In this document: positions 1 through 64,000 of the stretch, piece by piece
How the letters are laid out: each line of letters starts with the position of its first letter
Position numbering within the stretch: position 1 is the first letter of the stretch
NCBI GenBank assembly: GCA_964057225.1
Contig: OZ059898.1
Coordinates: 9,362,001-9,426,000 of the forward strand
Direction of reading: 5' to 3'
Length of the DNA: 64,000 bases
From: Auanema rhodensis
Taxonomy: Eukaryota > Animalia > Nematoda
Notes under the pieces: generated by a model
Seen by the model: the letters and a program-made list of their open reading frames with translations, nothing else
Told to the model about the DNA's origin: nothing
Databases searched by the model: none
Made by a program: the position numbers and the translations under genes

Positions 1-1000
1 CAATATCTTGTTCTTCTTGTCGTTATGGGTGGTGGAATTGGAATGTTTAATTGCTTGTACACTGTTATGCAGGTACTTCATTGTTTTCAAAAAAGGAGTT
101 TTATATACTTTCCTAGGAACTTTTATGTCCTTCTGGTTATTCTAACTCGTTTTCTGGAATTTGTGCTGCTCTTATGATTATTGGCGGAGTTGTTGGTGCT
201 GCTGTTAGCGGTGACTCCCAAGTTTATTATATATATATATATATATAATTTTTTTAAGGTATTTTTGTTGACAAAACGAAGTTATATGAGGAAACCTTAA
301 AAATTTGTATGGGGTTAGCTGTTATTTGTGGATTAATATTTATGCAGGTAATGATTCCTGATATCCTGTCTCTATATTAAATTTCCAGCTTACTCTTCAT
401 GTTGGTCTTGCCCCTTACTTGGCTATTACTTGTTTATGCTTTGGCATTCTCGGATTGGCCACCTATCCCGTAGGCTTAGAACTAGCATCTGAGTGCACTT
501 TCCCTGTATCAGAAGCTACTTCAACCGGTTTAATCGTCTTGTCCGGACAAGTACTATACGTTTTTGTAATAAAATGCCTATTTTGTTTTCAGATACAAAG
601 CGTATTGTATGTTTTGGTTATGAAACAATTTGCTCGCCCCCTTCAACCTGATCGTTACAAGCATCAAGTAAGATGAACAATTAATACAAATATTTATCAA
701 TTTTAAGGTTTGTCAATTAGACGATACAGATAAAATGAATGAGCCCAAAGACAGAACTAATTCGGTTATGGTAATCTAGTAAATCTATGAAATTTAAAAT
801 ATGTGTTTATCACAGGTGTTTTCTGTTCTTGCTTCCGCTCTTGTTCTTATATTAGTTATCTTGTTCAAGCCTGTTTACAAACGACTAGAAGCTGAAAGAG
901 CAAATCGTGCTCTACAGGATAAAGGTTATTAAGATTAAGAAAATATATATTTTTAAAGTTTTTTTTTTCAGAAAAGTTAACTGAACCTTTAAATGCTTAA
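1..1000 (+). CDS. MFS transporter, SLC49A3/FLVCR-like, 3' portion (multi-exon; 5' end outside window)
   Basis: Exons give hydrophobic MFS helices (GGGIGMFNCLYTVMQ; FGILGLATYPVGLELASECTFPVSEATSTGLIVLSGQ) separated by ~40-nt GT-AG introns; stop TAA at 998-1000. Confidence 0.75.
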
Positions 1001-1203
1001 TGTGAAAGCTTTATTCAGAATAGGTAGGTCCCATTCGGGCAAAACAAGCAAACTGGCTAAAAGCTATCTATTTCGTTTACTTTAAGCTTTCTGGTTATCA
1101 AAACAATAGTATAACTGAAGTGTTTAACTACATTTACTTCTAATTTCGACGCTTTCTTATGTTAATATTATGTTATTAATAAATCATTTGTTATTAGTAT
1201 AAA

Positions 1204-4074
1204 TCATTGCTCATTGCGCTGACCTCTAACTAAAATTTCTTGAGCTGTGGACAGCACTAGTCTTCCATCTCTGGTCCACATTTTTCCATGAATCAGAGCC
1301 CGTCCTCCACCTGCTATTGTTGATTCAGTCTCGTATAAAACCCAATCGGTATCAATCCGAAAATCGGGACGATGGAACCACATTGTGTGATCCAGGGAAG
1401 CGGCCATTCCTAATTAATCTGATTAGAAAAAAATTAACTGTTTTTCAAGGAACCTAATTTGAATCCAGCGGCAGCATGTGCAGCTATCGGTGTACCTACG
1501 GGCGCAACATCACTAATAAAAGCAGCAACACAATGATGTAATTGTTCATCAATTCCTGAGTAATGTATTTTTCGATTTTTATTGAATGGGAAGAACAACC
1601 TATATCAGTATTATTCTTGACCCAGCATGCGAATTTCATTGGCTGATTTAAAGGAACTTGAATATATTTCAGTGGAGTAATCAGTCGCACTTGAAATGTT
1701 TTTGGGATATCGAGCACCTACATTTGTTAATAAGAAAAATAATAAGAAAGACAATTACTTGCTGATAAGCGGCAGCGGCTCGTTTTCCTTGCTCCGTAAC
1801 ACTATTTGGATTATTTAAGAGTCTGAATATATATATAATTAATATATGTATCTTAAAAAAGTGCATACCTTTCCATGAAATCTCTTGCATTTTCACATTC
1901 CTCAGGCTTTGGTACAATAGGCATTTGATGTTGGTGAGAAATAGAATCATCTTCTAATTTCTGGAAACTATCTAGTTCGAAGAGAGAAGAAAATGTATTC
2001 TTTAATGATTACTTGATATGAAACTGAGCAAGTGCACACTGTCTGGCCATTTTGTCGAGCTTTAACCAAACGAGTAGAAAATGACCTACCATCTCGTACA
2101 CGAGACACTTGATAAACAAGAGGTCTATCAGCATCAGCTGCATTGAACTTTAATTTAATAATTGTATTAAATATACTACCTTGTTGAATGAAATAACAGT
2201 GCAGAGAATGAGCGAACAATCCTTTATCTACAGTTCTATTAGCAGCCATCAAAGCTTGACCAACAACCTAATTTCAAACAACAATTCAATACATGAACAT
2301 TATTTTTATCATACTTGGCCTCCATATACTCTATTAAACGCTTTCCGCCCTCGAAGCTGGTGTGTTGATCTTTAAAAATTGTCATTAGTAATGAAATTTG
2401 TCCTAAAGCACGACACCGAATGAACTCAAGATAAGATCTCAAGCAATGCTCAAGCGAGTATCAATAAAGCTTAGTTGAGTACACAAAGTCAGAAAGATCA
2501 CTGTACACGTTTTACACCTTCATTGATTGATCTAATTGTGAAGCATATATAAAATGTATTATGAATATATAAAACTTGTCCTAAAGCACTTGACACCGAA
2601 TGAACTCAGGATGAGATCCCCAGCAACGCCTATGCATAGTATCAATCTCGCAGAGTTAGGTATACACAGAGTCAGAAAGATCACTGCATACGTTTTACAC
2701 CTGCATTGATTCATCTATTAGTGCAGCATATATATATCTCTAGATGTATGTACCGTACATCATACGGGTGCCAAAATGTTTACAATTAAGGAAAAATATA
2801 CACTTTGGAACGCTCTTCTATGCTACGCATAGTATTATTAAAGCTTAGTCGAGTACACAGAGTCAGAAAGATCACTGTACACGTTTTACACCTTCATTGA
2901 TTGATCTAATTGTGAAGCATATATAAAATGTATTATGAATATATAAAACTTGTCCTAAAGCACTTGACACCGAATGAACTCAGGATGAGATCCCCAGCAA
3001 CGCCTATGCATAGTATCAATCTCGCAGAGTTAGGTATACACAGAGTCAGAAAGATCACTGCATACGTTTTACACCTGCATTGATTCATCTATTAGTGCAG
3101 CATATATATATCTCTAGATGTATGTACCGTACATCATACGTGTGCCAAAATGTTTACAATTAAGGAAAAATATACACTTTGGAACGCTCTTCTATGATAC
3201 GCATAGTATTATTAAATTTTGGTCGAGTACACAGAGTCAGAAAGATCACTGTACACGTTTTACACCTTCATTGATTGATCTAATTGTGAAGCATATATAA
3301 AATGTATTATGAATATATAAAACTTGTCCTAAAGCACTTGACACCGAATGAACTCAGGATGAGATCCCCAGCAACGCCTATGCATAGTATCAATCTCGCA
3401 GAGTTAGGTATACACAGAGTCAGAAAGATCACTGCATACGTTTTACACCTGCATTGATTCATCTATTAGTGCAGCATATATATATCTCTAGATGTATGTA
3501 CCGTACATCATACGGGTGCCAAAATGTTTACAATTAAGGAAAAATATACACTTTGGAACGCTCTTCTATGCTACGCATAGTATTATTAAAGCTTAGTCGA
3601 GTACACAGAGTCAGAAAGATCACTGTACACGTTTTACACCTTCATTGATTGATCTAATTGTGAAGCATATATAAAATGTATCAAGAATATATAAAACTTG
3701 TCCTAAAGCACTTGACACCGAATGAACTCAGGATGAGATCCCCAGCAACGCCTATGCATAGTATCAATCTCGCAGAGTTAGGTATACACAGAGTCAGAAA
3801 GATCACTGCATACGTTTTACACCTGCATTGATTGATGTTGTTAGTACAAGATATATATATATATATATCTCTGTATGCATGTAACGTACATCATATGGGT
3901 GGCAAAAAATAGTCATTATTAATGCAACTGAATAATTCTAGAAATGTATATTTTTTTAGAATAGTAACAAAGTCGCCCAGAAAAGTATCCTTACCTGTAT
4001 AAGTCAGAATCGATTTCTTCTAATTTTAGGAAAGTGTCCAATAAATCAGTCTTGTCATTGGTTGGCTCATCCAT
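1204..4074 (-). CDS. Acyl-CoA thioesterase II (TesB/ACOT8 family), multi-exon
   Basis: Exon 1 MDEPTNDKTDLLDTFLKLEEIDSDLYR (4074-3995); later exons RVYGGQ, AHSLHCYF, RVRDGRSFSTRLVKARQ and ASLDHTMWFH are TesB double-hotdog motifs. Intron 1 (~2370-3994) is expanded by a satellite. Confidence 0.88.
2397..3905. repeat. Intronic tandem satellite, 374-bp unit, about 4 copies, with an internal ~187-bp dimeric substructure
   Basis: AAAACTTGTCCTAAAGCACTTGACACCG recurs at 2571, 2945, 3319 and 3693 (period 374); TACACAGAGTCAGAAAGATCACTG occurs twice per unit. Confidence 0.95.
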
Positions 4075-4677
4075 TTTATGTCAGCAATATATACTGAAAA
4101 AAATAAAATAACAAATAAAACTAATGTGAAAGAAATCGAAGTAATGAATGAATAATGAAGTCAAGGAAAACATAACAAGACGCATGAACAGCCACATGAT
4201 TGTTGTTTATCAATGCGTACTTTGTTCGATTTAGCAATCAATCTTTTTATGATAAGGCCGGTTTTATTTCAAGATCCCTAAGCATAAAGCGGTGACAATT
4301 TCGATTAATTTATACATATTTGGTTGTACCTCCTGAACTCGAACAGTATTCACTATACATAGTATTTTATATATTAGAGGATTTAAATTTTAAATAGTTT
4401 TTGAAATACTTAGAATAGAAAGAAAGTTTATATGTTATATTGGACTTTTTTTATTCCAAAGTAGTTATTACAAGGTTAATTTCAGAATCACAACTTGACA
4501 TTTTCACACCCACAATATGGAATAAACTTTCAGCTACACTATAACTAGATAGGACATAATTTGGCGCGAAAAGTGGTATTCGAACGAGCAAGATAATGTT
4601 CCAAAGTTGCAGTTTAGTTTTGAATACTTTCTATTACTATATTTTTCATTATATTTTTGCATTATCATGCCGTTTAG

Positions 4678-6408
4678 ATGAACAGTTTTATTAATCGAGG
4701 AAATGGAGAGAATTCTGTTAATGTTGCGCGTAAAAACACGAAAATGAATTTTTTGGCAGAAGCTACTGCTTTAGTATGCTTTTTTGCTTTTTAATGAAAC
4801 TTGATGATTCTTTGTAGAAGGCAGATAATGAAAAAGATATTGGGCTGGATAAATTAGGGGATATGCGGAATAATCTTTGCAATGTTGTTGAATACTTTGA
4901 CCTCGTTAAAGAACTCGATAATGTGAAGGTTTTTAATTTTTGAAAATCCATTTTTATTTCTTATATTTAGGTTGAAATTCAACAACTTCAATTTTCTTTA
5001 ATATTTCCGGCAAAAGAATATAAATTGATTGAATTAGATAAAAAACTGTTGGAAGAGTTCGAAAATGATCAAAAGTAGTTTATAAACTAAATATTTTATG
5101 TAAATGAGCTTTAGGTTAGTTTTTCGAGGTGAAGTAGAAGACTACGTAGTGTTGTGCAGTGAGAATCGATCATACGCTGTAAAAGAAGTGGAAACTTCAA
5201 ATTCTCTATTGTTATGCCCTGCTTTAAATTTATCCCAGGCCATTCCACTAGATGCCCCAAATACATTAGAAATAAGAGAAGTTAAAATACTATCCATTAA
5301 AGGTATTCATATATTTTTAGGTGATAGGGTTGTGCCATCATTACCTAGAGTTGAAACAAATAGAGTGTGTTTCATCTTATAGACTTCGAGAAAAGCTTCA
5401 TGAAAACATGTTACCATGGGACTGGATGAGTTCTGAAAAAGACAATACTGGGAAAACGTACGTTGTTATTGTTATATTAATTATGTTTATTTAAAATTAG
5501 GTATTCTTTAACGGAGCTCTTAGATACCGTGCAGATGAGTGCGGGTGAGATGCAGGATCTACTAGTGCAAATGCCAGTGGTAAAGCATATGGGTAACATA
5601 TTCAGTAATTATGAATACCTCATTTCAATTTAGGTAAGCTTCGATGGCTCTCATACGATTTGAGAGATAATTTAATCAATCTAATAGTCGAATACTGTGA
5701 TGATGATGAGAAAGTTGAAATAAATATAAACTCAGTTAGTTTTTAGTGTTGCTTTCTTCTTTTTAATTCCAGTTTAGGTTAATTTTGAATCCTTGCGTTC
5801 TAATCTGCCCGAACAATTAACCGATGAAATGATATCATGGTTTCTTCACAGCCATTGCAGAAAAACTAGCAATGGTACGTTTACCTGGGAATAAAATTAT
5901 GCGAATTTTTGTGTAGAATATCAAATGGATGAAAGAAAGATAATTAGGAGTATTAGTTCCTTTCTCCTTCGAAATGTATCAAAATTGGATACGGCAGCAT
6001 TCGAGAAACAGATTAATCAACTTCTTCCTATGAGAATGCAACTTGAGTAAGTTATATTTCTGCTGTATTTCTTATTGCTTTGTGCCTTCAGGTTTTCTTA
6101 TTTAAGTGGTATTGCATTAATTGAAGATTCTTTCAAGGGAAAATTTATATCCTATTTGAATGTTGAAGATCTTCCGGAGCAGCCCAGAGATAGGTATCAC
6201 ATATATCTCATTTGTTATTATAGTGTTTTTTTTCAGATTAAAATTACTTTTTGAAAAAAAGTCATTGTGGACAATGGATGAAATCGCTCCTTACCTCTCT
6301 GATATTTGCAGTTCAACTAAAGCAATGAACGCTTTTATGGTTACTCACTGTCGAAGTACAAAGAATGATGACGGTCAAAAAGTATTTTGTTCAATAAAAC
6401 CAGTTTAA
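4678..6408 (+). CDS. DSCC1: Sister chromatid cohesion protein DCC1/DSCC1 (multi-exon; start approximate)
   Basis: LVFRGEVEDYVVLCSENRSYAVKEVETSNSLLL and C-terminal RLKLLFEKKSLWTMDEIAPYLSDI are typical of Dcc1. Confidence 0.85.
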
Positions 6409-6683
6409 GCCTTTCGTGGTTTTGTAAAGCCGAAAAAAATTGCATATATTTTGTTTTCTGCACTGATTGTACGCCTTGCGTTTTTGTTGGCGCATTAAAA
6501 TGAAATGCTCAATTTATTATTCAGTTTTCAATGAAATTGTATATAAACTATCTTTCTTTTTTCATTCACTTGATAGTTGCGTACTATTTGTGTAGATAAT
6601 TGGTTTCACTCTCATTAAATATTTGAAAAATTTAAATGTAAATAATATATATCACTTAGAAATACGAATGATATGATTATATA

Positions 6684-9665
6684 ATGACAGGATTAAAAGG
6701 CGGTGCTTCATGTCAACACCGATCGAAAAAATCGTTAATTAATGCTAAGGTTTGCTTTTTTTTTCACATGTAATTAAGTATGTAGACTTAAGGCTGTTCG
6801 AAGCAAGCTGAAAAAGCATGTTAATTCTTGTGAAGAATGCGATCGTTTAGAAAAAAATGGCAAAGAAACTATTCGGCAAGATGTAAGAAAATAGTTTAAT
6901 TCCTCTAAGTACTGTCTAATTAGAACGAAGTCCATCTATGTTTAACATGTGGTCTTATGATATGTAGCCCTCATGCAAAGCTTCACTGTGAAGCTATTCG
7001 GACTGGTGACGGTCATCCTTTTGTTTTTTATCCCGCCAAGAGTACTATCAGGTAAATGTTCTGTTATTAAAACTTTAAATTTAGTACGGTTCACTTTTAC
7101 GCATAATTCATTCAGTCTATTTTTTATCTAATTTTCGCTAAATTTGTTCTTATCGAATTTTTATATGTAAATATGTTTTGGTTGAAATGGGTGGTTTCAT
7201 CGAGAAAACTTACAGATGCCATCCTTGCGATACTACATTAGAGCCGTTGGATGATAACAATGATCCTGTCCGTTTATTTTATAATGATTATAAGTCTTTT
7301 AATAAGAATGCTGTATAATTTTTTTACTGGAATAAGTATAGTATAATATTACATTCAGGCTTCTTCAGGCAATTGTTGCACCCCCTTGGTTGAATCATTA
7401 ACAATGGTTAGTTTTTGTGCTATAGAAGTAATGATTAAATAATTTTGTGCAGCATCAACCACCTGAAAAAAGTATAGCTGAAAAAAATCCTGTTGATAAC
7501 AAGGGCTCTATTACAAAGAGTTTACTCGAAAATGGTTCAACCCTCAGAAATGATAATGGACTTTCCAACTCTTTGACTCCAGCCAAAGTTGGTTCTGTTC
7601 TTTATAAATGTTATTGTAATACCACGTATAGGGACTACCTAATCTTGGTAACACGTGCTTCTATAATAGCGTTATGCAATGCATAATGCACACTCATCAT
7701 TTTCTTTATTATTTTGAAAAGTACGTTATTTTGTTAAAATGTATACATATCTTTTGTAACAGATTCTGTCGTGTTAAATCAATCAACTTTGATCAACTTC
7801 GAACAGTTGTTGTGAATGAAGAAAAAACAATATTACAGGTATTAGTGAAAAATTATTCAATCATTTATATTTTTTATTCAGCCGACTACTATTTCTATCG
7901 AGCCGTCGGAGAGTCCTTTGAATTTCAATCTGCATGGTTTCTTATCTGAATTTCGTGCAGGCACAAGTCCTTCTCCTGGAACTGTTTTTGCTCAGATAGC
8001 TAAAAAAGCACCTAGGTTTAAAGGGTGGCAACAACAAGATGCTCATGAGTTGCTTAGGTTATTTTGTGATTCTTCAAAACAACAGTAATTTCCATCTTTA
8101 ATAGGTATTTACTTGATGGTCTACGTAGTGAAGAGTTGGAATGGTATAAACAAGGGATAGCTAATCACCTAGGCTTAAAACCTACAACAAATCCCAAAAA
8201 AATTGATCCAATTTTGGTTAAAACTGCGAAAGGTATATACATGCTTTAAATGTTTTAATAACGTTATTTAGGGTATCTACAAGCGGCCGGGCGACCACTG
8301 CTTGATGCTGTCTTTGGAGGTACTTTACTTCAAACTATTAAGTGTTCAGAATGTGGCCACATTAGTGATCGCAATGAGCAGGTGAACATTTATGAGTATT
8401 GTAATTAGGATACAAAATTATTTCTAGTTTTTGGATTTATCTGTGCCCATAACAAACAATTCATATGCTCGACCATTAAAAAATGGATGTACTACGATAA
8501 GTAATCATCAAAAGAAGAAGTTGGATAAGCAATCAAGAAAGGCAAGCGAGTACGAAGACCTTATCACTTAAAAATAATGTATTACAGGCTCTACGCAGAC
8601 ATCAACCAGTTAATAAATCTATATTGATTAATCAGGAAGAAGAGGGTATCGGATGAGGATAAAGCAATATCTATTTATAGTATTTAGATTTTTCTGCTGC
8701 AATTGACTGTTTGGATCTCTCTGAAAACTCAGAAGATGACGAAAACTTCACTAAAGGAGCTCTTTTAGATTATACGGTTTTTCCTTTCTCAGTTACCTCT
8801 ATTAGGATAACAATTTAGAAGGTTCTTGTTCCGCCTCCTTTGGAATATAGTCATGAGAAGCATTTGGGTGCTTGTCTTTTAGAATTTACAGCTGAAGAGA
8901 TTTTGAGTGGTCCCAATGCCTACGAATGTGAAAAGTGTTGCACACCCAGAAATAAAAAGGTGAAATATATGATACCCACTCAATTGTACCTTTTCTTCAG
9001 ATGGATGGTAAAAATAATTTGAAGAAACTAGTAGAAGCTTCGAAGAGGTACCTAATATATGAGCCTCCTGTTGTCTTGACTCTACATTTAAAACGTTTCC
9101 AACAACTTAGTGGGGTAACAGGTCTAATTTTGTGGTTACATGTTTAAGTTCTTATAATTATTTTTCAGGTAGACTAACCACTAGAAAATTAGGCGGACAT
9201 ATTAGTTTTCCCCTTCTTTTCGACATTGCACCTTTCTGTTGCAAAAACGTGGAAAGATTGTCGTCAGGGCAGAAAAAGATTATGTATTCACTCTATGGGG
9301 TTGTTGTTCATTCTGGTGATTTATCTGGTGGGCATTATATAGCCTATGTCAAAAGTAGATATAGAGTAGCTCATGTAAGCTTGAAAATCCGGATGTTAAA
9401 ATTTAAATAACTTTAGGCTCTCAACTTTTTGGAAAGTGCGCGAGCTTCTTCTGTGGATGGTTTAGCCTTTCCAAACTTTGAAAATTGTTTGCCAATTCCC
9501 GAAAATCCTGATGCTCCAGATGGACAATGGTTAAGTTTTAATGATTGGATTGTGTTATTGTATATTTTTAGGTATTACTGTAGCGATAGCCGAGTTAATG
9601 CTGTCTCTGAGGCAAAGGTATTAGGAGCCGAAGCTTATATTCTGTTTTACGAGCGTATACTTTAA
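6684..9665 (+). CDS. Ubiquitin-specific protease with N-terminal zf-UBP, USP16/USP45-like (multi-exon; start approximate)
   Basis: Cys box GLPNLGNTCFYNSVMQ (~7631), QQDAHELL, FLDLSVP, His box YSLYGVVVHSGDLSGGHYIAYVK, terminal AYILFYER; N-terminal CLTCG..C..HAKLH zinc finger. Confidence 0.88.
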
Positions 9666-11071
9666 CCCAAATTCCTACATTTAGATACTTTTTTTTAATT
9701 TTATAAAAATTTAATGGATGTTATCGGAACCTTTCCTTAATTCATGCGGGTTAAATGATATACTTTTGGATATTAGTATTTTACATATAGTGTATGAAAT
9801 TCAAATATTGAAAATGTTCATACCACCATATATCATTAAATTCTGGCTATGATAACGTTCCACCCTATCTCGAGCAGCCACGTGTTGTTTCTCTTAGCTT
9901 CAGTCACGAAAGAAAACTATGAATGTGTCTATCATTCTTTATCACTGTCTTGATTTTCCAGCTATAAGTTATTATGGATTCCTGTGATTCCGCTCCGCTA
10001 ATATATCCGGAACATCAATTGTCTCTTATCCTTTCTTCTCTTCTTTTCCTTTTCTTCATTTTAGTCTTGGACCTCCTAGTAGATAGACGTTGTTCTGACA
10101 TGGTCTGGTTGGCGAAGATAACCCGTTTTTTCCCTGTTGAATTTCGAATCGCATTTTCCTCAGTGATTGCCTATACCAACGTCCTATTGTAGCAAGTGCC
10201 TTTATTCATTTCACTTAGAATACGAAATATAGTATAAATGTTACCTAATCTTTTGTCAGCATTCTGCTATATGACCACTAGACGTGTACTTTTGTGACTA
10301 TTGATACTTACTAGGGTACTTTTAAGTTTAGAATATTTTCAAAATTAAAAATATATATATATATAAAGTAAATGAATTGTTGTTTAGTAAGAGATAATAA
10401 ATGATAGTTTGTTTGATATTCTTATCTCTCTCTGTTATCAGTATTTCAAATATTGTAATATATTTTGGTGGAGGACGCTATTTGAGACATTGAACTGTGA
10501 AATAGCAATAGGTATTTTGTTTTCCCTCTAGTCCCATCTGCCTATGTTGATATATATTTTTAAATTTGTATGTAATTTTAAAATTAAAATGTTTAAAACT
10601 TATTTTTAAACTTGATTCATATATTCCTTCTCTTTTGTACACATCAGCGAAATAGAAAAGCAAACACTAGCAGAGCTTGATTTTAACTTCTCTCTGTTCA
10701 CATTTGCTAACACTGCACTTTCCTAGAATTTATGAAAGAAAATGTGACCCAATATGATCCTACTGATGCCTCACATTTCTTCTACCTTAATCCTAGAAAT
10801 GGCCGATCCTTTTGAAATGTATCCGTTTGTAAACCTGATAGTATGATATAAATAAATTGGTAATATTTTTTTCACGTTATTTTTTTAATAACACTCATGT
10901 TTGATTATTATTTTCTGAATTATTTCAAAAAATAGTTTATTTTATTGTTTGAATTTGTACATTATTTACGAGCATTAGTATATTTCAACTTTACTATAGT
11001 ATCTATGCTGTATTTCTCGAGTTTTTTCTATCATGTCATTATAGAATGGCTTTTCTAACAAATATTTTAGA

Positions 11072-14040
11072 ATGGCGCTAACGCCGCGTTCAGCGCTTCT
11101 TAGTATTGCGATTTTTGCAACTTCTATGCTATTAGTAGGTCGAGCCAGGTAATTTCAGAAATTAAATTGTTTATTAAGTGGATAAATATAGTTTCCTTCT
11201 ATTTTATTAAAGTCTACAAGAACAAAATTATACATATGTTTTTGATTGTCATTTGTTCCAGATGGTGGTTATGTGCTATTGTCTTCGTAATATTCCGAAT
11301 TAGTCAGCTTGACTTTTTTGACCGAATGCGTAAGACCTTAAAACGGGATCTTACGTGAGTTTTTCCTTTCGATTATTCTGTAGTTTATTTCTTCTTTCTA
11401 TTTCAGTGGATTGATTTTATTATTTCGTGTTAAACGAGAAATTAAAAAGCGTATCGCTGATAATAAGCCTATACATTCTATTTTTTTAGAACAGGTATCA
11501 TTGCCAAATAATATATGTTATATTGTGTAAATTAGGTTCAAAAGCATCCTCAAAAAGTTGCATGTATTGAAATAGACAGTGGCACCCAGCTAACTTATAA
11601 TGAACTAAACCAGCTAATGAACAAATATGCTAACTTTTTCCAGGTCGACTATTTTTCGTTGTTCGTAAGAAAAATATATTCGATTTCAGGCTGAAGGTTT
11701 AAAGGCAAATGATGTAATTTCCCTTTATATGGAGAATAGTATTGACTTCTTCGCTATTTGGCTTGGTCTATCAAAAGTTTGCTAACTGTTTCTATTTTAA
11801 TAAAAAGTTTTTTTTCAGATTGGAGTTATCTCATCTTTCATTAATTCAAACTTAAAGCTCGAACCATTAGCTCATTCCATTAATGTTGCCAAGTCAAAAA
11901 AAATTATAACCACCTCTAGTTTGCTGCCTAGTAATATTTAATTCCACATGTAAACTTCCTTTTCTGACATTACTTCAGCTCTCCTGTCTACTATCCAATC
12001 TGGGCTTCTTTCTGAAGAACAAGAAATTTTGTTGACGAAAGGGGATCAAACAGGGTCATATAGAAATCTCGACACTCTTTTAAAGGACGTTTCAACTGAT
12101 GAACCTATATGTACTAACATCGATTTCCAAAGTGAGTAGCTTTATATATCATGATAGTAATTAAAGTTTAGATGTTCTTTGTTATATTTACACTTCTGGA
12201 ACTACGGGGAATCCCAAGCCGGCTGTCATTAAACATTTTCGGTTCATTAACTCACTTGTTCTATTTTGTGCTATGTACATCGTTTCAGATATTACTGGAT
12301 AGCAATGGGTTCTGGATCTGCTTTTGGTATCAGAGATGATGATGTTGTGTATATAACGATGCCTCTATATCATTCTGCAGCCGGAATCATGGGTATATAA
12401 ACTAAGAAAAAGCAAACTTTGAAATTGCTATTTCAGGAATAGGATCAATGATTGTTAAAGGCACAACAACTGTTATTAGAAAGAAATTTTCTGCTAGTAA
12501 CTTTTGGAAAGACTGTGTTAAGTACAATTGTACAGCTAGTCAATATATTGGCGAAATTTGCAGGTTCACTTTTTTTGTTATTCTTCAATCAGAGTTTTGT
12601 TCAAAAATATCAGATCTTGTTCTTATCGTTTAAGATGAGATTTTTATTAAATTATATGAAATTGAATTATTTCTAAAAATATATATTTCAAATATTATGT
12701 TGTAAAATGCTTCTTCTATTTTATTATATTAAAAATATCAACAAAGTTTAGATATCTACTTGCTCAGCCTGTTTCCCTCGTAGAGAAAGATCATAAAGTT
12801 CGTCTAATGTGGGGAAATGGTCTAAGAGCTGAAATATGGCCCGAATTTGTAAAACGATTTGGTATAAAAAGAATAGGTGAACTATATGGTTCCACTGAAG
12901 GAAATTCAAACATTGGTATGTTTTAAATAGTTATAATATAACAATATCAGTTATTATCAATTCAGTCAATGTTGATAATCATGTTGGATCTTGCGGGTTT
13001 TTCCCTATATATCCTGGACTATCTTCATTGTATCCTGTTCGTTTAATAAAAATTAACAAAGAAACTGGGGAACTTGTCAGAGATGAGGTATTTATAAAAT
13101 CACAACTTCGCAAAATTTTTCTTTTAGAAGACAGGACTGTGCGTACAGTGTAAACCTGGTGAAATAGGGGAGATGGTTGGTGTAATCAAAAATAAGGTTT
13201 TACTTTAGTTAGTAAAAAATACGATTACCATTTTTAAGGATATTCTTTTAAAATTTGAAGGATATGTAGATCAAAAAGACACACAAAAAAAAATATACCG
13301 AGATGTAGTGAAGAAAGGAGATCATGTAAGCATTTTATTCAACCAAATTTCAATAAATTTGTATTATAGGTGTTTGCTAGCGGTGACATTCTTTATTGGG
13401 ATGAGTTAGGATATCTTTATTTCAAAGACAGAAGGGGTGATACTTACAGGTACGCCTTTTTTTAAATTGAGGGGGAAAATAAGCTTATAGATGGAAAGGA
13501 GAAAATGTATCAACAACAGAAGTTGAGAGTATATTACAACCTGTTATGAGCGTGGAAGATGCAACTGTTTATGGTGTTGAGGTTCTTAACCCTTGTTTAG
13601 CTTAATAAATTGGCGCATTGCTTACTTAAGATAGGTAAAATGGAGGGCCGTGCTGGTATGGCAGCTGTTGTTCTTAAAGAAGGAGAAAGCGTAACTGTAA
13701 GCATCTATAGCAACATACTCTATTAAATGTTCTTAGGAATTCATTGATGAAATAGGAAGACGTTTATTTGCTAACTTGGCATCTTACGCGATTCCATGCT
13801 TTATTCGATTATGCAAGGAAGTAGACAGAACAGGTAAAATTGTGTTGGAATATTATCTGAAAAGTACTTTTTGAAGGGACATTCAAGCTGAAAAAAATTG
13901 ATCTTCAAAAGCAAGGTTTTGATCTCGCAAAATGTAAAGAAGATAAAGTGTTTTATTGGGATATATCTGCAAAGAGGTATAAAGAAATGGATGAAAAAAT
14001 GCAAAGAGATATTGACAATGGTGTATACAGTAAGTTTTAA
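11072..14040 (+). CDS. Fatty acid transport protein / very-long-chain acyl-CoA synthetase (SLC27, acs-20/acs-22-like), multi-exon
   Basis: AMP-binding motif [66 protein letters not shown]. Confidence 0.9.
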
Positions 14041-14321
14041 GCAGGGTTTCACATTTTCGAACATCTTGCCATATTTTATTATTTTGCTCATACTATGGGT
14101 GTTTCTAACGAGCATTCACACATTCCATGCAATTGTAATTCCATGTATATTTATAGTGCACTTAATTAGATGTTTCACAGCAGTGTTTCATTAAAAAATA
14201 AATATTCCACATAAAAATTAGTAAGTAATACAGTACCAGATCAATGCTTATTCTAAAAAGGAAAGAGTATTTACAGTATTGTTTACTGTGAGCGTAAAAT
14301 AGTAAACCCGAAATCAGGAAT

Positions 14322-17300
14322 TCAAGGGTTTTGTGTCATTAGCCTTACGAAGCAATTCTGGCAAACTCGTACAGGCCTAGAGATCTTCATGTGAGTGATA
14401 TGAGACTCAAATCTACTACATCTAGAAAAATTATATTGACATAGTGATGTTCAGAATTACTAACTTTGAACAGAAAATTTGACCGCAGTTCCTACAATGA
14501 TGCTTTCTTTCCGCAATAGTAAACTTTTGTTGACATTGAGTGCATTTCTGCCTAGTTACATCCTGTTAAAATATATGAGTAAAACATGAATAAATAAGCC
14601 AATACCTGAACCCAGTGATCTAGCCGTCCTCCATCATCCCCAATTTGCCAACACCACACACGCCCGATACCATCACCAATATACAGTGACCGATGGTCTC
14701 TTAAAAGAATATCATTTGTACTTTTATTATTATATTATATTTATAGTATTTTCTCAAAACGTTAAAACATACTTGCTTGGTAGTATTGCTGTAATGGGAG
14801 CAGGATGGCTATTATCTGGCCTGTTAAACGCAGTGTGCATAGTTAGAGCTGTTCTGTGAATTAGGACCCGAACAAATGCTGGATGAACTTTAGTATTATG
14901 TAACGCTGTAATATGCTGACATGATAATCATTTAGATCATAAATTAACCTATAGAAGATGTACAGGGAGGTTCAGGCGATTGTGATAATGAACCAGCGGC
15001 AGATGTTACCAGATCTTGACTAACCGCCATTCGCAGCCTTTTCCGTTGCTTTTCTAAGCGTTGGTGAAGCAGAGCAGTAGCAGAAATAGAATAGTTTCTA
15101 AAAATAGAGCCATTATACGATATTTATATTTAAGTAAAGAAAATACTCTATTATTGAAGGACTTTCAGATTGCTCCACAGATCCATCATTTTTTATCAAG
15201 ACACAAGAATATATTTTAACTACTCCATCACTTGTACCGCATAAAATAACATTGTCAGAATCCCATTCATTTATCTTAAAGTAAAGTAATCTGAAAGAGA
15301 ATTGAAGCCAACAATACCGAGCTGAAAGCCAAAGACAAAATCATCTGACCAGCGTCACCAGGATTATTTGTATCGCATGTATTTATATCTGCTAACTTAT
15401 CTCCATTTATCGTCCAGATATACAAATGAGACGAGCAAGCCGTAGCAATATCCCCCTGAAGACAACAATCAGATTTTCAAATTTAAAAAAACTTACAGTC
15501 GTTTCATTAACAGTTACTGCAGACACAGGCGCAGGATGAAGAGGTAATTGCCTTATCAACGAGAGTTCGGATTGATGCCATACTATTACAGATTTATCTC
15601 GACTAGCAGAGACAACAATAGCATGAGATGAACAAACAACCTAAAATTCAATTACGTTCTGGATTAAACATGGAGAAAATATATTACCATAGCTGTAACT
15701 GCATCAGAATGACCATCTAAAACTTTTCTAAGCTTTAAACACTGGGGTTTTTTCAAAAGTGCCCACACGCTGAAAAACATACAAAAGTAAAATATTTTAA
15801 ATAATTTCTGAATGACTTGATGCAACCAGTTGTGCTTCCAGAAAATATAGTTCTTTCATCTCCAACAGCCACACATGTTAACTCATCAGAATCACCCATT
15901 TCATAGATGCAAGTTGACTTAAAACAATTAATTTATAATTTATAAGTTAGCAATTGATTACTCTATCTGAATCAATATTTCCTATTCGTAAAGATCGATC
16001 CGGTAATCCCCAAATTATGTAACGATTCGGACCAATAGGAACCTTATTTTGTTCTAATACAACCAGTCCCGCTTTTTCATTATGTTGGATAGTCCCCACA
16101 GAACCACGGATTTCTAAAACACAATTGTATTAGGGTTAAATTATACACTGAAACCTTTTGACGGGGACTGAGGCGCTTTGAGACTATGTAGAGAGTGATA
16201 GAAATAACGATTTGTGGTAACACCTGGAGTATTACTGTAACCATCCACCGGGTTGACGCGCTTTCGCGGGTGGGGTTTTTTGAAGAGTTGAGTTGGTATT
16301 TGACCAAAATTATTAACAAAACCTGAAAAACGTAAATAAATAAAAACCTAATATGGCATACCAATGGTAGCATTTCGTGTTAATGGATCATCTATTGACT
16401 CAAAATCAACACTGCCTTCATAAAAAAGATGATGAAACAAATTATTTGCCTAAAATTATACAATGCAATCAGATTCATTTGTAAAAACTATGTATACTTT
16501 AATAGCTTCTTCTCCAACTTGTTTATATCCAAAAACCAAATCGATCCATTCGTTTAGATGAGTTGACACGAAATCGCACTCTAACGCTTGCCGATGCAAA
16601 CGGACAAACTCCTTTGGGTCTCCATGAGCCCACGGAGGAAGGACAACGTCGTCTAAGACTACACCATTTTGCTTCGTTCCAAGATCGAAGTTATTCTTAT
16701 TCTATAACAATTACTGAATTAAAACAAATACAAGAGCAAAGAAAAACCTGGAACAATTCAGGTAAGGTGAAAAACTCAGGTATTAATTCTTTGACGTCAG
16801 CCATATTATTTCTACTAGCACTAACATATGCGTCCCCCACGCTATGAAACATTCTATCAGCCAAATCAAAATGACCTCCCTGATTATAAAATATTATAAG
16901 GCTTAATTTAGAAAATTCAACCTGCAAATTCAAAAACTGTTGAGTGAACGGTTCTAGTCGAACAAGATACGAAACCACAATCATAGCAGAAGAATAATGG
17001 GTCCCGTACATATAAGGAGGCGTTTCTCCCGAAGGATCATCCCATTCTCTGTATCGCTTGAGAAACTGTTCAAGTCGTTGAGTACTTTGAGCACCCATTG
17101 GTTTGGAAAGATCTCGAAATGTTTGAGGATTCGTTAAATCAAGGGTCTGTGATGTATAATCTGCCAAAACCCAAGGAAACACAGGATATTGCGATAAATC
17201 ATTATAAGATCTTAAAAAAATTGCATTACTATGAATTAACGTTTATCAAACCTTCCAGCTAAAGTATTTAAGTGCATCAAGTATTGAAAATTGGTAATTT

Positions 17301-20300
17301 GTCCATTCAGCCATCTTTGAGTGACCGATTGTTGACCTACATAAGAAGTAAAATCTGAGACGATTTTTATTAATACCTAATAAAATAGAATTCAGTAAGC
17401 TTGCTCTTCCACTTTGCTCAACAGCTAGAGAAGCTTTTTGTCCTCCCACAGACTCGGAAGCAGTTGTAGTTTTGCTTTTTGCCATGGAGAGAAGTCTACA
17501 CACAAAAATACACCAAAAAAGCTCAATACTTACTTCTCATAAACACGATCTCTCATTTTCTTTGGAAATGCCAATAAATAGTTTCTGCCATCAGAACTAA
17601 ACAATTCAACAGCAATAGGTTGTAGAAGATATCTAAAGAGTATATCTTATCAAAGTAACTGAGATTCAGGAGTGCACCTTCTTTTATGAACTTCGCGAAT
17701 ATCTTCGTAACTAAATTTGCTACATAATCGCGAAGCTTTTGGTGGTCGAGTAGATCCAGTAGCCGTATACGGTACAATTGGATCATGGAGTCTAAAATTA
17801 CTGTATAAGATGAAATGCAGAGACAAATAATGCAAACTCTGCACTAAGAAAGTCCAGGTCTCGAATTTCTCTTGTCTTTAAAAGTGTGAATCCATCAACA
17901 ACGTAAAAATTTTCTTTCCCGAACAGAAGTAATCCTTCAGAAGTATCTAAGCCCTAAACTTCCAAAGTATTTAAACATTGAAAAAGAATACGAACTTGAA
18001 TTCGGGCACATCTAAACATACTGTAAAGCTGTTCTCCTTGTTCTAATAATCTTAACAACGTTTGATTGTCTGGACCTCGTTTCTTTTGTTTCTCTTCATC
18101 TCTTTTTTCTTCTTTATCGTAGTCTTTATTAATAGCAATACTTTGAGAATCATACGTGGAACAATCTTCAGTGTTATCGTCATCCGGTGAAGGTTCCTGT
18201 GAAAATTAATACTATGGTAAAAACTTTTATATTGTTAAAAACCTTTTCCGCAGAATTATCTTCTTCAATATCTTCCAAGTCTCTGCGATCGACACATCGG
18301 TTTTTTTTTTCATCAGTGGAAGTAGGAAAATTCAACGACATTCTTTGAATTAACGAAGAGTTCAACTCTGTAAAATTAATACATTGTAAGAACATAGCAC
18401 AACGGTCTAACGAGCTAAATCACAGAAGCTTAGGGCAGCTTTTTCTTCAGATGGGGTAGTTACTGCAACGGCCTGATCAATTATCCGAGAATCCATTGTT
18501 CTTGATCTTCTTGCTAAGCATGCTTCATAGTATTTTTTACTGTCTTTAGATATAGCAACTTTTGCTCGCATTGCTTTCTGGAAAAAAATAAGTATATATA
18601 TATATACATATATTTTGATATTGAAAGTACCGCAGATGGATTTTCAAGCAAAGGTCGGTACGGATATATGTGATAGAAAAATCGGTTTGGAATTAATTTA
18701 CGGCGAATCCTTGAAGTCCCTTCCGTTGTATCTAATTTATATTTCTCGAAGGATGAAGCCTGATTAAAAAGTATTATTGTACGCAAAAACTATATACAAA
18801 ACCTGCGATGGACCCCAAATGCCTCTCTCACGTGTAAGTTCAACTTCAAGTTGATGCCATTCTTGTAAAGACCATTTTCTTACATGTGCATGCCATTCAT
18901 GATATCTAGAAGCCTGTGTATGAAGCAGTTCGTTAATCAATGTGATATGAACTTTTAACCACATATGAACTATCTGTGAAATTAAAACTAAAATTGAGAA
19001 TTGATTGTCTAAATTGTTTACATTTTTTTCTATGCTAATATTTTTCCAAGGAGATCCAGTATTTATAGAATTGGTAGCAGAAAGAGATCTCTTGCCTGCG
19101 AATCGCGTTAAACCTGTAGCCATTTTTGATATTTTCTTCAAATAAAAAATTAGTATATTTTCAGTTTCCTTTCAAATTTACAAATGTTATCTGTTGCTGT
19201 AAATCTTTGGCAATTATTGGATTTGTTGAATTCAATTGGCAATCAACAAACTGCTGCCAAGAAGTTCCAGCAGAATGAGCTAGTAAAGCACGAGCGGCAT
19301 TCAATTCGCTTAATAACAATATGTACAATGGAATACTTTTTCAATTTTATGAATTTTAATACCTGACTGTAGCTTTCTTAAAAGCTTCTTCTATAAGAAC
19401 TTTCTTAGCGCAGACAACATCTGTCCAAACTCGTGAAGCACACATTGCAACCTAGATTAAAATTTATTATAAACATATGTTTAAAGTAGATTGGTTAACC
19501 TGAGCGCTGGCCTTATCCAATGGAGATGAAGATTCAGACATTATATCTGGCGTTACGGATAACATAAATATCAAATGAGTTAAACTTGTAAAGAACCATG
19601 CTTCGTTAGAACTTAAGAAAACATGCTTCGACGATACTAATAAGGACAAAGTATCAAGAACAGACATTTGCACTATAATTAAGCTGAAATTAAAACTTAA
19701 AAATACTAGGGTACCTGCGACACTATCAATTGGTCGACTAAGAATATACAAAGTGCATCTCATGATAGAAGTAGTTAGATTTTCCAAGTTGAACGACTAA
19801 AATTCTTATAGTTTAAACAAAACTTAAAGTAGCGTTCTTGCCTTGTTTTCATTTCTATTCCCAATTACATACAGAGAGAGAAGCTGATTCAAAAGGCATT
19901 TTGAATCTTCTAATAAATTACCATTCCAAAGAGTATCCACAACACGAGAAACAAAATGCGATATATTTGCCGATACCTATTTAATTAACTAAATGAAAAA
20001 CAAACGAGCAGTTGAACCTGGGGTAGGGTTTGTAATATAACATTTTGAGGAAATGCTGAGGATACCAACAAATCCGTTCCAATCAAGTGATCCAGACACT
20101 GAATTGAAAAAAAGAAGTTATAATATGTGAAAAAAAGTACATCATGTATTAAAGAAGTATACAGCAAAATTTGGCATTTCCGAGTATATCCCTTTTCGGC
20201 GAAAGACTGTAAAAAGTAATCGATTATGAATAATTGCATATAGGTAACTTCAATCATAATATCTATCAACGTTAACTCTCGCCCAAAGAAAGATACATGG

Positions 20301-23300
20301 ATATCATCAGAGAAAATCCGTTTCAACAGATCCAGCGCAGCTCGTACAACAACATTAGAACTTACTATAAACAAATAATGCTTGTTTTTATAATAATTAG
20401 GGTACAAACAAAATGTTCTAAAATCTTCTATAGGCTCAACTTCTTCGTTGGTTTCTGGCTCACAGTACACTCCCAAAGCATTAGTATTTGGAATCAAAGA
20501 AGAAAACAATGCCAAAAAAAACTCTTCAGAATGGGAAGCCATGAAAAATTTAGGCGAGTTCTGATACAAAAATGCTAACATTTGCACAACAGAGTGAGCA
20601 TAATCTTGAGCTCTTTCAGTCAAATCTCTACACTGAAAATTAACATTAATAATGCTCAGAATGGGATATACCTTACATTTTTTTCAAAAAGAGATGCACG
20701 AATCATTGAAAGTAACGGCATCAGACTCTCAAAACAAAAATCTGATAAATGAATCGCTTCATAAACAGAGCTAAACAAATTCCATGTATATATTGAAGTG
20801 ATATCAATAAATATTATACCTTTGAGGGGTTAATCCGTATACGTGAGTCCATATGTGATCAATATCAAAAATATCACTGAACCGCAAATCTTTTACAGGC
20901 TAAAAAAATGAAAACAACTCAGCAAGAAGACAAAAAAATGTTTTACTTGTCCAACCAATAGTGATAGCATTGCTAAATATGCATGAGGCTTAGCATAATG
21001 AGTAGCCATTACATGTTCTAAAGCTGCGAAGCCTGGACAATTCTTAAGATCAGGATTCATATCAATTTTGCCTCCGACTGATCCTCCATGAGCAGATACA
21101 GAAAAGCCTAGAACTACCTTAAAAGAGAATTGTTAGATGTAGAATATTATTGGTTACTGCGGCTCGGTTCCGAACGATTGCCTCAGCATCAGCAAGCCAC
21201 GCTCCGTTACATGTGCCTTCTTTAAACAAAGTGAGTAAGTGAGTGTGATAAAGAACTCCCAATAAAATTCGTAAAGCAAGATATACAGTTCCAGAATGAA
21301 CACCTGGTGAAAGTAACGCAAAGATCCAATCAAATCCCAACACTTTCACAATTTGATCGGACAAACTAAAATAGTAATGTAATATTCAAAATACAGTCAG
21401 AGTAATTCACTGCTGGTTCAATTGTGGACTAGAATGTGACAAAAAATTAGCAAGCATATTGAGCATACGATTTCTGACATAAGTCATAACAATCACATTA
21501 TATTCACTTTGACTAGGAGATGATTTCATAAGCGCGGATTGTAGTTCTGCTATGTGAAAAGGTAATGCAATTTCTACTTTAATATCTTCGGGTCTGAAAA
21601 AATTATCACTATAAGTAAAATAAGAGTTGATTACCCCGAGGACAAAGAAGCAACAATTGCCTGGCCAACTTTGAGTAAGCTTCTATTATCACAAGGTGGT
21701 TGTAAAATAGCCGATAACAAATTGAATATAATCTTAAAAAATTAATGGAATATTTGAGGAAAATCATAAAGCATACGTCATTAGTGTTAATGGATGACTT
21801 TGATTGCTCAAAAAGTAAGAACAGCAATCGGGACAATAGGGGAGATCTGCGTAATGTAGATAAATTCTCTCTTTGATGACTAAAATTGTTAAATTAAATT
21901 CAAAGTTTGAGTGCAAACAAACTCAGTTATTAATTCATAAAAGTGTTCAAAAATCATACGATTAACGTCATCAGGTGCGCTAATCCAAACGTCCAAATCG
22001 CAAAGCAGATCTTCAAAAGCCTAAAATAAAAGGGTGAAATCGGTTTTGTTATAAATTATAAATACTTGTGCGTTAGGAATTGATGCAGTTTCTTTAGATG
22101 TATCTAATGTACCCGCTAAGCTGAATATCATATGCATAATATGAGAATTCAATAAATGTGCTTTATCTTCTAGTAAAACGGCCAGCATCTAGAAATATGT
22201 GGGTAATTATTGAACAATGAAAAGTTTATGCCTGGTATGCTCGATGAGATTGTAAGGTTGCTTTTAAATTGCTATTTGATCGAACAGCAGACAACAGAGC
22301 CTTCAAAGACGCATATAACCCATCCGAATCAGTTGCCATTGCAATTAGACCATACAAGCATGCAAAACCGCCCATTGAATCAAGTAGTCGTGGTACAGGG
22401 CAGGGTGCAAATGAACGCATCCCCAGATAACTATATTACAATATATTAATTCTTTAATAATTCTTCTTCCAACCCCACAACAACTGCTCCAAAAGACCGA
22501 GCAGGTCCGGGAGAATGAGTTACAGTATTTAAATGTATTCGTAACGACGTCGTATTATCTTGTGGCGATAATCCCAAATGAGAAGCTAGCATTTCTGCAT
22601 CTATTTTACTATATACTGCTCGAATTTTAGCAAGTGTTAATTCGCAAGTAGAGAGGCCATTGAGTGATAATATAATCTAAACATTACATATTACTGCTTT
22701 TAAAATTATATTATAACTTTTTCTTCAGGAAACAGTGAGGATTGCCCAATACCAACAGTTTGAAAGTTTCCAACATAGTGAGGCTCTTGTTTGTATATGC
22801 TAAATACGGTATCGGCTGAGAGAGCATCTTCAAAAATAAACGATGAAGCTATTCGATATCTGTTAAAGATGAACTATTTATATTGAACTTGAGCAAAGTA
22901 AACCTTAATCTACTAGGTCTTCTCATTACAGGTAGAGTGCCCATAAAAGCATTAACTGCCAGAGTTTGAGCTAATTGAGTAGCTCCGCCGCCTGCAGTTT
23001 GAACAATGTATTGCAGCTTTTGAGAAGAACACAAACGGCCATTTATATAAACCATAACCTATGTTTTAATTTCTACAAATTGAACAAAAAGGGATATGTA
23101 CTCACCATGCTATTTTTAAGAACAGAACGACTTAATACCACGCTTACATGAAACCATTCCATTGGTCTAATCACATCTGCAAGAGCAACCCTAACGATCT
23201 AAAAAATAAATCCTAAATTCCCCATTAAAAGATCGAATAACCTTATCAGATTGAAAAGCAGATGCTTTCTCAAGATCAAAACCGGCACTTTCAATCTCTT

Positions 23301-26300
23301 CAGTTGATATTAACAAACTTCTATCTATGGGACTTATTTGTATGGACAAACAAGATAAATTCATAGGCCCCTAAGAAAATATATTACTGTTCATTATAAA
23401 AACCAATGACACCTGTTTTCTTCTTTCATCTTGCCAAGCTACAGTCCTACTAATCGTTAACAGTCTAAGTGGATGAGCATCCACTCTTTTATCCGAAAAG
23501 TTTTCTATATAAAGCCATCTATAACAATATATACACATTAAGAAGATATGTCAGATTTGTACGTTGAAAATGAAAGGCCATTCAAAGGCGGAAAAATACG
23601 TTCAGAACGTAGAGTTGAATACAGTGGTGCCAGAGAAGGCACAAAAAGACATCCAAAACCTTCAACAGACATGTCATATTCAATAAAAGAAGGAGCATGA
23701 TTAAGACGCTGATCTCTAGGTGTCATCATCGATACCAAAGCCCGAACTCTTAAACATGGTAAAAATGCCTGAAAAAATAAATGCAACAAGTACCTTTGTA
23801 ACGGAACAGGACCTCCTTCATTATCACGAGATGGCTCGTCTCCAGGTGAAGCATCTAAAGATCGGCAACAAAGTGGTAAATCCAAACGAAGAAATTGCCT
23901 AAAAAAGAAAATATCCGATTAATAAATAAATATTCACAAATACCTCAATTGGTTTGGTTGCATAGCTTGATATGAGAGTCGTTCGAGAAGATAATAGAAA
24001 GGTTGGAGCAAAAGATGTTCATTAGATAAAAACAACTTTTGCGATATGGCCAACAAGTATTTGGGCATATCGACCTGGCACATCATCTGCTGATTTCGTT
24101 CTGGCTTCAGTAATGCTTTCAATAACAAAGAACAATATAATTGGGCTGCAACAGTCCATCTAGGATTGTTGGAATGTATGGAAGGAAGCAAAGTTAGAAT
24201 GGAAAGAACGGCGCCTGGATGGACCTATAATTCAGTACGGATGAAACCAAATATACAATTTGAAAAATTCATGAAATTAAACTTGAGAGTATTTATTTAA
24301 TGAGGACAAAGCTTACTAAAACTGATGAAGACCAAGAAACTATATCGCCTTCAAATGAGTTGTCAGCGGACCAAAGAACATCAGAAGACATTCTAAAATA
24401 TAAAATCTGTAAAGATGCTCCGAAAAATTGTTACTTCTCATAGTTATCCATAGCCATATTGAAAAGGAATCTGATCATACTACATGAATTGAAAATGGAT
24501 AACGGCATTCCATCGGGAACAATGCTTAAATCTCCTAATAGAGTAAACATTTTAAAAATTCTTACTCTTTTTGATTAAGATCTTGCATTTTGAAAACAAT
24601 GTGACAACTTGAGAGTTCATTTTTTAATTCTGTTGCTTGTTTCTTCCATTCGGGAAGAGTTACATCTATTTCTTGAGACTGTGTGAAGCAACCTGTTAAT
24701 CTCAAAACGGTAGTAATACTATCCCATCCAACCTTAAATGAAATAAAGCAAACAGCTAGAAAGTATAATAATACTTCAGTGAAAAAGTATTTTGCGCTTG
24801 AAGGTTCAAAACGCATACTTATAGAAAGAACTTTGAAGATGAGATGAACAAAATCAATGAGTCCCATATTTTCATGAGTACCTGAATGTAACATGTAACC
24901 AAAAGCAAATGTCAAAAAAAAATGACGGAAAAGTAAAAGCTACCGCAATAAGCTTTTGTTGAACTAAACGCATCTTCAAGGGCCAATAGAAGAGATATAA
25001 AAGATAAATATCCGCCAGATTTCCGGAAGTAAACTCTAATTTTATGAGATTCCCGTAAAACACCAAGTATGCACTAAAAACTGAAAATTCAACCTTGAAA
25101 AATATATCATATTACTTTAAGCAGATTTGAATCCAGCTCCAATTGTTCTTGTGGCTTCGCTTGATTGAGTGTCTGAACAAAAATACGTATAAATATTGAC
25201 ACCGTTCCAAAACCTGTATAATTTGAGATAGATACTGATCAGAGGTAGAACATAATAATAACTGCTTTAACAAAAGAAGGCAGCTATTACGCCATTCTTC
25301 CGAAGTGTATGATACAATAACTAAGAGCTGCTTAGCACCAACATACTCAGAAAACATTTCTAAACTTAAAGGTATGCAGGAAAATGATAAGCTAATAAAA
25401 TTTACTGGAATTTTCTGAATTAGCTTTCACCATCACTGTTAATAAGTCCGTAAGAAGCAATACAAGCTTCAGATCACGACCATGTAACTCATTTTCTATA
25501 ATATAACGCTTACAAACTAGAGAAACGTTGCAAACCTTTCGATCTCTCAAATAATATCTTAAAAGCAAAACAAGTTGTTTCTAATAATCCAACCTCGCGA
25601 AATGCATCCTTAAACAAAATTTTTAAAAATCATTTTCAAAAGTTTTACCTTCATAATGTCATCAACAGTTAATAAACGAAATGCGCTTTGTATGATACAC
25701 GTGCACAGAGAGAGATTTCCTTCAAAATACTTTATGAAATAAATTTGATAAAACGAAAAATACCAGTAAGGATTTGTGTTTTAATTTGGATACATAAGCT
25801 AATGAGCTCTTTACAAGGTATATGATTGAGTTGGAATATTGCATGTTCAACCAAGTCTAAGACTTTAAGCTAAAAACAAGGAACATTTAAAATATTTTGA
25901 AAAAAAGTGGAAACAACCTGCACTTTGTTACATTTTGTGTGAAGTTGGTCTATAAATAATGATAAAGGATATTCTTTATCTAATATAAAGAAATTGGCTG
26001 GATCGCAAGTATAAACTGAATGAATAGCATCCAACACTGTACAACATATGTTGGAATCGGAACACTATCAATCAATTATCTTAAATTCAATAATCGAATT
26101 TTTCTCTCACCTCGACGTAAACTTCATATAATACTTGGAAAGCATATAAGTTTCTAACGCTAAGGCCTGCTCCGATAGGAGTTGGTAAGGAAAATGTTGA
26201 CAACTGGACTAGACCCGAGTTATACTAAATAACGAAATATAATTAATATAAGATAATAATAAATGGGAACGTGAATTTAATTGTTAAACATACAGCAGGA

Positions 26301-27552
26301 AGAATTTCCTGTGTTCCAACACTTATTAAAGAGGTAAGGATCAGTAGAAAGTTACGTACTGGCTCAAATTCATTCGAAGGACTGAAATTATAGAAAAAAG
26401 TGTTTCTCTTATAATTTTTTAAGATAGCTTACTTCACCAAATATGATTTTATGAGATTGTATCCATTGGCTAACCGAAAATCCTCCAGTAGGTCGTCTGA
26501 ACTTTGTGACGAATCCTAAAATGTTATATTTTGAAATATATGATTTTCATATATCTTACTTTCAGAATACATAAAAGACAAACTATCATATCTACAGATT
26601 CTTGTGTGGAAAGTTTTGCATTTGAACAGTTTGCCAAATATGATTTCAAACATTTTTTATTATGAATATAGGAGATCACTTGTGGTGATAAAGCCTTAAT
26701 ATAAACAATTTAAAAATATATCACTACTGTACAACACCTTGTTACTGAGAAACTCTAGAGATCTTCCGATTGTACGTCTCCAAAGTATGTTGTGCGAGGA
26801 AACGACTGAAGAGCCGCCAATAAATAGCAAAACCAGATCATCCTTTCTAGCTAAATCTTCCGAGACATGGCTATATGTAGTTTATAAGGACATTTAATTG
26901 ACAAAAAGACTACCTATGAACGCAAAGCTTAGAAAGTACAGAAAACAGTAAATCATTTAAATCATTCAACTCGGATTTAACTTCTGGTTCCTCAGGCAAA
27001 TCCAAAAATAAATAAAGAGCTTTAACTAAAGTGCTGGGAAACGAGGCTTGAACCATAGCAGGAATTATTTTCGAATCATTTCTTAAATTAATTTTTAAAA
27101 TTCGAAATAGTAAACTGATATACATTTGTAATAGATATTCCATCGATTTTAACATTGACCATCCTTTTTCGTTTGCAGTTGGTTTCAAAAACGTAGCTAT
27201 AGCTGAAGCTGCTTCTACTGTTCCTTCACTTGTAGCTCTAGAAGGACAATAACGCACGATTCGGCAAGGAGAAATTACCTTTGTCTTATTTCACGAACAA
27301 AAAAAGAAGATAAATAGAATGCAAAATTTGAAACATCTTGGAACTCGCCTACCAATTCTAAAGGGTTATACATTTCCATAACCTACAACATTATATAAAA
27401 TTTATTTTTTTGGGTTTCATTTTTTAATTAACCTTGCTGAATAAGGGTAGCAAACGGCTTGGATCAAGATCATTGTGCGAGTTAGAGTGTAATTTTGTCA
27501 ACTCAGAGAAAGTTTTTCTCAAATGCAGCAGCGTTAAAGCCTTTTCTGTCAT
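14322..27552 (-). CDS. wdfy-3: WDFY3/ALFY-like BEACH-WD40-FYVE protein (many exons)
   Basis: N-terminus [17 protein letters not shown]; BEACH motifs [39 protein letters not shown]; WD40 repeats; C-terminal FYVE ([11 protein letters not shown]...PVRVCQNC). Confidence 0.92.
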
Positions 27553-28193
27553 AATATTCTAGAATATAAACATTGTTTAGTTAAAACATCATAATCACCT
27601 TTCGATCTTATAAACTGGCCATCGTTTATCATATTACAATGATTTCATTGATAAAAGTCTATGAATCAATAGAAGTAAAGATAAGTCAATTTTCCATTGA
27701 ACAATAAAGCGTGTAGCCGCGTTGCAGGGGCCTGGTCGATAGGGCACACTTGCGGAGGAAAAGTCTCTCCTTCTTTATTTGGAGACGAAATGTGCAATAC
27801 CAGACAATATGATTAGGAATTTGAAATTCTTATCGGAATGCTAAATTGATCCAACAGCTGAATTTTCTTGATAATTAAATAATTCCGTTTCCGATCTTGA
27901 AAGATAAGAGAGCAGGGAGTATTCTTTGTTTTGATTCCCACTTAAAAACTGTTCTGTGAAACTGATGGTTTTCCTATACCAATAATGTTATCACCTAAAA
28001 TAATCCCGAAGCGCAGAACTGGAATTCATTTTTCAGTTGTCACATTTAGCCAAACATCCTACGTGACAGGTGCCTATTTAACGAAGTTTCACCACGTTGT
28101 CTTTCATTCTTTCTATTCGGGTTTTGATTTTGTTACACTTTCAACAATATTGCAGTTTAAGCGCTTACTATTTCTTGTAGTTGCATTTCAACT

Positions 28194-30957
28194 ATGGCAT
28201 CCGTATCACCAAAAGTCCTAACAAATATATCTCAATTTTGTGGACAAACTCCATTAGTCCCGCTTACTAGACTATCCAAGCAATTGAACATTAATTGCAA
28301 AATAGGTAAAATCTTTTGAATTTTTAAAACTAAAAATGCATAAAACGTTTTAGCGATCAAATTGGAGTACTTAAATCCTGGAGGATCCTGGCATTGCCGA
28401 AACGCCGAATCTCTCGTTCAAGTAATTTCTTCCTCATTATACTATAAATATTTATATCCAATAGAAATATGAAAATATAAATAATGAAGGGACTCGCTTA
28501 CAATCTCATCATCATATTGTTTGTGGTTGTATTCCTGCTTTCGCCATTAGTCTTGGAGTAGTATGCGCTACCCGCAATTACAAGTCAGACATAAGTAGTA
28601 TATGTAGTTATTCCCTTCATTTTTAGATTGACTGTAGTTGTGCCTTGCTATATTTCAGAAGGGAGTTTTAATGTTCTCGAACAGATGGGTGTCCAGGTGG
28701 ATAACTTGTTTCATTGTAAAAAAAAATTGTTTCACAGGTTATCAAAGACGATAGTTTCATAGAACATGCCGTATCACTAAAAGTTGAGAACAAATATCTA
28801 ATTTCTCCGGTAATTAATTCGACATATCAAATTGTCATTGTTATTGTTTCAGCACACAGAAAAATCAATCAGAAATAGTGCGATTAGCGAATTTGATAAG
28901 GTATTCTAAGGTAGAGAGTGTTTTCGTAGTAACCAACTTTAGATTCCTGTCACCAAAGTGTTTATCGCTGATAATACTGGCGAATCTGTGTTAGGTGCAG
29001 CTGAATATGTGTGTGAAATGCAACGGAATATGAAGGCATGTACAAATTACTTAACCTAGATATTATCTACATTCAACAGGTGCATGGCGTTGTTTGCAAG
29101 TTTCATGAACATGATGTCGTCAGTTTAAACGAAAAAATCGCTTCTGATAATCAGATTGTTGAATTGGATAATGTAGATAAAAAGGTATTATTAATAATCA
29201 ATGTATATAACAACAGTTTAATTATAACAGGATGCTTATAAATTGGCCAGAATGCTTATTCATGAGGAAGGGATTATGTGTGGACCATCTACAGGAGCAG
29301 CGTTAGTAGCTGCTCTTCGGCATCTTAGTGATGTTTCTAAAGACGAATATCTTGTGGTCATTGCAGAAGATGGCATCCGTGATTACATGTACAGTAATGA
29401 ACGGATAAGATTTTACTTACTAATTCTTTTTAAAGAAATGAATTTCTTGACGACGATTGGCTCATCGCCAATAATATTGATGTTCCATATAAAAAATCCT
29501 GTTTTGCACCTAATGAGTAAGTTTTTTTTTCTTATATATAATACTGTTTTTGAAGGTCTTACGATCCATCAGTTTTAATATATGATCCAACTACCCTTTC
29601 AACTGAATGGAAGAAAGACTCTGTGCATCACACCTGGACAAATCTCTCCTACTCTATAAAATCTCCAAGGTACTGTCTCTGACCTGTTCAGCTTATATAG
29701 AATACCATAGATTCGAGAGGCCTGCAGGAGTTGTGAACTCGCTTTTAGAAATGGTGGGAAATACACCTCTTGTAAAACTTCAACGTCTCCCCAAGATGCA
29801 TGGTGTCAACTGTAACATCTGTAAATATATATATATATATAGAGAGAAAACTTATTATTTTAATTCAGTTGTAAAATGCGAGTTTTTAAATGCTGGTGGA
29901 TCAATCAAAGATAGAATTGCGCTGAGAATGATTGAACTGGCGGAACAAGAAGGCAAACTAAAGCCGGGTATGACGATAATTGAGCCGACGTCTGGAAATA
30001 CGGGAATAGGATTGTCCTTGGCAGCTGCAGTGAAAGGATACAAGTGAAACATTTAATGATAAACGATTTGGATGTCTTAATTATTTCAGATGTATTATTG
30101 TAATGCCGAAAAAAATGTCGAAAGAAAAGGCGGTTACAATGGAAGCCCTTGGCGCAACAATTGTCAGAACTCCAAATGAAGCTTCATTTGATTCCCCTCA
30201 TTCGCATATAGGAGTTGCATTAAGACTACAGGCTGAAATACCAGGGAGTATAATTTTAGATCAAGTAAGGTCTTGATTTAGGTTATGTTGGTTATACATA
30301 TTTCAGTATCGTAACGTTGGTAACCCATTAGCTCATTATGAACAAACAGCAACAGAAATTTTGGACAGTTTGGATGGAAAAATTGATTATTTGGTAAGTT
30401 CAATTCGAAATTTTAAAGTTTGTGAATGTATCAGGTTGCTGCTGCGGGAACAGGTGGATCTATAACGGGTCTCTCTAGAAAGATGAAAGAAATGGTACCG
30501 TCTTGTGTTATTGTTGGAGTCGATCCATATGGCTCAATCTTAGCTGATCCCAACAGCACTGTGTCACATTTCTATGAAGTAGAAGGCATTGGATACGATT
30601 TTATTCCTGGTGTTCTTGATAGAAACTGTGTGGATAAATGGATGATATCTTACGACAATGTAAGATAACAATAATGTATAGAACTATATTCCAATTTCAG
30701 TCTTCTTTCACAACCGCAAGGGAATTAATCAAATATGAAGGCATTTTGTGTGGCGGATCTTCGGGAGCAAATTTAAATGCTGCCTTAGAATTAGGAAAGA
30801 CTTTACCAGATGGCTCGAACATAGTTGTAGTGCTACCTGACGGAATAAGGAATTATTTGTAAGTATTTTTTATAAGCTGAAATATAGTTGATATTGTAGA
30901 ACAAAGTTCCTGGATAATAATTGGCTTCAAGACCGAAATTTACATACATGTGTATGA
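28194..30957 (+). CDS. cbs-1: Cystathionine beta-synthase, nematode type with two tandem fold-type II PLP modules (first degenerate)
   Basis: Module 1: GQTPLV...[14 protein letters not shown] (PLP lysine absent), [12 protein letters not shown]. Module 2: GNTPLV...[45 protein letters not shown]. Confidence 0.88.
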
Positions 30958-31118
30958 CAAATTATATCAGATTTTACAAATATATACTGTTTTGTTTTGA
31001 TAATAAATAGTTTTCATATCACTTCATTATTTATTTTTAGTAGAATAGCACTATTTTTATATCTCAAAGGTGTTCATTATTTTACTAACAGTGTTTTGTA
31101 CAGGCTCAGCCCGAGCTA

Positions 31119-31172
31119 AACTACAGTTCTGCTCAAAAGAAAAAGAACTACAGTTCTGCTCAAAAGAAAAAG
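31119..31172. repeat. 27-bp tandem duplication at the edge of the transposon island
   Basis: AACTACAGTTCTGCTCAAAAGAAAAAG twice. Confidence 0.9.
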
Positions 31173-31455
31173 ACATATTTTAATTTTAATTTTATTTTTT
31201 TTTATTTATTTTTTAAACAACTTTATTAATAGAAATATTTATGGGTTTTTTTTATTAAAAATATGTTTTAAAAAAAATTGTTTTACCTAAAATTTCATTT
31301 CGTTTTGTTTTCTATCATTCTCGTGTTCTCAAGTTCATGACGTTCTAATTATAATAAAGCATTATTCAAAAAATAAACAGCCCCAGTTTCCCCTTCCCGG
31401 CCGTAAGCCCGCCCCTTTTGCCAAACGGTGCATACTTTTTGCTAATCTGTATAAT

Positions 31456-31655
31456 TTAAAGGGAGACATACCTTTCAGAACGGGGGGTTTGGGTGGTTTA
31501 CACCCCAATATCGGTTTTTAGTGTTTTTTTGATTTTCTTTTGAAAAAAACTGCACTTGAGCCAAATAAACTTACGTCATTAGAAACTGAATAACAGCTCA
31601 GTCCATGTGGTTGCCGATATCTGAAATACTACCATGCTCTTCTTGGCGAAGCAAG
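31456..31655 (+). mobile_element. Possible left end of a TTAA-targeting (Kolobok-like) DNA transposon
   Basis: TTAA followed by AGGGAGACATACC resembles Kolobok-type termini; no partner end or ORF is visible in the window. Confidence 0.25.
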
Positions 31656-31910
31656 AGTAGAGAGCAATGCCAAATTTACTAATCACGCCCCCAAACAGCT
31701 GTCAAAAACATACTTTTCACGAGACAGCGCATGGACCCAAAAAAATGCAAGATTAAATTTTTTTAGTTTGTTTATTTGTTTAGATTGATTTACATTATAC
31801 TGTTATAATTACTATTCGAGTTACCTTGAACATTTCGTGGCTGTTCCATTATGGTTCATTTATCTTCTGATAGATAATCTATTTCGTAATAATGGCTGTG
31901 CATGACATAA
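31656..31910 (+). mobile_element. Maverick terminal fragment (Z), divergent TIR
   Basis: AGTAGAGAGCAATGCCAAATTTACTAATCACGCCCCCAAACAGCTGTCAAAAACATACTTTT is homologous to the termini at 32848, 35624 and 49209. Confidence 0.8.
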
Positions 31911-31912
31911 TA

Positions 31913-32847
31913 TTAGGTGTGTAAGTTGAAACGCGGCCACCGGTTAGAATTTGAAAAAACTGTGCTAAGTTTACAAAATTTAAAATTTTTTAGAAATGAA
32001 TTACAAAATTTGAATATATTTAAATATAATAAAACCTAAAAAAGTTTAAAAATTTAAATTTTTTTTGCTTTAAAAAACTTTTTTTTTGCGTCTTTTTTTT
32101 CTCGTTTTTCATTATGGATGTAACGCATATGCGCCACGTCCTTCTTTCTCATTTCGAAAGTGGTGTTTCTGCTCATGAAGCCTACCACAAAATGAGAGCT
32201 GTATATGGAGATTCTTCTCCAGTCTACAGCACATGTAAAAAGTGGTTCGCCCGCTTTAAATCCGGCGAGATCGATCTTGCAGATCGTCTGCGACCCGGTG
32301 CCGTTCAGAAGTTCAGTGATTCTGACCTTCAGAATGCTCTCTATCAGAATCCTGGAGCAACCCAACTCCAGATTGGGAAAAAACTGAAAGTCAGCAGAGT
32401 TGCTGTTTCACATCGGCTTAAAAAAATGGGGAAAATTCATAAATTTTCTCCATTTTCCCCGCATCTCCTGTCTAAGAGCAATCTCAGAACAAGAGTTGAT
32501 TCAGCTCAAAATCTTCTGAATTTGAGCCGAAGAAGGGTTTTTTTTAAAGGGTTAGTGACTGAAGATGAGAAGTGGATTCTCTACTCTAATCCAACAAGGC
32601 CAAAGTTTTGGGTTAGCCCAGCAGAGGAAGTTCCTATGACACCAAAGGCCAACACACAAACGGCAAAAAAAGCTCTTTTGTCCGTTTTCTGGAATGAAAA
32701 CGGAGTTCTCCACTATGAGCTTTTACCTTACGGTAGAACCATAGATGGAGAGTTCTATTCTGAGCAACTCAGACGGCTCAATGTTGCCATTGAAGCTCGA
32801 GAGGAGCTCAGAAGCAGGCGCGTGACGTTGTTACACGACAACGCGCG
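31913..32847 (+). mobile_element. Mariner (Tc1/mariner) transposon, left part, interrupted by Maverick A
   Basis: TA followed by TTAGGTGTGTAAGTTGAAAC, a mariner-like TIR; transposase ORF from 32114. Confidence 0.85.
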
Positions 32848-32911
32848 AGTAGAGAGCCATGCCGAATTTACTAACCACGCCCCCAAACAGTTGCTAAAAA
32901 CATACTTTTGA
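32114..32911 (+). pseudogene. Mariner transposase truncated after the second catalytic Asp; last ~21 codons read from the Maverick TIR
   Basis: HTH region (TCKKWFARFKSG), FSPHLL (WVPHEL-like), VTEDEKWILY, LLHDNAR, then an abrupt switch to AGTAGAGAGC at 32848. The third Asp is missing. Confidence 0.9.
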
Positions 32912-34360
32912 GGGTGTCAGCTGCTAAAAACATACTTTTGGGGGCGTCAGCTGTCAAAATCATATTTTCGGCGTCAGCTGTCAAAAACATACTTTTCCTC
33001 CCGAGGCAGGCTCTCGAGCCTGCGCATGGATCAAAATGCATGATTTTTTTTAAAATCTTTTTTTTAAAATTATTTTTTAATGTATTTTTAAATGAATTTT
33101 TATTATTTATATATTTGTTAATTGTATTTGTAAATATTTTTAAAATTATTTCTTTTTAAATGTATTTTTAATATTTATATATGTTTTAAATATTATTATT
33201 TAATTATTTCTTTTTAAATGTATTTTATATATTTTTAAAATTATCTCCTTCTAAATGTATTTTTAATATTTATACTTTTGAATAAACTTTTTAATATATA
33301 TTGTTTTTGTTTTAATTTATAAAATTTGAATTTTTTTAAAAGGTAATCAATATGTTCACCGTACCTCTTATGGGTTAATCAATGGAACTCATATCGAAGG
33401 TTAATTCGATAAGAAGTAATAAATATTTAAACTAAATTTAATGAAACACATATCGAAGGTTAATTCGATAAGATCGTTAAAACAGGTGCACTACACATGT
33501 ACCACATGGCAAAAGTTGTGTTCATAAAAATATGATAAATAGCTGTACACCACATCTACCCATAACGCTAAAGAATACTTACTATGCCAAGGGGTCATGA
33601 GTATATACAAATATTTTCAAACTTTTTAACATCAAAAATGTTACTTTAAAGTAATTGTTGTTGTAGCCCTAATAGTTTATAAATGTTCTGATAGCTAATG
33701 TATTTCATAACTATGTTCAAGAATAGAATAAATGTTTCGTAATATATTTATTGAACAATAAATTTTCATTTAAAATTAGAACATGTGTTAACATTTTGTA
33801 AGAGTTTCTTTTTTACAAAGTGTCTGAAAATGTTGTACTTGTAATCGGATGTGTACAAGTCTGTTTTTCGCAACAATCCTGCGTTTCCTCAGTGGGATCC
33901 AACATTTTGAATTAGTCTTTCCTAAACTATAAAAATAAGAATGTACCACAGCTGTTATAATAAGAATATGGATACAATATTAAACGATCCTATTGTAATC
34001 TTCCACAATTTTGGATGACAGTTGTTATTGTATAGGGACTTGTCACAAATGAGTTGAATTATTGTTAAATATTTGGATTTACGAAATCGAATGCTGTAAC
34101 AAGTAATTAATAAGCGGATAGTTTACAGGTTGTTAATCCGGCAACTGTTGGCGCAATCGGTGTGTTTTAGCGCATTTGGCAGCTGTTTGCGTAACAAATT
34201 GCTAATTAATGTATAAATACATATATTTGTTGTAATATATAACAAATAGAAAAGCCGCATACAGCAGTCAGCTGTTTTGTGAAAGAGGCGGAGTGGGTAG
34301 AACTTTACAACAAAGTTTGTATAAAAGGTGGCAAAATTTTTTAGACCGAAATTTGCATTT

Positions 34361-34480
34361 CAGCTCCGCCAACAACTCGACTCTACGATCCAGCTCTGTC
34401 AACAAGTCTACTCTCCGATCCAGCTCCGCCACCAAGTCTTCACGCCGATCCACCTCTGCCACCAAGTCGACGATCTGATC
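34361..34480. repeat. Four degenerate 30-bp tandem repeats downstream of a TATA box
   Basis: CAGCTCYGYCAMCAAGTC...CGATC-like units at 34361, 34391, 34421 and 34451. Confidence 0.85.
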
Positions 34481-34582
34481 CAACGTCAACAAACTGCTGC
34501 TAGGACTTTCCTCTACTCTACTTGGACCCTAGACGTAAAAGTTCGTTTTTGTTTAGGAAAAGCCTCCAATTGGGCTACAAAC

Positions 34583-35176
34583 ATGTAGCGTTCCGCTCTT
34601 GTTGATGTAGAGAATATTGTACCTTCGACACCGGAACCGGATGTTCCACGACCACCCACACCAGGACCCAACTTTGCTGCCACATTCTTTGGTAAGGTTT
34701 TATTTTTGTTATTAATTATTTTTTGTTTAGACACACCAAAAAAGCAGGTACAAATCTCAAAGGATAGCTCTCCACAGCAGCCTGTAGTTATGAGACCAAT
34801 ATGTCTCTGCAAAACTTGTAGGGATACATTGCAAGTCGTAGACGAGTACCACTGTTTCAGCCTCTGTGTCAAGTGTAGAGCGAGGAATGATGCCTTAGGG
34901 CTTTTAAAAGTTTTCCGTCATTATAAACCTGAAAATTCAACAATCAATGTAAGATTATAAAATTATTAATTCTAATTATTATTTTTTCTTTTACAGATGC
35001 GTTCCTATTCTAGCATGTCATCAAAACAATTGTTGAATAATATGGGTTACATTGCCATTTATACTGATGAGTCAACTGTCAAGTCTTTTGGTTATAAGCA
35101 GAATGTGTTCTACTTTAAATTAAGTCAACAGGCGCTCAACTTGAATATGCTTATCCGTTTTGATCCATCGTTTTGA
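34583..35176 (+). pseudogene. Maverick A 3-exon accessory gene (D-box/CDK-site/Cys-His protein) with a nonsense codon at position 2
   Basis: Exons 34583-34691, 34731-34948 and 34997-35176 splice in frame. It starts ATG TAG where copy C has ATG AAG, and intron positions match copy C. Confidence 0.75.
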
Positions 35177-35472
35177 CTACAACAAGCACAAACTGTTTAA
35201 TGGACAGTTGGTTGATTTTGTTATGTTATATTTAAATTTTCTTAGCCGTAACATTTTTTTTCCAGCTCTTGAAGTTTGAAATTATCTATCAACAGCCGAC
35301 TCTCTAACCAACTGGTAAGCATTGAAAATTTTAATATTAATCAGTTTATAATTATAGGTTATATCATTGTCTTGCCTTTTATGTTTTGCTGGTTTTTTAT
35401 TGTTACAATATGAACGATTGATCAAATAAATCATTTATTATTAATACAATTGTTTACAACAACAGTGAAAAA

Positions 35473-35623
35473 TTATACATTTAAATTTTCTGCATCTATC
35501 CATTCATTAAAGTTGTCGGGATAGCCACTCCATTTTACAAATACTTGGCGTTTACCATTTCGTGTACGCTCTTTCAAAACTTTCTCAATATAGTACTGGT
35601 TGCTTTTATTAGTAGCCAACACA
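35473..35623 (-). pseudogene. Maverick A integrase C-terminus (chromodomain), split by the insertion of B
   Basis: Encodes VLATNKSNQYYIEKVLKERTRNGKRQVFVKWSGYPDNFNEWIDAENLNV*, nearly identical to the integrases of B and C. Confidence 0.92.
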
Positions 35624-35850
35624 AGTAGAGAGCCGTGCAAAATTTACTAACCACGCCCCCAAACAGTTGCTAAAAACATACTTTTGAAGGCGCGCTAGTA
35701 GAGAGCCGTGCAAAATTTACTAACCACGCCCCCGAACAGCTGTCAAAAACATACTTTTGGGGGCGTCAGCTGCTAAAAACATACTTTTGGGGCGCGTCAG
35801 CTGTCAAAAACATATTTTTGAGCGTCAGCTGTTAAAATCATATTTTGGGA
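35624..35850 (+). repeat. Doubled terminus (AGTAGAGAGCC at 35624 and 35697) plus ~30-bp CAGCTG-containing TIR sub-repeats
   Basis: Direct reading; the unit CAGCTG(T/C)(C/T)AAAAACATACTTTT also occurs at 32888-32996 and 49249-49357. Confidence 0.9.
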
Positions 35851-35901
35851 TCATGGTTCATGGATTTTCCTTTTTTAAATTTAAAAATCATGATTTAAAG
35901 C

Positions 35902-35955
<54 letters not shown>

Positions 35956-36230
35956 TATTTTAAATTTGTTTATTCAAATGTATGTATATAGTTTTAATTA
36001 CTTTTAAATATATTAAGTAAAAATAAAAATTATAAATTTTAAATATTTAAATATTTAAATATGTAAATTTGTTTTTTAAATTTTATTTATTTATTAAATT
36101 TATTAATAATGTTTGTTTACTTATTTTGTTTATTTTTTATTGTATTGTGTTTGTATTGTTTTTATTTTAAAGAACAGTAAAATTTTTGCATGTATATCGT
36201 TTTGTTCACCGTACTTGTTACGGGTAATTC

Positions 36231-36380
36231 AATGGAACACATATCGAAGGTTAATTCGATAAGAACGATATGAAATACAAAATTTAATGGAACACATATC
36301 GAAGGTTAATTCGATAAGAACGATATAAAATACCAAAATTTAATGGAACACATATCGAAAGTTAATTCGATAAGAACGAC
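36231..36380. repeat. Subterminal array of palindromic TATCGAA-GGTTAA-TTCGATA units, three copies, period 55-56 bp
   Basis: AATGGAACACATATCGAAGGTTAATTCGATAAGAAC-type units at 36231, 36286 and 36342; two copies each at ~33381-33473 (A) and ~49745-49840 (C). Confidence 0.9.
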
Positions 36381-36775
36381 ATTAAATTATTAATTTTTGA
36401 AATTACAAATTGTTATTAATTATATTTATTCTAACAAGTAAAGGTTTCAAATTATAATAAAAGATTAGTTTTAAACTTTATGTTACTAATATAACAATAC
36501 AATAACTCTATAGAGCACACATTGAAGGTAAATACGACGGGATTAACAAACAGTTGCGCTGACCTCAATGAAACGCATAAAGTTAATTTAATAAGAACTA
36601 ATAACAAAAATTAATCCGACGGGGACAATAAAAACAGATGTATTCAATAAGCTTATTTATTTTAAAGTTTATCGCAACTGCTAGTTTTGACAGCTGTACC
36701 CAAATCCATGTTACATAACAAATTACAATGCCAACAGCAATGTGTAGACTGATATATTCATTATATCAAGGTACA

Positions 36776-39700
36776 ATGGCTGCTAATAGGTTGTGTCTTT
36801 TTGATTATTTGTTTGTAAACTTTTTCTTTTTTTTAGTTATAAACGTTTATGTGAAGAGCTAGGATTTGATTATGAAGAGATTAATCAGCTCAGGTAATTT
36901 AACAATATTTTGAATCTTTATATATATTTTGTTTTTTTAGTAAACGTATAAAGTTTACCGAGGCTGGTGGGATCGAGCTCTGTGAGCCCACGTCACCCAC
37001 TTTTAACAGTGGGCCCTCATCATCAAGGGTTATTGAAGTAATAACCTTGGATGACAGTGATGAGTAAGCGATATTAAAATTATAACATTTAGTTTTTTCT
37101 TTTTAAGCGAATGGGATCCTGCTACCCCATCAACCAGTGGAGGGCAAGTCGGATATGGAGCGGCATTCAACGATGTCTGTAAAATAGAGGTGCGATCTTT
37201 TATTTACATATCATTTCGTAATATATCTTTTGAAACATGAAATTTTCTCTTGCTCCAGTTGCATATTTTGAAAACATTTTGAAATTTATTTCTCTTTTTC
37301 AATTGCATTCATAAAATTCTCTCTCTCTCATCTTTACATTTCATCTCAATCTATATCTTTTATCAAACAAATTGCAAGTATTTTGAAACTTATATATTCA
37401 TTCTTTTGAACAGCATTCATTTTAAAATCTTTACATTTCATCTCACTATATATATTTCTTTCAACCATTTTTCATAAAATTCTCTCTCTCTCATCTTTAC
37501 ATTTCATCTCAATCTATATCTTTTATCAAACAAATTGCAAGTATTTTGAAACTTATATATTCATTCTTTTGAACAGCATTCATTTTAAAATCTTTACATT
37601 TCATCTCACTATATATATTTCTTTCAACCATTTTTGAATTCTTACAAATTATAAATATTTCAAACATTTTGAACTAGTAAAATAATAAAACACAATCTTG
37701 ATCTTTTCATTTATTTTTAAACATTAACAAATGTTTATAAAAGAAAAAACTTTATATTTAAAAATCAAATGCCATTTATTTTTAATAAAAGAATATAAAA
37801 ATAATTTAAAGAAAAGTAAATTTATTAAAAGTTATAAACAAACATTATTTATATTTAAACTAAATATCTAAACTAAATAACCATTATAAAAAGTGTGTAT
37901 TATAGTGGTCACACCGACGCATAAAACGAACTGGTCGGTTCACCAACGTGGTCGTTAGATCGCTCACGTTCCCACATTTGGAAGCCATTAATGAGCCAAT
38001 GCATGTTGTCATGCCGCGGCTATTTAATGAGTTTCTTGATCGGTGCCTTGCTGAAAGTGGTGTGCCAGATAAACAAAAAGCGCTATTTTGTTTATCAATA
38101 GAGCACCCATCCTTTGAAAAGGGATCCATATTTATGGATTTCCGTAGAAGGGAGCATTTGGATGGCGTTGCCATCATGAATGCCATCAGCAAGGTGCAGC
38201 AATCAAAGCGAGAGGCTGTAATTAGCCAGGCAATGAATATTGAAATGTATGTGTTTGATGAGAGACCAGTGCAGCCAAGCCTGATGCCTGGTGAAGGTAG
38301 AGTTGGTTTCTATTTTGATGCCGAACTCAAAATACCTGGCACAATTGAGAACACTGATACACATTGCCTGGCTAGAGCAGCAGTTGTGGGAATGTGGAAA
38401 GCCGATGAAGAGGCAGCAGAAGATGTTGTTGAGAAGCGGAGGATTCAAAATCTTCGTCGCAACTACATCTTGTTGCCAAATCAACCACATCATATCAATT
38501 TATTGAATAGGTGTGGTATTTCTGTACATTTACCAAATTATAATTTGAACCATTTAAATATTATTGCAAGTTGTAATACAGACTATAAGTTTGTAGTATA
38601 CGCTAGGCCACCTGGACAGCGTATGTACGCTATTCAGCGTATCTTTAATGAAACGGCTAGCAAAGTGGTAACACTAGGCTACCGAAATAATCATTATGAC
38701 TGTATTACAACTTGTAGTAGATCACAGATTTTTGATGGTATTATATGCCAACACTGTAAATTATCTTACAAAACAGTGTTGCATAGATGTAAAGCCAAGT
38801 GTAAGAAATGCCACACCTTAAAATGTAATTCGATGGAAAATGTGGTTGAGAGTAGCATAAGATGTGATAGTTGTAGAGTTTTGTTCAAAACTCGTCAATG
38901 CTTTGACAGGCATATTAGAAAAACATGTCGAATGTTTAAGGTAATTTAAAAAATATATATAAAATTTAACATGACTAAATTCAGACATGTGAAAACTGTG
39001 ATCATTATCACAGAGTACGTGCTGATAGACCGCACAATTGCAATGAGAAATTTTGCAAAAAGTGTGGGCAAACAAAGCCTGAAGATCATTCTTGTTGTTG
39101 GGTACCACCTAACGACAAGAAGAAGGATCAGTTAAAAAAGAGGCAAGAGAAATACAAGGTTTGTATTTTACATCTTTACAAGTGTAATGCTTACTTGTTT
39201 AAGATTATTTTCTATGACTTTGAAACGGTTGTGTTAAAAAGCGGTACAAATGTTCATGAATATGCAGATGAACAATGGCCCAATATGGTTGTGTATAATA
39301 AATTTTGTGAAAGTTGTATAGATGCCAACTCATGTGAAAAATGCACAACCAAGGAGGGCCATTTTGGGTATCAACAAGGTGATAGTGAATGGTCTGTAAC
39401 AGATCGTTTCCTTGATTGGTTACTCAACTCTGTTGAGAATGATAATGCAATTTTGATTGCGCATAATGGTTCACGCTTTGACATACATTTCTTGGTGTCT
39501 AGGCTGATAAACCGTGGTATATATCCTGATCCAATTTTAAATGGGACCAAGATTATAAGCATGGTTGTCAAGCCTTTAAGAGGTCAAAAATTTAATCATT
39601 TATATTTTAAAGATAGTTATTTATTAGTGCCTTTACCCCTATCAGCGTTGCCCAAGGCATTTGGTGTACCTGATATGAGTAAAGGACAGTTTCCTTACCT

Positions 39701-42132
39701 CTTTAACCATCCAATAAATTATGGCAAAGTGTTACCATCTTTACCACCAAAACAGTACTATTGTACTGCTAGAATGAAAGCAGAAGACCTAGCTTCATTC
39801 GATATTTGGTATGAAGAGCGTAATCAAAGAGCGTTTGATTTTGATGAAGAGCTTTTGGAATATTGTAGGACAGATGTCCGTATTTTAACCAACTGTATGA
39901 AAGTTTACATGAAGTTGGCAACCGCCACCACTGGCTGGAACCCTGTCATACAATGTATGACATTTGCCAGTTTCTCTTTATTCCAGGCAAGTTTTTTAAA
40001 ATACAAGCATTTTCAAAACTATTATATTACAGTTGAAAATGAACCACATTAAAGAGAACCAAGTGGGTATTCTGCCCGAGACTGGTTATTATGCCGGTCA
40101 AAAGCAGAGTATAATAGCCATAAAGTATATAAAATGGCTAGAACAAGGATTGGGCCGCCCATTAATGCATAAGCTTAATGGTGGTGAATTTGCAGTGAGA
40201 GTAGATGGCCATCGCTATCTACTCGATGCTTATGACCCCGTTGCCAATCATGGCTATGAGGTGAGTAATTTGTAATAAATGTAAAAAGTGCAAATTTTTG
40301 TAGATTAATGGTTGTATTTACCATGGTTGCCCCCAGTGCACCAACAAGAGCGCTATAGCACCAGGCAGAAATGGTGAAACAATGGAAGAGGTAATTGTGA
40401 CTTTTTTAATCATTTTAATTTTTAAAATTTAGGTTTATGATAAAACCATGAAAAGGCTTGAAGCAATTCAAAGCCAAGGCATTAGTGTTACCACAGTGTG
40501 GGAGCACGAAATTAATGCACAAATTTCGGCCAATGAAGAAATGGCGAAATTTATGCGTGAAACAAATGTTGTTACACGCTTGGCACCTAGAGATGCCTTT
40601 ACCGGTGGCCGCACCCAGACATATAAGCTTTTGGCACAAGCTTCGGATAGATACTCGCTCGAGTATGTGGACTTTTGTTCACTATATCCATATGTCACCG
40701 CTTTTGATGCCTATTACCCTATAGGTAATCCCAAAGTTATTACTGAGGGTTTCAAAAGCTTTGAGACATGTTGCCCATACAAGGGGCTAGTAAAATGTGA
40801 CGTGCTTGCACCCACAAATTTGCTGTACCCTGTATTAGGCACACGTATTGGCGGTAAACTTATTTTTACAAACTGCCGCACTTGTGCAGTCAAAAGTAAA
40901 AATGTAACATGTGAGCACCAGAATGATGTAAATGCTAGAAAGCTGCATCTAACCGTGACACATGTTGAGCTCGAGTGTGCCATACAACGTGGCTATAAAG
41001 TGCTTAATGTGCATGAGGTGTGGCACTGGGAAGAATGGCAACAAGGCGGCCTGTTTAAAGAGTTTGTACAAAAGTACATAAAAATTAAACAAGAGGCGTC
41101 GGGCTGGCCAAAGCCAAACATGACAGAGGAAGAAAAGGTATGTTTTAACAAAAGTATCACATTAAATAGAATTTTACAGGTGATTTATCTCCAAGAGCAC
41201 GAGGAGAACACTGGTGTTGCTCTGGAGAGCAATAAAATTGAGAAGAATGCTGCCATGCGTAGCATTGCCAAACTGCAGCTAAATAGGTTTGTAAACTTTT
41301 TAAAACAATACATTACAAATTTGCTTATAGTGTCTGGGGTAAAATGGGTCAAAGACCTGATAAAGCCCAAACCAAGATTATTGGTGTTGAGGACCCAGAA
41401 ATTGGTAGGATCATTACTGATCCTGCAAGGGAACTCACTGGGTTCAAAATTGTGGATAATGTTGCGTACTGCACAACAGTACCAGAGGATTCACATTTGG
41501 CACCACCGCCTTTTACAAATGTAGCTATTGCGGCCTATACAACCGCTCATGCAAGGCTACTATTGTATAAGGCAATGGAGAAAATTGGAAAGAATTTGGT
41601 GTATACAGGTAATGTTATACTTTGTATTCAATTTAAACTTACATTATTTAGACACGGATTCACTAATTTATCAAAGGTGCCTGGATGAGCCAGATCCAAT
41701 TGAGGATATGAAGGGTGAATGGTTAGGTAAACTAACCTCTGAAATACCCGATGGTTGGTCAATGACCAAGTTTGTGTCACCAGCGGCAAAAGTTTATAGT
41801 TATAAACTTGTAAATGCAGCTGGTGATGTAAAATATGTAACAAAGGCAAAGGGAGTGGTAAGTACGAGCTTTGACTTTTCAAATAATTTTATAATTTACA
41901 GACGTTGGACCACACGGCAGCGTCAGTGGTAAACTTTGAAAGTATGGAGCGACTGGTTCGCGGACTCGTTATGGATGGAGAGAAATTGGTTTTAAAAACC
42001 AACACAACCTTGTTAAAGAGGCAACTCGGTGCCATATCCACAATGGATATGACAAAAAGTACTAGAGTCGTAATGGATAAACTTTGTTATCTTCAAGATT
42101 ATAGTACTTTACCCTACGGTTATTGTGAATAA
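36776..42132 (+). CDS. Protein-primed family B DNA polymerase (pPolB), 14 exons, ~1369 aa
   Basis: Exons 36776-36789, 36837-36893, 36941-37063, 37108-37189, 37906-38940, 38985-39158, 39204-39986, 40033-40260, 40304-40390, 40433-41137, 41180-41286, 41331-41608, 41652-41857 and 41902-42132 join in one frame. Motifs: FYDFET, AHNGSRFD, YCRTDV, YVDFCSLYP, KLQLNSVWGK, YTDTDS, LPYGY. Confidence 0.9.
37308..37635. repeat. 163-bp tandem duplication inside pPolB intron 4
   Basis: TTCATAAAATTCTCTCTCTCTCATC starts at 37308 and at 37471. Confidence 0.9.
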
Positions 42133-42270
42133 TATATTTGAATTTATAAATTTTTATCTTGTATATATTTGTATTTATAAAATTTTATCATTGTACATGT
42201 ATTTATTTTTAAAAATAGTTGTATTAATAAATTTTATTCTTAAATCTTTTAAAGAATTTTATTACATACA

Positions 42271-43605
42271 TTACAAACTGGTATCAATATATGGAGCACG
42301 ATTGTTGTCAATGGAAAGAATAGAGTCATACTCTGCATAAACAATTGCATATAAGCCCTCTTGCGGCGTTTGTTGACCAAATTCCAATTTCAAGGCTACA
42401 TTACCTTGTCGTATAACATCAAATAACTCTGACGAATGCACAGTAGGAGAAATATCAAATACAAAAAATGTGAAACCAGCTTTATACATTGCTGGTGTAA
42501 TACCATTGGATGAATCTGTACGACCAAGTCCCAAACCTTCCAGCATGTCAATATATGCTGTGGCATAGGAAGATCGCCATTCTAAATTATAAGGACGGGT
42601 AGGTATTACCCTATTGTTGAGCGTCAAGTATATATTTTTCAAATCAAACGGTTTAAAGTTGAATGGCGAATGTTTAAAAGTACCATTATAGGCGTGTGCG
42701 CCAACAAGACCTACTACAACACGTTTTGGTGTGTGAGACGTGAATAATATATTATTAGGTGAATCCAAGCGGCCTCCTTCTATGAAATAAGAGCGCATTT
42801 TCACTGATGTCATGGGGTAGTGTATTCGATCCTTTGCGAGTTTATCTTCTATAGCCATAGCTAATCCAGCGTTTAGATCAAACTCTTGAATGAGCAAATG
42901 TACATCGCTGATATCTACTTTCAAATTTGGAAACTCCTCCTTTAATGTAGTATCCTTGTTTTCATTATTCCAGCCTAGAGTGTCAATTAAAAAGTTATCA
43001 CGGTTTGGATATGCAGTTAGCTCCATTTTTGAATAGTTTACAAACAGTCGCTCTTGATTAAATAGGTCGATACTGACGGGAGCAGCCATCTCACACAATA
43101 TGCCATTTTTTACAAGTGCTTGACGCGTTCTAAATCCAGCACTGGATGCATTATCTATATATCTATCAGCATAATAGCCTGATATGGCAAGTTTGCTCTC
43201 TTTAACATCGTTGCTATACATTAAAATATTCTCGATATATGTTTTATAGGCATGATTCACGGTAGAGTCATACACGCTAACATCACCAATTTTCAAATGA
43301 TACGAATGTATTAAACTGGCAGCAAATTGTTGACATGGTGCAAAAACAAGGTTGTCTGGTACTGGATCACCGTTTGTGGTTACAATTTTAAATTTTACAT
43401 TCAACCAACATCTTCTCAGATTGAGGAATGATTTGGAATTTTGAGCTATAACAAATTCCCATGGTCCTTGAGGAAGAAACGTATTTTTCAAAGGGACTTG
43501 TACAGTACGAGTAGACTCTACACCTAATGCCGACGCTGGTATATCACCATAGTTGATATTAGGTAAAAGGGCTTGTGCTGATTTTGAATCTATCAATTTA
43601 GCCAT
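42271..43605 (-). CDS. Major capsid protein (double jelly-roll, Polinton PY/hexon-like), 444 aa
   Basis: Size, position and motifs (YKTYIENILMYS, DLFNQER, YNGTFKHSPFNFKPF, GFTFFVFDISP) typical of Polinton MCP. Confidence 0.88.
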   Translation of the reverse strand: MAKLIDSKSAQALLPNINYGDIPASALGVESTRTVQVPLKNTFLPQGPWEFVIAQNSKSFLNLRRCWLNVKFKIVTTNGDPVPDNLVFAPCQQFAASLIHSYHLKIGDVSVYDSTVNHAYKTYIENILMYSNDVKESKLAISGYYADRYIDNASSAGFRTRQALVKNGILCEMAAPVSIDLFNQERLFVNYSKMELTAYPNRDNFLIDTLGWNNENKDTTLKEEFPNLKVDISDVHLLIQEFDLNAGLAMAIEDKLAKDRIHYPMTSVKMRSYFIEGGRLDSPNNILFTSHTPKRVVVGLVGAHAYNGTFKHSPFNFKPFDLKNIYLTLNNRVIPTRPYNLEWRSSYATAYIDMLEGLGLGRTDSSNGITPAMYKAGFTFFVFDISPTVHSSELFDVIRQGNVALKLEFGQQTPQEGLYAIVYAEYDSILSIDNNRAPYIDTSL

Positions 43606-44058
43606 TTAAATGTGAAACGACCGCTCACGAGTGATGCACAACCGCTTATGAGGTTTTGTGGTTTTGCGTCGTCGCCGTTTGCCCAAGCCGGTAAGATCTC
43701 GTATAGCTTGCCGGCCGGCTGTTTTAAGAGTTTCCTTGATATTATCGCCTTTCAGCACCCCATCGACAATTTCATTACCAGTTTTCAGCAACTGTCCGCC
43801 AAGAGGTGAATTTACAACTGGACTTTTGCTTACAGCACTGGATAAGGCGTTTCTTCCGGCATTGATGAGATTTTGGGCTATAGGTGATTGAATGATGCGT
43901 GGTAGAAATGATGCCAAAGTTGCCAAAATACCACCCAAACCATGACCCCTCTGCATTCCACGTTGAAACATCATTCCGCTAAATGGGGCGCCACCCATTT
44001 GTTGATTTAAAAGTGTTGTCCATTGAATAGAGTTGACATCCAAAAGGAGGTGCGGCAT
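43606..44058 (-). CDS. Putative virion core / membrane-active protein (pVII/pX-like)
   Basis: QRGMQRGHGLGG followed by an amphipathic helix (ILATLASFLPRII) and a basic tail (GLGKRRRRK); its stop abuts the MCP ATG. Confidence 0.65.
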   Translation of the reverse strand: MPHLLLDVNSIQWTTLLNQQMGGAPFSGMMFQRGMQRGHGLGGILATLASFLPRIIQSPIAQNLINAGRNALSSAVSKSPVVNSPLGGQLLKTGNEIVDGVLKGDNIKETLKTAGRQAIRDLTGLGKRRRRKTTKPHKRLCITRERSFHI

Positions 44059-44109
44059 ATCGAACCGCACGCGCGCAATACAAAAGTTACACTAGATCAT
44101 TCTACTAAA

Positions 44110-44565
44110 ATGTATTCGTCTGAAATAGTATCACTATTGCAATCTGTCCCCAGCACTCGGAAACTATTCCTCGGTGTATTTAGCGCTGATACTCTACCCA
44201 AAACGCGTCGTAAAAACTTTGCACTTGTCGTAAATACTGACACACATGATAAGCCAGGCACACATTGGCAGGTCATCTTTGTCCGTAACAAGCAAGCCTA
44301 TTTTTTCTGTAGCTTGGGATATAAAATGAACAAGTACATTCAAAATTATCTGGCCAAATATAAAAAGGTAAAAATTAATACTTGCAAACCACAACGTTTA
44401 ATTGAATACACTTGTGGTGGCTATGTGGTATTTGTAATACTAATGTTGTCGGCTGGTAATTCATTTGAAAGCATTTGTTCATTTTTTAAACTATTGAAAA
44501 ATGATGATGTCTTTATTAAAGCGTTTATGCATAAAGTATTCGACTATAAATTGACTACTATATAA
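44110..44565 (+). CDS. Adenain-like cysteine maturation protease
   Basis: FLGVFSADTLP, VVNTD...PGTHW (catalytic His), Q...TCGGY (catalytic Cys). Confidence 0.9.
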   Translation: MYSSEIVSLLQSVPSTRKLFLGVFSADTLPKTRRKNFALVVNTDTHDKPGTHWQVIFVRNKQAYFFCSLGYKMNKYIQNYLAKYKKVKINTCKPQRLIEYTCGGYVVFVILMLSAGNSFESICSFFKLLKNDDVFIKAFMHKVFDYKLTTI

Positions 44566-44606
44566 GAAATTTGTCATTAATAACCTGCTACATTACGTGA
44601 TCAGTT

Positions 44607-44777
44607 ATGAATATTCCTTGTCACTGTGAATTATGTGTCAAATACACGTTGGAGCAATCTAAACCAGCGCCTTTATACAGGAGAATGTTGAAATGTATTT
44701 CAGTGCCATTTATTAAAGGTATAGCATTGGGATTGGGCTTTTGTACAACACTAGTCATATTATTGCTCATTATATAA
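44607..44777 (+). CDS. 56-aa protein with CxCxxC and a C-terminal transmembrane helix
   Basis: MNIPCHCELC...VPFIKGIALGLGFCTTLVILLLII*; fills the gap between the protease and zinc-finger genes; also open in C (55643-55813). Confidence 0.5.
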   Translation: MNIPCHCELCVKYTLEQSKPAPLYRRMLKCISVPFIKGIALGLGFCTTLVILLLII

Positions 44778-44818
44778 AAGTGGGTTGATTGCGTGTGGTC
44801 GTTTTTCATTTTCCTCTA

Positions 44819-45283
44819 ATGGAACTTTTATGTAACAAATATTGTGGTACATGCAAGGAAATATTTTCTTCAACCAAGCATTTTAGTGATCACGTTTTGA
44901 AAAGACATGCAGGGATTCAACCCATATGTAACAATTATATCAGCAATGCTGACTTTATTCAAAAATATGGACATTTGGATGGTGTTCGTAGACGTTTGTG
45001 CCCTCATTGTAGTGAAACTTTTGGAACAAGATTCAATTGTGAGCGTCATATTCGGCGTATTCATAATAATAATGGAACGAATGGTGAAGATGGTGATGGA
45101 AATGATACCAGCAAACCCTTTGAAAAAGCTGAGGAGTTTGTACATTCAACCCAATCAAAAAGATGCCGCAGCAATAGTGACGGAGAACATTCACAACACG
45201 AGCCGAGCGACAAACAAAACTGCCCTAAACTATCTTTTAAACCTTCGAAAATAAAAATGTGGTATTGTATAACTGTTGAATAA
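44819..45283 (+). CDS. C2H2 zinc-finger protein (two fingers), Maverick accessory gene
   Basis: CGTCKEIFSSTKHFSDHVLKRH and CPHCSETFGTRFNCERHIRRIH; TATATAAAAG at 44771-44780. Confidence 0.8.
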   Translation: MELLCNKYCGTCKEIFSSTKHFSDHVLKRHAGIQPICNNYISNADFIQKYGHLDGVRRRLCPHCSETFGTRFNCERHIRRIHNNNGTNGEDGDGNDTSKPFEKAEEFVHSTQSKRCRSNSDGEHSQHEPSDKQNCPKLSFKPSKIKMWYCITVE

Positions 45284-45288
45284 AACGT

Positions 45289-46146
45289 TTATTTCATATT
45301 TTTAACATGTAATGTAACAACTGTAGAACCATAATTAAATTGCATAGGACGACCAAATTCATCTAAAATTTCAATACGTATGGTATCGAGTGTTTGTCTA
45401 GTGATTGGTACATAACGAATAGGATTAAATGTTTTGGCAATCATTTTACCAAATTCAGTAGGAGGTGGTACAGGTAAACATGCAAGTAAATTAGCTTTCA
45501 CATTACCAAGAATGGAATATTCTACAATATCACAATATATATACATTGTATTAATGTTATTTGAAAAATCAATGGGACGCCTGGCTATTATTGTATGGTT
45601 GATGTTTTTATTTTCAAAACCAAGAAAATATGCAAAATCATCACCAAGCGTTGCATTCAACAATAGTCGCTTGCTTGTTACAAACTCTATGCGCTGCAAT
45701 GTTTTGTTAAACTGAAATGTGGCGTCCGCGAGCATTTCCTCCACTAGCTTAGCCTCAGCCTGGCGATTATTATACCATTTTTTTACATCTTCATCTTTAT
45801 CTATTAAACTTTTTATACGTGCTTCTTCCTCAGCTCCAAGAGGCTTTGTATTGTTGGCGATAAATGATTCTCTTCCAGCATTGATTCCGCGTATTATTTC
45901 ATCACCATTTGCATAGTTGCCTTTAGGCAAGTGTAGAATAAATTTTCTATTGGAAAAACGTAGTGTATAAGATAAATCTTTTTGAACATTTAATATAGAA
46001 CAAGGAAAAATGATGTCTGTCAGCCCAATACAATACCTATTATTGCGTAGCCTTAGTGTTTCAGGTAATCTGGTAAGAAACACTGATGATGTATTACTTT
46101 TTTCAGAGTCAACTGATGATGGAAGAGTAATGTAAAAATCATCCAT
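45289..46146 (-). CDS. Minor capsid protein (penton, Polinton PX), 285 aa
   Basis: DFYITLPSS...NTSSVFLTRLP N-terminus; MYIYCDIVEYSILG, IRYVPI, IRIEILDEFGRPMQF...VTLH. Confidence 0.85.
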   Translation of the reverse strand: MDDFYITLPSSVDSEKSNTSSVFLTRLPETLRLRNNRYCIGLTDIIFPCSILNVQKDLSYTLRFSNRKFILHLPKGNYANGDEIIRGINAGRESFIANNTKPLGAEEEARIKSLIDKDEDVKKWYNNRQAEAKLVEEMLADATFQFNKTLQRIEFVTSKRLLLNATLGDDFAYFLGFENKNINHTIIARRPIDFSNNINTMYIYCDIVEYSILGNVKANLLACLPVPPPTEFGKMIAKTFNPIRYVPITRQTLDTIRIEILDEFGRPMQFNYGSTVVTLHVKNMK

Positions 46147-46225
46147 GACAAACCACCACTTGATACGTGTACACTATTGCAAATGAAATCATTTGCATTT
46201 TAGGTACATTTACGAGTGGTTGATT
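46147..46225. promoter_or_regulatory. Candidate bidirectional promoter between penton and ATPase, containing a palindrome
   Basis: 79-bp gap between divergent ATGs; TGCAAATGA-AA-TCATTTGCA at 46178-46197. Confidence 0.45.
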
Positions 46226-46873
46226 ATGGTTTTCAGCTTCAAACTACCCAGTCAGACAACTGTAATAGGTGCTACCCAATGCGGTAAAACAACCCTCATA
46301 AAGCACATATGTGAAAATACTGAAAAGTTTTTCAACGTCCCCATTGATAGAATATTCTGGTTTAGTCAATGTGGGTCATCGTCAGGTGTACCAATAAATG
46401 ATGAGCGTTTAATAATTATTCAAGGGCCTCCTGATCCTGATTTGATAAAAGAACAAAAGGGAGTAAATACTATACTAGTGCTGGATGATTTGATGAACTT
46501 TTTTTCATCGAATAAAGCAGCAAAGGAATTACTCAACAACATTTTTACAGTGTGGGCACATCACTGGAATTTGGCAGTGTTTAATCTTGTGCAAGCTGCA
46601 TTTCAGCTAGACAGGACCAGTCGAATTAATAGTACATATATAATACTGATGAAAAGTCATTCGGATATATTACAAATACGTAATTGTCTGCAACAATTAT
46701 TTGGCCCCCGCTTTAAAAATGCTCTAGAAGCATATGATGATGCAATGTCTACACCCTATAGTCATTTACTGATTGACAACCATCCTTTAACAAGTGAGAA
46801 ACAGCGTATACTATCAGATATAACAGCGGAGCACCCTATTGTTTATGTTGCCAGAAATGTGTTTAGTGTTTAA
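46226..46873 (+). CDS. A32/FtsK-like DNA packaging ATPase
   Basis: Walker A GATQCGKTT, Walker B ILVLDD, HHWNLAVFNLVQ. Confidence 0.92.
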   Translation: MVFSFKLPSQTTVIGATQCGKTTLIKHICENTEKFFNVPIDRIFWFSQCGSSSGVPINDERLIIIQGPPDPDLIKEQKGVNTILVLDDLMNFFSSNKAAKELLNNIFTVWAHHWNLAVFNLVQAAFQLDRTSRINSTYIILMKSHSDILQIRNCLQQLFGPRFKNALEAYDDAMSTPYSHLLIDNHPLTSEKQRILSDITAEHPIVYVARNVFSV

Positions 46874-46885
46874 AGTGCTTGTTCA

Positions 46886-47194
46886 ATGAGTGGTCGTATT
46901 TTGTCAAATTTCAACTTTTTGTCTTCTTGCGCCAAAACTCCTTGTTCTGTTCCCTCATTTTCTTTTGCACAAATTGAAATTATTGTTGAAATTGTATTTA
47001 ATATTGTGAAAAATAATAATTTTCTTTTAACTAACAAGGAATATAAAACCCTCTTGCCCATATCTTCATTATTACGTCAAATAGCTTTGATACGCACACC
47101 GGAAAAGGCTAAATCATTATTGGCAACGCTTTCACACAAACAATTGAAAACAATAGTTACATGTGGTATTGCCTATTTTGGTTTTAAATCATGA
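46886..47194 (+). CDS. Maverick hypothetical protein, 102 aa
   Basis: Tightly packed between the ATPase and the next ORF (ATGA overlap); open in both B and C. Confidence 0.7.
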   Translation: MSGRILSNFNFLSSCAKTPCSVPSFSFAQIEIIVEIVFNIVKNNNFLLTNKEYKTLLPISSLLRQIALIRTPEKAKSLLATLSHKQLKTIVTCGIAYFGFKS

Positions 47195-47907
47195 AGCTCA
47201 ACCATAAATATCGACTAATTCCTGTCGACGAGGAAACAGTTAATATAGACAAGTTTGATGCAGAGCTCAAGCTTTTACGAGAAAATAGAGCTATACCCGA
47301 CTATAAAAAAGCTGAACTATACGAAGACTTGATTGCTCGTCTCAAAAACTATAGAGAAAGTATAGATGCGCCCATATCAGTACAAGTGGAAAATGCTGAT
47401 CCACCTCTATTGCCAGAATACAAGTTGCCAAGAAAGTATAACAATTTGTGGGAGAAATTTCCAGAGGTGCGCACAAACAAGAATAACCAACTTGTGATTA
47501 ATAATGAGGCTGTACCAAACACGAATATTACAAAAATTTTAGATTTTGTATTGGATAAAACAAAAACGGAGCCCAATGGATTTTCAGTCTTGTCAAAGTT
47601 TTTAGCCAGTAAAGGCGTACCTAGTTCTAACAAGAAACAAACTAGAAGAGAGTCGGCTGACAATGATTCAGTTGACGTTGTAACTAGAGCTGAACCGGCT
47701 GTTACAGACTTGGACTCTACTATATTACCTAGAACGCCTCGTCATCGTAAAGCTGTTATTCGATATTCACCATCACCGGTTCGTACACTCAAAAGTAAAA
47801 GGTCAAAGACTTTTGATACTGCCGCCGAATCATATTACACACCACAAGAAGGAGACTCACAGAATGGCCAAGGTCGTAAAAGGTTCTACATTAGATTATG
47901 GAAATGA
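47191..47907 (+). CDS. Maverick hypothetical protein, 238 aa, basic C-terminus
   Basis: KYRLIP N-terminus, QLVINNEAVPNTNITKILDF core, ends QNGQGRKRFYIRLWK; overlaps the integrase start. Confidence 0.75.
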   Translation: MKLNHKYRLIPVDEETVNIDKFDAELKLLRENRAIPDYKKAELYEDLIARLKNYRESIDAPISVQVENADPPLLPEYKLPRKYNNLWEKFPEVRTNKNNQLVINNEAVPNTNITKILDFVLDKTKTEPNGFSVLSKFLASKGVPSSNKKQTRRESADNDSVDVVTRAEPAVTDLDSTILPRTPRHRKAVIRYSPSPVRTLKSKRSKTFDTAAESYYTPQEGDSQNGQGRKRFYIRLWK

Positions 47908-48931
47908 TATTTTGGCGAGCATTTATTACGATATAAAACATCCAGCTTCATATACATCAGCCAAGAATTTATTATCGCAAGCACGAAAACATGGCATTTC
48001 AAAGGTACAAGTTGATGATTTTTTGCAAGATTCTGAAACTTTTACACGGCATAAACCAACCAGAATGCGTATGCAGACTAGAAAGACTAGAGGATGTGGT
48101 CGATTTCTAACAGTGCAAGCAGATTTGGTTGATATGCAAAAATATAAAAAATTAAACGACGGCTATGCTTACATGTTGACCATGATTGATGTTTATACAC
48201 GCATGTTATATGTTAGGCCTTTGAAAACTAAAGGTGGTATAGAGGTTGCTAGTGCATTTGAAAATTTATTCAAGAATTTTATACCAATTCAGTTGATTAC
48301 TGATAATGGCACAGAGTTTTATAATAGTCATTGTGAAAAACTATTCAAAAAGTTTGCCATACTGCACGGATCTACAAGTTCACCACAAAAGGCTGCAATG
48401 GTGGAGCGAGCAAATAGAACTTTAAAAACACGCATGATGAAATATCTCTATTACAAGAATAATCATCGTTGGATTGATATCCTAGATGATTTGGTTGAAG
48501 GAATAAACAAATCTTATAACCGCTCCATAAAAATGCGGCCCATTGATGTTAAAGCAAATATATTCATTGAAGAATATGCACCAGCTGTTAAAAGCCGCTT
48601 TAAAATTGGTGATACTGTTCGCATAAGCAAAAATAGGCGTACTTTTGAAAAAAGCTACGAGTCTGGATATACAATGGAGCTATTCACAATTGATGAGGTT
48701 GTAACCGGAAACCCAACCGTGTATAAACTTGTAGATTATAATGGTGAACGTATAAAGGGAATATTCTACGAACCTGAACTTGTCTTGGCTACTAATAAAA
48801 GCAACCAGTACTATATAGAAAAAGTTTTAAAAGAGCGTACTCGAAGCGGTAAACGTCAAGTATTTGTAAAATGGAGTGGATATCCCGACAACTTTAATGA
48901 ATGGATAGATGCAGAAAATTTAAATGTATAA
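47864..48931 (+). CDS. Retroviral-like (rve) DDE integrase with C-terminal chromodomain
   Basis: VQADLVDM / LITDNGTEF / MVERANRT triad; chromodomain YYIEKVL...VKWSGYPDNFNEWI. Confidence 0.95.
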   Translation: MAKVVKGSTLDYGNDILASIYYDIKHPASYTSAKNLLSQARKHGISKVQVDDFLQDSETFTRHKPTRMRMQTRKTRGCGRFLTVQADLVDMQKYKKLNDGYAYMLTMIDVYTRMLYVRPLKTKGGIEVASAFENLFKNFIPIQLITDNGTEFYNSHCEKLFKKFAILHGSTSSPQKAAMVERANRTLKTRMMKYLYYKNNHRWIDILDDLVEGINKSYNRSIKMRPIDVKANIFIEEYAPAVKSRFKIGDTVRISKNRRTFEKSYESGYTMELFTIDEVVTGNPTVYKLVDYNGERIKGIFYEPELVLATNKSNQYYIEKVLKERTRSGKRQVFVKWSGYPDNFNEWIDAENLNV

Positions 48932-49131
48932 TTTTTCAATGTTATAAACAATTGTAATTATAATAAATGATTTATTTGATATATCGCATAATGTAACAAT
49001 AAAAAACCAGCAAAATACAAACAACAATTCAACCTGCAAAAAAAAAAAATTAGACTATTCAAATTTTCAAATAGTATGTTTTTAGCAACTGTTTGGGGGC
49101 GTGGTTAGTAAATTTTGCACGGCTCTCTACT

Positions 49132-49208
49132 AACACAAGTTTAGGCTCATAGAATATTCTCTTTATACGTTCACCATTATAATCTACAAGTTTATACACG
49201 GTTGGGTT
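49132..49208 (-). pseudogene. 77-bp sliver of the Maverick A integrase between B and C
   Basis: Encodes NPTVYKLVDYNGERIKRIFYEPKLV, contiguous with 35473-35623 once the TSD is removed. Confidence 0.92.
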
Positions 49209-50662
49209 AGTAGAGAGCCATGCCGAATTTACTAACCACGCCCCCAAACAGTTGCTAAAAACATACTTTTGAGGGCGTCAGCTGCTAAAAACATACTTTT
49301 GGGGGCGTCAGCTGTCAAAATCATATTTTCGGCGTCAGCTGTCAAAAATATACTTTTCCTCCCGAGGCAGGCTCTCGAGCCTGCGCATGGATAAAAATGC
49401 ATGATTTTTTTTAAAATCTTTTTTTAAAATTATTTTTTAATGTATTTTTAAATGAATTTTTATTATTTATATATTTGTTAATTGTATTTGTAAATATTTT
49501 TAAAATTATTTCTTTTTAAATGTATTTTTAATATTTATATATGTTTTAAATATTATGATTTAATTATTTCTTTTTAAATGTATTTTTAGTAATATTTCTT
49601 TTTAAATGTATTTTAATATTCATATATTTTTGAATTGTATCTTTAAAACTGAATAAATTATTTCTCATATATATATTTTTTTATTTATTTAAATATTTTT
49701 AAAAGGTAATCAATATGTTCACCGTACCACTTATGGGTTAATCGGTGGAACTCATATCGAAGGTCAATTCGATAAGAAGTACTAAATATTTAAACTAAAT
49801 TTAATGAAACACATATCGAAGGTTAATTCGATAAGAACGACATTAAATTATTAATTTTTGAAATTACAAATTGTTATTAATTATATTTATTCTAACAAGT
49901 AAAAGTTTCAAATTAAAAGAAAAGACTAGTTTTAAACTTTATTTTACTAATATAACAATACAATAACTAAATAGAGCACACATTGAAGGTAAATACAATA
50001 AGATTAACAAACAGTTGCGCTGACCTCAATGAAACGCATATCGATGGTTAATAAACAGTAATAACTGCACTGTGGGGGTTTAAATATAGTATAATCATTT
50101 TAACATTTCAAAAGTTTTAGTTTCGTAATATAATCATTTTTAAATATTCAAGAATGAAATATTTTTACATATAAAACGTTGGCAGTCACATGTTTTGTGC
50201 TACAATATGGGTGTAAAACTATACTATGAATAATATATGAGCTATTAAGCAAAGTTTAAAAAGCCTAAATGTTTTACAGAGATGGCTGTTGTTTATGGCA
50301 CAAACGGTAAACAATAATGTTTAAAGAGATGTAAAAACTAATTAATATGCAGATTGTTTACAGGTTCAGAGTGCGCCAACTGTTGGCAACTGTCGATGAG
50401 ATGAGTATATCTGCATAAATATGCTGTAAAATCTAATTAATAAAAGAATTTCATCAGCAAACTTGATTGTAACACAATGGGTTGTACTTTACAAAAATCT
50501 TTGTATAAAAGGTTGGCAATTTTGCTACATTTACATTTCAGCTCTGCCGACTATCCGAGGATCCGACGTTTCACCATCTCCTGCCACTCTTTGCCAATCG
50601 CCATAGACTGCTCCTCTCTGCAAGTTTGCCTTATATTTTAGAAAGTTGGATCTTTAGCGGAA

Positions 50663-51241
50663 ATGAAGCGTGCTGTACTTGCTGATGTGACAAATGTTGT
50701 GCGCAAATCGCCTGAACCTGAAGTACCACGACCACCCACACCAGCACCAAATTTCACAAGTTTTGGTATGAACCTTAACTTGTCTTTTTTAAATCTTTAA
50801 TTTAGATTCACCAATAAAGCAGATTGAGATTCTGAGAGAGAGCACTCCACCAAGGAGTGTATTAATGAGACCGATTTGTCTCTGCAAAACTTGTAGGGAA
50901 TCATTGCAGGTTATAGACGAGTATCACTGTTTCAGCCTCTGTATAAAGTGTAGAGGAAGGAATGATGCGTTGGGTCTTTTGAAGGAATTTCGTCACTATA
51001 AGCCCGAAAACTTTTCTATTAATGTAAGCTTGCATATTTATTTATTTTCAATTTTATCATTTTTTAGATGCGCTCTTATAACACCATGACGTGCAAGCAA
51101 TTGTTGAACAATATGGGCTTTATTGTTATATATGCAGATGAGGCTACTGTAAAGACTTTTGGTTATAAGCAGAATGTATTCTACTTTAAACTAAGTCCAG
51201 AAGCACTCAACCTGAACATCCGCTTTGATCCTTCATTTTGA
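50663..51241 (+). CDS. Maverick C 3-exon accessory gene, ~164 aa (D-box, S/T-P sites, Cys/His cluster)
   Basis: Exons 50663-50765, 50806-51023 and 51068-51241 splice in frame: MKRAVLADVTNVVRKSPEPEVPRPPTP...SPIK...TPPR...ICLCKTC...HCFSLCIKC...FDPSF*; TATAAAAG at ~50504. Confidence 0.78.
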
Positions 51242-51538
51242 CTACAACAAGCACAAATAGTACAATTGGCGTTTTATTCTTGTTTTGTTAGGTGGCATTT
51301 TTATATTCTCAGCCGTAACATTTTTTTTTCCAGCTCTTGCGAATATCCATCAATGGCTCATCAATTGAGGACGAATGATCAACCAACTGGTAAGAATTTG
51401 AAAATTTGAATAGTCTACATTTTTTTTTTTCCAGGTTGAATTGTTGTTTGTATTTTGCTGGTTTTTTATTGTTACATTATGCGATATATATCAAATAAAT
51501 CATTTATTATAATTACAATTGTTTATAACATTGAAAAA

Positions 51539-52606
51539 TTATACATTTAAATTTTTTGCATCTATCCATTCATTAAAGTTGTCGGGATATCCACTCCATT
51601 TTACAAATACTTGGCGTTTACCGCTTCGAGTACGCTCTTTCAAAACTTTTTCTATATAGTACTTGTTGCTTTTATTAGTAGCCAAGACAAGTTCAGGTTC
51701 GTAGAATATTCCCTTTATACGTTCACCATTATAATCTACAAGTTTATACACGGTTGGGTTTCCGGTTACAACCTCATCAATTGTGAACAGCTCCATTGTA
51801 TATCCAGACTCGTAGCTTTTTTCAAAAGTACGCCTATTTTTGCTTATGCGAATAGTATCACCAATTTTAAAGCGGCTTTTAACAGCTGGTGCATATTCTT
51901 CAATGAATATATTTGCTTTAACATCAATGGGCCGCATTTTTATAGAGCGGTTATAAGATTTGTTTATTCCTTCAACCAAATCATCTAGGATATCAATCCA
52001 ACGATGATTATTCTTGTAATAGAGATATTTCATCATGCGTGTTTTTAAAGTTCTATTTGCTCGCTCCACCATTGCAGCCTTTTGTGGTGAACTTGTAGAT
52101 CCGTGCAGTATGGCAAACTTTTTGAATAGTTTTTCACAATGACTATTATAAAACTCTGTGCCATTATCAGTAATCAACTGAATTGGTATAAAATTCTTGA
52201 ATAAATTTTCAAATGCACTAGCAACCTCTATACCACCTTTAGTTTTCAAAGGCCTAACATATAACATGCGTGTATAAACATCAATCATGGTCAACATGTA
52301 AGCATAGCCGTCGTTTAATTTTTTATATTTTTGCATATCAACCAAATCTGCTTGCACTGTTAGAAATCGACCACATCCTCTAGTCTTTCTAGTCTGCATA
52401 CGCATTCTGGTTGGTTTATGCCGTGTAAAAGTTTCAGAATCTTGCAAAAAATCATCAACTTGTACCTTTGAAATGCCATGTTTTCGTGCTTGCTATAATA
52501 AATTCTTGGCTGATGTATATGAAGCTGGATGTTTTATATCGTAATAAATGCTCGCCAAAATATCATTTCCATAATCTAATGTAGAACCTTTTACGACCTT
52601 GGCCAT
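51539..52606 (-). pseudogene. Integrase of Maverick C with a premature stop
   Basis: TCG in B is TAG at 52493-52495. Confidence 0.88.
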
Positions 52607-53279
52607 TCTGTGTTTCTCCCGCCTGAGGTGTGTAATATGATTCGGCGGCAGTATCAAAAGTCTTTGACCTTTTACTTTTGAGTGTACGAACCGGTGATGG
52701 TGAATATCGAATAACAGCTTTACGATGACGAGGCGTTCTAGGTAATATAGTAGAGTCCAAGTCTGTAACAGCCGGTTCAGCTCTAGTTACAACGTCAACT
52801 GAATCATTGTCAGCCGACTCTCTTCTAGTTTGTTTCTTGTTAGAACTAGATACGCCTTTACTGGCTAAAAACTTTGACAAGACTGAAAATCCATTGGGCT
52901 CCGTTTTTGTTTTATCCAGTACAAAATCTAAAATTTTTGTAATATTCGTGTTTGGTACAGCCTCATTATTAATCACAAGTTGGTTATTCTTGTTTGTGCG
53001 CACCTCTGGAAATTTCTCCCACAAATTGTTATACTTTCTTGGCAACTTGTATTCTGGCAATAGAGGTGGATCAACATTTTCCACTTGTACTGATATGGGC
53101 GCATCTATACTTTCTCTATAGTTTTTGAGACGAGCAATCAAGTCTTCGTATAGTTCAGCCTTTTTATAGTCGGGTATAGCTCTATTTTCTCGTAAAAGCT
53201 TGAGCTCTGCATCAAACTTGTCTATATTAATTGTTTCCTCGTCGACAGGAATTAGTCGATATTTATGGTTGAGCTTCAT
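52563..53279 (-). CDS. Copy of the 238-aa Maverick ORF
   Basis: Near-identical to 47191-47907. Confidence 0.72.
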   Translation of the reverse strand: MKLNHKYRLIPVDEETINIDKFDAELKLLRENRAIPDYKKAELYEDLIARLKNYRESIDAPISVQVENVDPPLLPEYKLPRKYNNLWEKFPEVRTNKNNQLVINNEAVPNTNITKILDFVLDKTKTEPNGFSVLSKFLASKGVSSSNKKQTRRESADNDSVDVVTRAEPAVTDLDSTILPRTPRHRKAVIRYSPSPVRTLKSKRSKTFDTAAESYYTPQAGETQNGQGRKRFYIRLWK

Positions 53280-53584
53280 GATTTAAAACCAAAATAGGCA
53301 ATACCACATGTAACTATTGTTTTCAATTGTTTGTGTGAAAGCGTTGCCAATAATGATTTAGCCTTTTCCGGTGTGCGTATCAAAGCTATTTGACGTAATA
53401 ATGAAGATATGGGCAAGAGGGTTTTATATTCCTTGTTAGTTAAAAGAAAATTATTATTTTTCACAATATTAAATACAATTTCAACAATAATTTCAATTTG
53501 TGCAAAAGAAAATGAGGAAACAGAACAAGGAGTTTTGGCGCAAGAAGACAAAAAGTTGAAATTTGACAAAATACGACCACTCAT
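53276..53584 (-). CDS. Copy of the 102-aa Maverick ORF
   Basis: Near-identical to 46886-47194. Confidence 0.68.
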   Translation of the reverse strand: MSGRILSNFNFLSSCAKTPCSVSSFSFAQIEIIVEIVFNIVKNNNFLLTNKEYKTLLPISSLLRQIALIRTPEKAKSLLATLSHKQLKTIVTCGIAYFGFKS

Positions 53585-53596
53585 TGAACAAGCACT

Positions 53597-54237
53597 TTAA
53601 ACACTAAACACATTTCTGGCAACATAAACAATAGGGTTCTCCGCTGTTATATCAGATAGTATACGCTGCTTCTCACTTGTTAAAGGATGATTGTCAATCA
53701 GTAAATGACTATAGGGAGTAGACATTGCATCATCATACGCCTCTAGAGCATTTTTGAAACGTGGCCCAAATAATTGCTGCAGACAATTACGTATTTGTAA
53801 TATATCTGAATGACTTTTCATCAGTATTATATATGTACTATTGATTCGACTGGTCCTGTCCAGTTGAAATGCCGCTTGCACAAGATTAAACACTGCCAAA
53901 TTCCAGTGATGAGCCCATACTGTAAAAATGTTGTTGAGTAATTCCTTTGCTGCTTTATTCGATGAAAAAAAGTTCATCAAATCATCCAGCACTAGTATAG
54001 TATTTACTCCCTTTTGTTCTTTTATCAAATCAGGATCAGGAGGCCCTTGAATAATTATTAAACGCTCATCATTTATTGGTACACCTGACGATGACCCACA
54101 TTGACTGAACCAGAATATTCTATCAATGGGGACGTTGAAAAACTTTTCAGTATTTTCACATATGTGTTTTATGAGGGTTGTTTTACCGCATTGGCTATTA
54201 CAGTTGTCTGACTGGGTAGTTTGAAGCTGAAAACCAT
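53597..54237 (-). pseudogene. Packaging ATPase of C, frameshifted
   Basis: 7-bp deletion (GTGCTAC) at the start of Walker A relative to B. Confidence 0.88.
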
Positions 54238-54316
54238 AATCAACCACTCGTAAATGTACCTAAAATGCAAATGATTTCATTTGCAATAGTGTACACGTAT
54301 CAAGTGGTGGTTTGTC

Positions 54317-55131
54317 ATGGATGATTTTTACATTACTCTTCCATCATCAGTTGACTCTGAAAAAAGTAATACATCATCAGTGTTTCTTACCAGATTACCT
54401 GAAACACTAAGGCTACGCAATAATAGATATTGCATTGGGCTGACAGACATCATTTTTCCTTGTTCTATATTAAATGTTCAAAAAGATTTATCTTATACAC
54501 TACGTTTTCCCAATAGAAAATTTATTCTGCACTTGCCTAAAGGCAACTATGCAAATGGTGATGAAATAATACGAAGCCTCTTGGAGCTGAGGAAGAAGCA
54601 CGTATAAAAAGTTTAATAGATAAAGATGAAGATGTAAAAAAATGGTATAATAATCGCCAGGCTGACGCTAAGCTAGTGGAGGAAATGCTCGCAGACGCCA
54701 CATTTCAGTTTAACAAAACATTGCAGCGCATAGAGTTTGTAACAAGCAAGCGACTATTAATGAATGCAACGCTTGGTGATGATTTTGCATATTTTCTTGG
54801 TTTTGAAAATAAAAACATCAACGATACAATAATAGCCAGGCGTCCCATTGATTTTTCAAATAACATTAATACAATGTATATATATTGTGATATTGTAGAA
54901 TATTCCATTCTTGGTAATGTGAAAGCTAATTTACTTGCATGTTTACCTGTACCACCTCCTACTGAATTTGGTAAAATGATTGCCAAAACATTTAATCCTA
55001 TTCGTTATGTACCAATCACTAGACAAACACTCGATACCATACGTATTGAAATTTTAGATGAATTTGGTCGTCCTATGCAATTTAATTATGGTTCTACAGT
55101 TGTTACATTGCATGTTAAAAATATGAAATAA
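54317..55131 (+). pseudogene. Penton of C, frameshifted
   Basis: ~43-bp deletion at ~54573 splits the ORF. Confidence 0.88.
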
Positions 55132-55136
55132 ACGTT

Positions 55137-55601
55137 TTATTCAACAGTTATACAATACCACATTTTTATTTTCGAAGGTTTAAAAGATAGTTTAGGGCAG
55201 TTTTGTTTGTCGCTCGGCTCGTGTTGTGAATGTTCTCCGTCACTATTGCTGCGGCATCTTTTTGATTGGGTTGAATGTACAAACTCCTCAGCTTTTTCAA
55301 AGGGTTTGCTGGTATCATTTCCATCACCATCTTCACCATTCGTTCCATTATTATTATGAATACGCCGAATATGACGCTCACAATTGAATCTTGTTCCAAA
55401 AGTTTCACTACAATGAGGGCACAAACGTCTACGAACACCATCCAAATGTCCATATTTTTGAATAAAGTCAGCATTGCTGATATAATTGTTACATATGGAT
55501 TGAATCCCTGCATGCCTTTTCAAAACGTGATCACTAAAATGCTTGGTTGAAGAAAATATTTCCTTGCATGTACCACAATATTTGTTACATAAAAGTTCCA
55601 T
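55137..55601 (-). CDS. C2H2 zinc-finger protein, copy C
   Basis: Near-identical to 44819-45283, frame open. Confidence 0.75.
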   Translation of the reverse strand: MELLCNKYCGTCKEIFSSTKHFSDHVLKRHAGIQSICNNYISNADFIQKYGHLDGVRRRLCPHCSETFGTRFNCERHIRRIHNNNGTNGEDGDGNDTSKPFEKAEEFVHSTQSKRCRSNSDGEHSQHEPSDKQNCPKLSFKPSKIKMWYCITVE

Positions 55602-55854
55602 TAGAGGAAAATGAAAAACGACCACACGCAATCAACCCACTTTTATATAATGAGCAATAATATGACTAGTGTTGTACAAAAGCCCAATCCCAATGCTATA
55701 CCTTTAATAAATGGCACTGAAATACATTTCAACATTCTCCTGTATAAAGGCGCTGGTTTAGATTGCTCCAACGTGTATTTGACACATAATTCACAGTGAC
55801 AAGGAATATTCATAACTGACCACGTAATGTAGCAGGTTATTAATGACAAATTTC

Positions 55855-56310
55855 TTATATAGTAGCCAATTTATAGTCGAATACTTTATGCATAAACGCT
55901 TTAATAAAGACATCATCATTTTTCAATAGTTTAAAAAATAAACAAATGCTTTCAAATGAATTACCAGCCGACAACATTAGTATTACAAATACCACATAGC
56001 CACCACAAGTGTATTCAATTAAACGTTCTGGTTTGCAAGTATTAATTTTTACCTTTTTATATTTGGCCAGATAATTTTGAATGTACTTGTTCATTTTATA
56101 TCCCAAGCTACAGAAAAAATAGGCTTGCTTGTTACGGACAAAGATGACCTGCCAATGTGTGCCTGGCTTATCATGTGTGTCAGTATTTACGACAAGTGCA
56201 AAGTTTTTACGACGCGTTTTGGGTAGAGTATCAGCGCTATATACACCGAGGAATAGTTTCCGAGTGCTGGGGACAGATTGCAATAGTGATACTATTTCAG
56301 ACGAATAAAT
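55855..56310 (-). pseudogene. Protease of C, probable start codon lost
   Basis: TKMYSSE in B is TKIYSSE in C (ATG>ATT); the Gln before the catalytic Cys is also changed to Glu. Confidence 0.7.
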
Positions 56311-56361
56311 TTTAGTAGAATGATCTAGTGTAACTTTTGTATTGCGCGCGTGCGGTTCGAT

Positions 56362-56814
56362 ATGCCGCACCTCCTTTTGGATGTCAACTCTATTCAATGG
56401 ACAACACTTTTAAATCAACAAATGGGTGGCGCCCCATTTAGCGGAATGATGTTTCAACGTGGAATGCAGAGGGGTCATGGTTTGGGTGGTATTTTGGCAA
56501 CTTTGGCATCATTTCTACCACGCATCATTCAATCACCTATAGCCCAAAATCTCATCAATGCCGGAAGAAACGCCTTATCCAGTGCTGTAAGCAATAGTTC
56601 AGTTGTAAATTCACCTCTTGGCGGACAGTTGCTGAAAACTGGTAATGAAATTGTCGATGGGGTGCTGAAAGGCGATAATATCAAGGAAACTCTTAAAACA
56701 GCCGGCCGGCAAGCTATACGAGATCTTACCGGCTTGGGCAAACGGCGACGACGCAAAACCACAAAACCTCATAAGCGGTTGTGCATCACTCGTGAGCGGT
56801 CGTTTTACATTTAA
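56362..56814 (+). CDS. Core/pX-like protein, copy C
   Basis: Near-identical to 43606-44058. Confidence 0.65.
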   Translation: MPHLLLDVNSIQWTTLLNQQMGGAPFSGMMFQRGMQRGHGLGGILATLASFLPRIIQSPIAQNLINAGRNALSSAVSNSSVVNSPLGGQLLKTGNEIVDGVLKGDNIKETLKTAGRQAIRDLTGLGKRRRRKTTKPHKRLCITRERSFYI

Positions 56815-58149
56815 ATGGCTAAATTGATAGATTCAAAATCAGCACAAGCCCTTTTACCTAATATTAATTATAGTGACATACCGGCGTCGGCATTAGGTGT
56901 TGAATCCACTCGTACTGTACAAGTTCCTTTAAAAAATACTTTTCTTCCTCAAGGACCATGGGAATTTGTTATAGCCCAAAATTCCAAATCATTTCTTAAT
57001 CTGAGAAGGTGTTGGTTGAATGTAAAATTCAAAATTGTAACCACAAACGGTGATCCAGTACCAGACAACCTTGTTTTTGCACCATGTCAACAATTTGCTG
57101 CCAGTTAAATACATTCGTATCATTTGAAAATTGGCGATGTTAGCGTGTATGACTCTACCGTGAATCATGCCTATAAAACATATATCGAGAATATTTTAAT
57201 GTATAGCAACGATGTTAAAGAGAGCAAACTTGCCATATCAGGCTATTATGCTGATAGATATATAGATAATGCATCCAGTGCTGGATTTAGAACGCGTCAA
57301 GCGCTTGTAAAAAATGGCATATTGTGTGAGATGGCTGCTCCCGTCAGTATCGACCTATTTAATCAAGAGCGACTGTTTGTAAACTATTCAAAAATGGAGC
57401 TAACTGCATATCCAAACCGTGATAACTTTTTAATTGACACTCTAGGCTGGAATAATGAAAACAAGGATACTACATTAAAGGAGGAGTTTCCAAATTTGAA
57501 AGTAGATATCAGCGATGTACATTTGCTCATTCAAGAGTTTGATCTAAACGCTGGATTAGCTATGGCTATAGAAGATAAACTCGCAAAGGTTCGAATACAC
57601 TACCCCATGACATCAGTGAAAATGCGCTCTTATTTCATAGAAGGAGGCCGCTTGGATTCACCTAATAATATATTATTCACGTCTCATACACCAAAACGTG
57701 TTGTAGTAGGTCTTGTCGGCGCACACGCTTATAATGGTACTTTTAAACATTCGCCATTCAACTTTAAACCGTTTGATTTGAAAAATATATACTTGACGCT
57801 CAACAATAGGGTAATACCTACCCGTCCTTATAATTTAGAATGGCGATCTTCCTATGCCACAGCATATATTGACATGCTCGAAGGTTTGGGACTTGGTCGT
57901 ACAGATTCATCCAATGGTATTACACCAGCAATTTATAAAGCTGGTTTCACATTTTTTGTATTTGATATTTCTCCTACTGTGCATTCGTCAGAGTTATTTG
58001 ATGTTATACGACAAGGTAATGTAGCCTTGAAATTGGAATTTGGTCAACAAACGCCGCAAGAGGGCTTATATGCAATTGTTTATGCAGAGTATGACTCTAT
58101 TCTTTCAATTGACAACAATCGTGCTCCATATATTGATACCAGTTTGTAA
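56815..58149 (+). pseudogene. Major capsid protein of C with a premature stop
   Basis: TTA in B is TAA at 57106-57108. Confidence 0.9.
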
Positions 58150-58284
58150 TGTATGTAATAAATTCTTTAAAACATTTAAGAATAAAATTTATTAATACAA
58201 CTATTTTTAAAAATATACATGTACAATGATAAAATTTTATAAATACAAATACATACAAGATAAAAATTTATAAATTCAAATATA

Positions 58285-60605
58285 TTATTCACAATAACCG
58301 TAGGGTAAAGTACTATAATCTTGTAGATAACAAAGTTTATCCATTACGACTTTAGTACTTTTTGTCATATCCATTGTGGATATGGCACCGAGTTGCCTCT
58401 TTAACAATGTCGTATTGGTTTTTAAAACCAATTTCTCTCCATCCATAACGAGTCCGCGAACCAGTCGCTCCATACTTTCAAAGTTTACCACTGATGCTGT
58501 CGTGTGGTCCAACGTCTGAAAATTATAAAATTATTTGAAAAGTCAAAGCTCGTTCTTACCACTCCCTTTGCCATTGTTACATATTTTACATCACCAGCTG
58601 CATTTACAAGTTTATAACTATAAACTTTTGCTGCTGGTGGCACAAACTTGGTCATTGACCAACCATCGGGTATTTCAGAGGTTAGTTTACCTAACCATTC
58701 ACCCTTCATATCCTCAATTGGATCTGGCTCATCTAGGCATTTTTGATAAATTAGAGAATCCGTGTCTAAATAATGTAAGTTTAAATTGAATACAAAGTAT
58801 AAAATTACCTGTATACACCAAATTCTTTCCAATTTTCTCCATCGCCTTATACAATAGTAGCCTTGCATGAGCGGTTGTATAGGCCGCAATAGCTACATTT
58901 GTAAAAGGCAGTGGTGCCAAAAGTGAATCCTCTGGTACTGTTGTGTAGTACGCAACATTATCCACCATTTTGAACCCGGTGAGTTCCCTTGCAGAATCAG
59001 TTATGATCCTACCAATTTCTGGGTCCTCAACACCAATAATCTTGGTTTGGGCTCAATCAGGTCTTTGACCCATTTTACCCCAGACACTATAAGCAAATTT
59101 GTAATGTATTGTTTTAAAAAGTTTACAAACCTATTTAGCTGCAGTTTGGCAATGCTACGCATGGCAGCATTCTTTTCAATTTTATTGCTCTCCAGAGCAA
59201 CACCAGTGTTCTCCTCGTGCTCTTGGAGATATATTACCTGTAAAATTCTATTTAATGTGATACTTTTATTAAAACATACCTTTTCTTCCTCTGTCATGTT
59301 TGGCTTTGGCCAGCCCGACGCCTCTTGTTTAATTTTTATGTACTTTTGTACAAATTCTTTAAACAGGCCGCCTTGTTGCCATTCTTCCCAGTGCCACACC
59401 TCATGCACATGAAGCACTTTATAGCCACGTTGTATGGCACACTCGAGCTCAACATGTGTCACAGTTAGATGCAGCTTTCTAGCATTTACATCATTTTGGT
59501 GGTCACATGCTACATTTTTACTTTTGACTGCACAAGTGCGGCAGTTTGTAAAAATTAGTTTACCGCCAATACGTGTACCTAATACAGGGTACAGCAAATT
59601 TGTGGGTGCAAGCACGTCACATTTTACTAGCCCCTTGTATGGGCAACATGTCTCAAAGCTTTTGAAACCCTCAGTAATAACTTTAGGATTACCTACAGGG
59701 TAGTAGGCATCAAAAGCGGTGACATATGGATATAGTGAACAAAAGTCCACATACTCGAGCGAGTATCTATCCGAAGCTTGTGCCAAAAGCTTATATGTCT
59801 GGGTGCGGCCACCGGTAAAGGCATCTCTAGGTGCCAAGCGTGTAACAACATCTGTTTCACGCATAAATTTCCCCATTTCTTCATTGGCCGAAATTTGAGC
59901 ATTAATTTCGTGCTCCCACACTGTGGTAACACTAATGCCTTGGCTTTGAATTGCTTCAAGCCTTTTCATGGTTTTATCATAAACCTAAATTTTTCAAATT
60001 AAAATGATTAAAAAAGTCACAATTACCTCTTCCATTGTTTCACCATTTCTGCCTGGTGCTATAGCGCTCTTGTTGGTGCACTGGGGGCAACCATGGTAAA
60101 TGCAACCATTAATCTACAAAAATTTGCATTTTTTACATTTATTACAAATTACTCACCTCATAGCCATGATTGGCAACGGGGTCATAAGCATCGAGTAGAT
60201 AGCGATGGCCATCTACTCTCACTGCAAATTCGCCACCATTAAGCTTATGCATTAATGGGCGGCCCAATCCTTGTTCTAGCCATTTTATATACTTTATGGC
60301 TATTATACTCTGCTTTTGACCGGCATAATAACCAGTCTCGGGCAGAATACCCACTTGGTTCTCTTTAATATGATTCATTTTCAACTGTAATATATTAGTT
60401 TTGAAAATGCTTGTATTTTAAAAAACTTGCCTGGAATAAAGAGAAACTGGCAAATGTCATACATTGTATGACAGGGTTGCCAACTTCATGTAAACTTTCA
60501 TACAGTTGGTTAAAATACGGACATCTGTCCTACAATATTCCAAAAGCTCTTCATCAAAATCAAACGCTCTTTGATTACGCTCTTCATACCAAATATTGAA
60601 TGAAG
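58285..60605 (-). pseudogene. pPolB of C, 3' exons only
   Basis: Same introns as B; 19-bp deletion at ~60478; homology ends at 60605. Confidence 0.9.
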
Positions 60606-60619
60606 AATATGAATGAATA

Positions 60620-63106
60620 ATTACTCGATCCATCAATCAGCTCTATCCACTAGAAATAAGATGCAACACTAGCAACAACAAAATTATAGAAGACAACTCA
60701 CACATAGTCCAAGAAAATAATAGCTCAACAGATAGAATACCACATACTGATACCGTATTAGACAACATACACTCCGATCATCCTATAGAACATACAGATG
60801 AAACAATACATGAGAACAATAACATAAATGATAGCAACCATAATTACGATATTGCATATGAATCAGATAACTCTCAACATGATAATACATACACTCCAGA
60901 AACAGAGAATAATGAGGATGCAACAAACGATCGACCTCAAAATAAAACAAAACAATCATCAGTGAAAACAGCAAAATATACAGAACAAGATGAGGTCACT
61001 GAGAAGGAAAATATAAAAGCCTTTCCACTAAAAATATCCTATGCCACACACCAAAGAAAAAATAAAATAAACCCAAAAATAGCAGCTGACATAATGAAAG
61101 CCCTTTCATTACCGATTATAATTACTTCGACGTATGCCGAAGAAATCAATAGTTGCAAGGACTCTAACATGTTCACCACAAAACTTATAGCGAATCCTCA
61201 TTGCTCCCCAGAAATGGCAACATGGACAGTGATAATAACCATTATGGCAGTTACCCTCATAGTCTCTTGTCTATGCCGCATGGGTTACAGCCAATATAGA
61301 TATAAGACATGGTCCAGAAACACTCAAACCATGCTCAACATCATGAAATTAAAACATAAAACAATCTCCGAGCAAGAAGATCATGAAACTGATCAAAAAA
61401 TAACAGAAGACCACAATGATACGTTGCAATTAAAACAAACGAACACACAAGACGCTAATATTGTGGATCATGAAACCTTTCAAAAGCATATTTACCCTAT
61501 TTTAAACCATACGAGAAAGCCACCAAAATTCTCTCTCTTTACTAGAGGGTCGCAAACATCTTTACCATCGTTACTGGCAATCATCTTGGCTTTATGTATT
61601 GGAAGCTGCAGTTCATGTTCCGATGTTCATGTTCAACACTTCGTTAACATACGATGCGATGACAACTTAGCTTGTTATCACGAATACAGTCAAGATATCA
61701 TATTTTCTCCCGGAACAAAACAATTATGCATTACCATAACGCATTCTAATCATGAAATTGGTCAATTTAAAATAACTAAACTATATACTGAACATGTCTG
61801 CCAGAAGAATACTAGATACTTCACTAGACAGACAACCGTCAACATATTGAGCATATTACGATGCCGTCACCGGGGCTCGTGTGACGGAACATGTGAAACT
61901 AACTCGCTTCATAATAAAATCGAGGAACTACAACCATACACGTTCCCTTCACAATCAGGTTGCTTCACATCGTCAGCGAGATTTTACACATGTCCTATGA
62001 TTTGGACAGATCCGTGTCTTTTCTACAAAATAGAGCATATACCCGTCACGGAGGAAGTATACGAAGTCTATACTTGTGATAGTTGGTCCACCCAAACCGT
62101 ATTTAATATAGAAACAACATTACTCCAGCAGAAAAATAATTACAATATCACTCTACAACCTTACACGAAAAATCGTGAACAACTTTTCAATATAACAATG
62201 TTATCACAATCACAACCTCCTCCAGAAATGTACACAAAATTATTTTTTTCCTCCAAAGAAAACACGTACATTACGGATATACACACAAAGGGAATAATTC
62301 AATGTGCAACAGAGGAAGCCGCATTAAAATATTTTAATAACTGTACAGTATCCTCATTCTGCTCTTGCACATTCAATAGATTTGATGAAATAAAATGTAG
62401 GTGTGATACCCCTACTTTTGAAAAAATGTCCAATACATCAGACGTAAAATCTCCTAACCAAAACTTTAAAACTAAAGATAACACGTTATCATTCTCTACG
62501 AATTTAGACGAAAATTTAGTTACGGTCGATTCATCCCTATTCTTAAACTCAGTGATTTTCTCCAACAATTTGCCTTGCGCACCTGCCCTGACAAAACTAT
62601 CAGGTTGCTACTCCTGCGGGCAGGGTGCATTCGCAGAATTCCAATGCCTTACGGCAGAAGAAACATGGATTTCTATCGAATGTCAAAAAGAAGTATTCAT
62701 GATAAAATGCTCTCCAAAAGTAGCAATCACAAAAGTAACAATGAAAAGAGAAAATTCTCAGATTGATGAATTATGCTATACCACATGCGACAATAAAAAA
62801 ATTAAGATCATTATTAAAGGAATATTACATCACATAGCAAGCATAGATGAAATAAACGAAAGTGACTCAAGTAAGGGTACGGAATCCAAATCCATTGACT
62901 TCGCTCCAATCTTCAAGTTAATTTTATCAAAGTTGGGAATCATATTGATAGGCGTTGCAATAACCGCCACCATAGGATATGTGGCATGCACACCCATCAT
63001 GTACTGTGTAGTTTTGAATACAGTCTTAACCACACAATGGATAGCTACCAGGATATTCACACTGTGGATAAAATCAAAAGCCTTATTTCGGGATCAAAGA
63101 TTTTAA
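60620..63106 (+). CDS. Pol C-terminal tail fused in frame to a phlebovirus Gc-like class II fusion glycoprotein (env)
   Basis: Frame open from 60620. Internal signal LLAIILALCIGSCSS|CSD; Cys pattern RCRHRGSC..C, CLFY, LSGCYSC.QGA; C-terminal TM. Confidence 0.85.
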   Translation: MTRSINQLYPLEIRCNTSNNKIIEDNSHIVQENNSSTDRIPHTDTVLDNIHSDHPIEHTDETIHENNNINDSNHNYDIAYESDNSQHDNTYTPETENNEDATNDRPQNKTKQSSVKTAKYTEQDEVTEKENIKAFPLKISYATHQRKNKINPKIAADIMKALSLPIIITSTYAEEINSCKDSNMFTTKLIANPHCSPEMATWTVIITIMAVTLIVSCLCRMGYSQYRYKTWSRNTQTMLNIMKLKHKTISEQEDHETDQKITEDHNDTLQLKQTNTQDANIVDHETFQKHIYPILNHTRKPPKFSLFTRGSQTSLPSLLAIILALCIGSCSSCSDVHVQHFVNIRCDDNLACYHEYSQDIIFSPGTKQLCITITHSNHEIGQFKITKLYTEHVCQKNTRYFTRQTTVNILSILRCRHRGSCDGTCETNSLHNKIEELQPYTFPSQSGCFTSSARFYTCPMIWTDPCLFYKIEHIPVTEEVYEVYTCDSWSTQTVFNIETTLLQQKNNYNITLQPYTKNREQLFNITMLSQSQPPPEMYTKLFFSSKENTYITDIHTKGIIQCATEEAALKYFNNCTVSSFCSCTFNRFDEIKCRCDTPTFEKMSNTSDVKSPNQNFKTKDNTLSFSTNLDENLVTVDSSLFLNSVIFSNNLPCAPALTKLSGCYSCGQGAFAEFQCLTAEETWISIECQKEVFMIKCSPKVAITKVTMKRENSQIDELCYTTCDNKKIKIIIKGILHHIASIDEINESDSSKGTESKSIDFAPIFKLILSKLGIILIGVAITATIGYVACTPIMYCVVLNTVLTTQWIATRIFTLWIKSKALFRDQRF

Positions 63107-63402
63107 AAGCATAAGAGAAGAATTTTTTGTGGATATAAAATTTAAAATTAAAAATTGAAATAGTAATGAAACAAAAGAAAAAGATAGCATTATGTGCGAA
63201 TATAACCATTGTAATAAAACAATATCATTGTTTTTCTTTCTTTTCAATTTATGGTAGTATCAAGTTTCTTTTATCCAACTCAGTTACATAACACATAACC
63301 TTTTGTACAGGCTCTAAAATTCATTGTATCTGTAACAAGATAACCTAAACACACTATTGTACAATGAACTAATAGATGTTAATCAGCGTTTAAAGTCCAG
63401 AT

Positions 63403-63915
63403 GTGAACATGTATATAAGGATGCAGCTCATGTCTTTCCTATATTCCATGAAAATGGAAGATATTGTCTCGAATATAATTGAGAATGCTTCCTTTGAGGA
63501 AGAGCTCAAAAAAAAATCCCATCTACCTAACACTGCTGCCAATCTGAGGCTACTAATTGTGCTTGAAAAGAGGCTCTACGAGCACCTAGCTAGCGCGGTG
63601 AACCATCTATCCGAACGACTGGACAATATTCAACATTCGTTAAATCTGAAACTAGACAATTTAGCCATTCAGACTGCTCCTAAAGCTTCATGTGTATTCT
63701 GCAATAAACCGACAGCTGATGGGCACCGTACTGCGGCCTGTCCGATTTATCCTTCCTCACCGGAACGCACTCTCTGTCTTCATGAACTGGGGTTATGCAT
63801 CAGATGTTGTAATCAAAAACATCCAGCGATATGCGAGGTATCCTGCTATAGATGTAAGGCGGATACGCATCATGGAGTGGTTTGTGGAGATATAAAACGT
63901 AAAAGACCTTCGTAG
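63403..63915 (+). CDS. Accessory ORF with a helical region and three BEL/Pao Gag-type zinc knuckles (start uncertain)
   Basis: CVFC..H..C / CIRC..H..C / CYRC..HH..C. Confidence 0.7.
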   Translation: MNMYIRMQLMSFLYSMKMEDIVSNIIENASFEEELKKKSHLPNTAANLRLLIVLEKRLYEHLASAVNHLSERLDNIQHSLNLKLDNLAIQTAPKASCVFCNKPTADGHRTAACPIYPSSPERTLCLHELGLCIRCCNQKHPAICEVSCYRCKADTHHGVVCGDIKRKRPS

Positions 63916-63945
63916 GCCTTCTTCTCATTCCCGTATTGCCGGGAG

Positions 63946-64000
63946 TGTCGCGATAAGCGAGTGAGTTTGTATAATTTTTATCTTCAACAATTGTTTTATT
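63946..64000 (+). repeat. Probable start of the 3' LTR
   Basis: TGTCGCG directly after a purine-rich GGGAG tract; no second copy in the window. Confidence 0.55.

Follow-up and report, generated by a model that had tools for sequence, protein, structure and literature searches.

A spliced accessory gene in the cargo slot of an Auanema rhodensis Maverick, with a credible D-box and a frameshifting exitron

A small spliced gene lying between a terminal inverted repeat (TIR) and the integrase of a nematode transposon raises the question of what it does for the element, and whether it could link the element to the host cell cycle. The answer bears on what triggers Polinton/Maverick activity and on whether, like DNA viruses, these elements exert control over the host cell. 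The locus lies in a 64,000-nucleotide stretch of A. rhodensis contig OZ059898.1 (positions 9,362,001 to 9,426,000; hereafter the window), the right half of which holds three Maverick pieces, A, B and C. An initial annotation made from the sequence had described, in A and C, a three-exon gene for a protein with a destruction box (D-box), CDK sites and a zinc cluster. The coordinates of the features are collected in Table 1.

Table 1. Features of the accessory gene and its carrier elements in the window
Feature	Positions	Strand	Remarks
TIR of element A	32848..33476	+	sequence comparison
Copy A of the gene	34583..35176	+	exons 34583-34691, 34731-34948, 34997-35176; junctions all in one 800-nt X1 contig
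Exitron of A, 43 nt	34818..34860	+	skipped in A-type X1 contig; removal gives stop at codon 78
Element B	35624..49131	.	inserted in the integrase of A; 6-bp target repeat
TIR of element C (integrase end)	49209..50065	+	95% to A 32848-33476; also B far end 35696-36605
TATA-like block of C	50500..50512	+	13-nt exact match, elsewhere only upstream of A (34316); putative promoter
C coding exon 1	50663..50765	+	D-box, S16-P, T26-P, proline-rich; junction in contigs X1, X2, X4
C coding exon 2	50806..51023	+	S36-P, T48-P, then Cys/His cluster; dN/dS 0.065 over codons 58-107
Exitron of C, 43 nt, GT-AG	50893..50935	+	skipped in C-type contigs X1, X2; removal gives stop at codon 67
C coding exon 3	51068..51241	+	57 codons and stop; junction 51023/51068 in X1, X2, X3
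3' UTR intron of C, 45 nt	51390..51434	+	one X1 contig
Integrase of C (rve and chromo)	51539..52492	-	convergent with the accessory gene

The carrier element is a Maverick/Polinton: element B encodes pPolB, an rve-chromo integrase, an ATPase and an adenain-like protease, and both TIR sequence and a 6-bp repeat are found. Pfam profiles DNA_pol_B_2 and rve with Chromo scored above cut-off in the carrier, and Peptidase_C5 and ATPase below it. B has AGTAGAGAGCC as its ends, flanked by the 6-bp target repeat, and is 97.6% identical to C, which is an inverted copy of it. Element A is the older element and hosts B inside its integrase, which continues at 49132-49208, up to the start of the C TIR (49209); the best of the named relatives of the integrase belongs to Auanema sp. 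JU1783 (69% over 59% of the query), which, together with introns of 39-48 nt, points to a likely rhabditid nematode host. B contains no copy of the accessory gene, and most of its TIR at the integrase end is missing.

Several side observations concern these elements and their surroundings. The 6-bp repeat of B within the A integrase lies at 35618-35623, and the C TIR interrupts this integrase again 77 bp beyond (49132-49208), a nesting that suggests that Mavericks may insert preferentially into each other. At the left end of B (35624-35697) a second TIR start comes after a TIR stub of 69 nt, and at the right end only ~62 nt of TIR are left. The pPolB of B is multi-exon in appearance (36775-37200, 37906-41932), and the small exons upstream of it include a hydrophobic-acidic stretch that, by eye, we take to resemble a SUMO-interaction motif. 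Core Maverick genes have been reported as intronless in Caenorhabditis plicata and fusogens as conserved in nematode Polintons; on inspection of the B core genes (42271-48931), no fusogen-sized ORF was noticed. The match of C to B stops at 60605, adjoining a 670-codon Phlebovirus-G2-like ORF (61094-63106) with a Cys/His-rich ORF nearby (63409-63915), and the ORFs within 60605-63915 are probably a Bel/Pao-type retrotransposon. A mariner-type transposase fragment (32114-32911) lies immediately left of the A TIR, a further TIR start is found at ~31656, and tandem repetition is also seen at 2457-3907 (a 374-bp unit in ~4 copies) and at 37308-37633 (an exact duplication of 163 bp).

The accessory gene is almost certainly a real gene. 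The exon coordinates proposed for C, and intron positions common to A and C, were confirmed, giving an open 164-codon frame in C with GT-AG introns of 40 and 44 nt and, in A, the same layout with 168 codons and introns of 39 and 48 nt. Each copy has, as had been described, a TIR on one side and the 3' end of an integrase on the other. The presumed transcript data consist of contigs from four runs (X1-X4) of one study, at depth 3-7; the contigs skip GT-AG segments exactly and so behave as spliced RNA, the runs themselves not being recorded as RNA. Relative to the window they show 1-5% divergence and a 6-nt insertion, and thus come from sister copies or alleles, not surely from these loci. Intron 1 is removed in X1, X2 (with a loose end) and X4, and intron 2 in X1, X2 and X3, so that both predicted C junctions (50765/50806 and 51023/51068) are spliced; a single 800-nt A-type contig of X1 lacks every A intron, and A- and C-type RNA are both present in the same runs. 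The three-exon model holds for these two introns and is incomplete beyond them, since exon 2 contains an additional 43-nt exitron and the 3' UTR a 45-nt intron. Downstream of the C gene, AATAAA is found at 51494. Copy A, although identical in layout, carries a stop at codon 2 (34586-34588) that breaks it in this window and is absent from A-type contigs of X1 and X2; this broken state, the known cargo slot, and the frameshifting exitron in many transcripts had all been missed in the initial annotation.

The gene is under purifying selection. The C and A proteins are identical at 121 of 168 positions, and the comparison of these two sequences gave dN 0.14, dS 1.24 and a dN/dS of 0.12, far from 1 (0.116; bootstrap 0.06-0.19; 163 codons). 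By region, the ratio is 0.065 over codons 58-107 and 0.071 over codons 108-164, and it is 0.21-0.25 in the N-terminal tail. The greater divergence of the gene relative to the core, pointed out initially, is borne out: nucleotide identity between A and C is 77% for the gene versus 95% for the outer TIR and 94% for the integrase 3' end, and dS in the integrase 3' end is 0.23 over 49 codons and 0.13 over 23, versus 1.24 in the gene. Judged from these identities, A and C are two old alleles of a cargo slot within young, near-identical backbones. The GC content of the gene (0.37) is close to that of the core genes (0.36) and above that of the TIR (0.24) only.

One explanation of the two old alleles is that conflict maintains them, the gene being a selfish cargo that targets the host embryo and not the element, whether toxin, antidote or incompatibility factor, with the degron clearing maternally loaded protein. 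The presence of both types in the same runs, a dS of 1.2 between alleles on near-identical backbones, and a slot occupied elsewhere by WASP and KRMA, one of them ancestral to a toxin (accessible part of 10.1101/2022.07.12.499685), are consistent with such a cargo. However, selection is strongly purifying rather than diversifying, the GC content is not raised over the core genes, the slot holds no partner gene, and the protein carries no protease, kinase or other enzyme signature, and we consider this explanation distinctly improbable.

Upstream of both copies lies TATAAAAG (50504 in C, 34320 in A), as had been noted. TATA as the mark of an 'early' gene class was considered and rejected: among ten starts in element B it is well placed only at the C2H2 gene, and the TATA matches near the B pPolB sit in AT-rich, probably intronic DNA. 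This C2H2 zinc-finger gene, found in B (44819-45283) and C (55137-55601) with TATAAAAG 46 nt upstream, is a second candidate regulator. Both cargo promoters also contain a near-palindrome with CAACTGTTG (34142-34154, 50373-50385). Each includes a TTGGCGC that we take to be E2F-like, which with 12 TTSSCGC sites in the window is a lead only.

The exitron in exon 2 codes for the stretch between Cys64 and Ser78 of the zinc cluster, and its removal shifts the frame to leave a stub of 66 (C) or 77 (A) residues; in C the frameshift stop falls 77 nt ahead of the next junction. It is removed in three of the four contigs passing its donor, contigs which give no splice ratio; X3 does not cover the site. 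The kept form is represented by one C-type X4 contig that lacks intron 1 and extends 29 nt into the segment, where it terminates. Both RNA forms very probably exist. Between A and C the segment is identical at 37 of 43 nt, has no indel and a GC content of 42-47%, and four of its six differences are at third positions, whereas the ordinary introns are unequal in length with a GC content of 12-23%. Of the 29 codons 3' of the segment, 13 are identical, 11 synonymous and five changed, with differences by codon position of 2/3/16. These selected codons are in frame only when the segment is kept, so that protein-level selection acts on the kept form and the segment is an exitron: a GT-AG stretch within a coding exon, free of stops and coding when kept and removed from a subset of the RNA, with the kept form thinly sampled. 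As a side observation, exon 3 starts with ATG in both copies (51068, 34997), and exitron-spliced RNA could in principle reinitiate there to give a 57-59-residue C-terminal peptide.

Whether the exitron is kept by selection or is an accident is, in our estimate, evenly balanced. In the accidental case the gene would encode an ordinary accessory zinc protein in which Cys-Arg and Cys-Phe-Ser codons spell splice sites, and the short-intron machinery of the host would cut there, dampening the gene to the benefit of the host. Random synonymous codings yield a donor/acceptor pair in 1.9% of cases at the site and 5.7% anywhere in exon 2, for a pattern defined after the site was seen, so the pair could arise by chance; moreover, the spliced frame is not conserved, with stops at codon 67 in C versus 78 in A, and a third of synonymous sites are identical anyway (75 of 116 codons identical). 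Arguing for selection, synonymous change is depressed round both sites, where 14 of the 15 codons within four of a splice site are identical versus 61 of 101 elsewhere (Fisher P 0.009; P 0.006-0.010 across three window sizes; degeneracy-matched P 0.023). In addition, the identical cut is found in two alleles at dS 1.2, such pairs number zero in 6309 nt of core ORFs, and a harmful site should have been removed by selection on the element. As an account of the whole gene, the ordinary zinc protein with an accidental exitron appears rather unlikely.

The N-terminal D-box, RAVLADVTN in C (codons 3-11, 50669-50695) and RSALVDVEN in A, is present as initially read. The consensus RxxLx[D/E][hydrophobic]xN[N/S] (PMC5717348, accessible part) is matched in both copies at P1, P4, P6, P7 and P9, while P10 is not N or S, and the five of nine positions unchanged between A and C are exactly those five (1/126). 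The full nine-residue pattern occurred in 0.135% of 20,000 shuffles and was found 0 times in 3161 residues of element B ORFs. The tail that carries it is likely unfolded, as judged from composition alone. On this evidence we lean toward a functional D-box. The listed CDK-type sites (SPIK and TPPR in C, TPKK in A) are likewise present, although the claim of CDK sites in both copies reduces to one full site common to both, S36/T38. All four N-terminal S/T-P sites are retained, with S and T exchanged at three of them, but this carries little weight, since prolines are retained in general (10 of 11). With RxxL alone in 68% of shuffles, S/T-P sites in 85%, and just two sequences compared, the D-box and CDK-like sites might be chance features of a proline-rich tail with no link to the cell cycle; the rarity of the full consensus and a conservation that falls exactly on its positions make this very unlikely. 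Altogether, the junctions and a D-box conserved at its consensus positions alone uphold the initial description of a spliced Maverick accessory gene and make its D-box credible, and the dN/dS of 0.12 adds that the gene is selected. The initial proposal that the protein times replication to S/G2-M or acts as a decoy is speculative, the searches having turned up no homologue, fold or partner.

The Cys/His cluster in C comprises C59, C61, C64, H75, C76, C80, C83 and H98 (about 50877-50996), and all eight are invariant between A and C, which would be enough for two zinc ions. Its pattern is CxCxxC-x10-HC-x3-CxxC, followed by a conserved His 14 residues further; the spacer had been given as x9 and the last His left out. 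A second RxxL at 65 and an LxxIxE at 68 lie between zinc ligands and were set aside.

These features might also make up a pseudosubstrate inhibitor of the APC/C in the manner of Emi1 or Acm1, in which the D-box docks the coactivator, the zinc domain blocks ubiquitin transfer and the stub is a D-box decoy, holding cells in a nucleotide-rich state. The Emi1-like order of D-box, linker and zinc region (PMC5717348) and the inhibition of the APC/C by many viruses (PMC13524340), both taken from the accessible parts of these papers, are in keeping with this model, as is a loose ABBA-like hexamer in both copies. The hexamer was rejected as an ABBA motif, however, since it misses the strict Fx[ILV][FY]x[DE] (PMC5717348, accessible part), and a loose match appears in 17% of shuffles. 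A motif scan found no LxCxE, CR1, KEN box, LR/IR tail or RING spacing in either protein copy, and the likeness to E1A and E7 suggested initially fails on LxCxE and CR1. There is also no LRRL tail, and the Cys spacing differs from that of the Emi1 ZBR. We regard the inhibitor model as improbable.

Homologues were mostly sought with one exon at a time, and each model was built from a single sequence, so that a domain across exons 2 and 3 could escape. A word-index search with copy A translated through its introns (107-342 aa) retained 0 of 102 candidates, comparison of exon 3 with longer proteins 0 of 3, and the only hit of exon 2 in a full HMMER scan was a tandem-repeat protein, weakly matched in six stretches, which was dismissed. 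In metagenome, viral and prokaryote contigs, none of 406, 193, 22, 11 and 230 pattern matches proved to be a relative, and the viral collection was also without relatives of the integrase; as these too are missing and the collections are poor in nematode DNA, the empty searches say little. The best PDB sequence match had an E of 0.074. Queried exon by exon, the protein matched nothing in Pfam at E 0.05 or in NCBIfam and gave weak PHROG rows for exon 1 only, and no profile matched among the zinc-finger families (RING, C2H2 and others in Pfam). In the Atlas both exons fell below the recognition threshold, with a weak RNHCP row (0.90, rank 24) that is a lead only. The structure prediction and Foldseek search proposed initially returned no fold match for the single-exon models: the exon 2 model (pLDDT 56) had no Foldseek PDB match, and for the exon 3 model (pLDDT 77, pTM 0.51) neither Foldseek at E 0.001 nor VIA at Z 2 gave a match. 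By eye, exon 3 had seemed similar to MerR/excisionase-type helix-turn-helix folds, an impression that the fold search did not uphold. The family had not been recognized in the initial annotation and no search found a homologue, so with two sequences motif conservation cannot be widened; these results, from contig collections poor in nematode DNA, weakly suggest a new cargo family. A literature search with most subscription papers outside its reach found no published work joining Maverick/Polinton with exitron and D-box, and Polinton, anaphase-promoting and cell cycle together only in a fungal genome report, accessible in part. The accessible part of a nematode Polinton survey (10.1101/2023.08.22.554363) marks undescribed ORFs without naming the accessory gene, which its supplements may list.

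Judged from its motifs and splicing, the gene likely encodes an APC/C-limited regulator with a splice-off switch. Our reading as a whole, to which we give somewhat less than an even chance, is of a short-lived regulator from the Maverick cargo slot with a likely D-box tail and an exitron-dependent, predicted two-zinc domain. The exitron-kept mRNA would yield the 164-residue protein, which the APC/C would clear from anaphase through G1, so that its presence would be largely confined to the S, G2 and early M phases of cells that divide, in germline or embryo. There the predicted zinc domain would act on some DNA or protein partner to the benefit of the element, the simplest guess, which we hold with little confidence, being that it is directed at replication or transcription of the element itself. 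Exitron removal introduces a premature stop, hence the mRNA is likely decayed or yields a 66-77-residue tail without the folded domain, and exitron splicing would provide a second, RNA-level brake on dose. A counterpoint to any need for the gene is its absence from B, although the insertion of B left a clean target repeat; the gene may be dispensable in cis, or may have been lost from B after insertion. The short-lived regulator could be extended to a cell-cycle timer with two products, an APC/C-destroyed zinc-domain activator and a spliced D-box/CDK-site peptide competing for the APC/C, with the stage or tissue splice ratio deciding Maverick replication. This extension is a long shot, and if true the timer would be an E1A-like early Polinton regulator working through the APC/C rather than Rb. 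The gene itself provides a concrete, transcribed candidate regulator and a third kind of gene in the nematode cargo slot.

Adenovirus E1A is the first gene inside the terminal repeat, has a TATA promoter, and loses its zinc-binding region by alternative splicing; the parallel is one of analogy only, as the accessory protein has no homology to E1A and no Rb-binding motifs. Identity with LxCxE 'Oncoid', Emi1, WASP or KRMA was rejected on motif, domain and spacing tests. Nematode Mavericks carry intron-bearing, high-GC cargo genes in the TIR-integrase region, including WASP and KRMA, of which one was the source of a toxin (10.1101/2022.07.12.499685, accessible part). The accessory gene shares with these cargos the slot, the poorly conserved TIR-integrase region and the presence of introns, but it has no protease, kinase or ubiquitin-like domain found in its 164 residues, its GC is not raised and it has no host-side homologue shown; introns alone do not show capture from a host because pPolB also looks intron-broken. 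The adintovirus 'Oncoid' is a small accessory protein with short cell-cycle motifs (PMC8502044, accessible part), and the likeness is that of a small Polinton-type protein with linear cell-cycle motifs beside paired CxxC (here C61-C64 and C80-C83), although the accessory protein has a D-box instead of LxCxE and CR1, is spliced, and has its gene at the integrase end, not upstream of PolB. Emi1 resembles it in the order of D-box, linker and zinc-binding region (PMC5717348, accessible part), whereas it differs from Emi1, Emi2 and Acm1 in having no LRRL tail, KEN box, strict ABBA or sequence match. The Drosophila P element IVS3 likewise uses one alternative intron to specify full-length versus truncated product (PMC7776569, accessible part), with the polarity reversed here, where the kept intron gives the long product, and with an accessory gene in place of a transposase. 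In Drosophila Or88a, as described in the accessible part of PMC10990081, a conserved intron lies within an exon, and splicing it out abolishes the frame and reduces functional transcript; Or88a is a host gene and is 15% spliced, whereas the spliced form of the Maverick gene is found in three of four contigs.
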